Origin: Mustelus asterias
Taxonomy: Eukaryota
Length of the DNA: 64,000 nt
Direction of reading: 5' to 3'
NCBI RefSeq assembly: GCF_964213995.1
Contig: NC_135811.1
Location: 30,628,001-30,692,000, forward strand
The notes below the pieces were generated by a model, which worked only from the letters and a program-made list of their open reading frames with translations, ran no database searches and was not told where the DNA came from. Each line of letters opens with the position of its first letter. Position 1 is the stretch's first letter. The translations under genes were made by a program, and so were the position numbers. This document shows, in pieces, positions 1-64,000 of this stretch.

Positions 1-441
1 TAGAAAGCTGGTTTAATGGATTATCCACCATAATATCTTGCGTGTCTCTCGAGATCCCACCAGACTGTACTTTTTGCAAACCCTCATAGGAGTTAGCTGA
101 CATATGAGAAAAGTCATTGAGGTAATCTGGCTTCTGTACCAGCATGGAAGTAGGATTTAGATTAATCAGAAGTCTTGTCCCATAACTCAGGGAGTTGCTA
201 GTTTTTGTCTGTAAAACGCCCAACATTTTCTTATTGGTCAGGCAGGTCCTAGCACCTTTCAAGGGAAGAAGTTTGTGCCTACGTCTACGGTGATGGGACA
301 AATTACTTCGATCACTGCAGCAGAAGGAGCAAAGCTCACATTTGTATGGTTTTTCACCTGTGTGTGAGCGCATATGTGCTTCGAGATGCCGCTCATACGC
401 TGAAGCAAACGGGCATAGGTGACATCTGTGGGGCTTCTCAC
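1..441 (-). CDS. IKZF5: IKZF5/Pegasus paralogue B, last coding exon (ZF2, ZF3, central region); truncated by window edge
   Basis: Acceptor CAG at 444-442, then open frame (G)GEKPHRCHLCPFASAYERHLEAHMRSHTGEKPYKCELCSFCCSDRSNLSHHRRRRHK...MVDNPLNQLS to position 1. Matches vertebrate Pegasus. Confidence 0.95.
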
Positions 442-2054
442 CTGTATCAGAAAGAATAGATCAACAAACCTTGCCATTTTCTCTCCCTTTTTGCACTTTT
501 CCTTATTTTGCCTCCTCTAAGCATCTTGTCCTTCAGCTGGGAGTGCTAAAGAGCAGTGGAACTCGGAGATCATCGTCAACAATCCCATCTGGTTGTCAAC
601 TGACAGGCAGTGTGCTAGCCATGTAACAAGGCTGGAAGTTTTGTTTTTCTTTCCTCATGGTGAGACAGTTCAGATTTATGGATTTTTTTCTGTTGCATGT
701 CAGTTATGAAGTGATGAAACTCCTCCCATGTAGCTGAGGGATGTGTGTCAATTGGATTCATGCACCACCCAACCCCATTAAGAGCTGTATTTTAGCTAAC
801 TGATGATATATGACGAAGTGATGTTACAAAATTATCTCAACCACTCAGCTACTAGGTTATCTACCATCTATTTTAGAATAAAATCTTATTTAAAATGTTG
901 AGGAAGAAATATATTTCCACTTAAGAATCAACAGAAAATAACTTGTCTCCTACAGGATGAATTTTGAAAAGAGGTGACAGCACTTCCCGGATTTCCACGT
1001 CACTGCCTACCATATAGTATGGTGCTGCCATTCTCTACTTATAAAAATAACTTCTCAAATGTAACTACAATCAAAAACTGTAGCTTTTACATGCTGATCT
1101 TACAGCATTTTATACCCTACTTAGAGGAGCAGTACTGTACTATTCTATTGTTGTCTTGACCAGATGTTATTTATAATACTTTAATCCTTACCTGCTTTTC
1201 CTTTAGTCCTGGCCCTTTTCACTTTAAACAGGGAGACTCACCATCGGTACTCCTTTTAAAAAAAATCAAACTGTTACAAAGAATTGTGATCAAATTTGAC
1301 ATCCTTTTGTTTATTTTTTGTGAGAAAATTGGTGTTTAAATAGGGAGAAACCCCTGCAAGAAGTCACTAACCCTACCTAACAGTGTGGAGAAACTGAATC
1401 AACACTGACACCATAAAAACGGCAGAAGGGTCACTGACCTAATCTGACTTAATCAATGCATATGTTGATGCCAATCTAACTGTCTTACAATGCAAATGGT
1501 CATGAATTAATTTCAATAATGAGGTCATCAACACTCAACTTTAACCTCAAAAATCCAATACCAACATGGAAGAAAATACAAGTTCATTGTATTTTAAAGG
1601 GGCACTGATGGTGAGACTCCATTTAAGTCTATTTATGTTATGTTTTACGTGTAACACTCCTGTTACAATGAATACCACAACCTCAAAATCAACCTGCATA
1701 ATGAATGCTATAAATGCCCGATTTTTGCCTCGTTCAAAATTTAAATATTGTCATGAATTATTTTCTTCATTACAAACAACATCATTTGTGTTATGAACAG
1801 AGCTCTCCTTGCATCATACAAGCTACCATCCTGCACTAAGCTCACTTAACAAAATAAATCCAAAGGCTGATTGACTCATTCCCAATTGACATTCCAGAAT
1901 TTAGATTTGGCACTGCTGAGCATGTTAATTAAATTGCTATGTTTTCACTTTATTGTACAGTACTGCTCCTTTAGGTAGTTTAAATAGAAACAAACACACC
2001 TGATAATTACTTCTATTTTGGATCATTTCAAAGTCAACATTGAATATTCATTAC

Positions 2055-2234
2055 CTGTGTGCATTCTAATGTGCTCCATCAGCCGCGCAGTCCCTTTACT
2101 CGCATAGTTGCAGAATCGGCACTTCAGTTTTCCATCGTAGGTCCTTTCCAGCCCATCGCCCATAAACCCAGAGCCATCATCCAATGAAACTTCAACTGAA
2201 GCATGATGCATTCCATTCTGATCATTTTCTGATC
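2055..2234 (-). CDS. IKZF5: IKZF5 paralogue B, ZF1 exon (180 bp, phase 1-1)
   Basis: TAG acceptor 2237-2235; GSENDQNGMHHASVEVSLDD...KLKCRFCNYASKGTARLMEHIRMHT; donor G|GTAAT at 2054. Confidence 0.92.
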
Positions 2235-2594
2235 CTATAGTAATAAATCCCAGAAAAGTGAGTAAGATGTAAAAATAAAACTCCCTGCAATCTGAAATAG
2301 GAGCCAATCCCTGTAAAAGACAAACATATTTACAAAGCACTAACATTTTATGAATGACTGAGCATTTCTAAGTAAATATTCATCTTCTTCATTTACAGGT
2401 ATATAAACTATTGAATACTAAGAGCATAAACTGCTGTATGAAAGACATTACTGAAAATTCTGTTTTATATTAGTACTAATACTACCTTAGGTAGATCTCT
2501 CATGGCATTCCACATGGACAGTCAAATAATTTACTATTTACAACAAATGTGATAACTGGCATAGAGGACATAGATTAAGTTTTTCCAAAAAGTG

Positions 2595-2995
2595 CGTGTC
2601 AGAGGGAGAGTGAATGAGTGTGTGCATGAGAGGTGAATGTACGTGAGAGGGGGAGGAGAAGGAGTGCACATGGGCACGCGAGGGGTGAGTGGGCACACGG
2701 GGGTGCAGGATCATGGGTGGGCGTGTGCACATGTGTTAGGAGAACAGGAATGCACGTACACATGCGAGAGGGGGAGTGAGTGTAGGTGTGAGAGGTGCAG
2801 ATCGAGTGTGTGAACATGTGTAGGAGAGCGAGTGTTTGTGTGTGGAAGGGAGAGTGTATGTGAAAGGGAGGGAATGTGTGTGGAAGAGGAGGTGTGCGTA
2901 GAGGAGGGATTATGTCGAGGAGTCAAGGCGTGAGTGTGTGGGAGCGAAGGAGCGAATGTGTGTGTGGGAGAACGTGAGTGTGTGTGTGAGAGAGA
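2595..2995. repeat. Degenerate (TG)/(GA)-rich low-complexity tract
   Basis: Runs of gtgtgt/gagag that give spurious His/Thr-rich ORFs. Confidence 0.85.
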
Positions 2996-3631
2996 CTGGT
3001 TATTCCCCAATGAAATGGTTGCAAACCATTCAGTTCAATGGCGACTATCATTGGGTAAATGCCAGCCTTGCCAACAACGCCCACATCCGATGAAGGAATA
3101 AATAAAAGCAAAAGAAGCCAAATTCCATTTTTATTAAATGGTGTTCTGAGAAAATTTTATATGCTTGGATGCCACAATTGGAATTCAGCTAAGTGACCAA
3201 AGCAGACTAAGTGGCACCTCTAACGGTGAAAGTCCCATCCCAGCATTACCAACTGGCACTACAAGTAACAAAATATATGAATTTAAGAGATTTTCCATTA
3301 AGAAAGAGCTAACATTTACATAGTACCTTCTATGATCTCTAAATATTTTCCAGTCAATTAATACTCAGTTTTCTCTATATTACAACAGCAAGCACATCAA
3401 GTCAATTTGTACACAGCAAGATCCAAACAGCAATATAAGAAGTTTCTTAGTGATGATTTTTGAAGAATAAAATGTTGGCTAGGACATCTGGAGAACTCCT
3501 CTGTTCTAAAAATTGAGTCCGGAGTTAAGAAAGCAGAAGAAATCTCCGTTTAACATCTCATTTGAAGGGCAGCACCAATGACAGAGCAGCACTTCCTCAG
3601 TACTGCACATTGAAACGTCAACCTAGATTAT

Positions 3632-4728
3632 GGGGGCGATTCTCCCAAAAACATTCTAAGTTGAATTTGTGTAAAAACTGAAGTAAATCACGCTGTTTTT
3701 TTCAGTGGGAGTTTCAAAATGAATCTCCCAAACTCTGTGCACTGCAGAGGGCACTAGCGTAAATCCCGTTAATACTCAGTGGACAGGGCCTATTCCCACT
3801 GGAGAGGCCAGCAGCATAGCACTGAGTGGGCCACTGCGCATGCGCCAATCTGTCAGCACCAAGATTGGCGCATGAGCTGTAGCCCGCACTGCCGACCTCC
3901 CGATCGCTGGCCAGCCCCGTGACACCTGCATTGCCTGCTGTGCACCCCCCCCCTCTCCCCCCCCCGGCAGCCCAACGCTGAACCCCTGGATGTGTCCGGG
4001 CGAGCCTCATGTCCCCCCCAACTCCCTCCTCAGCTCTGACCCCCCCACCGGCAGCTCCAACTCACCTTCCCAACCCCCCCTCCCCCCCGCAGTCCTGACC
4101 CCACCAGCAGGCTGACCCTCCCCCCCTCCCCACCCTGATGCCCAGTCCCGATCGTTGGCCTCTCTCCCTCTATCACTCAGCCCAAGTGCAGAGTGGCAGT
4201 GGCACCCCCCACTGATAGCCTCCCAAATGCCCCCACCCCCTTAGCATTGCCCGATGCCCAGTGGGCAGTGCCAAGGTACTCCCTTGGGCATTGGCACTTT
4301 GCCCCTTGGGCACTGCCAGAGGGGTGAAGGCTGGCACTGCCAGGCTGATAAAGCCCAGGGGGCTCCCCCTCCCGCACCCGACGCTTTTGGGGGGGGGGGG
4401 TGGCCTCGATGGCCCCTTCTTCGCTCCACTGGGGTCGGGCAGCTAGCTCCCCACAAGTGGGGAGCTATAGTAAACCCCACTGGAGCGAACCACTCCTGGC
4501 GTGGGGTGGAGACGCTAGCGGGCCCAGATATTTCAGTCCCGGATCTGCTAATAATATTTAAAATATATTAAAGCATCAATTTACATAAATTATGCAGCTC
4601 TGCGCCGATTTCTGGCACGGAGCTGACGCTGCCAGAAATCCAGCGCCCGTTGGGGAGCCTGTGAAACAGCCTCCGCTTGAGTCTCCCAGCCCGTTGTGCT
4701 ACAAAAGCAGGATGGGAGAATCGGCTCC
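3632..4728. mobile_element. Non-autonomous PIF/Harbinger-like DNA transposon inserted in a DeuSINE
   Basis: 15-bp TIRs GGGGGCGATTCTCCC / GGGAGAATCGGCTCC and a 3-bp TSD TAT. The flanks rejoin into a DeuSINE (SacSINE1/AmnSINE-like) sequence, minus strand, ~3310-3631 plus 4729-4800. Confidence 0.8.
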
Positions 4729-5847
4729 TATGTGTGTAAGTCTCTGGAGTGAGGCTTAAATCCATGACGTGATTCAGAGGCATTATAATGACCATTGAGG
4801 CAAGATTGACAGATTAAGAGTTGGTTTACAAAGCAGCTTTCAACAAACATATCGCCAATGTATCACATCTCCCATATATCTTGTATACAAGTAGAATCTC
4901 TCTTCCACCAGTGTTTTCTTTTCACTGCTGCTTGTCTTCTTGTCTCTCTTCTTCTGCTTGTTTTTCTTCACTCCTTAACTCTTTGTTTCCTACTGACATT
5001 TTCTTTGTTCCTTTCAGGTGATCGGTGATATAGAGTGGTGTCGTGGGGTTGAGAGTCACCACAGGCCTTTAAATAATTACAGGGAAAATGAGACTCTTAG
5101 CACTTTCCTTCCCAAACCTTCTCTTTCTCCCATTGCTTCACAGTCAATCATGCTCACCTTCTCACATCCAATGTGTTCCATAACCCTTTATCTTTCCACA
5201 CTACCTGTTGCCTATCCCTCACTTATTACACTTTATCCACATAACACTCATCTATTCCTTCCCTTACAATTGAACTTGCCTCCCAGTGCATCTCAGGGCA
5301 GTTGCTGGGAAGCCAGAAGTTCTAATTTGCTTCACTCTCAACTTATTTTCTTCTTTCCATGCTAAAGAGGCATCCTTTACTTTGAAAACACAGATTTGAA
5401 CGAATAAACTTTTGTCTGCCTGCTTCTCACAGGTTAAGCGATCAGAACAATCAACTTTTCTGCCAACTGCACACAGCAAAGATAATCATTTAACTTCAGA
5501 ATTCAGCTGGAGTTGTTTTTGTTGAAAGCTGAACTATCAGCACAAGGATGACACAAAACAACAGCTACAACAGGTGTGCAATCAGTACATAACATGAACT
5601 GTTGCCGAATAAATCTTTTGAAGTTTGTCCTCTAGGATTTCTTCAATTAATTAGAAAAACAACTGCAAGAAGCTAAAGAAAAATACAATATACTAGAGTG
5701 AAATGGCTATGATCTGGTAGCAAGTATATGAAGTGTGCCAGGTGAAGGGCAATAGCTTTAAAAATGGATAATGGTCAGGTACAGCATCAATGCCCAATTT
5801 TCCATTAAATGGGGAACAGCACACAATTCCAACTCATGGGGGAAGTG

Positions 5848-7847
5848 TGTTATATATTTAAAAGGGTTGCATGAATGCTCTAGAAATCATAGAAACCCTA
5901 CAGTGCAGAAGGAGGCCATTCGGCCCATCGAGTCTGCACCGACCACAATCCCACCCAGGCCCTACCCCCACTCTAAGAGCTAATCACATGATTTGATGGT
6001 GATGTCATCAGGGTGTTGACATAGGCTGTTGTTTTACTTTCAGTTTGTCCGATCTACAGGCAAGACCTTCTGGAATAAATCTGTTGTTGTTAGTTTGAAT
6101 CTACGTGTGCAAACCATATATTTTCTTCCTGCATAAAAGCCACAACATCCAACATAGTTAGGACATTACAAAATGAAATTTGGCAGCAAGTTTGGACTTT
6201 GTTTCGTTGAGAAAGGATTCTAAGTAGAAGAAAAATCATTGTGGGTCCTCACACTTAATATTAGAAGCTGGGGAAAAGAACAACAGGATTAAAGATTGAA
6301 ATGCCAGTGTCAAGAAAACCAAGTAACAAAAAAGCTCTCTATGCGGTTTTAAAAAAGGATTGATTTTTCCAATCGGAAAAGGGTGAGATTCCAGGCAGTT
6401 ATCTAGCATATTTGAAAATAAAAAAGATGCTTTACCATACAGCCATTTGAAAAGAAAAAAAAAATCAAGTCTCCAGGATAAAAAGGATAATGACAAGACA
6501 GTGAAAAAATTTAATATACTGAGCAGTGTCAAGTCGCTCTTGCCTGCAAGAGAAATGACGGGTCAAATGGATCCATGGGCTTTTCAATGAAGAAAATGAC
6601 TCATGGAGTTCCTATGCAGAGTTTTCAGTACTTTGTACAAGCAAATAAAATTGCAGGCGAGTTTCTCTTATCAGCTTTTCTCAGTACATTGGAAGTAAAA
6701 CCTTGAATTTGCTCTAAAGCTTGGTTCATCCAACAAAGCCAGGAATCAAAACTTACAATGACTTGTCAAAGATCCTTAAAGAGCATTCCTTTCCAAAACC
6801 ATTGATCAGCATGGAATGGTTCTGGTTTCACCGAAGAAATTAAGTGGAAGGTGAAAACATTAGTCAGTTTGTGACAACTTTGAAATAACTGGGACAACAA
6901 AGGTGCATGTAGACTCAAACTAACAGCAATTTATTCCAGAAGGTCTTATCTGTACAGAGTACAAACTAAAAGTAAAACAGCAGCCTGTGCCAACACCGTA
7001 ATGACATCACCATCATATCATGTGATCAGTTCTTAAAACATTCATGCAGCCCTTTTAAATATATAACATCCCTCCCCTTTACTTCTTTGGTCATGACAAC
7101 AAAATACTACAATGTTATACATAGGATCAATAATGCTCGAGACACAGTACTATGCATCATTAATCATTATACACAGTCAAAAAGAAAGTTGATCAGCAGG
7201 ACTTGTGTTCCTTTTTGGTTGTATACAACGTTCTAGAACTTGGCTGTAATTGACCCCCTAGAAATAGGATTTGGAACCTCGGTAGATATTCTCTTGAAAC
7301 TAATTCTACATCATTCTTACACAATCATCAGGCAACTCAGGTTCAACAAAGTCTTCTGTAGCAGTATTCATAACACTAGGAACTAAAGAAGTTAGTACTT
7401 CTGGAGATGATTCGGAGAAATTATTTCAAGATGACAACAATGGTCAGCATGGCTTCGACAAACTAGTGCAACTTCGGTTTGAACCATAAAAGAAATTGGG
7501 ACCTGTTTTTGCTAAAACTATGGCTAGTACCCATTTCTCACTCATGGCATAATTACGTGCTAACATATGAGGACTCTGGAACTGTACTTGAAGGAGTTTA
7601 GAAGGATGAGGGGGATCTCATTGAAACTTACAGAATACTGAAAGATCTGGATAGAGTGGACATGGAGAAGATGTTTTTATTAGTAGGAAAGAGTAGGATC
7701 TGAGTGCACAGCCTCAGAGTAAAGGGAACTTTAGAACTGAGAGGAATTTCTTCAGCCAGAGGGTGGTGAATTCATTGTCACAGAAGGATGTGGAGGCCAG
7801 GTCACTGACCCACAACTCCAAAAATAGTTAGGACATTACAGAGTGAA
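5848..7847. mobile_element. Rearranged Gypsy-like LTR retrotransposon remnant
   Basis: LTR copy at 5848-~6150 (+) and inverted copy at 6903-7068 with PPT AAAGGGGAGGGA (7080-7069). Gag-like fragment (FNEENDSWSSY..YFVQANKI) at ~6580-6890; integrase-tail fragment on the minus strand at ~7430-7570. Confidence 0.7.
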
Positions 7848-7967
7848 CTAGGAAGACTCAGTGACAAGTAACTATAGCATATGCGTAAGCCTCCTGAATT
7901 GTCATGCTAGTGATCACTATTTGCAAAACTTAACTTTTATATTTAGTGTGACTGAACATGATCTTAC

Positions 7968-8100
7968 CAGTTTGTAGAGATGGTGGCTCTTTCTCCCCAC
8001 CAACAGACCCAGATATCATGTTCACATGCTGGGTTTGTTGAGTGAGATACTCCTGAAAGTCCTTGACAAAGTCTACGGAAGCAGCTCTCTTCTCATCCAT
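7968..8100 (-). CDS. IKZF5: IKZF5 paralogue B, first coding exon (CDS part; exon probably 7968-8134)
   Basis: MDEKRAASVDFVKDFQEYLTQQTQHVNMISGSVGGEKEPPSLQT, the Pegasus N-terminal motif. Donor G|GTAAG at 7967; AAG acceptor at 8137-8135. Confidence 0.95.
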
Positions 8101-9471
8101 ATTCTTATAATGTTTAAATCAATCGCTTTACTTCCTTGAAATAAAATGAAAAATATTAGATTATGAAGAACAACACTGAGATTTTTTTTTTTAATTGACA
8201 AAGTTGCCACAGTAGGCATCAAAATGTGATATCCATCCATATTTCGAATTGGGCAGTTAAATGTAATCCCATCAGGCAGAACAACATAGTAGCTGAAAAG
8301 TGAGGATTTTTAAATGCTCTGTAGTAAAACTTAATACTGCATAATATATTACAGCATAATTTAGGGCACTGAATCATAAAATGATTCTGCCAAATGGTTC
8401 TGCAATGCCAACTCCTAGTTCCTCAGTGGAGCACATTTATTACAGCATACAACCTGATCCAAGATAGCAGACCTGACAGCAGCCATTTAGCATTGCAATT
8501 GGCAGAAGCTATTTTTTTGAATGAAGCACCAAAGAGGAACAGCTGTCCCAGAGGTTATAGTGTGTTAGAGAGCACTAAGGCTGGATCCTTTATGTTGGAG
8601 AATTACCTCCAACAAAAAAAACAGCAACAATCCAATGGCAACTTACTAAAACTTATATTCCCTTCATATTGCCAGGTCACAAAAATATTAGAGGCAAACC
8701 ATAACATAAAGGTGGAGATATGTTTATCATGCTAATGTTATCATTGGAATTGTAAAGTAAACATGCATGCAAATATCACTTGTATGTAAAAATAATTGGC
8801 AGTTAAGATCCCTTGTGCTGTACCATTGATGTTGCCCAACAGGTATGAAATATTACACCTCATTATGAAAGCTACACGAACTCTGCAATTTTGTTATTCA
8901 ATGTTGCCTGTGGACACTATAAACAATGTCAAATGAAATGTGTTGTACACCATTATGCACTGTAGTTAACAGATTAGCAATATTTGCAGATGCCCTGTAA
9001 CATTCTTGATGGTTACTCCATTTTTGAAAAGGGGACGGTTGGGATGATATGTCATGTAGGATACTTGATTTGTTTTTCCAACAATCAACAATGGTCATCA
9101 GTAGATTATTAATTCCAGATATTTTTCATTGAATTCATAGTCAAATTTCTCCAGCTGCTGTGGCAGGATTCGAACCCAGGTCCCCAGAACATAAATTCAG
9201 TTTCTGGATTAATAGTCTAGCGATAATACCACTAGGCTATCACCTCCCCCAGCAGAAATACTGATTTGAGGTAACTTATTCAGTCGTCTTCATTGTTTGG
9301 TGTTTATAATTTTTATCATTGCTCTGGGGACCTGTTTACAATTCTGTGAAAACCATAAATAAATGGCTTAACTTCTTCCTCGATATACATTTTATTTTAA
9401 TCCACTACCCATTTTTAAAGCTGTGGATACAAAGCAGGACCAGTTGATTAGAGGTAGGTACCTGGTATTTT

Positions 9472-10338
9472 TGTAGTACAGATTGAGTTCACGTTAGGGG
9501 AACTCACTGGGGCCTCCAATCTGGAGGGTTCTGCATATAGCTGAATCCAGCTAAACGCAAAGACTTGCGAGAGACAGTATGTGGTTAAAGATGTTCTTTA
9601 TTTGACCAGTATGTACTGGGAGAGAGAGATGCAGGATGGCGTCAGCCTCTCTCTCTGAAATTACATCATCTGAACACTTTTGATATACTATTTTCGAAGA
9701 TTCATATTCCCCACCCCATCTTTCATCCAAACTGGATAATCTAATTACATTAACACACCCTATTTACCTCGGCCAATAGCATTCTGCCGCTTAGCATAAT
9801 TAGGTACTCATTGGTTAACTAGGCTTGGAAATTCCCCCCCCCCCCCCCCCCCTCTGCTGCCTAGCAACCTTACCTATGCATGTCTGACAGGTTCAAGGTT
9901 CCCCTTGCTACTTGGCTGTGGGAACCAAAAGGGAGTCATTCCATACCTCATCATCACAGCCCATCTAGAGAGGCCAAGAGTAAGGAACGGAATGCTCCTA
10001 GTCATTCTAATTAGCAATTAACTCCTCCTATTCATGCCACTATCTTAGTATCTTCCAGTTGCAAGGTCTTCCAAAGCCTTTCACTGATTAGGTTCTCTGT
10101 GGCCTGTCTGGTTCTGCTTTTTCCCATTAGAGCAGGTGCCCTTGGCTGGAAGCTTACAAGACATTCAAAACTATTGTAATTATATTGTGTTTAATAGACA
10201 ATACCTTCATAATATATATGTGGGAGATGCATCGTAATATCTTTGGTATAAGGCACATCTTTGGTCCCTATTTTAAACTAACCTACTTTGGTTCAAAAGC
10301 CCCTTTAATAAGCAGAGGTTTCAACATCCCCTGCTACA
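9472..10338 (-). mobile_element. Probable solo LTR
   Basis: TGTAGTA...TGCTACA termini and a minus-strand AATAAA near 9600. No clean TSD. Confidence 0.45.
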
Positions 10339-10899
10339 GTTCAGAATCATGAGGTTTACAGTAAACTGGAGGCCATTTGGCCCATCATGACCATGCGCTT
10401 TATGAAAGCAATCCAAAATTGATCTCATGCCCTTTGTTTTCATATCATTATACACTGTATCCCCATCTACCTCAGATAATTATGTACCGCTCTCTGAAAA
10501 CGTGTGATGGTCTCTACCCTAATCATACCTGCAGGAAAAATTCCGAAACAGTTGCAAGAGGGAGGTCCTGGATTTGCAGAACTCTGATCTACCATTGTTA
10601 AGGGAAAAAACAAGGTTTGGCAGAGTTGAGGGACAGAAAAGCTAGGGCCTAACCGAGTGGCAAAATATGTTGGTAGTGACCTAGATGAAGGCATTGGGAG
10701 ATGTGAAGAGTCGCAAGATTAGTAGCACTGGTGAGCAAGTTTCTCAAAGATTTTTGTAAATATTTTGAGATTGCTTCATGGGTATGGGTCTATCTGCCTC
10801 TCACAGCCATAACTGATTAGGAGGTTTACCTTTTACAGCAACTAACAAGACACACATGTAAAAATTGTCATTCGCTTGCCTAAACTTTCAAAATTCAAG

Positions 10900-11640
10900 T
10901 AATTTGTTATGATATGGCACCTCAAATTAAAACAAGGAAAAACACTCTTTCTGCATCTGTCTCTCAATTCGACGTTTTCTGTGGTTTAAAAAAAATGGAT
11001 ACAGTGTTGCAAGAAGTTTAGTGACCTCAAGTGAATGGTTACGGTCACAATGTATTTTAAAATTCCGTATCCCACCTTATGCACCACAAGCTCCAGACAC
11101 TGCTTAATTCACCATAACCTCACTCACCTACTAATAATCAGGACTCATACTTGACATTCATATGCTTCATGATATTTATGACAGCCACATCATCCAAATT
11201 GAATACTTTGCTGTTTCTTTCTAGAAGGTGGCACACAACCAGGGGCATCAGGAACAAACCAGAGGGGCACAGTCACTGAAAAGTGCAACTGGGGTTAGCA
11301 ATGGAGGAACACCAAAAGGACAGTGATGGTGCTGAAACACTGTAACTTGACTTCAATGTCAGGGGGCTCAGAGGAGTCCAGCACTGATTTGGCACAAGGT
11401 TTATCACAAAGCTTGGAGTCCATCCTCCTCAACATGGAAATGGTGGCCAACTGCATTCATACACTTGTAGACTTAATCATGATTCAGAGTGTGATGGCCA
11501 ACATCACGAGGCAATAATTTGTGACTTTGATGACAGCAGTTTCCAATGGCCAGCTGCTGTCACGAAAGGTCTGAATTTTGCCATTATAGCTATGGATTAC
11601 AGCACACAAAAGGAAATGGCACAATGTTCACAACAGTGTC
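10900..11640 (+). mobile_element. Old Harbinger element, Myb/SANT-like ORF remnant
   Basis: Degenerate WIQCCKKFSDL and, after an AG, KVAHNQGHQEQTRG motifs. Confidence 0.55.
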
Positions 11641-11759
11641 ATAAAGTCATAGAGTATTACATCACAGAAAAGAGGCCCTTCATGTCTGTGCCAGCCATCA
11701 AGTATCTATCTATTCTAATGCTATTTGCCAGCTCTTGGTCCGTGGCCTTGTATGCTTTG

Positions 11760-12726
11760 GGGCAGAATTTTCTCAAAATATTTCTAAGTGCCATAACAGC
11801 ATGAAAACAGGGGAGCTCTGCGCTGGTCTATTGGGCACTCTCCACATTGCAATCTTTCTACACTTTGTGCAATGAAAGAGCCTCCGTGTGAATCACGCCA
11901 TCATGGAGTCTCCAGATGCGTAACTTGCCCAAAGTGGCTGCAGCTGTACATCGTTAACAAGGGAGAGCTGCTTTTAAACACAAATGATGCACTCACAATC
12001 AATCAGTCATGTCAGAAAGATGGCACCTTGTAGAGCAGCTTCACGATTTACAGAGGGACAGTTGGGATGGCCAGTGGATGCTGTGGAGGAGAAGAGGGCC
12101 ATCACTTTCCCCTGAGACTGTCAGCGACCCAGGGCTTGGGCCAGCAATATAGCCTGGAATGCAGTGGCAGTGACTGCCCATGCACTGGCACGGAGTACCA
12201 GCGTCCAGTACAAGAAAATGAATAACCTCGTTCGGGCAGCAAGGGTGAGTGCCCATCCCATCCTGGCATCAATCCCGTCCGTCGCACCTGGAATGTCCAC
12301 ATTGACATGACATCCCTGACATCCTGCGGCCTACCAGCACCGAACTTCCAAGCATCCGCCTCCACCCGTCACAACCCCGACAGATTCCACCCGATTGCCA
12401 CCATCCTTGACACTCCGTGCCCTTCCAGCCCCAGGCTTTCAACCCCCCCCCCCCCCCGCCAACTTCTGTCCTGACAGGAGAAGAAAGCCCATAATCACCA
12501 GGAGCAGGAGAAAACCGCAGGTGGGGTCCCTGAGCTGCGTCTCCTTACTCCGTTCAAGAAGCGTGCCATGGAACAGTCAGAGGAGGCTGAGAATAGAGCT
12601 GTGACCGACAGCCAGGTTGGTGTGCACCACAAAAGTGAGGAGCGACAAAACCTTCATTCATACAACCTATCTCAAGTAAGTTGCAATCTACCCAGATACT
12701 TGTCCTTCCATTGCACTGAATCGTGT
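11760..12726 (+). mobile_element. Younger Harbinger element left part with spliced Myb/SANT-like gene remnant (continues ~16601-17010)
   Basis: TIR-like start GGGCAGAATTTTCTC. ATG 12020 (MAPCRAASRF...AWNAVA), donor GTGAGT 12245, acceptor 12477 (EKKAHNHQEQEKTAGG), donor GTAAGT 12676, acceptor TTTTGCAG 16624. Confidence 0.65.
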
Positions 12727-15700
12727 ACAAAGAATACAGCACAGGAACAGGCCCTTCGGCCCTCCAACCCCGCGCCGCTCCCTGGTCCAAACTAGACCAT
12801 TCTTTTGTATCCCTCTATTCCCACTCCGTTCATGTGGCTATCTAGATAAGTCTTAAACGTTCCCAGTGTGTCCGCCTCCACCACCTTGCCTGGCAGCGCA
12901 TTCCAGGCCCCCACCACCCTCTGTGTAAAATACGTCCTTCTGATATCCATGTTAAACCTCCCCCCTTCACCTTGAACCTATGGCCCCTCATGAACGTCAC
13001 CACCAACCTGGGAAAAAGCTTCCCACTGTTCACCCTAATCTATGCCTCTCATAATTTTATACACCTCTATTAGGTCACCCCTCATCCTCCGTCTTTCCAG
13101 TGAGAACAACCCCAGTTTACACAATCTCTCCTCATAACTAAGCCCCTCCATACCGGGCAACATCCTGGTAAACCTCCTCTGCACTCTCTCTAAAGCCTCC
13201 ACGTCCTTCTGGTAGTGTGGCGACCAGAACTGGACGCAGTATTCCAAATGCGGCCGAACCAACATTCTATACAACTGCAACATTGGACCCCAACTTTTAT
13301 ACTCTATGCCCCGTCCTATAAAGGCAAGCATGCCATATGCCTTATTCACTACCTTCTCCACCTGTGACGTCACCTTCAAGGATCTGTGGACTTGCACACC
13401 CAGGTCCCTCTGCGTATCTACACCCTTTATGGTTCTGCCATTTATCGTATAGCTCCCCCCTACGTTAGTTCTACCAAAATGCATCACTTCGCATTTATCT
13501 GGATTGAACTCCATCTGCCATTTCTTTGCCCAAATTTCCAGCCTATCTATATCCTTCTGTAGCCTCTGACAATGTTCCTCACTATCTGCAAGTCCAGCCA
13601 TTTTCGTGTCATCCACAAACTTACTGATCACCCCAGTTACACCTTCTTCCAGATCGTTTATAAAAATCACAAACAGCAGAAGTCCCAATACAGAGCCCTG
13701 CGGAACACCACGAGTCACAGGCATCCAGCCGGAAAAAGACCCTTCCACTACCACCCTCTGTCTTCTTGACCAAGCCAGTTTTTCACCCATCTAGCTACCT
13801 CCCCCTTTATCCCATGAGATCCAACCTTTTGCACCAACCTACCATGAGGGACTTTGTCAAACGCTTTACTAAAGTCCATATAGACGACATCCACGGCCCT
13901 TCCCTTGTCAACCATTCTAGTCACTTCTTCAAAAAACTCCACCAGGTTAGTGAGGCATGACCACCCTCTCACAAAACCATGCTGACTATCGTTAATGAGT
14001 TTATTCCTTTCTAAATGCGCATACATCCTATCTCTAAAAATCCTCTCCAACAACTTCCCTACCACGGACGTCAAGCTCACCGGCCTATAATTTCCCGGGT
14101 TATCCTTCCTACCCTTCTTAAATAACGGGACCACATTAGCTATCCTCCAATCCTCTGGGACCTCACCTGTGTCCAGTGACGAAACAAAGATTTGCGTCCA
14201 GTGACGAAACAAAGATTTGCGTCAGAGGCCCAGCAATTTCATCTCTTGTCTCCCTGAGCAGCCTTGGATAGATTCCAACAGGCCCTGGGGATTTGTCAGT
14301 CTTTATATTCCCTAAAAAACCTAACACTTCCTCCCTTGTAATGGAGATTTTCTCTAACGGGTCAACACTCCCCTCCAAGACACTCCCAGTCAACACATCC
14401 CTCTCCTTTGTGAATACCGACGCAAAGTATTCATTTAGGATCTCCCCTACTTCTTTGGGCTCTAAGCATAATTCCCAACTTTTGTCCCTGAGAGGTCCGA
14501 TTTTTTCCCTGACAACCCTTTTGTTCCTAACGTATGAATAAAATGCCTTGGGATTCTCCTTAATCCTGTCTGCCAAGGACATTTCGTGACCCCTTTTTGC
14601 CCTTCTAATTCCTCGTTTGAGTTCTTTCCTACTTTCTTTGTATTCCTCCAGAGCTCCCTCCGTTTTTAGCTGCCTGGACCTAACGTACGCCTCTCTTTTC
14701 TTTTTGACCAATCCCTCAATTTTCCTGGTTATCCACGGTTCTTGAATCCTACCCTTCCTATCCTTCTTTTTTACAGGCACATGCCTGTCCTGTAGCCCTA
14801 ACAACTGTTCCTTAAAAGACTCCCACATGCCAGATGTGGATTTACCCTCAAACAGCCTCTCCCAATCAACAGCTGCCAATTTCTGCCTAATCCCACTAAA
14901 GTTAGCCTTCCCCCAATCCAACACCTTAACCTTGGGACACCACTCATCCTTTTCCATCACTATCCTAAAGCTAACAGAATTGTGGTCACTATTTGCCACA
15001 TGTTCTCCTACCAAAACTTTGAAGACCTGACCGGGCTCATTCCCCCAGTACTAGGTCCAGTATAGCCCCCTCTCTAGTCGGGCTATCTACATATTGTTCC
15101 AAAGAACCTTCCTGTACACATTTGACAAATTCCTCCCCATTCAGACTCCCAGCCCTACGCGATTTCCAGTCTATACCAGGGAAATTGAAGTCTCCCACTA
15201 CAACAACCCTATTTTTCCTGCACCTATCCATTATCTCCTGACATATCCGTTCTTCCACTTCCCTTGGGCTGTTGGGGGGCCTGTAGTATACCCCCAACAT
15301 AGTGACTGCGCCCTTCCTGTTTCTGAGCTCCACCCACAGTGACTTGTTACACGACCCCTCTGAATTGTCCTCCCTCTGCACCGCTGTAATATGCTCTCTA
15401 ACTAATACTGCTACTCCCCCACCTCTTTTGGCCTCTCCTCTGTCTCGCCTAAAACACTTGTACCCCGGAATATTCAGCTGCCAGTCCTGTCCCTCTTTCA
15501 ACCAAGTCTCTGTCACCGCAACGACATCCAAATCCCTCGTAAGCATTATGACCCTAAGTTCGTCTGTCTTACCTGCTACGCTCCTTGCATTGAAGTAGAT
15601 GCGCTCCAGACCTCCAGGCCCGTGAGGTCATCCTCCCCCAGAGTGCTCTTCTTCTTTGCCAGCCTTGTCCTGGCCCCAAGCTCATCCCCAGCCTCTACAC

Positions 15701-16600
15701 TTGTAGACATAATTTTTTGATCCCCACCCCCCTGCCATATTAGTTTAAACCCACCCGAACTGCACTAGCAAAACTCCCAGCCAGGATATTCGTGCCCTTC
15801 CAATTTAGTTGTGACCCATCCTTCTTGTACAGGTGCCATCCTCTCTTGAAAACTTCCCAGTGATCCAGGAATATGAAGCCCTCCCTCCTGGACCAGTCCT
15901 TTAGCCAAGCGTTCAATTGTACTATCTCCCTATTCCTAGCCTCACTGGCCCTAGGCATTGGGAGCAGCCCAGAGATTGCCACCCTGGAGTCCCTACTTTT
16001 TAGCCTATTTCCCAACTCCCTGAAATGCTCTCGTAGGATCCCCCTGCTCTTCCTATCTACATCATTTACACCAATGTGTACAATGACATCCGTTTCTTTT
16101 ATCCTCCCCTTTTAATATGCCTCCTATCCGCTCGGAGACATCCAGTACCCCAGCACCAGGTAGGCAGACTACCACCCTGGAGTCCTGTTCGCACACACAG
16201 AATCGCCTGTCCGTGCCTCTAACCGACGCGTCCCCCACCACTATTGCTCTCCTAATCCCTCTCTTTCCTTTCCGGGCCACAGAGCCTGACTGTGTGCCAG
16301 TGACCTGGTCACTGTGGCTTACCCCTGGAGAGTCATCCTCCTCCACACTATCCAAAACAATATACTTGTTTTGGAGGGGGACAACCACAGGTGACCCCTC
16401 CACTAATTGCTCACTCCCCTCCCCTCTCACACCTGTCGCCGAGAGACAGCCACTGGAATACACTCTGGTACGTTACCCTTGTGACCTTTACTCCTCCTAA
16501 CTGTGACCCACGTGTCTTCCCCGAGGCCCCGGTGTAACTACTTGCCTATAACTCATGTCTATTTGTCTCTCATTCTCCCTGACTAGACTAAGGTCATCAA
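12727..16600 (-). mobile_element. Nearly full-length CR1-clade LINE (ORF1 SGNH esterase-like; ORF2 APE endonuclease + RT), frameshifted
   Basis: ORF pieces: AIVVGDASVRG (16062-16463), TETWL/GVYYRPP/GDFN (15037-15546), YMDFSKAFDKVPH, GVPQGSVLG, KFVDD (13035-14212). Confidence 0.93.
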
Positions 16601-18189
16601 GCGGGGTTGTGTCTCATTTTGCAGGAAATGTCCCCAATGAGGTCTGGCCGTCAGGAGTTGGAAACCCCACCCCACCCCCTTTTGATACCTTAGCAGAAGG
16701 CTCATAGGAAAGCACCCAACAATCGACACAGGCATCATACACACCATCGACCACCGCAGAAACGGTCACTATGTTAGCGGTGAGGCTTCTGGAGCACTTT
16801 CTGGTGTGTACCACACAGCCGTTGATGTACATCAGGTGGAGGTTGAGGACTCAGGCAGGCAGATGTCTCCTGAAGCCAAGGAAACAGCTGGCCCCCAGCC
16901 AGTTGCCGAGCCACTGAGATCAGTTCTCCCAAAGCCGCTGGAGACGCAGCAGAGCCGGGGATTGTAGGAGGGGTTGTCAGCAACATTCCAGCAATTGCAA
17001 GGCTGTTTGGAGTCAGATTCTACTATCCTCTAAGTGAAAAGGCTTTTCCTCAAGTCCCCAATTTCCTGCCCCTTACTGTAAATCTATGTCCCCTGGTTAT
17101 TGACCCCTCTACTAAGGGGGAAATGTTCTTCCTATCTACCCATGACTCTCATAATTCTGTTTACCTCAATCAGACCCTCTCTCAGCCTTCTCTGCTCTGA
17201 GAACAACCCCAGCCTAACCAGCCTCTACTAATAGCTGAAACGCTCCAGCCCAGCAGCTAACTGGTGAATCTCCTCTGCACCCTTTTAGTGCAATCACATC
17301 CTTTCCATAGTGTATAATATAACATATTCCTAAAATTTCTGAAGTGCTGCCCCAGGGGAGGTGCAATAGCTCTACAAAGCATGAACCTGTAGTCCTCTCT
17401 TAGAACACAGCATTTGTCTTCCACACCTGCTATTCCACCAGTGACCTTGGTAGTGCTCAGACTGCTGAATAGCCTATAACCAGGCCTTCTAGGGCCAAAG
17501 CTGCTCAGGTCATCCTCCAAGGACATTTCCTCCAGTGAAAGTCAGCAGCTTTCCACCAACCATGCTGCAGCTAATAGGATAGCACTGCATAGGAGCACGA
17601 GAACAGTCAAAAACACATGGAAGTAGACACTAAGCAAATACACAAGTGTGGTTATTGACTTTTGTATGCAATACAGCCCAAGTTAATTTATGAATTTGAT
17701 TTGGAATATTTCTCTTATGGTGGCTTTATTTTTGTATTGGGGCCAAGGTGTGATGGTCAGTGACAGAGGGAAAACAAGCTGTGGGACTGTTGGCATGGCT
17801 CTTGTCAAAGTCACAAATCATACCTAGTGAAGCAACTCTTCATCCTTCTCAACATCTCCATAGCCATTGAAACTCATTGAATCCTACAGTGCAGAAGGAG
17901 GCCATTCAGCCCATCGAGTCTGCACTGACCACAATCCCACCCAGGCCCTATTCCCATAATCTCATGCATTTACCCTAGCTAGTCTCCCTGACGCTAAGGG
18001 GCAATTTTAACATGGCCAATCCACCGAACCCGCATATCTTTGGACTGTGGGGGGAAACCGCAGCACCTGGGGGAAACCCACACAGACATGGGGAGAACGA
18101 TATGGGGAGACCACAATATCCTCCTCCAACATCTCAACATCGTCATCCAACTGGATGGATTGCTTTTGCCCATTCTTATCTATTGAAGT

Positions 18190-19345
18190 GTAGCCAGAGA
18201 ATCACTTGTAATGGCTTCTCTTCCCATTCCCACACCATTACTTCTGGTATCCCCAGGGCCTATCCTTGACCCCTTCTATTACTTTTCTACATGCTTCCCC
18301 TCAACAACAACATCCAAAAACATGGCATCAGTTTCTCACCAACACCTCTCTCAATCTCTCCACTGCCTTTAAATTGTCAAACAGTTTAACACCATAAACA
18401 CAGCATCTAGTGCTGGATGAACAGAAGTTTCCTCCAACAAAATATTGGGAAAACTGAAACTATTACCTCCGGTCCCTGCTACAAACTGTTCCCAAGCCAC
18501 CAACTCCATCTCTCTCTCTCTCTCGCAACTATTTACAGGCTGAACCAAACTGTTTACAATCTTAGTGCTGTATTTCACCAATAGCTATCCACATTATCAC
18601 TAAGAACATCCATTTCTACCTCTGTAATATTGCCCAATTCTGCTCCTGTCACAGCTCTTCTGCTGGTAAAACCCTGATTTTATTTGTTTTCGACTTGATT
18701 AATCCAACACATTCTTGGCTGGCCATATTTTTAACAGTTTTTTTCTTGTTGTTCCTGGGTTCTTTTAAACTTTTTTATGTGGCCGTGCACACATGGTTAG
18801 TAAAGAGGGTGACTCATGTGTGACCTACACAGGAATTTTTGGGATCCTTAGAGGGAATGTTACTCTTAGAGTCTACCCTTCGTAATCTTAAGGTCATCGA
18901 AACCATTGCTACCCATGTCCTGTATTCCTGTACATTCATCACCTCTGTGCTCACTGATTAAGCAATGCTTTGATTTTAAAATTCTCATCATCCTTTTCAA
19001 ATCCCTCCATGGCCTCACCCCTCTTAGTAATCTCCTTCAGCCTCACAATCCTCTGAATTTTCAGTGGTCCTCTAATCAGGCCTTTTAAACAGCCTTTGTT
19101 TTTAATGGCTCTAACACTGTTGGTTGTCCTATTACCTGTTAAGGTCCTAAACTCTGGAATTCCTTCCTTAAATCTCTCTCCCTCTCTTTCCTCCATTTAA
19201 GACATTTGTCTTTCACCAAGTTTTTAGTCATCTGCCTTAATATCTCCTATGTGGCTAGATGATAGATTTTTCTTTACAACATTGCTGTAAAGCACCTTCA
19301 GGTGTTTTATTACATTAAAAGTGCTATATAAATAAATTGTTGTTG
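18190..19345 (+). mobile_element. Degenerate L2-like LINE 3' fragment
   Basis: Decayed RT-like segment and 3' tail TTATTACATTAAAAGTGCTATATAAATAAATTGTTGTTG. Confidence 0.6.
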
Positions 19346-19546
19346 TGCTTACTAGTCTAGTATCAGACTTGGGGAGGTGGTGGTGGTGTAGTGGTATTGT
19401 CACTGACTAGTAATCTAGAGACCCGGGTGCATCCCGTCATGGCAGATGGTGGAATTTAAATTCAATTAAAAATCTGGAATTAACAGTCCAACGATGACCA
19501 TGAAAATCTCGTCTGGTTCATTAATGTGCCGCCCGATTCATTAATC

Positions 19547-19884
19547 GGGCGGCACGGTAGCACAGTGGTTAGCACTGCTGCTTCACAGCTCCAGGGTCCC
19601 GGGTTCGATTCCCGGCTCGGGTCACTGTCTGTGTGGAGTTTGCACATTCTCCTCGTGTCTGCGTGGGTTTCCTCCTGGTGCTCCGGTTTCCTCCCACAGT
19701 CCAAAGATGTGCGGGTTAGGTTGATTGGCCAGGTTTAAAAATGGCCCTGAGATGCGTAGTTAGAGGGATTCGCGGGTAAATATGTGGGGGTAGGGCCTGG
19801 GTGGGATTGTGGTCGGTGCAGACTCGATGGGCCGAATGGCCTCCTTCTGCACTGTAGGGTTTCTATGATTCTATGATTTCTATG
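19547..19884 (+). mobile_element. HE1-like V-SINE (CR1/HER1-type tail) nested in an older tRNA-SINE (~19370-20015)
   Basis: tRNA-like head (GCACAGTGGTTAGC...GGTTCGATTCCC), V-domain TGCGTGGGTTTCCTCC, (TTCTATGA)n tail. Confidence 0.88.
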
Positions 19885-22269
19885 AATGTCTTTTTGCAGA
19901 GGAAATCTGGCCTACACATGACTCCAGATCCACAGCAATGCGGTTGACTCTTAACTACCCTCTTAAGGGCAATTAGAGATGGGCAATAAATGTCCACATC
20001 ACATGAACAAATAAAAAAAACTCAGTTAAGTACTTTTTATGGAGAAGCCAGCCACAAAATGCTGTCTCAGTTTCCCTCTCCCTTCATCCTCCTCAGCTAC
20101 TTACCATATAGCTGCTGGTAAGGGTCATATCAGGCCTGTCATGATGGTTTGCAAAATGCAGCAAACCACAACAAATCTTGGACATGTTATGCCAAATATT
20201 GCAGGACTCCACCAGCGCAGTCTCCAGGCAGCACGGAAGCATTGTTTCATTACAATATTACAGTTTTATCATATTTCATGCGGCATCGTGGCTTTCATTT
20301 TCTGTGTGCTGCATACATGTATCAAAGTCATCAGCCATGTAGCCAGCAGATAAACCTCGTTGCCTAGTAGCTACCCTTCGATTTGCTGTGGTAACTCAAA
20401 AGCAGCTGGCTTGCTACATAACAAATTCATCATGATTGCTGTTAATATACCTACATGATTCACAGTTTGTGGTCATCTACTAGTTGGACGTTCAGTTCAG
20501 GGTTTTCATGCACTGCCTGTGAAGAGTTGTGTTTACAACCTATGGCATCTGTCTGGGGGAAGCCAGAGGCACAGAGGTTCATTGTCACAGGTCACCTTTA
20601 CAGATTTGATAACACAATCCTGTCATGCTCTGGGGCTGCAGTTATGGCAGATTTCTGTGAAAGATATCCTTACTGAAGCACAGAGATCTCACAGACTGTT
20701 TTTTCACTGAGGTTCATTGGCATAATTGCTCCACACACATCCTGAGTGGATGCAGCCTTCTGCTAACAGTTCTTCTCCCCCCCTCCTCCCTCTGCCAGCA
20801 GCTTCTCATGCTCTGTGTGCCCTCTGTTTATTCTCCAAGTCATGTTTTATTCCAGTGAAATGTCTGCTTGTATACTCATCTCTGGGAGCAACAGATTTAT
20901 GAAGAAGCCCTGAAGTCAATAAAAACTCCTTCAGGTCCTGCCACGTTACTCACTGTAAGTTTCTGCAACTTGAAACAACTATACAAAGCAGCAAACACCT
21001 GTAGAGTCCAAGGAACAGCCAGAAGCAATTAACCAGCACTTAATTTACATGTAACATGAAAGCAAAATATTGCAGATGCTGGAAATCTGAAATAAAAACA
21101 GAAAATGCTGGAAACACTCAACAGGTCTGCCAGCATCTATGGAGAAAAACAGAGTTAATGTTTTTTCTGTTTTTATTCCTAACTTGTAAGTAATTGGTGT
21201 TCTCTTTAAATAGCGCTGATAGAAGGAGTCATCCTTCTAGTTGTTAGATACATGTTGAGCTGTGCGAGGGTTAAAGAGGACATTAGCTGCAGCATTGAAC
21301 TCCAAAACGGCACAAGGGTGTTAATCAGTTTTGTCTGCTGATTAATGTCATGGTCTGCCTGCTCTGAATACTTCTGGTGGCCCTCACTGGGCACACACTG
21401 ATGCCATAGGATCCAGTGTGATTTGCCCTAAAAGTGTGCAAGTGTCAGGTCCCAATTTGAAGCTTTAAGGGCACATATAGACAATTTCTGTTTGCTGCGT
21501 GTGGCTTGTTGAACTGCATGGTCCCTTTAAGATTGATGCACGGCCAAGCAGGCATGCATCTAAAAGGGAACATTGCTAGTGTTTTTGAGTACTGTGAGGC
21601 ACATTCCCAATTGCTGTGCAGCTAAGCATTTTGGAGGAAATATGGCTTGTAGCACCCCAAAACGGATGCAATCAAATCCAATTTTTACGCACAAATAGCA
21701 AGAGTGAATCATAAGATATTTATAATTCATCCATGTGCCAAGAATAGATTCTGTTAGAAAAAAGCAGTTCAGCTAGTTGTCATATCAGCAACAGCCTGTG
21801 CTGTGGATCACTGATGCAAGGTAGCAGCCCCAAACGTTTTTATATTGTCAATTTTGGCGATGAACTGCATATGTCACAACTGCTGGAAATTTGTCACCAA
21901 AATTTACTGGAAAGCTTATCTTATAATGCTACAGCAAGGATGTTGGTGAATCAGAAATGGCATAGTCAATGGCTATTGAAGAATTTTTTGTTTGAAAATA
22001 AACGATATTAGTTCTCCCTACTTTCTTCATAATGACTTTTTTTTAAAAAACACACGAAACAGATCCAGAGTAAAATGTAAACCTGTAGAAGTTGCACAAA
22101 TTGATTCAGCTTCAATTAAACAAAAAACACCTTTGGATTCTAATTTTAGTTAAGCTGCTTCAATTTCTACAATAATAGAAAAAATTATAAAGTTGAAGAC
22201 TTGAGGCTTGTTGGTCTATTTGTTATACTTTCATTCAGCAATTGTCTTTGAGCTTAAGTTTTTAAGTTA

Positions 22270-22571
22270 AGTTTATTTATCGTTGTCACAAGTAGGCTTA
22301 CATTAACACTGCAATGAAGTTACTGTGAAAATCTCCTCGTCACCACATTCTGGTGCCTGTTTGGGTATACTGTGGGAGAATTTAGCATGGCCAATGCACC
22401 TAACCAGCATGTCTTTCGAACTGTGGGAGGAAACTGGAGCACCTGGAGGAAACCCACGCAGACATGGGGAGAACGTGCAAACTCGCACAGACAGTGACCC
22501 AAGCCAGGAATCGAACCCGGGTCCCTGATGCTGTGAGGAAGCAGTGCTAACCATTGTGCCACCATGCCACC
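22270..22571 (-). mobile_element. V-SINE with alternative tail
   Basis: Same head and V-domain; tail ...CAGTAACTTCATTGCAGTGTTAATGTAAGCC...ATAAATAAAC. Confidence 0.85.
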
Positions 22572-23907
22572 TCCTGTAAGGTTTATTCAAACTAATTTTT
22601 TTTAAAAAGCAAATTTATACAAACTGACCATTAAATGATGTTCTCTGAAGCTACTTTAAGCCTGATAAAAGAATAATAATTGTACACCCGTTAGTCAAAC
22701 TGACTGGTGTTTTACAGATTTTTTTTTTAAAACTTAAAATATCACAATTTTCTTGCTTGTGCTTCAGATACTTAGTTGAAAACAGCTTTCTGTGCTATGA
22801 CATTGGTTCAGAGAATGTTGTTCCTTGGACTTTGAAAGGAAACAAAATTATTTTCAGCATCATTTAGTGAATGATAAGTGACTGTATTTTCAAAAGCAAA
22901 TCCAGGGTGTACATCAAAGTAGCCAGGATAGAAAATGCAGGTTGCAAAGCAAGTTTTCTTTTCACAGCCTATCTGTAACAGTTGCACATAAAAATGCAAA
23001 GTAAATGTGCATATACATCATATTATTGAAATGTATTCAGACACTGTTTAGAAGTAATGCAATAACATTGTTCAGGAATGTCAGTTTCTCATACCCATTG
23101 TCCATATGACCTAGACTGTGTTGGTATAACTTTTAAAAAAGAATCAAAGAAATTGGTAACAGAACTTGAACTCGCATGTGCTACAAGTGCACCATTCCCA
23201 ACTTTTGTAGATGATCTAGCTCCACTCAAAATGAAAAATGCTAACTGGCATATTTAGCATAATACAGATGTTTTTGGTCATAAATATGGAAAGTCCTTTT
23301 AAAATATGTTGTTGTAGCAGCAATTTCACTTTTTTGTCAGTCATTTTCACTGAATCTTAAACGACGTGTTCCATATTTTAAGACATTTAGTCAGCATAAT
23401 GGCTGTTGCAATTGCACTCGTACTGTGCAATCAAAGTTTTAGTAAATCATAATTTTTCTTTCCTCATTCATAGGATGTGGGCATCTCTGGCGAGATCAAC
23501 ATTTATTGCCCATCCCCAAATACCCTTTTACAGAGTGGCTTGCTAGGCCATTTCAGAGGGTAATTAAGAGTCAACTACATTGCTGTGGCTTTGGGGTCAC
23601 GTGTAGGCCAGATCATTGGCAGATTTCCTTCCTAAAGGACATTAGTGAATCAAATGGGTTTTTACAACAATCAATGAAGTTGTTATGGTCACCAATATTG
23701 AGACTATCTTTCAATTCCAAATTCATTGAATGAATGTAAATTCCATCTGCTGCTGTGTTGGGATTGAATCTGTGTTCCCAGGACATTAGCTTGAGTCTCT
23801 GAGCACTAGTCCAATGACAATTATCACTATGCCACCACCCCCAATTTTTTATTTAAATAATTGGTTGACATCTGTATCCAAGGTGATTCACATTGCATGC
23901 TCTATGC

Positions 23908-25329
23908 CAGGGGTCTCCAAACTACGGCCCGCGGGCCACATCTGGCCCGCAGCCAGTGGGGCGGGATGGGATTCCCGCTGCCGAAAACACTCCCCACGTC
24001 TGGAACCCCGCCGCTGACTCAGGATCCGGATGCGGGGACGGAAACCACAGGCCGGACATTTGCTGCCGCTCCACGCGGTGTCTGATACACCCATGGGAAT
24101 CCCCGCCCTCTTTACTGGCCTATTGTCCAATCAGAGCTGCCGTCCTGTGACTGACAGTTCATTAAACGAATCAGCAATTGAGACATCTATTATCCAATTG
24201 CCGCTCTGCATTGACTGCTTTATCCAATCCGTAAGCTCCATCTGTCTGAAATGAGCGGGAACAATGACAATGATGGCGGCAATTCAGACTAATTCAGTTA
24301 TGGAAGGAAAAAAGAAAAGTGGACAGTGAGTGCCGCCTGTTTAATGAAGAATGGGGTGTAACGTACTTCTTTGTACAAGCAGGTGATAAAGCCTTGTATG
24401 TCATATGCAACGAAACTGCTGCAGTTTTGAAGGAGTACAATGTACGTCGGCACTTTGAGACCAAACATGAACCAAGTTATTCCCAATTCACAGGAACACA
24501 GCATTCGGAAAATGCAACGCAGGTTGCTTTCCCAACAAGCTTTTTTTACGCAGAAGATAACTGAAAATGAAGCTTTAACCAGGGCCAATTACAAACTAGC
24601 TTACGTGCTGGCTAAAAGAGGAAAGCCATTCACCGATGGAGATCTCATCAAAGAGTGTATAATGGAAGCAGTGGAAGAGTTATGCCCAGAAAAAGCAAAT
24701 CTGTTCAAAATCATCAGTCTTGCGCCAAATACTGTTGCTCGTAGAATTGAAGATATAGGAAGCAATATATTTCATCAAATTGCAGACAAAGCAAGAAATT
24801 TTCAGTTGTATTCTCTCGCACCTGATGAATCGACTGATGTGTGAGACACATCACAACTCCTAGTATTCATCCGTGGCGTCGACAGTGAATTTAATGTGAC
24901 ACAAGAATTAGCATCAGTGCATAGCATGCACAGCACAGAAACTGGAGAAGACATCTTCAAAGAATTGCAAAAAACTGTGTTAGAATATAACCTGGAGTGG
25001 AATAAACTGCAATGCGTGACAATTGATGGAGGAAAGAACATGTCTGGGGTGAAGAAAGGTTTGGTTGGACAAATCACAAAAGCTTGTGAGGTTGGTGGAT
25101 TCTCAAAGCCCATGTTTCTGCATTGCATTATCCATCAACAAGCATTGTGCGGAAAATATGTGGATATGTCTTGCGTTCTGAAACCTGTTGTTTCAACAGT
25201 GAATTTCATTCGATCTTACGGGCTTAATCATCGCCTGTTCATTTATAAAACTAATGTTTTTTCTTTGGCCCCCGAAAATGTGTAAAATATACGATGTGGC
25301 CCTCGTACTGAAAAATTTGGAGACCCCTG
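23908..25329 (+). mobile_element. hAT (Charlie/OC1/SPIN-like) transposon, internally deleted, with pseudogenised transposase
   Basis: TIR CAGGGGTCTCCAAA at both ends; 8-bp TSD CTCTATGC/CTCTATGT. Motifs KRKVDSECRLFNEEW, KEYNVRRHFETKH, DESTD, TIDGGKNM, HCIIHQQALC; frameshift and stop present, C-terminal half missing. Confidence 0.93.
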
Positions 25330-25969
25330 CTCTATGTCGTAACTCACTTACATATTCCAGAAGCTAGGTTAGTGTTTTCGTCAATGGGTTTTATGAACTA
25401 AGGATTCTTCTGGGACAACGTTTTACTGAGGACACATTAACTCATCTGGGGATTGTCCTGGAGATACACAAGATACAGGATCACCTTTTATAATGTTATT
25501 CATCGCACTGCTAGTAGGTCATGAGCAGCATTATTTTTGTCCAAGTGGCAGAAGTGTGAAAACCTACTTAAGTGGTGATTTGGCATAGATTTCAACAGGA
25601 AGTCAAAACAATGATAAATACCTAGGTGTTGTCAACTGGGGCAACAGTGGAACAGAGGTCTAAAGAAAACATAGGGGAAAATAATTGGCGCACATCACTT
25701 CTTTTATGATTTCCTTTGTTTTCACCATTCCTATGCCAGAGATGGGTTAACAGGAAAAATCTGTGCCAAGATATAGTGACAGATAGTCTATTTTGCTGCT
25801 CAAGTCACATGGTAGACTTTAAGGACAGGATCTGTATATATCCATATTTAAATTTTACTTTCTAACATTCTGTCTCTATCTACATATAAAATCTTCTATA
25901 TCTCCTTACTGCTGCTAAGCTGAAGCTGTGTTTCTTCATGGAGACAGTCTGTTAAGTGAACACAGGATA

Positions 25970-26440
25970 TAAGAACGTAAGAAACAGATGTAGGTCATTT
26001 TGCTCCTTGAACTTGCTCTACCCCTGAATGTGATCATGGCTGATCTTCTACCTTGTTTCCAACTTCATGTACTATTCTGATATCCCTCAACTCCCTTCAT
26101 ATCCAAAAATCTATCTCGGTCTCGTATATACTCGATGACTGAGCATCCACAGCTCTCTGGGCTATAGATTTCCAAGGGTCCACAACTTGAGTGACAAAAT
26201 TTCTCCTTGTCTCATTCCATAAATGGCCAATCCCTAATTCTGAGACTGCCCCCTGGTTCTAGGCTTCCCAACGGGGAGGAATTAAATCCTTCCAGCACCT
26301 ACCCTGTCATGCTCCTTCAGAATTTTGTATGATTCATTGAGATCACCACCCCCCCCCCCCCCCCCCCGGTTATTTTAAACTGATGACAATCTTCTCATCC
26401 CAGAAATGGGTCTAAGTGACATTCATTGTACTCCCTCCTA
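25970..26440 (-). mobile_element. CR1 LINE 3' fragment
   Basis: Typical shark CR1 3' end, decayed. Confidence 0.65.
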
Positions 26441-26689
26441 GGCTGGTAAATTAATAACTGTAGTCAGTTCTGAATTACTTTGAAAATAGAGGCTTTTTTT
26501 AAAATGTCAGAAACCAAACTTTAACTCAAAGGGATCATCCTGAAAAGGATGAAGTTCCAATTTCCCAGTTGCTTGGCAGAAAATGTTCCACCATTTCTAT
26601 CCCCGCTACAATTTTGTTTAATTTTCGATGTTGGGCGATTAGTTTCACGGTTGACTGCTGGTGAGCCTTAGCTGTATGTAGGCTGACAA

Positions 26690-27420
26690 TGTCAGTGACC
26701 TGCTTCCCAGCGACTGAAGAGCACCCACTCTCTCAGACTAACCTGCTGGGCAAGGGGACGGGACCTGGCACCGCCGGTCGACCCCGTTCGTGCCCTCGCC
26801 GATGGAAAAGGGGAGGGTTTGAAGATGGAGAAGGGGGGGGGGGGGGGGGGGGTAAAAATTAAAAAAAACCCGGAGTCCCTAAAGGGATTAGGATGAGAAA
26901 GAAGCCGAGGCCCTGTCACAGGAGCCACCGGGGGGGAACCGTTAAACCGTCGCGTCGCGCGGCCTGCCCCCGAACTTCCAATTTTTAAAAAAAACCTCAT
27001 CGCCTTTAAAACACCAACTGCCGAGCGTTTCCCCAAAATATATACATACGTTTAGTTTTTAATCTTAGCCGTTCACTTACCTGCTAATTGACGTCTATGT
27101 GGAAAACACCTTTTCAGCAGAGTGACATCCCGGCCGGGCTGGCGGAGGTGCAGGCGGCCTTTTGAACGCGACCGGCTGCATCATCATCGACGGCCAGGTA
27201 TTTTAACGGAATTGCACATTTAAATTCTATTCTGGGTTTTTTTTTTCTCCGCCGAGCGAATCCTCTCGCTGGAAGATTGAAGCCAAGCGACCGAACAAAA
27301 GCTGGAAAGGGGGGTCAGAGTTCGGGGAGGGAGGAATCAGTGCGACGGCTTAACGAGTCCCCACGGAAACTGTCACCCTAGAAACCACAGCGCCAATAGG
27401 GTCCAGCAAGCTGCTCGGTG
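26690..27420 (-). promoter_or_regulatory. CpG island / probable promoter and non-coding exon 1 of IKZF5 paralogue B
   Basis: Non-repeat CpG-rich stretch with a consensus minus-strand donor CAG|GTAAGT (exon end 27081), upstream of the copy B coding exons. Confidence 0.7.
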
Positions 27421-27698
27421 GCAGTGCCTGGCTGCTGATAGATAGAGCCTTTCTATCTATTACCTTGGAGCAGACTTTCAGGCAGGGTGAAATACTATAA
27501 AGGAAGAGCGTATTTCCTGCACAGCCGAGTTCCTGTTACATTTTGGGCATGGAGGAGGAGTTGGATTATTGGATCTGCTGCTGCTGTCGTCCCACCAGAC
27601 TCATGGGTGTAACTTACCCAAGTAGCCTCACTCAACCAACTCCTAAAATGGGGGTGAGGGGAGAGATACTTTTACCGCTGTATTGTCCTAGTCTTAGA

Positions 27699-28100
27699 GG
27701 CAGCACAGCGGTTAGCACTGCCGCCTCAACAGTGGTCAGGGTTTGATTCCGGGCTTGGGTCACTGTGAGGGAGTCTGCACGTTCTCACCCTGTCTGTGTG
27801 GGTTTCCTCCGGGTGCTCCGGTTTCCTCCTAGTCTGAAAGATGTGCTGGTTAGGTGCATTTACCATGCTAAATTCTCCCTCAGTATGCTTACTCAACAGG
27901 TCATGATATGGAGTGACGTTGGACTGGGGTAAACACAGTAAGAAGTCTAACAACACCAGGTTAAGGTTAAACCTGTTGGACTTTAACCTGGTGTTGTTAG
28001 ACTTCTTACTGTACTCCACTGGTGCCAGAGTGTGGCCACTCGGGGATTTTTACAGTAACTTCGTTGCAATGTTAATGTAAGTTTACTAATAAATATACTT
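27699..28100 (+). mobile_element. V-SINE interrupted by a short Penelope-like inverted repeat (27902-28011)
   Basis: SINE head and V-domain; the insert CAGTAAGAAGTCTAACAACACCAGGTTAA...TTAACCTGGTGTTGTTAGACTTCTTACTG matches the element at 41073. Confidence 0.82.
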
Positions 28101-29340
28101 AAAACTTAGTGGGTCTGTTGCCTCCCTTGGGCCAGTGTGAGGGCTATCCTAGGCAAATGTTTTAGGAAAGTAGTGGGAAACAGTTAGAACATAGTCTCTG
28201 TTGGAATCATTGGTATTCATAAGAAATGAAGTACGTTCTCTGCAAAAGGAAATTTTAGTAATTAGAAAACAGCTTAAATTATAAAAGGCTTTGGAGGTGG
28301 TATTCTCAGTGCCTGGTATTATGATCGTGCCAAGGTAATAAAATACTTGGCTGGAGAGGTAATATGGGAGGAACGGGTTCAGGTTTCTGAGACATTGGCA
28401 GCAGTTAGTTCTGAACAGCAACACCATGCTTAAGCATCACTTGAATAGGGACCAATGTCTTCATGTTACTTCTACTCAATATTACCTGATGAATTGCTGC
28501 ACACACTTATGCTAATTGTGCAGAGGTCCAGTACATTTAGCAGCACGTAGCTTAACACATGAGCAAATTAAGCTAACCATAAAGATGAAAAGTGCCTGGA
28601 AGGATAAGAAGTAAATGGAATTCCAGAGGCATTAATCAAAAGGCCAGATCGTCAGCCCTTAGCAACCTGTAGAATAAGGAAAAGGATGTTTCTACTTGTG
28701 GGGCGACAAACCAAGTAACAGAGGATGCTGTAAAAACTAGCAGGTCTGGCAGCATCTGCAAGGAGAGAAAGCAGTCTTTATTTTACATTTTTTACTCCAT
28801 CCTTAAAGTTACAAAGCCAATGCTCAGAATGGCCTGGAAAGACCCAAATCCATTCCTTGCTCCAAAAACCAAGTTCAAATTGAATCCAATTCAAGGTCCC
28901 CATGAGAGAAAAACAAGATCTAAGCTGACAAGATAAGGCATTGCACTCCATCTTGGGCCTGGTTTCCACTTGATCTTAGCCGAAAGCTAAGTTCGATTTT
29001 AAAGTGTAGCTGTAAGATTGCAGCAAAATGCAGCAACTTTAAGGACAAAATGTAGGAACTTTTAGAACGAGACAGATCGTAAACTGGGGGGGGGGGGGCA
29101 GTAGTTGCATTGAAGCAATATGCGTATGATTTTTTTTACAAGAGTATTTAAGATGGAGGAGAAAAGTCATAACCTAAAACTACCAAACTCAACATGGAAT
29201 CCTGAAGGCTGATATGTGCCTAACTGGAAGATGAGATGGTGCTCCTCCAGCTTGCATCTGGGCTTCACTTGAGCATTGCAGCAGGCCAAGACAGACATGC
29301 AGGCATGAAAGTAAGGTGTGGAATTAAAATGGCATGCTAC

Positions 29341-29642
29341 AGAAACACTACAGTGCAGAAAAGAGGCCATTTGGCCCATCGAGTCTGCACCGACCCAGGC
29401 CCTACCCCCATATCCCTACATATTTACCCGCATCTCAGGACTCCAAGGGGCAATTCCTAGCATGGCCAATCATCCTAACCCGCACATCTTTGGACTGTGG
29501 GAGGAAACCGGAGCATCCGGAGGAAACCCACGCAGTCACGAGAATGTGCAAACTCCACACAGACAGTGACCCAAGCTGGGAATCGAACCCAGGTCCCTGG
29601 AGCTGTGAAGCAGCAGTGCTAACCACTGTGCTACCGTGCCAC
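29341..29642 (-). mobile_element. HE1-like V-SINE
   Basis: Reverse complement of the 19547 family. Confidence 0.87.
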
Positions 29643-29903
29643 CAACAGAAGATTGGGGTCATGCTTGCGGACTGAGCAAAGCACCCAGTCTGCGATTAAT
29701 CTTCCCAATGTAGAGGAGTGACACATTGGGAGTGACAAAGACTGAATTGAAGGAAGTGCAAGTGAAATGCTGCTTAACCTGAAAGAAGCGTTCGGGACCT
29801 TGAATGTTGAGAAGGTAAGGGGCAGGTGTTACACCTTCTGCAATTGCAAGAGAAGGTGCTGAGGGGATGGGGAGTTGGGCATGATGGAGGAGTGAACCAG
29901 GAT

Positions 29904-30695
29904 TGTTACAAATCACACATTTTAAATGTGAGGGTATCCCAAAACCCAGAAGGTTAACTTGGAACACCAGTTCATAGTGGTGTATGTTTTTTTGGCATTA
30001 TGTGGGGAATGATGTGCAACCCTGTGAGGAAATAGTCCAGTCATTGTTTGAACAATTAATAAAGAATATTAACCTAAAAAAAACAGAAACACACATGACA
30101 AGAAGGACTGTAATACTCTATTATATTTAAGGATACTGATGGCTATACACACAATTTTACATGAAATTATCCCTTTGTCCCTAAAACTGCCTACGTTTTA
30201 CCTGAACTCAGACACCCCTTTTACAAAACAGCATCTAATAAGTAACTGTACATGGTGAATTCAGCAAGTAATTACCATAACCAAGTTAAGGTGGCCAAAC
30301 CTGGGATAGTCTTCTGTTTCAATGAAAGCAGAAAGAATTGGCTGCTTCTCTCAGGAGACTGTAGCTGCAGCTGTCAGCATATCTGATGTTAGCTGTCTCT
30401 ACTTTTTTTTTCTGTTTGACTTTGTTAGGGTTCTACAGTTATACCTGATCTTTCCCTTTGACTCTATCCCTCTGTGGTGTTGGCTTTTGACAGGTACGTG
30501 TCAATTTCCTTATCTCTCCAAATTGAAGTGACCACTTTTATAACCCCATTGTTTTCTCCAGTCACATATGTAAAATAATTATTTCCCACCGATAGGCTAA
30601 TTCGCATCTCATCATTTCTCCAGCTGTCTGCCTCTAATCAACTTCCTGTTTTGATTTTGTTTTTCTTAAATGTTAATTTTCCCCAATTTTTAATA
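29904..30695 (-). mobile_element. Probable solo LTR inside the Penelope remnant
   Basis: TGTTA...TAATA termini; 4-bp TSD GGAT/GGGT; flanks rejoin the Penelope sequence. Confidence 0.55.
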
Positions 30696-31099
30696 GGGTG
30701 TCACGGAGTGAAAGGTGCAGGCAAAATGCTGATTGGGGGCAGGTGAGGGGGAAGATGTGTTTCCTCGTAGCATCGTGCTGGAGTTGGCAGAAATGGCTGA
30801 GAATGATCCTTGGAATAGGGAGGCTAATGAGGTGGAAAGTAAGGACAAGGGGGAACCCTATTCTGGTTCTGGGAGGGAGGGGGAGGGGTGAGGGCAGACT
30901 TGTGGGAAATGGGTGCAATCCGGTTGACTATCCAGTCAACCACAGGTGGGAGGAAGCCTTGGTTAAGGAATAAAACAGACATGTCAGAAGCACCATTTTT
31001 AAAGGTGATATCATCAGAACAGATGCGACTGAGGAGAAACTTGGAAAATGGGAGTCCTTACAGGAAGCTGGGTGTGAGGAGCTGTAGTCAAGGTAACTC

Positions 31100-31413
31100 A
31101 TAGAATCATTAAATCCTACAATACAGAAGGAGGCCATTCAGCCTATCGAGTCTGCACTGACCAATCCCACCCAGACCCTATCCCATAACCCCATGCAATT
31201 ACCCTAGCTAGTCCCCCTGACACTAAGAGGCAATTTAGCATGGCCAATCCACTTAACTTGCACATCTTTGGACTGTGGGAGGAAACCGGAGCAAACCCAT
31301 GTAGACACGGGGAGAATGTGCAAAATCCACACAGACAGTGACTCAAGCTGGAATAGAACCTGGGTCCCCGGCACTGTGAGGCAGCAGTACTAACCACTGT
31401 GCCACCATGCCGC
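31100..31413 (-). mobile_element. HE1-like V-SINE
   Basis: Same family as 19547. Confidence 0.87.
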
Positions 31414-33829
31414 TGTGGGACTTGGTGGGTTTGTAATGAATATTGGTGGTCAGTCTATCACCGGAAATGGAGACAGATGGTTACTCATAAATCCAATAAG
31501 GAACTTTGGAAAATGCTGACGTGAATAGCGTAGATGCATTTGAGAAGTACATGAGGAAGAAAAAATTGGGAGAAAAGGATTGGGGTGAGACAAGCTCATG
31601 GGGAACATACTGGAGTAGACACACAAAATCAAATAGCCTGCTTCTATGCTGAACAATTTATTTTTAAAATATATTGACCAATAAAGAGAAGTGCCAAGGA
31701 CAAGTGAACCGTAAATATGACTGAGCTGGGAAGCAGCTGAAAAATCTGTTCCAAAGAGCCATCCAGTGGTCTTGTCATGCAATTGCATTGTGATAGCAAT
31801 ATAGGAAAATTAAATGGGAAATGTGGACCTCGATATTTATAATGGCAAGTAATGCAAAAGGAGTTCCCAGCAAGTGACACAAAAGTGCACTTTCATCGCC
31901 ATCCTCTCCACTCATTCTTAGTCAAATCCACAATGATCTCTACATGGATCCTAATTTATTGAATTTTTAAAAAATTGTCTCTGGTTGATTCTAATAAGCA
32001 ATCAACTCCCAGACCTGTTGCCACTTTCTCTAGAAGTGAAGATGCATATTTGACTGTATCTGTGAGTGGAAGGAATATGTCCCATGGCATCTGCTGACTG
32101 CCTGCTACATTTTCCTATATTAAAACATGGAAAATCAGAAATGTGAAAAAAAGTCTTCCTGCATTCCTGCTTTTTAAATCATTACCTAATGGATACTACT
32201 TCTTTTGTATGATGGGAAAAGCTTATAATTAGATGTCTAAGTTGGCTATCTAATCAATGACTTCCTGAAATACCAATTAGAGATGCTTAACTAATTAAAA
32301 ACAAAATTTATGCCAACATTCCAAACACTTGTCCAATATAAAATGCGAACACTACATAACAGTAGATTAAATGAGGTTCAGACATTGACATGAGATAAAC
32401 CAATTCCATATCGTCACCAGTCATTTACTTTTATAGGGTAAAACAAAAACTTCATATGGATTTCTACTGAAGTGTTTTCCTGGTGCAAGCTACTTTAAAT
32501 ACCCTAGATAGCCTAACAGGAAAAGATTAATATTTTAACAGGTTGTCACAAGACTTCATTTCATATAGAAAATGTGCATGCTTTGTATTCATTTCTGGTG
32601 TGAAGCTGAGAAATTAATACTGCTAGGACACGGTCTGAATCCTACTGCCAGTCTACTTATTTCAGTAGGGGAGTAGTTGAGTCTCCTATTAGGAGATCCA
32701 AGTCTTAGGATTGCTACAATTGAAATACATAACTAGATTGTTTTAGTCCATTCTTAAATGGCCAGTGCACAGAAGTATATTAACTCAGATTTAAAAAAAG
32801 ACTTTGTCCTGTTAATATCACAATCTTATCTCATCAATCTGTTAATGTTTTAGGCTGACCTTACTGGAGGATATCCTGCGAGTAGACAAAAAAAAATGTA
32901 GATTCAAGAATGACTAATATTTGAATTTTCTACTAATTCGGTGGAAATTTAGAAAATTCAGTCAAGTTTCACGGTGAATGCAGGAGTAGGAATCAGGCTA
33001 ATTTTTTTGCAAGATACCTGGTATTTAAGTGGCTTGTAACATTACCACTAATTTGACAGCAGGTTGTCTGGTGTGACTGGTAGGTTTCAGGAACTTCACT
33101 CCTGACAGTAAGACAGAATCACAATATTAGGTGTAGCTACAACATTGCCTTCATTGACAACAAGATTCTCTGGTACAATATATATAATACATTTTTAATA
33201 ACCCTCTGATGTTAAGGTTTTCATCAGCTATGAATCCAACCATATTCATTCTTTCCAATTTATTTTGTTTGCCATCACATTAACAGCCAGGTCTGGGATA
33301 TAATTAGATAATGAGAGGCCTACATAAAGATTTTAAATCTCAAGAGCTTTAGTGAGGATACAATGACAATGGTAATAAACAGTCTATAATGAGAAGCCAT
33401 AGATAAAAGATTAAATGCAAATGACTGGAACAGAAGACAGAGGAACTTGTTCAATTGTGCAATTCACTTCCAGGCAAAACCTGTCAAAGTTCAAAATTAC
33501 ACTGGACGGGTTAATGAAGGGTTTTTTTCCCCCCCATGTTGTAACTTCAATGCACTTTTCTAATTTGTTTAACTTGAAGTAATAAACTAGAATTTTGCAT
33601 ATTTGAACTCCTGTTTCAGCGCGGTTTAAATGTGGTTTTAATAAATAATTACAATTCACAAAACTCTACATCCCTGGTTTCATCCTGGTGCATTTGCTGA
33701 ACCATCTCTTCTAGCTCACTTGCTGTTTTAAACCATCTGTAAATGGTTAAAGTTTTCAATTTTGTAAAAAAATAGTTTGAGTTTGATTTTTTTTTAAAGT
33801 TCTAGTTTTGAAAATTTATTGAGCGCGCC

Positions 33830-35430
33830 TGATGTGAGGATACAGATCAGAAACCCCAAGGTATATTATGAAGTTAGATCCCAACTATTTGCTATTTTGG
33901 CATTGTGAGGACAAGGTGTTTCACTCCAAATAACAAACCCCACTACTGGCTTATCCTGTTTACCACATCTGTCTTCCCAGTGCTTTTCTTAGGCCACCAA
34001 CACTGCAACTTTGTGTCTCCTACATTATTACAATCATCTATCTGAAGCTTTTTATTTCTCTTCCACCCTCATATGTTCTTACTACTTCGGGATGTAATTT
34101 TTAAATTCTCTTCAATTCTTTATGCATCTCGTTCTTTGCCAGGAAACAGCTGAAACGTTCAGATATTTCCCCAAGGGAAAAAAGGCAATTTTACCATTCA
34201 ATCACTGTTTGCAGGTAACACATTGGCACACACCAAGAGAATTCTCTTGGTAAATAAATGATTAAGGGATCAGAACCTCTGGTACATGGAAAAAAGTAAA
34301 TTTACATGGGAAAAACACTTAAAATATGAAGGCTGTATAAATTCTAACTATATAAAGAGACTGGGATCTCCCCGTAATACTCCAAAACACTCACAGAAAT
34401 TCCCAATGTCTCTTTATCTTGTTGGTCAGTGTTTGTACTACCACCAGCAACTGACTACAGCCAGGAGGACTGAGAGGCAGACCAGGGATTGATCCACAGG
34501 ATCAGCCAAGCAGGATGTCATACCACCAAGAACAGAACGAGTTCAGGTTATTCATTTTCAAGTATCCAGAGACCTTTACCCATAATCATCATCTGACCAG
34601 GTTTTAAACAAACAGAACTTGAGTAACAGGAACAAACAACTTTCAAAGTAATTAGCAATATCTTACTTGTGCACTCTGGGAGTAGGCCCCTTGACTTAAC
34701 TCTTGACTCAACCCTTTGAGGGCTCAAACAGGTGTCTTATAAGAAAAATCTCTAGGTTCCCGCAAACCTTCGCCTTGTTCTCTTCCTCATCAGAGCAGGC
34801 TTCAGGATTTCAAAGTGACACCCTCCCCCGTCCATGGCTCCAATCTTGGAAAGCTGGACACTGGCTCAATGTTCATTGACCTTTCTCTTGGACCATTTGT
34901 GGGGATCGCGGTCTCTTGTCCCTTAACCACCTGATAACATCTTTGAGGGTCAAATGCTCGGATTACCACAAGTCAGAAGAGAATCTTACCATTTTTGTTA
35001 AGTGGTGGCAGGCCTCACATTTAACATTTTTTGCTGTTCTCAGCCAGTGTATTCAGTCACCACCTCTATGCCAACATGTAGTGAACATCATCCCTACAGG
35101 ACCTCAGGTTATGTAGTCACTGTTGTTTAGAACAGCCAAGATGACCACAGATTTATAACCAGCTCTCAACACAATCCATTATCAATGAAGTGGAAAAAGT
35201 TTAACATCCCCTGACTCGACTGTTGTAAGTGCATACAACATAGGCATTTCAACCATACTTCCTGTTGGCTGGACGAATAAAGGAGAACTATCAGCGGAAG
35301 AGAAACACTCGCTATTCAATTCTCCACAGTTGTTTTAGCCATCACCACTTGGTGCCCAGAGGGACAGTGCAACTCACTATGGCATTGATAACAGCAAGAT
35401 TCCCACAACTACATTAACCAGCTCCTCAAC
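33830..35430 (-). mobile_element. Decayed Gypsy-like element (gag/protease-region fragments)
   Basis: Minus-strand fragments RCSLHVGIE, WLRDKRPRSP and KWSMNIEPV resemble fish/shark Gypsy gag-pro. Confidence 0.45.
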
Positions 35431-36146
35431 CTGATTTGAGAGTCATAGGTACTCCCACCAATAAAAAGCTTTTCAAATGGACTTCATCAAATGCCTTCTA
35501 GAAGTCCATATAAACAACATCCATAGATATTCCCTGTCCACTACTTGAATCACCTCTTCAAAGTCAAACCAGATTAGTCAGGCATGACTTGACAAATTAG
35601 TGTTGGTTATCTGATCAGCTGAAAATTGAAGGTATTCAATAACATTTTCCTTAATTGTAGACTCCAAGAGCTGCCCAACAGATGTTAGACTAACTGGTCT
35701 ATAATTCCCTGGTTTCCTCCTTAAACAGAAGACTGACATGAGCAATTTCGCAAAAGGAACAGATACTGGAGAGAGAGTTTTGCAAGACTATAATTAGGAT
35801 ACACTGTATGTACCAACTATTTTAGAGAGAAACAAGCTGGAGGAAATTATTTTCTTATTTTCTCATTTTGTTTCATCTTTTCCATCAACTGTTTATGCCT
35901 TCCTTTTGGTCTCAAACACATGTTATAGCTTGTTTATGTTTTAAGAACATAAATGATAAACCAAGCAATGAAAGAGTAATTGGGTCATTAACAACCCAGA
36001 AAATATAATTCACGTTTACTTAAAACAAAATTGTAAACTAATTTAACTTTCATTATAGTTTTACACAGGATTGAGAAAAAAGTTACCATACAATAAAACA
36101 AGATTAATTTAGGTTATTTTTTAATAGCTTTTTAGTACAAATAACA

Positions 36147-37072
36147 TTAAGTTTGCTTATGCTGACCTCTGGCAAAATGACAAGCAAAATCATATTGGTT
36201 TTTACATTTACATCCACATATGTTACACTGAAATGGATTCTCATAACCATGGCACCCCATGTGAATAGTATAAAGGATATTGTCTGCAAAGTACATGTCA
36301 CAGTGTTGGCAGTGATGCAGAAGCTGGGGATCCTGGACTTGAATTGGAGGAGCAGGAGTGCTAGGTTGGCTGTTCGTCATGCAGGGTGAGCTCATGTGAG
36401 CACTGCGCTCACTATTAGGGCCTGGAACAGGACTGAAGGTTCTTTGATTATGCACAGGATGTCTATCAGGACTAGCATTGGATGAGCTTTGAGCCACACT
36501 AGAAACTACAGTAGTAACTATTGGTGCCATAGATTGTGGTATAAGATATGGTTTCTCATCTCTGCATGTCATATCAGAAGATGCTGGAGCTTGGTCATCT
36601 TGCGAAAGGCTGGAAAGCTGGCCAGCTAAGGCAGAAAGCTGGTTTAATGGATTATCCACCATCATGTCCTGTACATCCCTTGAGATTCCACTAGTCTGTG
36701 CTTTTGTCAGACCCTCATAAGATTCAGCTGAGATGTTATGAGAAAACTCATCAAGGTAATCTGTCTTCTGTGCCACCATGGGAGGACTGAAATTACTCAG
36801 AGGTCGTCTTCCATAACTCAGGGAGTAGCTGGATTTTTTCTGCAAAATTCCCATCATTCTCTTATTGGTCAGTGATGTCCTGCGTCCTTTTAGAGGAAGT
36901 AGTTTATGCCTGCGCCTGCGATGGTGGGATAAATTACTTTGATCACTGCAGCGAAAGGAACAAAGCTCACATTTATATGGTTTTTCACCTCTATGTGAGC
37001 GCATATGTGCTTCAAGGTGACGCTCATAAGCTGAAGCAAATGGACATAGGTGGCATCTGTGGGGTTTCTCAC
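36147..37072 (-). CDS. IKZF5: IKZF5/Pegasus paralogue A, last coding exon (ZF2, ZF3, C-terminal ZF4-5)
   Basis: CAG acceptor 37075-37073; open frame to TAA at 36149-36147; ends HHCQHCDMYFADNILYTIHMGCHGYENPFQCNICGCKCKNQYDFACHFARGQHKQT. Confidence 0.97.
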
Positions 37073-39319
37073 CTGCATGAGAAAGAACAAATCAGCAAAG
37101 TTATTCCACTTTTCCTCTTAAAACTTTATATCTTAAGCAAAATCTGAAAGATTTCTCTCCTTCAGGTTGGAAAAAATACCACTCAGCTTCCCAAATGCTT
37201 CTGTAAGTATTTGACATGAGCCAAACAGAGGAAAGCTTCAAGATTAGACCCCCTGCCTGTGCTGAGTTAGCTGATCTCAGTTCGAGCTGTATAACAAAAA
37301 TGCCCGTTTGCATTTCTAGGGAATGAGGGACCAGTGTTACTCATTCAGTGATTCATACTGGGAAATGCAAGTATATGGATATATGAGGCGAGGGGCAGCC
37401 AACTAGTCAATATGACCTGACGCGTCTCAGAAAGAGGTGAACATTTGAATGAGACAAAATTCCATGGGCATCCATGAAACTGTAGACCAGCAGAATCACC
37501 GTATTCAGGAAAAGGGAAAATGCAAACAAGTGAACATGACAGATAATATACTTAGTTTGAATATACGCCAACAGCTCCTGTTTTACCAAGGCTATTTTTT
37601 AATCTGTAGCCCAACCATTTAAAAATGATTGTCCCGTGACCAGAGTGTGTAAAAAGGAATATTGTTCTGGCTGTCACATTATAGAACTCCATTGGGAAAA
37701 GAAACTGTGCAAAGAATTAATGAAAAATTCAATCATGTCCAATAATAGTAACACAATAAATGTAAAATTATGGATCAAGGAAGTTGTTTGCGTCTTCCTG
37801 AACTTATACCACTGATTTTCCTATAAAGGAAACTGAGAAAAAAAAAGGATCTTCAGATGCAATCATTCTCTAAGCTTGCACATCAGAAAGACACACAATT
37901 TAATAACAAGCATTTTTAAAAATGACTACATGTTGGCCTGGAGTTTGCAGAAACAATGGTTAGGCTAACGTATATGGCCTAAATCAGAAAGCAACTTGCA
38001 GCAATCACATGTGCACATTTAAATGAAAAAAAAACAGACATTGCCGTCAGGAATACTCCGTCCCTCCACTGTTGCATTGCAACAGTTCTCGCAAATACTC
38101 AATATCACTGATGGTATCAAGTTGTGACAGTACCCAATAAAAAGCCCCAAAAAAGGTAAGGCTCAGTGCATTCAAGATCAGATTAAGCTTTAATGAAATA
38201 AGTGATGATCACTGCCAAACAACCTTCCTGGCCCCCAAAAATGTGACGTCTTATTCCTTCGAAGTTTGAGATTTTTAAATATATGCATTTTTCACATATT
38301 GTTTCTCATCTCTTTTAATCCCTTCTTTCCCAATCATAATTCCACTTTCTGTATGTGATTTTATATAGTGAATTAAGTGTATTCATACTTTCACTTCAGG
38401 CTTCCTGGTTTATACTCTATATCTCAGTGAGAATTCTTTAGTCTAATTTGAAGAGCCTTGCTGTTTTTTGTCCTGTTTAGACATCTAGATCTCCTGGAGA
38501 GTGCACCACACTAGAAATGATTTAATTGCATAACTTGCTTCAAAAGCTCATCAAAAATTTGTGGGCAACTGTCAATGTAATGCACAGCAAGCACCATTCC
38601 TGTCATTGACCGAAAGTCTAGATCAATATATCAGGAATAAATACCTCCTCCTAAGGTTTGCTTTATGGAATTAGTATGTATTCTTTTGTCAACATCAGTT
38701 AATATCTATCTTTGGAAAAACCCTGCACTCATCATCCTTCAATCTCCAGTGACCCCAAAATTTAATTGTTCTGGAGAAGATGAGCCTTGTAGCTTGCATT
38801 TCCAGACTGCAATATATATTCCAACTACATTTGGCTTGCAAAGCCAAAGTGAAGTGTTATGAAGCATAGACTCATGAAAATGTTCACCTGGAACACATTT
38901 GTACAAAAGCAACTGTACCATACCCCTCTGCATGTAAAGAATTAGTAATAATATCAAGTGCTGCAAATAAGCATAATGGCCACGATTTTTCAGGCCGTTC
39001 ACCGCGGGCACACAATCTGAGATCCCGGGCCCTCCCTACTGACATAACCAGGTTCACACTCAGTGAGGACGTGTACCAAACAACCAAGAATTTAAATTTA
39101 AGTATTCATAAATGGCCAACGCCATTGCTTTCGGGGTCATCAGATGTTCCGTCCTGCCAGCATGACGTAATGCTGGAGGCGAGTATAGCACCTGGGTGAT
39201 GAGTGACATGACCAGATGGGCACTGCCGTGGGTGGGGTCAGGGTCTCTAGGGATCACATTGGAGGGGGTGGATTCATATTATGTGGGATGCAGGCAATGG
39301 TGAGGGGAGGGGAAAAGTG

Positions 39320-40540
39320 GTCAAATAGTTCCAAGTCTGGAAGATGTGTAGCTTGGAGGGCAATGCTGCCCTTGTCCTTTGAGGTGGTAGAGGTTGCGGT
39401 TTTAGAAGGTGCTGTTCAAGCAGCCTTGGTGAGCTGCTGCAATGCATCCTGTAGAAGGTGGTTAAAGGGGTGGCAATGAAGCAGGCTGCTTTGTCCTAAA
39501 AAGTGTTGAACTTGTTCAGTGTTGTCACAGTCACACTCATACAAGCATGTGGAGAATCTTCCATTGAACTCCTGATTGTTCATATTTTAAAGGCACAGTC
39601 TTTGGGGAGTCAGGAGAGGAGTTACTTATCACAGAATTCCCAGCCTCTGACTTGGTCTTGTAGCCACATTATTTGTGTGTTTTTTTCAGTTCAGTTGCTG
39701 GTTAAAGATAACCCCCAGGATAGAGCGGCAAGGTGGCACAATGGGTAGCACTGCTGTCTCTGGGCGCCAGGGACCTGGGTTCAATTCCAGCCTTGGGCCA
39801 ATGTCTATGCGGAGTCTGCATGTTCTCCCCATGGCTGTGTGGGTTTCCTCTGGGTGCTCTGGTTTCCTCCCCCAGTCTGAAAGCCATGCTGGTTAGGTGT
39901 ATTGGCCATGCTAAATTCTCCCTCATTGTGGTGCCGGAGTGTGGTGACTTGGGGATTTTCACAGTAACTTCATTGCAGTGTTAATGTAAGCCTACTTGTG
40001 GCACTAATAAATAAACTTTAGGATGTAGATAGTGGCTAATTCAGTGATTGGAATGCATTTGAATGTCAATGGGAGATAGTTAGGATTCTCCCTTGGAGAT
40101 AGTCATTGCTTCGCACTTGTGTGACATGAATGTTACTTTACGTATCCAGCCCAAGCCTGGATACGTCATCCAGCTCCTGTTGCATGCCAGAGTGGACTGT
40201 TTCAGTATCTATGGAGTCACGAAAAGTACTGAATACGGTGCAATCATCAGCAAACAACCCCATTTCTGATCTTATGATGGAGGGAAGATCATTGATGGAG
40301 CAGCGGAAGACGGATTTACACTGGGACACTACCCTGAGGAACTCCTGGTGCGACATGCTGGATTTGAGATGATCTTCCTCCTACATCCATTTTCCTTTGT
40401 GCTATGTATGGCTCTAAACCAGTGATGAGTTTTCCCAATTTTCATTGACTTCAGTTTTACGAGGCCTCCTTGATTCTACAGGTGGTCAAATGCTGCCTTG
40501 ATGTAAAGGGCAGTCATCCCAACCTCATGTACTTAGAGTT
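39320..40540 (-). mobile_element. Decayed LINE RT fragment with nested V-SINE (39725-40018, +)
   Basis: INDLPSIIRSEMGLFADDCTVF (ORF 40138-40356). Confidence 0.75.
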
Positions 40541-41072
40541 TCAGAGACTAGAAGAAGTGATATGTAAATCGCAAAATTCAGTATCAAAATTGACCAAAAA
40601 CAGAAAATTTGGTGCCTGAAACATTTTAACAACAGGAATATAAAAGTGTTTTAATGGCAGAGTGCAATGTGTCATGTTGTATGGGTATGGATATATGTTA
40701 TATATGCACAAAGGTATGATGTAGGTATACATGAAATATTCACTGTTTTTAAACTAATGACTGTATGATATTTTATACTGGAAGTAAAGCCAAAGACAAA
40801 TTTTCACTGTTGCGTGGACAATAAAGCTTCCTTCTATTCTATTAGCCGGTAAGGAATACTAAAATTAATGATGTGAAGGAATTGATAGAGGTTTTTAAAA
40901 TCCTTTTATGAATAGCATAGGGGTCTAATTAGCTCAATTGGCTAGCAAGTAGTTCATAATAACACCAACGGCATGAGTTCAATTTCTGTTCTGGTTGAGA
41001 TAGACTTGGGATCAGTCCCCTCACCCTGCTCCTGAGGCTGGAAGGCAATGGCAAACCACTGACAAAAAAAAG

Positions 41073-41580
41073 GTAAGAAGTCTCATAACACCAGGTTAAA
41101 GTCCAACAGATTTATTTGGTAGCAAAAGCCACTAGCTTTCGGAGCGCTGCCCCTTCGTCAGGTAAGTGGGAGTTCTGTCCACAAACAGGGCATATAAAGA
41201 CACAAACTCAATTTACAAAATAATGGTTGGAATGCGAGTCTTTACAGGTAATCAAGTCTTAAAGATACAGACAATGTGAGTGGAGAGAGCGTTAAGCACA
41301 GGTTAAAGAGATGTGTATTGTCTCCAGACAGGACAGTTAATGAGATTTACCTTTAAGACTTGATTACCTGTAAAGACTCGCATTCCAACCATTATTTTGT
41401 AAATTGAGTTTGTGTCTTTATATGCCCCGTTTGTGAACAGAACTCCCACTTACCTGGCGAAGGAGCAGCGCTCCGAAAGCTAGTGGCTTTTGCTACTAAA
41501 TAAACCTGTTGGACTTTAACCTGGTGTTGAGAGACTTCTTACTGTGTTTACCCCAGTCCAACGCCGGCATCTCCACATCA
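41073..41580. mobile_element. Penelope-like element end with 192-bp inverted arms (41073-41264 / 41351-41542)
   Basis: Near-perfect inverted repeat plus tail TGTGTTTACCCCAGTCCAACGCCGGCATCTCCACATCA, shared with the copies at 27902 and 50248. Confidence 0.8.
41129..41165 (-). ncRNA. Minimal hammerhead ribozyme motif (Penelope-type)
   Basis: Minus strand UUAC-CUGACGA-A-GGGGC(AGC)GCUCC-GAAA-GCUA-GUGG: core, stem II, palindromic AGCU, stem I. Confidence 0.6.
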
Positions 41581-41778
41581 AAAAAAAATGCCAGGGGAAG
41601 TTGCTCAGGATGAAGATGATGAACAAACGTCCTACTTTTGTGCAAAGCACAAATGAATGAAGCATCCAATCAAAAGCATGTGAGTAGTCACACTATTTTA
41701 CCTAACCAGTTCTGAGTTCAACATAGTAACTCAATAGTTGGTGCTTAATTGTGTAAGCTATCCTGTCAAATCTATTAC

Positions 41779-41961
41779 CTGTGTGCATTCTTGTGTGCTC
41801 CATCAATCGTGCTATCCCTTTGCTAGCATAGTTACAGTACTGACACTTCAGTTTTCCATCAACCGTTCTTTCTGGTCCTTCTCCTATCATTCCAGCGCCA
41901 TCATCAAGAGAAACCTCAACAGAAGCATGGTGGATTCCATTTTGGTGATTTTCAGTCCCAG
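41779..41961 (-). CDS. IKZF5: IKZF5 paralogue A, ZF1 exon (183 bp, phase 1-1)
   Basis: CAG acceptor 41964-41962; AGTENHQNGIHHASVEVSLDD...KLKCQYCNYASKGIARLMEHTRMHT; donor G|GTAAT at 41778. Confidence 0.95.
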
Positions 41962-44622
41962 CTGCCAATAAAAGTAAAAGTATTGACTAAGACAACTTCA
42001 CAAATTTTAAAAAGTAGTTCAAAATATGATTACAAACAAGATAATACTAATAGACCGTAGCTTAAACAGGCATTCTTGTATAGTAGAGACATAAAAGTAC
42101 AAGACCGATAAACCAAGGTTACTACAGAGGTTTTTACAAAAATAAATGTTTGGAATTACAGAATGTAATTCTAGCCCATACTCAAATCCAAGTCCTGCAA
42201 GTCCCATCACATCCAGTTGTGAATGGTGTTGGACCATTGAACAACTAATGGCTGGGAGACTTGATGCCATCATTGAGGAAAGGGAAGGTGGAAATAGGCA
42301 ATCTTCGTGGTGGAACGGACATTATTGGAAACACACCTCAGGGTCAAATATAACACCAAGATTGTAAACAATCTAATTCAGCTTTAAACATTTGACAGAA
42401 AGATGGATTCAGTGGCAGGGAACAAAGTTTATGGAGCGATGATTTTGATCTTCCCAATACTCAGCTGGAGGAAATTTCTGCTCATGCAGTACTTTCAAGT
42501 TTTGAAAACTAATGAGACAAATTGACTAACATCACCCTAGAGGTTACCATTGACCAGAAACTGAATAGGACCAGCCATATAAAGACTGTGGTGACAAGAG
42601 CAGGTCAGAGGCTGAGAATTCTGAGGCAAGGAACTCTTCAGTTATTCCTGACTCCTTAAAGCCTGTCAGCATTCGACAAGGCGCAAGATAGGAGTGTGAT
42701 GAAATACTCTCTCCACTTGTTGGATTAGCGCATCTCCAACAATACCTAGGAAAAAGTAGCCCACTTTATTGGCACCCCATCCACCACTCATACCATTCAA
42801 TTCCTTCACCACCGACACGAAGTGCCAGCAGCATGTACTATCCATAAGATGCACTGCAGCAACTCACCACAGCTCCTTCCAAATCCGTGATCCCTACCAC
42901 AGGGAAGGACAGGGGCAGCAGCTGCATGGGAACACCACCACCTGCAATTTCCCCTCCAACTTGCACACCATCCTGATTTGGAGCTCTGTTACCATTCCTT
43001 CAATGTCACTGGATCAAAATCCTGAAATGCTCTTCTTAACAGCATTGTAGGTGTACACTGCAGTTCAAGGCGGCGGCTCACCACCAGCTTCTCAAGGGCA
43101 GTTAGGGATGGCCAATAAACGCTGGTCTAGACATGACGGCCACATCTCGTGAACTAATAAATAAATAAAATTGGACGTAGTGGACCAGTCAAGAGAGGTA
43201 CTGGTGAGAAAGAACTGTGTGTCAACAACTTACATGTGGAACTGAGGGGCGGCATGTATTTGAGAAATAGGAAAGGGTGTGGGGGCGTGCAGGGCAAGTG
43301 GCAGCCCTTTGGGATCCCTCGAGTTAACAGTGCAGGAGCAGGAAGTGAACAGATAATTTTCTGAATATGACTGGCTAGTTAAACTAAGAAACCAGGTGAG
43401 TATAGTCCTAACAAATTAGATAAGAGAAGAGACATTACAGGGGGGATAGTATGATCAACCATGTCAGAGGCTGAGAAGTAGGAAGAGGGATAATTTACTA
43501 TGATCACAGTCACATAGGTTGAAAGTTTTGACTTTGACGGCTAGGGCAGAAACGTGATTCTAGCGTGAAGTTCCAGGGCAGAATTTGGGAGGCAACAGCA
43601 CTTTTAAGGATCTGAAAGAAAATAAGGTTGGAGAAGAGGAGCTACTTTCATTAAACATTCAAGAAGTAAAAGTATGTAATGTTATCTTCCTCAGTTTCCT
43701 TCTACTACAATGTGTTTAGTGTTTTTGATTTGTTTTAATTATACAATACCCAATACCTCAGCGGGTATAGGCACCAAATGATTTTGGATCAGATAGGTCT
43801 CAGGTTCACTCAATCAATGGTCTGTTCTGGTAGTGGAACGCAATGACTGGATCAGGTTGACTATTTCTGGTCGCTATTCAGTAATCCCCAAGTCTGCACA
43901 TGGATATTACACAAGGATAACTTTGAATTTGGCTGCAGTTAAACAGCAAAGCTCATGTTCAACATAAAAAAATAGTCATTAAGTGCTGAAAGGGTGATAG
44001 AACTCACAGAACTAACTATAAGACATTAATTCCAGGAGCAAGAGAAAGTTGAAAAGATAAATGTACAAATTCAATACATTTTCATATTATACAACACCTG
44101 TTAAAATGTACTTCACAGAAATACAAGGTCAACTGCATTTCAAAACCTCGATTTCTTCACAGAAAGTAGGCTTTTGCATGCAGATATATTGACCACGCAC
44201 AAACCACTTGATTGTTAATTTACGAGACATTTAAATTGATAAAAAGCTAATCCTTCCAAATAGGAAGGAACTCAAGAACAAACTAAGATGGGATCAATAA
44301 TACATTGACACAGTAAAATACAGCCAATCGGGCATGATAAAATCACGCAAGTTAAAAATACTGACTTCTTTTGTCATAAAACTCTATTATATGAAGCCTT
44401 TTCTTTTAAAACTGAGTTTTTCAAAGATTAATTCCAAGAATTATTAAATTTATGAAAAATTTGCATCTTAATGTCTTCTACACACTGCACCTCAGCTAAA
44501 TGAGAAAGTGTAAATACACAGGTGTTTTTAAGTCCTTGTTCACTATACCATCATGCATAAAAATTCTTGGGTGTTTGTTACAAGTCCAAAGTAACCAAAT
44601 CAAAAGTTTCCTTAGTTTAGGG

Positions 44623-45092
44623 CAGTGGTTCCCAACATCTTTTATATATTATGGCACACCACTATACTATAAAAATATTTTGAGGCATATCTATTTTTCC
44701 TGTTTTCTTCCTGTACTGGGAACTTTGTTTTTAAACTTCTCCCTGTCCGCTCACCTGTTTTTTTTTAACCTTTCCCTGTCTCTCACTTCTCCCAGGGATT
44801 TTGCAGTCTTTGAGTTTTCGCTTTTTGTGCAGGTGCATGGGACTTCTGTCTTCAGCTTATGCGTAGTTTAAAAAATCTAAACCACGCATGTACAGCTCTT
44901 TCCCAGTTGGCGCATGTGCAGGAGCCCCAAGATTCGTCCAGTCTTGGAGATGCCAACCACTGAGCTGAAGATGAAGGTTAGTTTTAGTTTAATCACATGA
45001 ATTTTGAAACATTTTGAATCTATTCTCATGGCACACTTGGGGAGTCTTTATGGGACACCAGTGTGCTGTGGTCCACTGGTTGGGAACCGATG
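44623..45092. mobile_element. hAT/Charlie-like MITE
   Basis: TIR CAGTGGTTCCCAAC / GTTGGGAACCGATG; perfect 8-bp TSD GTTTAGGG. Confidence 0.88.
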
Positions 45093-45343
45093 GTTTAGGG
45101 AAACATTTGAACCCTTAAATTTTGCGTCACTGTTGGTATATACTTAAGAATCATATTCTCTCCGTGAAAGTTTTTGTAATCTTCAAGCAGAGACTTGATA
45201 TACTTCAACCCAATATTTTATATAAACATTATCTTGACTATAGATGGTAGAGGTGGTACAATTCTTTTAACAATTAAATTCACATCCAAGCTTAAGTTTG
45301 CGCAAGCACATGTTTAACTACAATTAGCATTTTCTTTCCTTAC

Positions 45344-45476
45344 CAGGCTGAAGTAATTCTGGTTCCTTTTCATTACATACTGAGCCGGAAATCATATTTA
45401 CATGCTGTGTTTGCTGAGTGAGATACTCTTGAAAATCCTTGACAAAGTCTACAGAATCATTTCTCTTTTCTCGCAT
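45344..45476 (-). CDS. IKZF5: IKZF5 paralogue A, first coding exon (CDS part; exon probably 45344-45508)
   Basis: MREKRNDSVDFVKDFQEYLTQQTQHVNMISGSVCNEKEPELLQP; donor G|GTAAG. The three exons sum to 133+183+926=1242 nt, i.e. 413 aa plus stop. Confidence 0.96.
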
Positions 45477-45627
45477 ATTCTTACTCTTGATTGAAGCTTC
45501 TTTAATTCCTTAAGAAAAAAGGTTTCAATATCAAATATTTCATATCCACCATGTTATTGGACAATATTATTCAGTATGCACTTGCATTATTCAGATCTGA
45601 AAATACTTTCAAGAATGCTGTTTTATG

Positions 45628-45893
45628 CAGCACAGTGGTTAGCACTGTTGCCTCACAGCGCCAGAGACCCGTGTTAGATTCCTGGCTTGGGTCACTGTAT
45701 GTGTGGAGTTTGCACTTTCTCCCGTGTCTGTGTGGGTTTTCTCCGGGTGCTCCGGTTTCCTCTGACATTCTGAAAGACGTGCTGGTTAGGTGCATTGACC
45801 CGAACAGGCGCCAGACTGTGGCGACTAGGGGAATTTCACAGTAACTTCATTGCAGTGTTAATGTAAGGCTTACTTTGACTAATAAATAAACTT
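45628..45893 (+). mobile_element. V-SINE with alternative tail
   Basis: Same family as 22270. Confidence 0.85.
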
Positions 45894-46094
45894 TTATTTT
45901 AAATCAGAAGTCAAGAGTAAATTTCTCCATTCATTCGATCCATTTTCTAGTTCCACATATAGCATATTTCTTTCCCCCTCCCCAGGATTGGGTCAAATTC
46001 TGAAAATATACAATATTGAGCTCCAAATTATAGCTCATATTGTATTTGCAGTTATGTTACATTATTGATTTACATTAAACAAAGAATGATGGAA

Positions 46095-47310
46095 ATACAA
46101 ACATAGGAGCAGGTCATTCAGCCCTTCAAGACTGCTCCATCATTCAATCACTGCTCAGCCAGCCGCTCAATACACCCCCCCAACCCCACCCCATCACTGG
46201 TATCTAGAAATCTGTTAATCTCTAATTTTAACATACTCAGTGACTGAGCTTTCACAGCTGTTTGGGTGAGAGAATTCAAAAGATTCACAACCCTCGAGTA
46301 AAAAAAATGTCTCCTTATACAGTCCCAAGTGGCTTCCCCCTGATTTTGACTCCCCAACCAGGGGAAACATTTTGCCTGCATTTACGCTGAGGAAAGTCTA
46401 ACCCTTTTAATCATTTTGTAGGTTTAATGAGATCACCTCTCATTCGTTGCAACTCTAGGGGACACAGGCCCAGTTTCCCCACTCTCTCTTCATAGGACAG
46501 TCCCACCATCCCAGGAACAAGACTGGTGAACCTTTCTTGCATTCCCTTTATGGCAATAATATCCTTCCTAAGGCAAGGATACCAAAACTACATACACTAT
46601 TCCAGATGTTGTTTAACCAAGGTTCTACACTACTGAAGCAGGATTTCACTACTCCGGTGCTCAAATCATTGTGCAATGAAGGCTAGCATTCCATTAGCTT
46701 TCCTAATTGCTTGCTACACTTGCATGTTAACTTTCAATGATTTATTGATGAGGATACCCTTTGTACACCTATACTTTCTAATCTCTCAGCATTTAAGAAG
46801 TACCCTGCACATCTGTTCCTCCTACAAAAGTGGATAACCTCACATTTTTCCACATTATATTCCAACTGCCATGTTCTTGCTCACTCACCGAGTCTGCTCA
46901 AATCTCCTTGAAGCCCCTTTAAATCTTCCTCACAATTCACATTCCCACCTAACTTTGTGGCATTTGCAAACTTGGAGATTGTACATTTGGACCCCACATC
47001 CAAATCACTGATCTGCTAGGGCCCCTCGTACTCATCCTTGCAGCACCCCACTAGTCACAGCCTTCTTAACGGGAATGATCTGTTTATTCCTACTCTCTTT
47101 TCCACCTATTAATCAATTCTTAATCCATGCTGATATATTACCTCCTATCTCATGTGCTTTAACTTTACGAACCAACCTCTTGCGGAGTCTTTATCAAAAG
47201 CTTTCTGAAAATTCAAGATTGTTACGTTCACCGACTCCCCTTTATCAATTCTGTTAGTAACATCCTCTAAAAAACTCCCAACAGGTTCAATATGATTTCC
47301 CATTCATGGA
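46095..47310 (-). mobile_element. Decayed CR1 LINE 3' part, followed by a partial SINE (47310-47515)
   Basis: RVVNLLNSL motif and RT remnants. Confidence 0.75.
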
Positions 47311-50247
47311 TTTCCTCCGGGTGCTCCGGTTTCCTCCCACAATCCAAAGATGTGCAGGTTAGCTAGATTGGCCATGTTAAATTGCTCCTTAGTGTCAGGG
47401 ATATCAGCAGGGTAAATACATGTGGTTATAGGGATAGAGCCGGGGTGGAATTATTGTCAGTGCAGGCTCAATGGGTTCCTTCTGCACTGTAGGGATTCTA
47501 TTCCATGATTCTATTATTAGCAATGCAATGCATTTAAGTGTAAGGAAAGGCAGGAGTGAACTCTATCAATGCTTTAAGACATTCTGGTGCAATCTCATCA
47601 AGGGAACACTGGTGCTGTACAAATACTCAATAATTGTGGCTTAGGACATGTTCTGGTCTATATCGCCACACAGAGCAAACCTGCTGGAATGGTACCAAAC
47701 TGAAGTGAAATGTTTGCAGAGAGAAAAAAAACGGGAATTGAAGTTTGTAAGAAAATTATTTTGGGAGCAAAAAAGTTAGTTGTGCTAAAACAGTTCACCA
47801 TAAAAATGTAGAATGTTAGGTTGACAGAAGAAAAGCACTGTCTCAAGTATAACAAACTTTTGCCATTATATTTCACAATGATTAATATTCATAGGGGTCA
47901 ATGGAAACTTCAAACTGACGGGAAGGTTGAGTGACATTTAGAACTGACAGTAACCTCAAATAATATCAACCAACAGGAAGTGGGAAACCAATATTGGTCA
48001 CGGAGGAAATATATAAAGAAAAATTTAAGGTAAGAACTCTACATGCTTGCAAACCAGACAGAAACCATGAAGTGTGTCACTGTTATAATGTATACACTGA
48101 TTAGCATTCATTGTTGCTACTGCAGGCAAGAACAGTCGGGTGATAACTGCTTCAGCTATTCCATGTTCCCAGCTCACCTCAGATCTTCATATCGGAAAAT
48201 CAAGGCTTATTTTGTGAGTATGAAAACGAAATGCATCTTGTGCAGTTGTGGAGAATGATTTTTTATGACAATCAATGATTCAAAGTTTATATAAAATGTC
48301 TCAATACTCTAATTCAATTAAAGCCTTTGTCAAAACTAATTTAACTGACGTCGAACTGCTTTAATACAATTATTATTGTAACTTCTTGAATTTTCATCTT
48401 CAAATCTAATTCAAACTATTTTAATTCCTAAAATACTGTTTGCAGTGCATTCATATGAAAACAAACTAAAGAGCTCTAATTATTCCTTGTCAGACTCGTC
48501 AGTGACAGCATTGACTCTGCTGCACTTCATAAATCGTAACATACCAGACCTGTAATCATATACATGAGCAAACCTTTTAGATCTAGCAATGATCACAAAA
48601 ATATCTGCTTCAAGTTATTAGAGAGCCAGATCTATGATTTCATTTTTAAAGTTAAAATCTCCCCATACACGACATGTACTTCTACAAAAATAAAAGTAAA
48701 TCTCCATAAATTTAAACCCTTTTTCTCAATAAGCATCTCCATCCTCTATAGTCATCTCTGAAACACCCCCAGGTTTCTTCTTTAGTACCCTCGTTGACCA
48801 CATCTACATATATGGTCAGTTTCTACATTTAAGTTGACCACTGTGCAGGCCATCACTAGCTTCGACTCCATACCCATCTCTGTTGCCAAATTATTTGTCC
48901 AATGTTTTAAAGAGCCAGAATTCTCCCAAGTGGAACACTGAGAATAACAAAATTGGTAAACAGCTCATGCTTGAAGCTCCATTGCTTTGCTATCCATCCC
49001 AACTTGTTACCTGATAAAGCATAAGACTGTCTTGTTATTACTCTGGACTCATCTTCAAATTCCATATGTATTCAACACCATAATAATGTTTCCAAATCAT
49101 CCACATTTGCCTTTATCCGAATCCTAAAGTTGCTGAAATTCTGATGTTTTCATTCCCTCAATTTTAACTTTTCCAAAGTCCTCCTCTTCAGCCATTGCAA
49201 GCTCCATCTTTCCTGCCGATTGCTTGCTCCATCTCCCAGTGAAAATAGTTTGTCTATAAGTCCTAGCCTTACTCCTTTAGCCTCTTCAGCTTTAAGTCCA
49301 AGCCTGCAGCCTTTCACTCTTTTGAATGAATAAAAACTCCAGTGTATCTTCCCTCCATGTTGGTGGCAGTCTTCCTCAGTACTGTCCTATTGTTTGGAAT
49401 TTCCTCTTTAAGCTAATCTATTTGCTACTTCTACCCATCTTTAGGAGCATCCACACAACAGCCTATGACAGGGATTGGAACATTTACTATTTTACAGTTA
49501 CATTTAACAGTATTACATCACTGAATCCCACACCAACAATATCCTAGGGATCATCACTGACCAGAAACTTAACTGCACTAGTCACATAGATACTATGATG
49601 GCAAGAGCACATCAGTCTTTGGAAATTCTGCAACAAGTATCTCACCTCTTGACTTCCCAAAGCTTTTCCACCACTGACAAGGCACAATTCAGAAATGTGA
49701 TCGAACGCTTGCCTGGGTGAGTTCAGCTCAAAAGGACAAAGCAACCTCCTTGATAGGCATCACCTCAATCATTCATTCTCTTCATCATGGTTGCAATGTG
49801 TACCACCTACAAAGATGCACTGCAGCAACTCACCAATACAGCATCTACCAAACTTCTCTCAGAGGGTAGTGAATCTCTGGAATTCTCTTCCCATTGAAGC
49901 AGTGGAGGCTACCTCGTTAAATATGTTTAAGTCGCAGGTAGATAGATTTCTGATCAATAAGGGAATTAAGGGTTATGGGGAGCGGGCAAATAAGTGGAAC
50001 TAAACCACTATCAGATCAGCCATGATCTTATTGAATGGTGGGGCAGGCTCGAGGGGCTAGATGGCCTACTCCTGCTCCTATTTCTTATGTTCTTATGTAA
50101 ACCCGCAACCTCTACCAAACAGAAAAGACAGCAGCCAGACGCAAACACCATCACCTGCAGGTTCCTTTCCAGGACACACCATCCTGATTTGGATCGCAAT
50201 AGTCATGGAACTCACTTCCAAACAGTAATATGGGTGTACCTATGCCA

Positions 50248-50524
50248 GTAAGAGTTTTAACAACACCAGGTTAAAGTCCAACAGGTTTATTTGGTAGCAA
50301 ATGCCATTAGCTTTCGGAGCGCTGCTCCTTCGTCAGATGGAGTGGATATTTGCTCTCAAACAGGGCATACAGAGACACAAAATCAAGTTACAGAATACTG
50401 ATTAGAATGCGAATCTCTACAACCAACCTGGTCTTAAAGATACAGACAATGTTGGACTTTAACCTGGTGTTGTTAAAACTCTTACTGTGTTTACCCCAGT
50501 CCAATGCCGGCATCTCCACATCAT
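50248..50524. mobile_element. Penelope-like element end with short inverted arms
   Basis: Same family as 41073; flanked by an imperfect duplication TGTACCTATGCCA / TGTACCTACACCA. Confidence 0.78.
50304..50340 (-). ncRNA. Minimal hammerhead ribozyme motif (Penelope-type)
   Basis: Minus strand CCAU-CUGACGA-A-GGAGC(AGC)GCUCC-GAAA-GCUA-AUGG, with perfect stem I and stem II. Confidence 0.65.
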
Positions 50525-50822
50525 GTACCTACACCACACAGACTGTAACACTTCAAGAAGACAGTTCAACACCAACCTCTCAAGGACATATAGGAATGGG
50601 AAATAAATGCTGGTAATACAATTTTGTTAATGAATAAAAAATGCAAGCCACTGTAGTCAGTAGAACTATTGTGTACTTACATTTTTTATACATTAGCCCT
50701 TTTGTTTTCTTTTGCATCATTGGGATAGTTTTTAAACACAAGAGCTTTCACAGGCCCCACCAAAAGGCACTTCTTTGTCCCCTTCACAGACCTCTATGTG
50801 GAATGGCTGTATGCACACAGGC

Positions 50823-50895
50823 AGTCACATATGCTTTGTGACTTTTGAAGTCACATATGCTTTGTGACTTTTGAAGTCACATTGCTTTGTGACTT
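50823..50895. repeat. 26-bp palindromic tandem repeat, ~2.8 copies
   Basis: AGTCACATATGCTTTGTGACTTTTGA repeated; each unit contains AGTCACA...TGTGACT. Confidence 0.9.
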
Positions 50896-51179
50896 AAAAA
50901 AAATAACGGAGATGTTTATTTACGTTAGGCGGCTCTTATAGATTTTGGCGGCGGGGAGGTGGAATGTTAAGTTTTGTACGGGACACGTGTGTTAACCAGA
51001 GTAACTGCTTGCCTTCTCATTGGGGGAAAAACATAGTGGCTTGCACCAGTCCACTCCTCTGAAATCAAAATGAAACACCATCCTCGACATAAAATAAAAA
51101 ACGTCTTTTTTTTTGTTTACGCGTTTAAAATTGGATGAGCTAAAATACCAGAATTAATTACGTAAAGGAAGAATGATCC

Positions 51180-52300
51180 TCCCGCCTGCCCAGCCAGCCA
51201 GCCCTCCTGTAAGGCCGGGGGCTCCAGTTTACAAATGGCTGTTGTGGTGACTCCAACAACCTGGCTCCGACAAAGAGCCCGCCCCCTTCCCCCGCGCCCA
51301 TTGGTTCAAATCAGCGGAACGTCAGAGCCGCGCAGCCTGCGATTGGTCAGTCGGACTGTCACTCACAGAGCGGGCGGCTCAGAGTTAACATTGAGAAACG
51401 GGCCGCGTTATTTTAAATATCGACAGACACAACATTCCCCCCCCCCTCCAAAAATTACACACTAAACAGGTACAAGATAAATGGCTTGGGGGGGGGGTGG
51501 TTAAAATCGTCAGTCTCTTCTCCACCCCTCCCCCAATGTTTCTCACAAGTTGTGTTGTCGGCCGACGACAGAGGCGGCTCGAGCGCTTTCGGTTATTTTT
51601 CAAATGGCCCATCCGGGAGTTGGATTGTTGGGGGGAGGGGAATCAGGCCCGGGGAGAGCAGAGTCTCCCCCCTCCATCCATACCTTCAGCTTAATTCCAT
51701 TCACTCGACAGCGGCTTCCAAACAGCACAACATAGCGGGGCTCCCGCTGAGGGAGAAAGACGGGCTTGTAGACAGGAGGCGAGATGGGCGAAGGAGGAGA
51801 GGGCCACCCCCACTTTGCTTTTTTTTTGGATGGGTGTCCGAGGGAGGAAGCTTTTCGCTTTTTAAAAGATTTTCTCCGGCCGATTTCCCTTTAACCACAA
51901 ATCCCCTCCGAAGACGAAGGGAACAAAAGGCCGGCGTCGATGTCACAGTTGAGATGGGACACACATCCGCGGGTATCCAGCTGGAAGTGACATCAGCGGG
52001 CGGGGCTGCACCATGCCTATCACCGGAGCTTAGGCCTGTTAGCGGGGCAAAGCCAGGAGGCAGTCCTACAGTAGGCTGCTGCTGTTGTTGCTCCTCCTCC
52101 ACTGCAACCTTGTGGGACTAATTTCCCCCGTACTCGTAAAATACACGGTATTTTCTTTTAAGCAAAATGGAAATAGCGTCAGTTTTTTGTTTTTCCGGGT
52201 CAAAATCAATATAGTGGTGATGTTACGTGTGAAATCTCGCCACTCCCTTTAAACAGCAGTTGCATACTAATTTGTCCAAGATACTCTAGCGTCTGTTACA
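51180..52300. promoter_or_regulatory. CpG island, probable bidirectional promoter (IKZF5-A minus, neighbour plus), including candidate non-coding exon ending at 51684
   Basis: CpG-rich. GC box (~51278), two CCAAT boxes (ATTGG at 51300 and 51342), ETS/CRE-like GGAAGTGACATCA at 51983, minus-strand donor AAG|GTATGG at 51683. Confidence 0.75.
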
Positions 52301-52309
52301 AAGGACGAA

Positions 52310-52336
52310 ATGGCGATTTGGTCATTGCTTTCCAGG
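52310..52336 (+). CDS. Candidate first coding exon of the divergent neighbour gene (probably ACADSB): MAIWSLLSR
   Basis: Strong Kozak context GAAATGG and consensus donor AGG|GTGAGT (phase 0) at the edge of the CpG island. ACADSB is head-to-head with IKZF5 in mammals. Identity is inferred from synteny; no later exon was recognised. Confidence 0.5.
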
Positions 52337-52819
52337 GTGAGTAGAGTTTCTGCTACTCAGCAATTTGGATTTGCCTCCAAAGTAGCTGGATATTTATCGT
52401 TTGCTTAATGTATAATAAATGCTTTGCGCAAATACATCACTAACAACGGATTCTATTTGCATGGAGCTTTTGATGTGGTAAAATATGATGCTTCACCGGA
52501 ACATTGCCAAGTGAAATTTGGCACCAAGCCACACATGGGCAGTTAACCAGAAGCTTGGTCGAAAGGCTAAGTTTCAGGGAAAATCTTAAAAAGACGGAAG
52601 CGAGTTAGTGAGGCGAAGAGATGTAGGGAGGAAGTTCCGGGTTGTCGACCTTATCTAGTTGAGGGTGCAGTTGCCAAGGTGTACAATGATTAAAATTGAG
52701 GTTGCTGAAAAGATGAAAGTTGCATATATCTTGGAGGGTTGCAGGGCTGTTGAAGATTACAATGATAGAGAGGGTCAAGGTCAGGGAGGGATTTTAAAAC
52801 AATTGTGAGAACTTTAAAC

Positions 52820-53720
52820 AAAAACAGAAAATGCTGGCAAGTCTCAGCAGGTCTGACAGCATCTGTGCAGAGAGAATGGCGCCAACGTTTCGAGTCTGGA
52901 TGACCCTTTGTGAGATTCCAGCATCTGCAGTATTTTGCTTTTATCTTGTGTGAGAATTTTTAAATTGTGTTGCACTGGGAGCCAATATAGACTAGTTAGT
53001 ACAGGGTTAATAGTGGCGAGGATTGTGAGAGAGTTGGGACCAGCGTGCAAACATTTTGGTTGACCTCTAATTTACAGAGAGTGCAAAGTAGAGGTTGGCC
53101 AGGAGTGTGTTGAAATGATTTGATGTTGAGAAGCAATAGGTGAAACAGAAATGGAGGAGGGGTAATAAAAAATGGATAATGCTGGATAAACTCAGCAGGT
53201 CTGGCAGCGTCTGTGGAGAGAAACAAGACAAATCCAAACGACTTTTGCACAGAACTGAAGAAAGGTAGAAATGAAATGAGTTATATCGTGGTAGAGGTGG
53301 GTGGAAGAGTTGGGGCAGAATAGAAGAACAGAGATAGGTCAGGGCACAGGAGAGGTTGACAAAAGTGTCATGGAAATGGTGTCATTAAAGGATGAAGAGT
53401 GCAAAAAGCAACACAAGGTAAGATAGTAGAATGTGTTATGGGAGCAAAACTGAACAAGAGACAGGTGGCTAAGTCGGAGAGGAGTGGGGCTGTACTGCGC
53501 TGTAATGTTCTATGTTTATGTTATGTTAGGGCAGGCCAAGGAAACTAAAACAACAAACCACAAAAAGGGGGATGGGGATCAAGATGGAGGGGAAAGGTCA
53601 CAGTCGAAAGCTCTTGAACTCCATGTTTGAGCCCAGAAGGCTGTAATGTGTCGAATTGGAAGATGAGGTGGTGTTCTTACAATTTACGTTGGGTATCACT
53701 GGAGCATTGCAGCAGGCCTA
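52820..53720. mobile_element. Fragments of a second Penelope-like family interleaved with L2 (also at ~21055-21180 and ~28720-28780)
   Basis: AAAACAGAAAATGCTGG..CTCAGCAGGTCTG.CAGCATCT termini; GIY-YIG C-terminal remnant at ~53610-53720. Confidence 0.6.
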
Positions 53721-54789
53721 AGGTTATCAATTAATCCTGTCTCGTTGCACAATATCATGCCCAGTGTAGCCTGCTCTCTGGTTAGCTCCATATATGCTTT
53801 TCTAAGAAACTATCATAAAAACATTCTTTGAACATTTAGGCTACTTTTGCCCATCTTTTTCCAGTCCATATGTAGATTAAAATCCCCCTTCATTATCACC
53901 GTACCTTTCTGACACGCTCCCGTTATCTCTTCCTTTATACTCTGTCCTATCGTGTCGTTACAATTATACCACTCCCACAAGCGACTTCTTGCCTTTATAA
54001 TTTCTCATCTGAACCTAAACCACTTCTACATCCTGGTTTCCTGAACTTGGGTCATCCCTCTCTAACGCGGTATTACTATCATTAATTAACAGAGCCACTC
54101 TTCCACCTTTTTCCTAGCTTCCTAAATATTACATACTCTTCAACATTCAGGTCCCATTCTATGTCATCCTTCAGCCATGACTCTATAAAGGCTATCAGAT
54201 TGTACTTATTTATTTCTATGTGCACTATCAGTTCATCTGTTTTGTTTTGAATGCTTTGTGCAATCAGATACAGAGTCTTTAGTTTTGTCCGTTTTTATTA
54301 TTTTTGTAATGCCTGACTTTATCTTCTGATGTACTCTTAGATTTGTACTCTCTGGCCCTTCCTCCCACAGCCTATATATCATGCACATTTTAAATAGTGG
54401 CAAATCTTTTCCAACTCTACCCCATTCATTTTTTTTATTCATTCGTGGGACATGGGTGTCGTTGGCTGGCCAACATTTATTGTCCCAGTTGCCCTTGAGA
54501 AGGTGGTGGTGAGCTGCCTTCTTGAATCGCTGCAGTCCATTCAACTTATGGTATTTAAAAGTTATCCAAAACAAATTCTTTCCAGCACTGTTCATCCAGT
54601 GGAAATGACATTCTTTGCAGCAGCATTGTTTTAGCTTATTGTAGTACCTGATATTCTTACTGATATTGTGGTTTGTTAAATTAATATTTGTTCATGTTAT
54701 TCACAGCACCAATGGTACCAAGGTTACTATTTCGATATTCATTATGAAAGGAGTTGCTTCAAGACATTTTAGCTGTGACACTTTCATGT

Positions 54790-56120
54790 GTAAGGCCCAT
54801 TGATCTTGCTGTGGTGGGGAAATTGTTGGAGTCATTAATCAGGGATCACCTCAAGAAATTCCAGTTAACCGGGGAGAGTCAGCATGGATTCATATGGGGT
54901 AGGTCATGCCTGACAAACCTCAGAATTCTTTGAAGAGGTGACAAAGATGGTGTCATTTATATGCACTTTCAGAAGGCTTTTGCTGAAGTCCCACACAAGA
55001 GATAGTTAGCCAAGGTGGAAGCCCATGGAATTGAATGTAGATTGCTGACATGGATAGGAAATTGGTTGAGCAACAGGAAACAGAGTTGCAATAATAGGTT
55101 AGTTCTCAAATTGGGAAGATGTGATTAGTAGTGTCCCACAGGGATCTGTCTTGAGGTTTCAATTGTTTACAATGTTCATTAACAATTTAGATATTGACAT
55201 AAAAAATCAAACATCCGAATTTGCAGATGACACAAAATTGGGCAGCATTATAGATTGTGTTGAGGAGAGCATAAAACTACACCAGAATATTGATAGATTG
55301 GGTGAATGGGCCAAGCTTGGCAAATGGATTTTAATATAAATGAGTGTGAGGTTATCCATTTTGGATTAAAAAAGGATAGATCAGGGTATTTTTCAGAAAG
55401 CACAAGGTTAAATTTAGTGGATGTCCAAGATTTGGGGGTTCATTTGCATAGCTCCTCAAAGTGCCATAAACAGGTGCAGAAAAAGGTCAAGGCCAATGGA
55501 ATGCTGGCCTTCATATCTAAAGGGTTGGCGTATAGGGATGCAGATGATATGCTGCTGTTGTACAAAGCCCTAGTTAGACCCCACTTAGAGTACTGTGAAA
55601 AGGACTGGGCACCATACATTAGGAAGGATGTTTTGACCCTGGAGTGAGTTCAATGCGGGCATACAAGAATGATACCTGGACTTCAGGGGTTAAGGAGAGA
55701 TTAGTCAAATTGGGCCTTTATTCTCTCAAATTCAGAAGGTTGAGGGGGTGATATGATAGAAGTCTACAAAATATTTACAGGGAAAGACAGGGTAGATAAG
55801 GATAAACTGTTTCCGCTAGTTGAAGGCTCGAGAACCGGGGGTCATAATCGAACAATTAGGGCCAAGCTGCTCAGGAGAGATGTTGGAAAACGCTACACAC
55901 ACAGTGGTAGAGGTTTGAAACTCTCTCTTCCTCAAACAGCAGTGGATGCTGTTTCAATTGTTAGGCTTAAGTCTGAGATAGACAAGTTTTTATTGAGTAG
56001 GGGTATCAAAGGATATAGGCCTAAGGTAGATACCGTACCGTAGGCCACAGATCAGCCATGATCTTATTGAATGGTGGAGTGGGCTTGAGGGGCTAAATGG
56101 CCTACTCCTGTTTCCATTTT
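54790..56120 (+). mobile_element. CR1 LINE RT and 3' end, decayed
   Basis: VPQGSVL, FADDTK, LVRPHLEYC, IEVYKI. Confidence 0.88.
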
Positions 56121-56640
56121 CCTATCTCTTCCCCCCCCCCCCCCCCCCCCCCCCCCCAAAAACCAACCAACCCACAGCCGCAATGTTTCCACAGACCCCT
56201 GATTGTGGTCATTCTGGCCTGCCGTTGAGCATGAATCTGGAGTAATTTATTTACATGGGGCCCTCCTGTCACCAACTTTGCCAGATTCTTTAGCCAGTAC
56301 GGGCTCCCCGCACCACTCCTGGCTCTCTCATATATTACAGTCCTTGTCTCTGTCAACTCCCAAATTGCAGTAGTGTTGTGATTTTTGTTTCTTATTTAAT
56401 TATTTTCTCTTGCAATAGTTTGCTGGTTTCTATAATTGAGCTTTGACTTTTACAACCCTTGCAAAGTTGAATAACTAATCAATTAACTTATTTTAATTGC
56501 TATCTTACTGAATTTAATGTAGTCTCACATCCTCTTACTAAATCTACTTTTCTGCTTCCTGTTACTATTTGCAGTCAGTAAAATTGAGGTGTGGGTGTTT
56601 GCTGGATTTTGAGATGAAGGGAATGATATTTTTGGGCATG

Positions 56641-57762
56641 TGTAGCGGGATCCCCTTTTTAACTCCACTGGGCTTATTTTAGGTTTGGTTCTCCGTTACC
56701 CAAACCCCACCAATGCCCGAGTGATTCTCTCTCTCGCCGATGGAACAACGGCCACCTTGCGTCTACTTCACTAGAGTAGCGCTCCCAAGAGAGAGAAAAG
56801 GAAACTGCTGCCTATCCACTACCTGGCAGCCTTTCCTGAGTGGGCGGTTTCGAAGCGCCCAGGGTACCCTCAGTTCTAGACTCCAGAATTATGGTAAGGG
56901 ATATTTAATATTGTGACTTGGTCAGAGATCATTGGTGAGAAATTGAAAAGATCAAAACGGACTCCAATGGAAGTCAAAGATATATATATTTATTAAAACA
57001 TCAAGGTCAAGATCACCAAACACCAGGAAAACAACACACAATGCCTTATGCTCTATAAGACTATAGCTATGGAAGGAATACTAAAACGGACACGACGGAA
57101 TGCTTACTTTACACAAGTTTACCAGTGTCTTAAACTATGAAAAATGCACGCAAAAGCCCCCCCCTTTCTCCAAAGCCTCATCCACTGTGATGATCTCGGG
57201 AACTTCGCGAATTACCAGGGGATACTCACAATCCTAGTTTAAATTGCTCAGTGGGCTTCGGGCTGCGTGCTGGAGACGAACGAGAGGCAGGAACAGGAGA
57301 AGAGAGTGGAGACTGATGTCATGCTGGTCCGAAGAGAAAAAAGAGAGATGGCCGGCCTGACCATCCTTTTTAAAACCTGAAGCAGTGATTCTCTCCCACA
57401 AAAACAGTTTCTGATCATTGATAGTTTCGATTGACTGGGACAAAAGGGCCGACAGCCTTAATTGACATTTTAATGTCTTTTAAATGTTCTCAAGTCATCC
57501 TGATTGAAATCCCATCAGCGAGATGAGTCATTGATGTTGTCTGTGGATGGAATGATCTCTGTTTTCATTGTCTCGCTGCTGGGCTATTTACTCCTTGGCT
57601 GCTGGTCATGGTTTCTCCTTTATTTCCTGTTGATTAGATTATCCCTGTCTCGACCTTCTCGTTATCCCAGCCTCTTGCATATTGATGTGGCCTGACAACC
57701 AGTCGGCCATTTTCCTTATCTCTGGGTTTTTTAATCATGGAGGATTTGCCCTAAAACTTACA
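56641..57762 (-). mobile_element. Solo LTR (1122 bp)
   Basis: TG...CA termini (TGTAG / TTACA), perfect 4-bp TSD CATG, minus-strand AATAAA near 56990. Confidence 0.8.
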
Positions 57763-58509
57763 CATGATCACTGGAGTAAGGGTGTTAATGGGTAGGGCAA
57801 TGAAATGGATCATAGGAAGACTCTGACACGAATATGTTTGAAACTGGAAGTAGTGGGGAGGCTTGTCCAGATTGAAGAATTGTGTCTTTTAAATTAGAAA
57901 TTGCAAATGTGTTTATTTAGGAATGGAGTGAATGAGAAAGCAGGCAATCACAAAACAGTCAATTTAATATTGTCTGAGCTGAGCTTGGACATGTATGAGC
58001 TTGTTAGAGTCAAGAGGGATTTTTGAAAGGTAGGGCACATTTGATCAAAGTTCCACAGAAGATATTGGTCTATAACCTCTGAGCTCTGGGGCTTTTTCTT
58101 ATCCAAGGGAATCCCAGAAATGCACTGGGAATGTCTCCCGGAAGTCCCTGCGTAAGGATTGCATGACAATTGCCCTTCAATGGGATCTTTCTGACACTCC
58201 TGATTCAAATGATAAACTTCGGAAGGTTCAGGCTGTCTTCCAGCAATAGTTATCCAAAGAAAGTTAGAATTAAAACCACGTCTTACTCCTAGGTAACTAT
58301 AGTGCTGACCCAGCCCTCTCCCTGGCAACTAGTCTAAGGCCAATCTGGTCTGTTCACAAACCCAATGTCATATTTGGTCCTGAGATGAGTTTTTAATCCT
58401 GTATCCACGCTGTCACTAAGACTATTTGCGCTTTCACAATGTTGTCCATCGCCCTCAACTCATTTGCTACTGAAGCCCTCATCCACATCTTTCTTTCTCT
58501 CGAATTGAT

Positions 58510-61500
58510 TGTTTTTAGGAAGTAGAGTTGGCTAAGTAAATGGTATTTGGCATAAACTATAGTTTTATGTTAGGGTATTAATTTTAAGTTCAAGCTAAAT
58601 TTATATTTCTCAATTTGTATGTGACTTGAGTTATTTCACTTTAAAATATGCCTGCATTTTAATTAGATTTTATGACTCTAGAGCATGTAGGGCCAAAACA
58701 AAAACTGATCTGGGCTGTTGCTTAGTCACAAGAAGCCACAAGGGAACAGAAAGCAACTTGAGGTTCAGTTGTTCTATGGTGAAGGGAGCAGTTTAAGCCT
58801 CAGGATATGAAAGGAGACTGCAGAGAACAGGCATTAAATTAAAAAACTGAAAGACCCCAAAACCAGGGAGAGGGACAGAAGGAAGTCCCAAGAAAACCTT
58901 CTAGTCGTAGAAAAAGAACAAGAAACTGGAAAAGATCCAGTTAAGTGCAGTGAAGAGCAGAAGTTCCAAGTTAAAAGACAAGATGCCGACCTGATATAAC
59001 GTGGGCTTGTGAGAAGCCAGAGATCCAAAGGGACCCAAAAGTTGGTGACTCTACCACTGCCTGTAAAGCAGTGGTATTTTTTTGGCATGGTTGGGTATCT
59101 GTGAGTTTGCGTAGAAGCCAAAACTTTAATGCACATTATGCTCCAGGGCAGAGGAACAAACAAAGAGAGATTCAAACACTGGAGGTCGGTTCTTGACATT
59201 CGGGAGAAGATTCCATCTTCCAGAGTTGAGATCGGCAACCCATGTGTGGGAGACAGCATTCCAGTGAGATCAGTTGACTCACAAGCATCTAGGGAATTGA
59301 TAAGAAATCCAAAGAAGTTGTTTTGGATGGCATTTGTCTCTTGGTTTCAGAGTGTGGTGTGTCTGACCACAGTTATAGAGTCAAAGGTTTACAACATGGA
59401 AACAGGCCCTTTGGCCCAACTTGTCCATGCCACCTTTTTTTTTTGAAACCCCTAAATTAATCCCAATTGCCCGCATCCCTCTATACTCATCGGATCCATG
59501 TAACTATCTAAATGCTTTTTAAAAGATAAAATTGTACCCGCCTCTACTACTACCTCTGGCAGCTAGTTCCAGACACTCACCACCCTCTGTGAAAAAATTG
59601 CCCTCTAAACACTTTTGTATCTCTCCCCTCTCACCTTAAACCTATGCCCTCTAGTTTTAGACTTCCTTACCTTTGGGAAAAGATATTGACTATCTACCTT
59701 GTCTATGCCCCTCATTATTTTATAGACCTCTATAAGGTCACCCCTCAGCCTCCTACGCTCCAAGGAAAAAAGTCCCAGTCTATTCAACCTCTCCTTATAA
59801 CTCAATCCATCAAGTCCCGGTAGCATCCTAGTAAATCTTTTCTGCACTCTTTCTAGTTTAATAATATCCTTTCTATTATAGGGTGACCAGAATTGCACAC
59901 AGTATTCCAAGTGTGGCCTTAACAATGTCTTGTACAACTTCAACAAGACGTCCCAACTCCTGTATTCAATGTTCTGACCGATGAAACCAAGAATGCCGAA
60001 TGCCGCCTTCACCACTTTGTCCACCTGTGACTTCACTTTCAAGGAGCTATGAACATGTACCCCTAGATCTTTTTGTTCTGTAACTCTCCCCAGCGCCCTA
60101 CCATTAACTGAGTAAGTCCTGCTCTGGTTCAATCTACCAAAATGCATCACCTCGCATTTGTTTAAATTAAACTCCATCTGCCATTCATCAGCCCTCTGGC
60201 CCAATTGATCAAGATCCCGCTGCAATTGGAGATAACCTTCCTCACTGTCCACCATGCCACCAATCTTGGTGTCATCTGCAAACTTACTAACCATGCCCCC
60301 TATATTCTCATCCAAATCATTAATATAAATGACAAATAACAGTGGGCCCAGCACTGATCCCTGAGGCACACCGCTGGTCACAGGCCTCCAGTTTGAAAAA
60401 ACTACTCTCTACAACCACCCCAATTTTGTATCCATTTACATACCTCACCCTGGATCCCATGAGATTTAACTTTATGCAACAACCTACCATGCGGTACCTT
60501 GTCAAAGGCCTTGCTAAAGTCCATGTTGACAGCATCAACTACACTGCCCTCATCTACCTTCTTGGTTACCCCTTCAAAAAACTCAATCAAATTTGTGAGA
60601 CATGATTTTCCACTCACAAAGCCATGCTGACTGTCCCTAATCAGTCCTTGCATCTCTAAATGCCTGCAGATCCTGTCTCTCAAAATACCTTCCAACAATT
60701 TACCCATCACAGATGTGAGGCTCACTGGCCTGTAGTTCCCAGGCTTTTCCCTGCAGCCCTTTTTAAACAAAGGCACAGCATTTGCCACTCTCCAATCTTC
60801 AGGCACCTCACCCGTGACTATCGATGATTCAAATATCTCGGCTAGGGGACCCGCAATTTCCTCCCTAGCCTCCCACAATGTCCTGGGATATACTTCATCA
60901 GGTCCCGGGGATTTATCTACCTTGATGCGCTTTAAGACTTCCAGCACCACCTCCTCTGTAATATGTACACTCCTCAAGACATCAATATTTATTTCCCCAA
61001 GTTCCCTAACATCCATGCTTTTCTCAACAGTAAATACTGATGAGAGATATTCATTTAGGACCTCACCCATCTCTTGTTGCTCAGCACATAGATGACCTTG
61101 TTGATCCTTAAGAGGCCCTACTCTCTCCCTTGTTACTCTTTTGCCCTTTATGTATTTGTAGAAGCTCTTTGGATTTTCCTTTGCCTTATCTGCCAAAACA
61201 ATTTCGTGTCCCTTTTTGCCCTCCTGATTTCTCTCTTAACTCTACTCCTACACCCCCTATACTCCAAGAGATTCACCTGGTCCCAGCTGCCTATGCACGT
61301 CATGTGCCTCTTTCTTCTTCTTGATTAGGGCCTCAATATCCCGAGTCATCCAGGGTTCTTGACTTCTGCCAGCCTTGCCCTTCACTCTAAGAGGAATGTG
61401 TTTACCCTGAACCCTGGTTAACACACTTTTGAAAGCATGCCACTTATCAGACGTCCTTTTTCCTTCCCACAGACTCCCCCAATTAACTTTTGAAAGTTCC

Positions 61501-61981
61501 TGTCTGATACCATCAAAATTGGCCTTGCCCCAATTTAGAATATTAACTTTTGGGACAGACCTATCATTCTCCATAGCTATCTTAAAACTAATAGAATTAT
61601 GGTCACTGGTCCTAAAGTGATGCCTCACTAACACTTCTGTCACCTGCCCTTCCTTATTTCCCAAGAGGAGGTCAAGTTCGCCTATATTGGTTTACATAGA
61701 TTGTGTACTTACTGAGAACAATAGAGTGTAAGACTTTGTCACATGTCCTACCCTTGCAGATCTATAAAGATATAGTTGCAGTGAAGGAATAGTGTATTAT
61801 AGTTTCATCTTTTCTTCTTTAATAGATGCTTTATTATTTTGTTAAAAGTTTCTTAGCTGACTCCTGTGATTCTGTTCAGTAGCTGCTCTACACATATCTA
61901 AACAAAAGTTGAGTTCAATCAAGCCAGGTCCCACCCTAGGATCTGAGTTGTCCAATAGTAGCATCAGCTGGGATCGTAATA
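58510..61981 (+). mobile_element. LTR-like element split by a CR1 insertion
   Basis: The sequence on both sides of the LINE appears to join at GACCACAGTT|CGCCTATA; ends ...GCTGGGATCGTAATA. Left boundary uncertain. Confidence 0.45.
59373..61680 (-). mobile_element. 5'-truncated CR1 LINE ORF2
   Basis: ORFs 59605-60381 (GVPQGSVLGP, KFADD), 60402-61196 and 61257-61664. Confidence 0.93.
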
Positions 61982-62774
61982 CTGTTCTAGCACATGCCTG
62001 GCTAGCTTCCTAATATGACAAGGCTGGATGGCATTTATTTTTATGCAAAGAATTTAATGGGTCAGGCAGATGAATTGAGGGCTTAACACATGGGAGTATT
62101 ATATAATTGCTTTCACAGAGACATGGTTGAGAGAGGGGCAGGATTGGCAGCTCAAAATTCCTGGATATAGAATCTTCACGTGAGACAGGGACGTGTGAAA
62201 GAGAAGGTGGTGTCACAATATTAATAAAGGAATTAATGACTGCAGTGAGGAGGGATGGTATCTTAGCAGGCTCCTCAATTGAGGTTATCTGGGTGCAACT
62301 TAAAAACAAAAAGCAGCATTGCTGGGAGTGTACTACAGACCCCCAAACAGTCAGGGAGAAATAGAAAAGATAATTCTGAGGGACAGACTTAATCTCCACT
62401 TGGAAAGGCAAGGATAGTCAGCATGTCTTTGTCAAGGGGAGATCACGTCTAACAGATTTCATTGAGTTTTTTGAAGAGGTGACTCAGTGTGTGGGTGAGG
62501 GCAGTGCAGTTGTTGAAGTCTACATGGAATTCAATAAGGTTTTGTAGGCAAATCTCAGAGAATTGTAGTAGGGGATTTCAACCTCCCCATTGTTAATTGG
62601 GATGGCCAAAGCATGAAAGGCTTAGAGGACGCGGAATACTTGAGTGCATCCAGAAGAGCTTTTTGAGCTAGCATGTAGAAAGGCCTGCAAGAGACTGGGT
62701 GGTACCGGACCGAACTTTAGGGAATGAAGCCAGGCAAGTTGTAGAATTGTCAAATGGGGGAGCATTTGAGGCTA

Positions 62775-64000
62775 GTCATGACCAATTCCAGCCTCCTGGA
62801 CTACCTGGATCCACTACAGTTTGCCTATCGTCGCAACAGGTCTACAGCAGACGCCATCTCCCTGGCCATGCACTCAACCCTGGAACACCTAGATAACAAG
62901 ATCACCTATGTCAGACTCCTATTTATTGACTATAGCTCAGTCTTCAACACTAATATTTGCACGAAACTCATCTCCAAACTCCATGGCCTGGGCCTCGGCA
63001 CCTCCCTCTGCGACTGGATCCTGAACTTCCTAACTCACAGACCATAATCAGTAAGGACAGGCAACAACACCACCTCCACTATGATCCTTAACACAGGTGC
63101 CCCACAAGGCTGTGTTCTCAGCCCCCTACTATACTCCTTATGCACCCATAACCGTGTGGCCAGATTCCCCTCCAATTCGATTTTCAAGTTTGCTGACGAC
63201 ACCACCGTAGTGGGTTGGATCTCAAACAATGATGAGACAGATTTCAGGAATGAGATAGAGGAACTGGTGCGGCAACAATAATCTCTCCCTCAATGTCAAC
63301 AAAACGAAGGAGATTGTCATCGACTTAAGAAAGGGTAAAGGAGAATGTGCCCCTGTGTACATCAACGGGGACGAAGTAGAAAGGGTCGAGAGCTTCAAGT
63401 TTTTAGGTGTCCAGATCACCAACAACCTGTCCTGGTCCCCCCATGCCGACACTATAGTTATGAAAGCCCACCAACGCCTCTACTTTCTCAGAAGATTAAG
63501 GAAATTTGGCATGTCAGCTACGACTCTCTCAAACCTTTACAGATGTACCATAGGAAGCATTCTTTCTGGTTGTATCACAGCTTGGTATGGCTCCTGCTCT
63601 GCCCAAGACTGCAAGAAACTACAAAAGGTTGTGAATGTAGCCCAATCCATCACGCAAACCACCCTCCCATCCATTGACTTTGTCTACACTTCCCGCTGCC
63701 TTGGCAAAGCAGCCAGTATAATTAAGGACCCCACGCACCCCAGACATTCTCTCTTTCACCTCCTTCGGGAAAAAGATACAAAAGTCTGAGGTCACATACC
63801 AACAGACTCAAAGAACAGCTTCTTCCCTGCTGCTGTCAGACTTTTAAATGGACTTGCCTTACATTAAGTTGATCTTTTTCTACACCCTAGCTATGACTGT
63901 AACACTACATTCTGCACTCTCTCATTTCCTTCTCTATGAATGGTATGTTTTGTCTGTATAGCACAGAAGAAACGATACTGTTTACTGTATGTTAATACAT
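62775..64000 (+). mobile_element. Rex1/Babar-like LINE 3' portion
   Basis: [47 protein letters not shown]. Confidence 0.85.

What the first reader, a model, noticed from the sequence alone, without database searches (positions are those of the whole stretch)
36960..41850. Asymmetric zinc-finger divergence: copy A has an RGEKP linker and altered helix +1 residues
Seen, relative to copy B and the remembered human Pegasus sequence: copy A has ZF1 SKGIAR (T>I, helix +1), the ZF2-ZF3 linker HRGEKP instead of HTGEKP, and ZF3 SDQSNL (R>Q, +1). Copy B keeps these residues but has SFCCSD (R>C) in ZF3. The main base-contact positions (-1, +2, +3, +6) are unchanged. Known: the TGEKP threonine caps the helix, stabilises DNA binding, and is the mitotic phosphorylation site that releases Ikaros from chromatin. 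Inference: same motif but different affinity or mitotic regulation, so one copy may modulate the other.
Basis: partly seen in the sequence, partly recalled or inferred. Interest (0 to 1): 0.7.

Follow-up and report, generated by a model that had tools for sequence, protein, structure and literature searches.

The report
Sharks' ancient second Pegasus gene
Sharks, rays and chimaeras carry two side-by-side copies of the transcription factor Pegasus (IKZF5); one copy changed several otherwise constant zinc-finger residues long ago and has kept them since, which suggests, untested, that it grips the same DNA differently.

Summary
The substitutions are real and not private. The window holds two tandem ikzf5/Pegasus genes with open frames (A complete; B cut by the window edge; exon DNA 77-81% identical). 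Copy A's T94I, T133R (RGEKP) and R150Q occur in 20 of 20 named chondrichthyan species, including the chimaera Callorhinchus (~420 My split), in 0 of 15 B orthologues and 0 of 11 non-teleost bony-vertebrate proteins; lamprey shows they are derived. The A stem took 16 changes against 2 on B (p=0.001), then stayed as conserved as B or more. Positions -1, +2, +3, +6 are unchanged. T94 also turned hydrophobic in teleost and lamprey duplicates. Best reading (0.55): same site, retuned grip, one of two linker phospho-switches lost, oligomerisation altered. A keeps its first TGEKP linker, so full mitotic retention is doubtful; relaxation then entrenchment (0.25) is not excluded; finger-only asymmetry is not significant (6 vs 1). 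No binding or tissue-expression data. Both copies are annotated 'Pegasus-like'; my searches found no paper on the pair. New variant of a known kind.

The parts
45344..45476 (-). ikzf5 copy A, coding exon 1 (ATG at 45476; 133 nt, GT donor)
41779..41961 (-). ikzf5 copy A, coding exon 2 (183 nt, AG/GT); ZF1 at 41783-41845 with Q85 (41840-41842), I94 (41813-41815, helix +1), T101 (41792-41794); ends in the intact T of linker 1 (TGEKP spans the intron)
36147..37072 (-). ikzf5 copy A, coding exon 3 (926 nt, to stop); ZF2 36993-37055, ZF3 36906-36971, ZF4 36249-36311, ZF5 36159-36227
36978..36992 (-). ZF2-ZF3 linker RGEKP of copy A (T133R, codon AGA at 36990-36992)
   Evidence: Arg in 20 of 20 A species, Thr in 15 of 15 B and 11 of 11 outgroups
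36939..36941 (-). ZF3 helix +1 Gln of copy A (R150Q)
36195..36197 (-).
7968..8100 (-). ikzf5 copy B, coding exon 1 (133 nt)
2055..2234 (-). ikzf5 copy B, coding exon 2 (180 nt); ZF1 at 2059-2121 with ancestral R85, T94, I101
1..441 (-). ikzf5 copy B, start of coding exon 3 (cut by the window edge); TGEKP linker 347-361, C146 at 320-322, R150 at 308-310
51251..52250 (.). CpG island upstream of copy A: candidate promoter (inferred)
   Evidence: GC 0.51-0.56, CpG o/e 0.77
26501..27250 (.). CpG island between the copies, upstream of copy B: candidate promoter of B (inferred)
   Evidence: GC 0.52, CpG o/e 0.72-1.02

Best explanation
ikzf5 was duplicated in tandem, most likely in the stem of cartilaginous fishes. 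Copy B kept the ancestral protein almost unchanged; copy A took a burst of changes before chimaeras and elasmobranchs split and has been held by purifying selection since (shown by sequence). A most likely still reads the Pegasus site, because every canonical base-reading residue is unchanged, but holds it differently (inferred): T133R removes the helix-capping, mitotically phosphorylated threonine between ZF2 and ZF3 and adds a positive charge; R150Q and T94I alter helix +1 side chains beside the base readers; R85Q and I101T alter the ZF1 scaffold; K404Q removes a basic residue in the last dimerisation finger. The expected result is a paralogue with the same core motif, probably lower or differently distributed affinity, one mitotic off-switch instead of two, and weaker or more selective oligomerisation, used in its own context under its own promoter.
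For: Fixation of six finger changes in 20 of 20 A species, none in 15 B or 11 outgroup proteins; lamprey Pegasus has T94, T133, R146, R150 and basic residues at 85 and 404. Stem lengths 0.11 (A) vs 0.008 (B); 16 vs 2 stem changes, binomial p=0.0013. After the burst A is as conserved as B or more in the same 15 species: ZF1-3 0.013 vs 0.018, ZF4-5 0.005 vs 0.021, residues 1-83 0.03-0.05 vs 0.12-0.15. Positions -1/+2/+3/+6 unchanged; three of six finger changes sit at helix +1 (post hoc hypergeometric p~0.001). Linker Thr caps the helix and its mitotic phosphorylation lowers DNA binding (PMC4359306 Introduction, PMC4300507 and PMC5337899 passages). Last-finger +1 is Gln in 41 of 41 A-type proteins and Lys/Arg in 196 of 202 other Ikaros-type domains; it aligns with the Arg 17 residues from the C-terminus of an Ikaros protein, which is R502 if human IKAROS has 519 residues (recalled); R502L partly impairs dimerisation (PMC8330404 passage). 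T94 became I/M/V in other duplicates: 35 of 39 teleost copy-2 proteins vs 0 of 24 copy-1, a second teleost subclade and a second lamprey gene; A plus teleost copy 2 is rejected as one clade (AU p=3.4e-07). Full-length A and B frames on 1.4-2.0 kb contigs in skate clusters imply spliced transcripts.
Against: No binding, phosphorylation or tissue-expression measurement. Finger-only asymmetry is 6 vs 1 (p=0.125), and ZF1-3 changes (5 of 76 outgroup-invariant sites) are not clearly denser than elsewhere (7 of 164). Relative-rate tests reach p<0.05 in 7 of 12 species-outgroup pairs, 0 of 3 in the skate Amblyraja. Pairwise A/B dN/dS is low (dN 0.117, dS 1.0; ZF1-3 dN 0.038, dS 1.3), so positive selection is not shown. 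R85Q, R150Q and R146C start from CpG-containing codons and recur elsewhere (R150Q in 2 caviomorph proteins, R146C in 3 of 111 others and in one skate A). Net charge of ZF1-3 is +8 in both Callorhinchus copies, so T133R may simply compensate. A keeps T105 in linker 1. No IKZF5-DNA or Ikaros-type dimer structure was found to model on.
Confidence: 0.55

Rival explanations
1. Relaxation then entrenchment: while B covered the function, A fixed nearly neutral, partly compensating changes (T133R offsets the charge lost by R150Q and R85Q); the two genes then split expression or dosage, and both proteins do the same biochemical job.
For: Several changes are easy transitions that recur in other duplicates; finger changes not clearly enriched over other invariant sites; equal net charge; separate CpG islands that do not align with each other; chondrichthyan genomes evolve slowly (PMC8455134 passages), so freezing is partly expected.
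Against: T133 never varies in 99 of 99 bony-vertebrate clusters, duplicates included; Gln at last-finger +1 is unique to A among 243 domains; three of six changes hit the same helix position; no reversion at six sites in 20 species.
Confidence: 0.25
2. New specificity: the +1 changes in ZF1 and ZF3 and the altered linker shift the register or the flanks of the motif, or its sensitivity to methylation, so A has its own targets.
For: +1 lies next to the base readers; T94 changes repeatedly in duplicates while copy-1 genes keep it; A is strongly conserved.
Against: All -1/+2/+3/+6 residues are unchanged, whereas a cricetid rodent duplicate changed -1, +2 or +3 in all three fingers, which is what a specificity shift looks like in this family.
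Confidence: 0.12
3. A is a weak-binding modulator that tempers B through mixed oligomers, like dominant-negative IKAROS forms.
For: ZF4-5 of A and B differ at few positions. Complex prediction of the A and B dimerisation domains: weak support, score 0.58, best of 3 controls 0.00, runs agree in at least 96% of contacts, partner pLDDT at least 81; the mark was reached by 51 of 78 solved complexes and 2 of 108 mismatches, but at 0.60 or under by only 5 of 78 solved complexes and all 4 mismatches that passed; it cannot tell A-B from A-A or B-B. Missense variants in the N-terminal fingers of human IKZF5 reduce chromatin binding (PMC8431765 passage).
Against: K404Q sits where an IKAROS variant weakens dimerisation; elasmobranch B has its own change in the domain (E389K, 34 of 39 rows); A's DNA-binding fingers are frozen, not decaying; co-expression unknown.
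Confidence: 0.07
4. Assembly duplicate, private alleles or a decaying pseudogene.
For: None found.
Against: Exon DNA only 77-81% identical and introns do not align; A's frame is open with AG/GT junctions; both copies in 15 named species, on records with the same longest-contig length in 14 of them.
Confidence: 0.01

Closest known systems
IKZF5 / Pegasus (Ikaros family), single-copy in the tetrapod, bichir and gar proteins examined
   Same: Three N-terminal C2H2 fingers plus two C-terminal dimerisation fingers; all -1/+2/+3/+6 residues identical; about 71% identity of A's last exon to the mammalian protein; placed inside the IKZF5 tree.
   Different: Two tandem copies; A has R85Q, T94I, I101T, T133R, R150Q and K404Q at sites invariant in 11 of 11 non-teleost bony-vertebrate proteins; B has R146C.
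RefSeq/UniRef 'zinc finger protein Pegasus(-like)' models of chondrichthyans (e.g. Callorhinchus XP_042192914.1 and XP_007902116.1; Heptranchias XP_067858408.1 and XP_067858411.1)
   Same: These are the orthologues of A and B; the existence of two models per genome is already in the databases.
   Different: The names do not separate the two lineages and say nothing on the finger changes; my paper searches found no description of the pair.
Mitotic linker-phosphorylation switch of C2H2 proteins (Ikaros, Sp1, YY1, CTCF; Cdk1, TOPK/PBK)
   Same: Linker 1 of A and both linkers of B are TGEKP, the consensus substrate (PMC4300507, PMC4359306).
   Different: Linker 2 of A has Arg at the phospho-acceptor position; phosphorylation of Pegasus linkers itself is assumed from the family, not shown in the papers I saw.
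Teleost second ikzf5 copy ('Pegasus-like') and second lamprey Pegasus-like gene
   Same: Independent duplicates in which T94 became Met, Ile or Val and R85 was often lost.
   Different: Not orthologous to A (AU p=3.4e-07 for the teleost copy); they keep T133, R150 and a basic residue at 404.
IKAROS dimerisation-defective variant R502L
   Same: Same helix +1 position of the last finger, by alignment with an Ikaros protein (human length of 519 recalled); loss of a basic residue.
   Different: R502L is a rare human disease allele (PMC8330404); K404Q is fixed in a whole gene lineage and its effect is unmeasured.

Membership tests
IKZF5 / Pegasus subfamily | Three (not four) N-terminal C2H2 fingers | tested here: met
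   ZF1-3 at residues 84-161 in both copies
IKZF5 / Pegasus subfamily | C-terminal pair of Ikaros-type dimerisation fingers | tested here: met
   ZF4-5 at 36159-36311 in A; B's lie beyond the window edge but are present in its orthologues
IKZF5 / Pegasus subfamily | Groups with IKZF5 of bony vertebrates and lamprey, not with IKZF1-4 | tested here: met
   Best hits are all Pegasus; 72-74% identity to mammal and bichir Pegasus vs 25% to an Ikaros protein; trees (IKZF1-4 were not in the trees)
IKZF5 / Pegasus subfamily | Pegasus-type recognition residues at -1, +2, +3, +6 | tested here: met
   needs EMSA or SELEX
IKZF5 / Pegasus subfamily | Self-association through ZF4-5 | tested here: inconclusive
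   weak support for an A-B complex, 0.58 vs best control 0.00
C2H2 proteins under linker-phosphorylation control | Ser/Thr at linker position 1 with Lys/Arg at +3 | tested here: inconclusive
   met at linker 1 (T105), not met at linker 2 (R133) of copy A; met at both in B
Asymmetrically diverged duplicate (burst, then constraint) | Excess of fixed changes on one stem followed by equal or stronger conservation | tested here: met
   16 vs 2 stem changes, p=0.0013; stems 0.11 vs 0.008; later conservation
Asymmetrically diverged duplicate (burst, then constraint) | Positive selection on the A stem (branch-site test) | not tested
   no orthologous coding DNA was held; pairwise A/B dN/dS is about 0.12

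The most novel reading that the evidence does not exclude
Copy A is a chondrichthyan-only Pegasus that was rewired at three control points at once: it has lost the ZF2-ZF3 mitotic off-switch and so stays partly bound in mitosis as a bookmark, it oligomerises preferentially with itself because of K404Q (with E389K in B as the counterpart), and helix +1 is a general tuning knob that Pegasus duplicates turn again and again. The pair would be a 400-million-year natural experiment on the TGEKP phospho-switch and on Ikaros-family partner choice.
Probability: 0.15. Interest if true: 0.75.

Novelty: new variant of a known kind. Interest (0 to 1): 0.5.

Why it matters
IKZF5 is the least understood Ikaros member, is linked to inherited thrombocytopenia, and its DNA-binding fingers are almost invariant from lamprey to mammals. 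A paralogue that changed six of those residues and then kept them for about 420 million years gives ready-made, viable variants for three open questions: what the linker threonine does in a living three-finger protein (capping versus mitotic release), what helix +1 contributes to binding, and how Ikaros-type dimerisation fingers choose partners. It also flags that one-to-one 'ikzf5' labels in shark transcriptomes mix two different genes. If A and B behave alike, it is an ordinary retained duplicate.

Tried and rejected
No whole genome is held, so synteny beyond the window and B's 3' end were not read directly. Run search: no RNA holder listed; no reads were laid, so expression of this genome's own copies is open. 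No IKZF5 structure and no Ikaros-type dimerisation-finger structure among the PDB hits shown (best 60 of 105 and 60 of 126 listed in the last two), so contacts were not modelled and no fold prediction was run. GNNTGTNG-type sites: 6 in the A island and 1 in the B island against 141 in the window, too weak to claim autoregulation. The five changed ZF1-3 sites are not significantly the ones that vary in other vertebrates (4 of 5 vs 28 of 60, Fisher p=0.20). An A-type protein outside chondrichthyans: none among the best 120 of 271 hits nor among 37 new sequences checked. Orthology of A with the teleost second copy: rejected. A duplication older than jawed vertebrates with loss of A in bony fishes and tetrapods: disfavoured (A+B 91/93 and 97/97; informative sites 5 vs 1 vs 1) but not rejected (AU p=0.14); gene conversion between the copies was not tested beyond noting high dS in most segments. 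ACADSB-like exons downstream of the A island: none found with short recalled motifs. Rfam: 0 matches. The 65-row tree is the quick tree only. Papers not held: Lentaigne 2019 and PMC10128159; the older Pegasus and Ikaros-evolution papers (Perdomo 2000, John and Ward 2011) were seen only as references and could mention a shark duplicate. Earlier scan notes: none on this gene.
Full report
Observation. The window is shark DNA with two ikzf5 (Pegasus) genes in tandem on the minus strand. Copy A has coding exons at 45476-45344, 41961-41779 and 37072-36147 (413 residues, one terminal stop, AG/GT junctions); copy B has exons at 8100-7968, 2234-2055 and 441 to beyond the window edge. Exon DNA is 77-81% identical and the introns do not align; over 250 aligned codons dS is about 1.0 and dN 0.117. 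This is an old duplication, not an assembly duplicate. The helix numbering is right and positions -1, +2, +3 and +6 are unchanged in all five fingers.

Are the changes fixed? A search with A's last exon gave 306 hits, 120 listed; eight chondrichthyan clusters were expanded (15 of 18 and 15 of 16 members listed for the two largest). Taking one named full-length protein per species and dropping isoforms and unnamed rows left 20 A, 15 B and 11 non-teleost bony-vertebrate proteins. R85Q, T94I, I101T, T133R, R150Q and K404Q are each in 20 of 20 A proteins, from Callorhinchus through sharks to rays and skates, and in none of the 15 B or 11 outgroup proteins; R146C is in 15 of 15 B and 1 of 20 A. Callorhinchus split from elasmobranchs about 420 million years ago (PMC8455134, passages). 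Full-length A frames on contigs of 1.6-2.0 kb and a B frame on 1.4 kb in the skate clusters imply spliced transcripts, since A's coding region spans 9.3 kb here.

Polarity and age. Lamprey Pegasus (P0208, P0218) has T94, T133, R146, R150 and basic residues at 85 and 404, so A's states and B's C146 are derived. Trees give A+B as a chondrichthyan clade (100/100 without lamprey; 91/93 and 97/97 with lamprey). The alternative, an older duplication with A lost in bony vertebrates, is disfavoured by site patterns (5 vs 1 vs 1) but not rejected (AU p=0.14). No A-type protein turned up outside chondrichthyans among the best 120 of 271 hits.

Asymmetry. The A stem is 0.11 changes per site, the B stem 0.008. 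Stem changes polarised by the outgroups number 16 on A and 2 on B (p=0.0013; 6 more could not be polarised); for the fingers alone 6 vs 1 (p=0.125). Relative-rate tests reach p<0.05 in 7 of 12 pairs and in none of 3 for Amblyraja. After the burst A is as conserved as B or more in the same 15 species: ZF1-3 0.013 vs 0.018, ZF4-5 0.005 vs 0.021, residues 1-44 0.032 vs 0.116, 45-83 0.052 vs 0.153; only residues 261-365 vary more in A (0.142 vs 0.111). This is a 'burst then freeze' duplicate. Positive selection is not shown; no branch-site test could be run.

What the changed positions do. The linker threonine caps the preceding helix, and its phosphorylation in mitosis by Cdk1 or TOPK lowers DNA binding in Ikaros, Sp1, YY1 and CTCF (PMC4359306 Introduction and passages; PMC4300507 passages; PMC5337899 passages). 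None of the passages seen tests Pegasus. T133 is invariant in 99 of 99 bony-vertebrate clusters with intact fingers (of 112), and Arg at this linker position is rare in general (13 of 938 linkers in 101 unrelated proteins). But A keeps T105 in the ZF1-ZF2 linker, so it loses one of two switches, and CTCF passages suggest such effects are graded. Three of A's six finger changes are at helix +1 (ZF1, ZF3, ZF5; post hoc p~0.001). The ZF5 change is unique: Gln in 41 of 41 A-type proteins, Lys or Arg in 196 of 202 other Ikaros-type domains (proteins, not independent species). It aligns with the Arg 17 residues from the end of an Ikaros protein, which is R502 if human IKAROS is 519 residues long (recalled); R502L partly impairs dimerisation (PMC8330404 passage). 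Elasmobranch B has its own change in this domain, E389K (34 of 39 rows). A prediction of the A and B dimerisation domains together gave weak support: 0.58 against a best control of 0.00, contacts agreeing in at least 96%, partner pLDDT at least 81, alignments not used; scores of 0.60 or under were reached by only 5 of 78 solved complexes and by all 4 mismatches that passed, and close relatives cannot be told apart.

Parallel changes. T94 is Thr in 24 of 24 teleost copy-1 proteins but Met, Ile or Val in 35 of 39 copy-2 proteins, all of which also have R85S. A separate characiform and knifefish subclade of copy 2 has Ile or Val (quick tree), and a second lamprey gene has Ile. A and the teleost copy are not one clade (AU p=3.4e-07). 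So ZF1 +1 changed at least four times, each time in a duplicate. Against over-reading this: Thr to Ile or Met is one transition, and R85Q, R150Q and R146C start from CpG codons; R150Q recurs in two caviomorph proteins and R146C in three others. Net charge of ZF1-3 is +8 in both Callorhinchus copies against +9 in outgroups, so T133R may compensate for lost arginines.

Mechanism. Shown: two old, constrained paralogues; a one-sided burst; unchanged base readers; loss of one linker phospho-acceptor; a unique change in the dimerisation finger. Inferred: A reads the same core site with altered affinity or kinetics, is released less completely in mitosis, and oligomerises more weakly or selectively (0.55). 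Rivals: near-neutral fixation and entrenchment with split expression (0.25); a new motif (0.12), made less likely by the contrast with a cricetid duplicate that did change -1, +2 or +3; a decoy that tempers B (0.07); artefact (0.01).

Known or new. Both genes are annotated as Pegasus or Pegasus-like in public genomes. Searches for a description of the pair found none: ikzf5+shark+duplicat gave one paper whose passages are unrelated (PMC11203038); the whale-shark genome paper has no ikzf mention in its main text; (11 listed; 15 of 2,885 listed) showed nothing on it by listing; RGEKP occurs in none of the 14 linker papers listed. Subscription papers and supplements were not searched, and older Ikaros-evolution papers were seen only as references. 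Reviews seen in passages (PMC8431765, PMC8689071, PMC7395261, PMC13177390, PMC11185177) describe Pegasus as the most divergent and poorly understood member, with N-terminal finger variants causing thrombocytopenia. The scan's earlier notes hold nothing on this gene.

Verdict. A real, lineage-wide, apparently undescribed variant of a known gene. Asymmetric divergence after duplication is a familiar pattern, and all function is inferred, but the frozen T133R, the helix +1 pattern and K404Q make a clean test set. Interest 0.5.

Noticed in passing
window 41066-41267 and 41348-41549: Inverted repeat in A's second intron, about 230 nt past the ZF1 exon: 202-nt arms, 94% complementary, 80-nt spacer; folds as a long RNA hairpin, z=-35. 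The arm is a dispersed repeat (82% copy at 50248-50442). A possible editing or splicing-relevant dsRNA; untested.
   Followed up: partly
window 52310-52342 (+): ATG, nine codons and a GTGAGT donor just beyond A's CpG island: candidate first exon of a head-to-head neighbour (ACADSB is the human neighbour, recalled). No further exons found in the window.
   Followed up: partly
window ~27081 (-): CAG/GTAAG donor inside B's CpG island: candidate non-coding first exon, implying a 5' intron of about 19 kb.
   Followed up: partly
window 12800-16500 and 59500-61700 (-): Broken CR1-like LINE copies, 66% identical to each other, with RVT_1 hits and a GDSL/SGNH esterase-like ORF1 piece at 15743-16111.
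   Followed up: partly
window 24274-25285 (+): Broken reading frames that look like a hAT-type (GTF2IRD2/SPIN-like) transposase by recall; no Pfam hit.
   Followed up: no
P0110, P0118, P0090: A fast-evolving Pegasus copy in cricetid rodents (branch about 0.7) with changed -1, +2 or +3 residues in all three DNA-binding fingers: a better candidate for a new DNA motif than shark copy A.
   Followed up: partly
P0229, P0346: A second, very divergent Pegasus-like gene in Lampetra with T94I and G93D, A95R in ZF1.
   Followed up: partly
P0143 (Rhinoraja copy A): Carries B's R146C on an otherwise A-type protein: recurrent CpG change or a short gene conversion.
   Followed up: no
P0002 vs P0158; P0154: Heptranchias A has 5 Ser/Thr-Pro sites against 7 in B; Callorhinchus A and B have 7 each. 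A's stem also replaced T257, T338 and S342.
   Followed up: no
P0038, P0065: Chinchilla and guinea-pig Pegasus-like proteins share R150Q with shark copy A; whether they are extra copies was not checked.
   Followed up: no

Follow-up and report, generated by a model that had tools for sequence, protein, structure and literature searches.

Two short motifs resembling hammerhead ribozymes lie in introns of one gene of Mustelus asterias, raising the question of whether they cut the RNA of that gene or are simply passengers of the transposable elements that carried them in. The window analyzed is a stretch of 64,000 nucleotides (assembly GCF_964213995.1, contig NC_135811.1, positions 30,628,001 to 30,692,000). 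Both motifs appear to be minimal type I hammerheads from abundant insertions of a Penelope-like element (PLE) and are likely inert passengers in IKZF5 introns, a reading to which we give a probability of about 0.9. The finding is largely ordinary, a further case of a hammerhead already known from such elements.

Table 1. Features of the host gene, the two inserts and the hammerhead motifs, in window coordinates.
Feature	Position	Strand	Remark
IKZF5-A non-coding exon 1	51684..51970	-	CpG island, o/e 0.76; 5' end approximate
IKZF5-A exon 2, start codon 45476	45344..45508	-	coding
IKZF5-A exon 3, first zinc finger	41779..41961	-	coding
IKZF5-A last coding exon	36147..37072	-	Pegasus/IKZF5 matches
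Minimal type I hammerhead, U-A closing pair subfamily	50304..50340	-	IKZF5-A intron 1, sense
Minimal type I hammerhead, C-G closing pair subfamily	41129..41165	-	IKZF5-A intron 3, sense
Mirror copy with A6G core change (CUGGCGA)	41450..41486	+	antisense in IKZF5 pre-mRNA
Insert 1: head-to-head pLTR fragments	41072..41580	.	202-nt arms 41066-41267, 41348-41549
Insert 2: minus-strand pLTR 3' part (50452-50247) back to back with plus-strand tail piece	50247..50523	.	blastn
Probable 12-bp target-site duplication of insert 2	left 50235..50246, right 50524-50535	.	flank sequence

Judged by its sequence, the host gene is a paralogue of IKZF5 (Pegasus), with a last exon up to 95% identical to that of chondrichthyan Pegasus/IKZF5. 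In four of four runs from related organisms, RNA-like contigs span about 51970-51683; the runs were guessed to be RNA, and the contigs, which cannot show RNA ends, were used in the gene model for exon 1 only. As they end at the GT donor at 51683, the 50304 motif is placed in intron 1. The exon map and these contigs together support the claim of the original prediction that both intact motifs lie sense in IKZF5-A introns, and put them in introns 1 and 3.

On the minus strand, the intron 1 motif (50340-50304) reads CCAU CUGACGA A GGAGC-AGC-GCUCC GAAA GCUA AUGG and the intron 3 motif (41165-41129) reads UUAC CUGACGA A GGGGC-AGC-GCUCC GAAA GCUA GUGG, with one G-U pair in stem II of the latter. The predicted cuts lie between 50308 and 50307, after CUA, and between 41133 and 41132. 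Both motifs are real and sit where they had been placed, each has the palindromic AGCU proposed for stem III, and the core of the mirror arm is broken as described. An Rfam scan gave no hammerhead family among its 9 matches at E<=5, and the loose CTGANGA..GAAA pattern alone matches 12 times in the window versus 6.2 expected. The genome-wide search proposed with the prediction matched the 29-nt core exactly 17,065 times versus 0 for the reversed pattern; therefore the motif is not due to chance. Intact cores of all subfamilies number 105,989, or 1 per 35 kb.

These copies trace to a Penelope-like retrotransposon, as had been claimed. At one locus (L061) a full element encodes an 891-aa ORF with reverse transcriptase (RVT_1, E 6e-10) and GIY-YIG (E 6e-5) domains between two pLTR hammerheads, the related core being found at 2332 and 5353 of that locus, the first about 100 nt ahead of the start codon, the second about 215 nt beyond the stop. 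An NCBIfam search returned reverse transcriptase matches below threshold only. Upstream of GIY-YIG, the ORF has the linker motif CHSNLCKTC, in keeping with the CX2-5CxxC linker that defines Neptune-type EN+ PLEs (PMC8557442), and by this linker motif alone the element is placed as a Neptune-type PLE. The two inserts match pLTRs lying downstream of GIY-YIG ORF ends at 96% and 93% identity, the element ORF itself having been lost from the window copies. The genome holds 181,225 exact copies of the tail. pLTR sequence is also abundant in the RNA-like contigs of the relatives.

The two inserts differ in their flanks and in subfamily, and the motifs likely arrived by two separate, truncated insertions. 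Insert 1 starts 199 nt beyond the exon 3 donor and is bounded by A8 runs, a probable target-site duplication. Its arms form a 202-nt inverted repeat of 94% identity (12 mismatches) that contains the 41129 motif, a structure not considered in the original prediction; the arm duplex has a predicted energy of -348 kcal/mol. In insert 2, the tail piece is 76 nt long, lies on the plus strand and ends at the ORF start, and its two pieces match natural pLTR copies at 79-93% and 91-96% by blastn. Only about 40 nt are inverted, leaving the hammerhead unpaired by the repeat. The copies of its target-site duplication have 8 identical bases, and the two differences would fit opposite decay of one CpG.

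Covariation of stem I between the two motifs was part of the original prediction. Family-wide, the stem I closing pair is U-A in 10,156 copies, C-G in 5,351, U-G in 961 and C-A in 262, and the covariation claimed for stem I is real at that level. A pair test on 13 selected rows, with 95% of cells paired, found two-sided change at 3 of 16 pairs; the independent events are few, and that number is no better than in shuffles (273 of 500). The covariation amounts to a few subfamily changes, which points to selection on the retrotransposon and not on IKZF5. As an indication of function at the IKZF5 locus it was rejected, the two copies merely belonging to different subfamilies.

The core itself is well kept. 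The subfamily survey covered 153 copies, 16 of them without a parsable core; in the 137 parsed, CUGANGA ... GAAA ... UH is intact in 113, the outer pairs of stem II are kept in 130-137, the base left unpaired after A9, ahead of stem II, is A in 132, G10.1-C11.1 is G-C in 131 and G-U in 6, and GAAAGCU, with its tiny or absent palindromic helix III, occurs in 122. In 136 of 137, position N7 holds C, A or U and position H17 holds A, U or C, so that subfamilies differ at sites where a hammerhead can bear change. U7 copies outnumber G8A copies (5,062 versus 1,326); had CpG decay been symmetric, a ratio near 1:1 would be expected. One might suppose that the motif is retained for a non-catalytic reason, as a protein-binding or pLTR promoter element, and is a hammerhead only in looks. 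The origin of 102 of 103 core-bearing copies from uncut RNA, extending as they do beyond the cut site, would agree with this, as would the anole PLE, in which catalytic mutants are reported to have no effect on in vitro insertion (PMC11167929). However, every invariant position of the hammerhead core persists from one subfamily to the next and it is N7, H17 and loop II that vary, H17 is G in just one of the 137 parsed copies, and there is a modest excess of copies that begin at the cut site. We consider a non-catalytic role very unlikely.

That excess is 30 of 90 copies versus 22% expected, and it is weaker without fold-back junctions. A strong cleavage footprint was rejected, as fold-back junctions gather just as much at +3 and +4 (9 and 15 of 90), where short palindromes lie. 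It is possible, though less likely than not, that the shark hammerhead cuts in living germ cells, a minority of inserted copies then starting at the predicted cut site, with a 2-nt shift that follows the site of each subfamily. If so, the genome would hold in vivo evidence that PLE hammerheads are active, which the cited papers say is lacking, and about 100,000 latent half-ribozymes, including the unsequestered copy in intron 1 of IKZF5-A, could occasionally cut host RNA. The 5'-end excess, if upheld genome-wide, would bear on whether PLE hammerheads cut in vivo.

The original prediction proposed that the two copies might cleave the IKZF5-A pre-mRNA as a dimer, an event that would lower output or free a 9.2-kb piece carrying exons 2-3. 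In its favor, the two sense cores are intact, both motifs have the AGCU palindrome, and dimer cleavage of PLE hammerheads, though low, is published (PMC4209133). Thermodynamic prediction argues otherwise. Folded with its whole insert (MFE -377 kcal/mol), the 41129 copy has a probability of 0.0 for every hammerhead pair, and its stem I, with two U-G wobbles, reaches pair probabilities of only 0.18-0.62 even in isolation. Moreover, the antisense arm, whose mirror copy is the strand that pairs with it, is transcribed first, 9,175 nt and exons 2 and 3 separate the sites, and the AGCU duplex joining them would contribute only about -2.5 kcal/mol. Such pairs are also expected by chance: the first 100 exact cores listed include 4 same-strand pairs within 15.5 kb, exact cores alone predict about 396 pairs within 10 kb genome-wide, and at 1 intact core per 35 kb two motifs in one gene need no special explanation. 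The dimer claim is therefore not supported, and a long-range dimer cutting this pre-mRNA is extremely improbable.

A point against inertness is that the 50304 copy is predicted to adopt the hammerhead fold among its native flanks, with stem I and II pair probabilities of 0.78-0.87 in 311- and 801-nt contexts. It could accordingly be the only competent copy, cut at a low level in trans with other pLTR RNA or with protein help. The palindrome is common to all 105,989 intact cores, the abundance of pLTR sequence among the relatives' contigs makes a rare trans partner possible, and in vitro cleavage of the anole PLE hammerhead is reported for 500 nM RNA in the presence of protein (PMC11167929). 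Yet a palindrome of 4 bp offers only a weak grip between molecules, a comparable minimal hammerhead is described as having no detectable cleavage as a monomer and low cleavage as a dimer (PMC4209133), and the anole report gives no RNA-seq reads starting or ending at the site (PMC11167929). Such low-level cleavage is highly unlikely.

Under the preferred reading of inert passengers, pLTR copies in tandem within the active element would form a common stem III through their AGCU palindromes and, as PMC4209133 and PMC6765202 suggest, cut slowly after the H17 base. The conserved core and compensatory changes would be due to selection acting on the source elements, and inserted copies then decay, as G8A copies show. 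As the IKZF5 pre-mRNA is transcribed, a hairpin of about 200 bp is predicted to close over the 41129 copy, while the 50304 copy is predicted to fold with no partner close by. With the 41129 copy locked in its hairpin, the pair likely does not cut IKZF5 RNA. Nor do the motifs look like a host-domesticated intronic hammerhead, given the 17,065 exact copies and the predicted sequestration of the 41129 copy. As a locus-specific regulator of IKZF5 they are most likely irrelevant. The value of the family lies elsewhere: its intact cores, in several subfamilies, make a clean and very large natural alignment of the minimal hammerhead, usable for testing dimer cleavage and selection against sense-strand intronic copies.

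Amniote ultraconserved intronic hammerheads are single-copy, conserved across species and equipped with a full stem III. The shark motifs, two among some 100,000 transposon copies, lack a stem III of their own but are likewise type I, intronic and sense. Amniote hammerheads of this kind, that of RECK and its relatives, are named in PMC6155905. Animal non-LTR retrozymes (bioRxiv 10.64898/2026.07.22.740005) have PLE-derived type I hammerheads, were found in the one chondrichthyan sampled there, and in Xenopus overlap introns in over 40% of copies. Retrozymes are head-to-tail tandem arrays whereas the shark inserts are head-to-head stubs; an array was rejected here, both inserts being head-to-head with one sense motif each and no tandem units.

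The motifs closely resemble the minimal hammerheads that Cervera and De la Pena (2014; PMC4209133) described in pLTRs of metazoan PLEs. As there, the fold is type I with a 4-bp helix I, 15.2-16.2 is palindromic, an unpaired base stands between A9 and a G10.1-C11.1 pair, and copies form consensus families with covariation, mostly solo, with pairs on opposite strands separated by 100-700 bp. PLE minimal hammerheads were therefore already known to have the extra A and a palindromic stem III; the original prediction was right that an A follows A9, but in that paper it is listed as conserved, not as a rare viroid-like trait. We found no published description of this shark family; the examined text of PMC4209133 names no shark, although its supplements and those of the retrozyme preprint may. 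Stem II is 5-6 bp in the shark family versus 7-8 bp in Schistosoma, and the 105,989 cores compare with about 4,000 in coelacanth and 9,000 in Xenopus by differing search methods (PMC4209133). Neptune-type EN+ PLEs (PMC8557442, PMC3846280) likewise have a single ORF with reverse transcriptase then GIY-YIG, a CX4CxxC linker, an inverted truncated pLTR copy, a 30-40-bp tail at one end only and an 8-12-bp target-site duplication. In the anole Poseidon element PAc (PMC11167929), copies also extend past the cut site, with uncut RNA the main template, and the tail has two end points. The PAc hammerhead overlaps the start codon while the shark one ends about 100 nt upstream, and where no reads were reported at the PAc cut site, the shark genome has a modest excess of 5' ends near it.

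The two hammerhead motifs are real and correctly placed, and they are of a kind already known. Read directly, the sequence carries both minus-strand motifs as originally described, as well as the broken core of the plus-strand copy, here an A6G change. Both motifs are among the 12 window sites that fit a loose hammerhead pattern, where 6.2 would be expected; an Rfam scan at E<=5 returned no hammerhead family match. Genome-wide (3.68 Gb) there are 17,065 copies of the exact 29-nt core, split evenly between the strands; its reversed control has none. A core pattern admitting all subfamilies has 105,989 matches, and a 26-nt tail motif of the element 181,225 exact copies.

Features in the window
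Feature	Position	Strand	Basis or remark
IKZF5/Pegasus paralogue	1-8118	-	tandem, same exon layout as IKZF5-A
IKZF5-A	36147-51970	-	upstream paralogue
IKZF5-A exon 1	~51970-51683	-	read as non-coding; contig ends, GT donor
IKZF5-A coding exon	45508-45344	-	splice signals
IKZF5-A coding exon	41961-41779	-	splice signals
IKZF5-A coding exon	37072-36147	-	splice signals
50304 motif	50340-50304	-	hammerhead, insert 2
41129 motif	41165-41129	-	hammerhead, insert 1
Broken copy	41450-41486	+	A6G
Hairpin	41066-41549		200 bp; onset ~230 nt past exon 3 donor
Third stub of the element	27900-28012		tail only, folded back on itself
RNA-like exon	52107-52336	+	ends at GT donor
CR1-type LINE reverse-transcriptase fragment, long	13038-15627	-	
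CR1-type LINE reverse-transcriptase fragment, long	59608-61235	-	

The Penelope-like origin proposed for both inserts is borne out by a parent element. Other genomic copies of the insert sequence have a GIY-YIG domain encoded upstream; a search with the encoding sequence, in which 150 of 91,302 candidates were listed as scored matches, led to 16 long-ORF loci being fetched. One of these, L061, has an 891-aa ORF with RVT_1 and GIY-YIG both above the Pfam cut-offs, and a CX4CxxC linker, the type that defines Neptune/Nematis elements in the portion of PMC8557442 consulted. Each terminal repeat (pLTR) flanking this ORF holds one hammerhead core, and the window inserts reach 96% and 93% identity to such pLTRs. 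The largest young subfamily (L041:2195-2263 and similar) has CUGAAGA, a 6-bp stem II and an AAGCUU palindrome; its stem I 3' strand is 2 nt longer and thus allows two pairing registers. Many pLTR stubs of the fetched loci sit inside CR1-type LINE copies. The third stub in the window scores 42 bits (E 6e-5) against Rfam mir-3015, below the gathering score of 59; letters common to both arms hint that a PLE tail may be the origin of the mir-3015 family.

The original prediction also put both motifs in IKZF5-A introns on the sense strand, and splice signals and contig ends agree. Two tandem IKZF5-like genes lie on the minus strand, and the last exon of IKZF5-A matches chondrichthyan Pegasus at 83-95%. 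Contigs from 4/4 RNA-like runs of related organisms (their RNA nature guessed) cover the segment read as exon 1; all four stop at the same GT donor, which lies within a CpG island, and three are 1.4 kb long, extending beyond the stretch. With this segment as exon 1, the 50304 motif falls within intron 1, the 41129 motif within intron 3. The shared exons of the paralogues have ~73-86% amino-acid identity, and as two Pegasus entries from elephant shark are among the protein matches, the duplication may be old. The plus-strand RNA-like exon diverges from exon 1 across ~140 nt of the CpG island, probably a bidirectional promoter; the neighbour may be ACADSB, as in human.

That both motifs cut the IKZF5-A pre-mRNA as a dimer found no support. 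An inverted repeat with 202-nt arms that are 94% identical contains the 41129 motif in one arm. When the motif is folded together with its insert, the probability of every hammerhead pair is 0.0 (MFE -377 kcal/mol); with the opposite arm left out, stem I stays at 0.0 and stem II reaches ~0.5. Transcription of the minus strand makes the antisense arm before the motif, which would thus be captured while emerging. The 50304 motif folds well (predicted hammerhead pairs 0.78-0.87); it is separated from its partner by 9,175 nt and two exons, and an AGCU duplex between them is worth ~-2.5 kcal/mol. Published minimal hammerheads did not cleave as monomers and cleaved at a low level as dimers, according to the parts of PMC4209133 and PMC6765202 available. 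Given the predicted locking, the distance and the weak duplex, a locus-specific dimer would be highly improbable. The hairpin would be likely to attract A-to-I editing or to affect splicing, and such an effect on IKZF5 would be more plausible than cleavage. Co-occurrence of two cores in one gene is ordinary: the first 100 exact cores listed include 4 same-strand pairs no more than 15.5 kb apart, ~396 pairs within 10 kb are expected genome-wide for exact cores, and hand arithmetic on all intact cores puts the chance at ~2% when a gene spans 16 kb and ~40% when it spans 100 kb.

The claimed stem I covariation stands: the stem differs between the copies and its pairing holds family-wide. Between the two window copies it is a single inherited subfamily difference without bearing on function in IKZF5. 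The closing pair among the exact cores is U-A in 10,156, C-G in 5,351, U-G in 961 and C-A in 262; the remaining 335, by subtraction, have other combinations. From 153 copies examined for core structure, at loci picked for exact core, ORF or tail and so biased to young copies, 137 were parsed. The three inner pairs of stem I were kept in 132-135 of them, and the five outer pairs of stem II in 130-137; N7 was C, A or U, and H17 was A or U, with C twice and G once. In one large subfamily stem II is 6 bp long and its loops differ. Across 13 selected rows, 95% of cells were paired and both sides had changed in 3 of 16 pairs, one in the distal extension of stem I. Cell-based pairing measures on these rows exceeded all 500 shuffles; the two-sided pair count was no better than shuffles (273/500), and one distal pair failed in 8 of the 13 rows. 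Given the kept pairs, and the excess of tolerated U7 (5,062 copies) over core-breaking G8A (1,326) despite their origin in one CpG, we infer selection on source elements followed by decay after insertion.

Copies starting at the cut site were sought with a pattern for a break within 16 nt around it, giving 6,622 matches; the adjacent interval downstream gave 3,925, a rough control as the two patterns have different anchors. The first 100 matches listed yielded 98 distinct rows, of which 90 were kept once 8 that have a core upstream had been removed. Thirty of these 90 start at 0 or -1, where a uniform null predicts 22% (p=0.009); among the matches listed, so do 9 of 16 in the longer subfamily register and 15 of 47 without tight fold-back junctions (p=0.076). 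Fold-back junctions also cluster at +3 and +4, and the excess at the cut site is modest and partly confounded. This single lead belongs to the family, not the IKZF5 locus. One recurrent fold-back junction (L108, L121, L129, L142, L159, L182, L195) has a 2-nt palindrome common to both arms, at the position of the two bases that directly follow the cut site; another recurrent junction like it occurs at +3.

The literature searched yielded no paper on this shark family, which supplements may hold. The accessible text of PMC4209133 already describes an additional base following A9, a stem III that is palindromic, families with covariation and pairs on opposite strands, and that of a 2026 bioRxiv preprint (10.64898/2026.07.22.740005) PLE-derived hammerhead repeats in the one chondrichthyan it sampled. 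Each window insert is an inverted pLTR piece plus a truncated direct piece that has the longer tail. A probable target-site duplication flanks each of them, A8 in one case and in the other a 12-mer in which one CpG has probably decayed. The same arrangement is described for these elements in the portion of PMC3846280 at hand. Across the family, 102 of 103 core-bearing copies continue beyond the predicted cut site, as in the anole element, whose main template, according to the part of PMC11167929 consulted, is uncut RNA.
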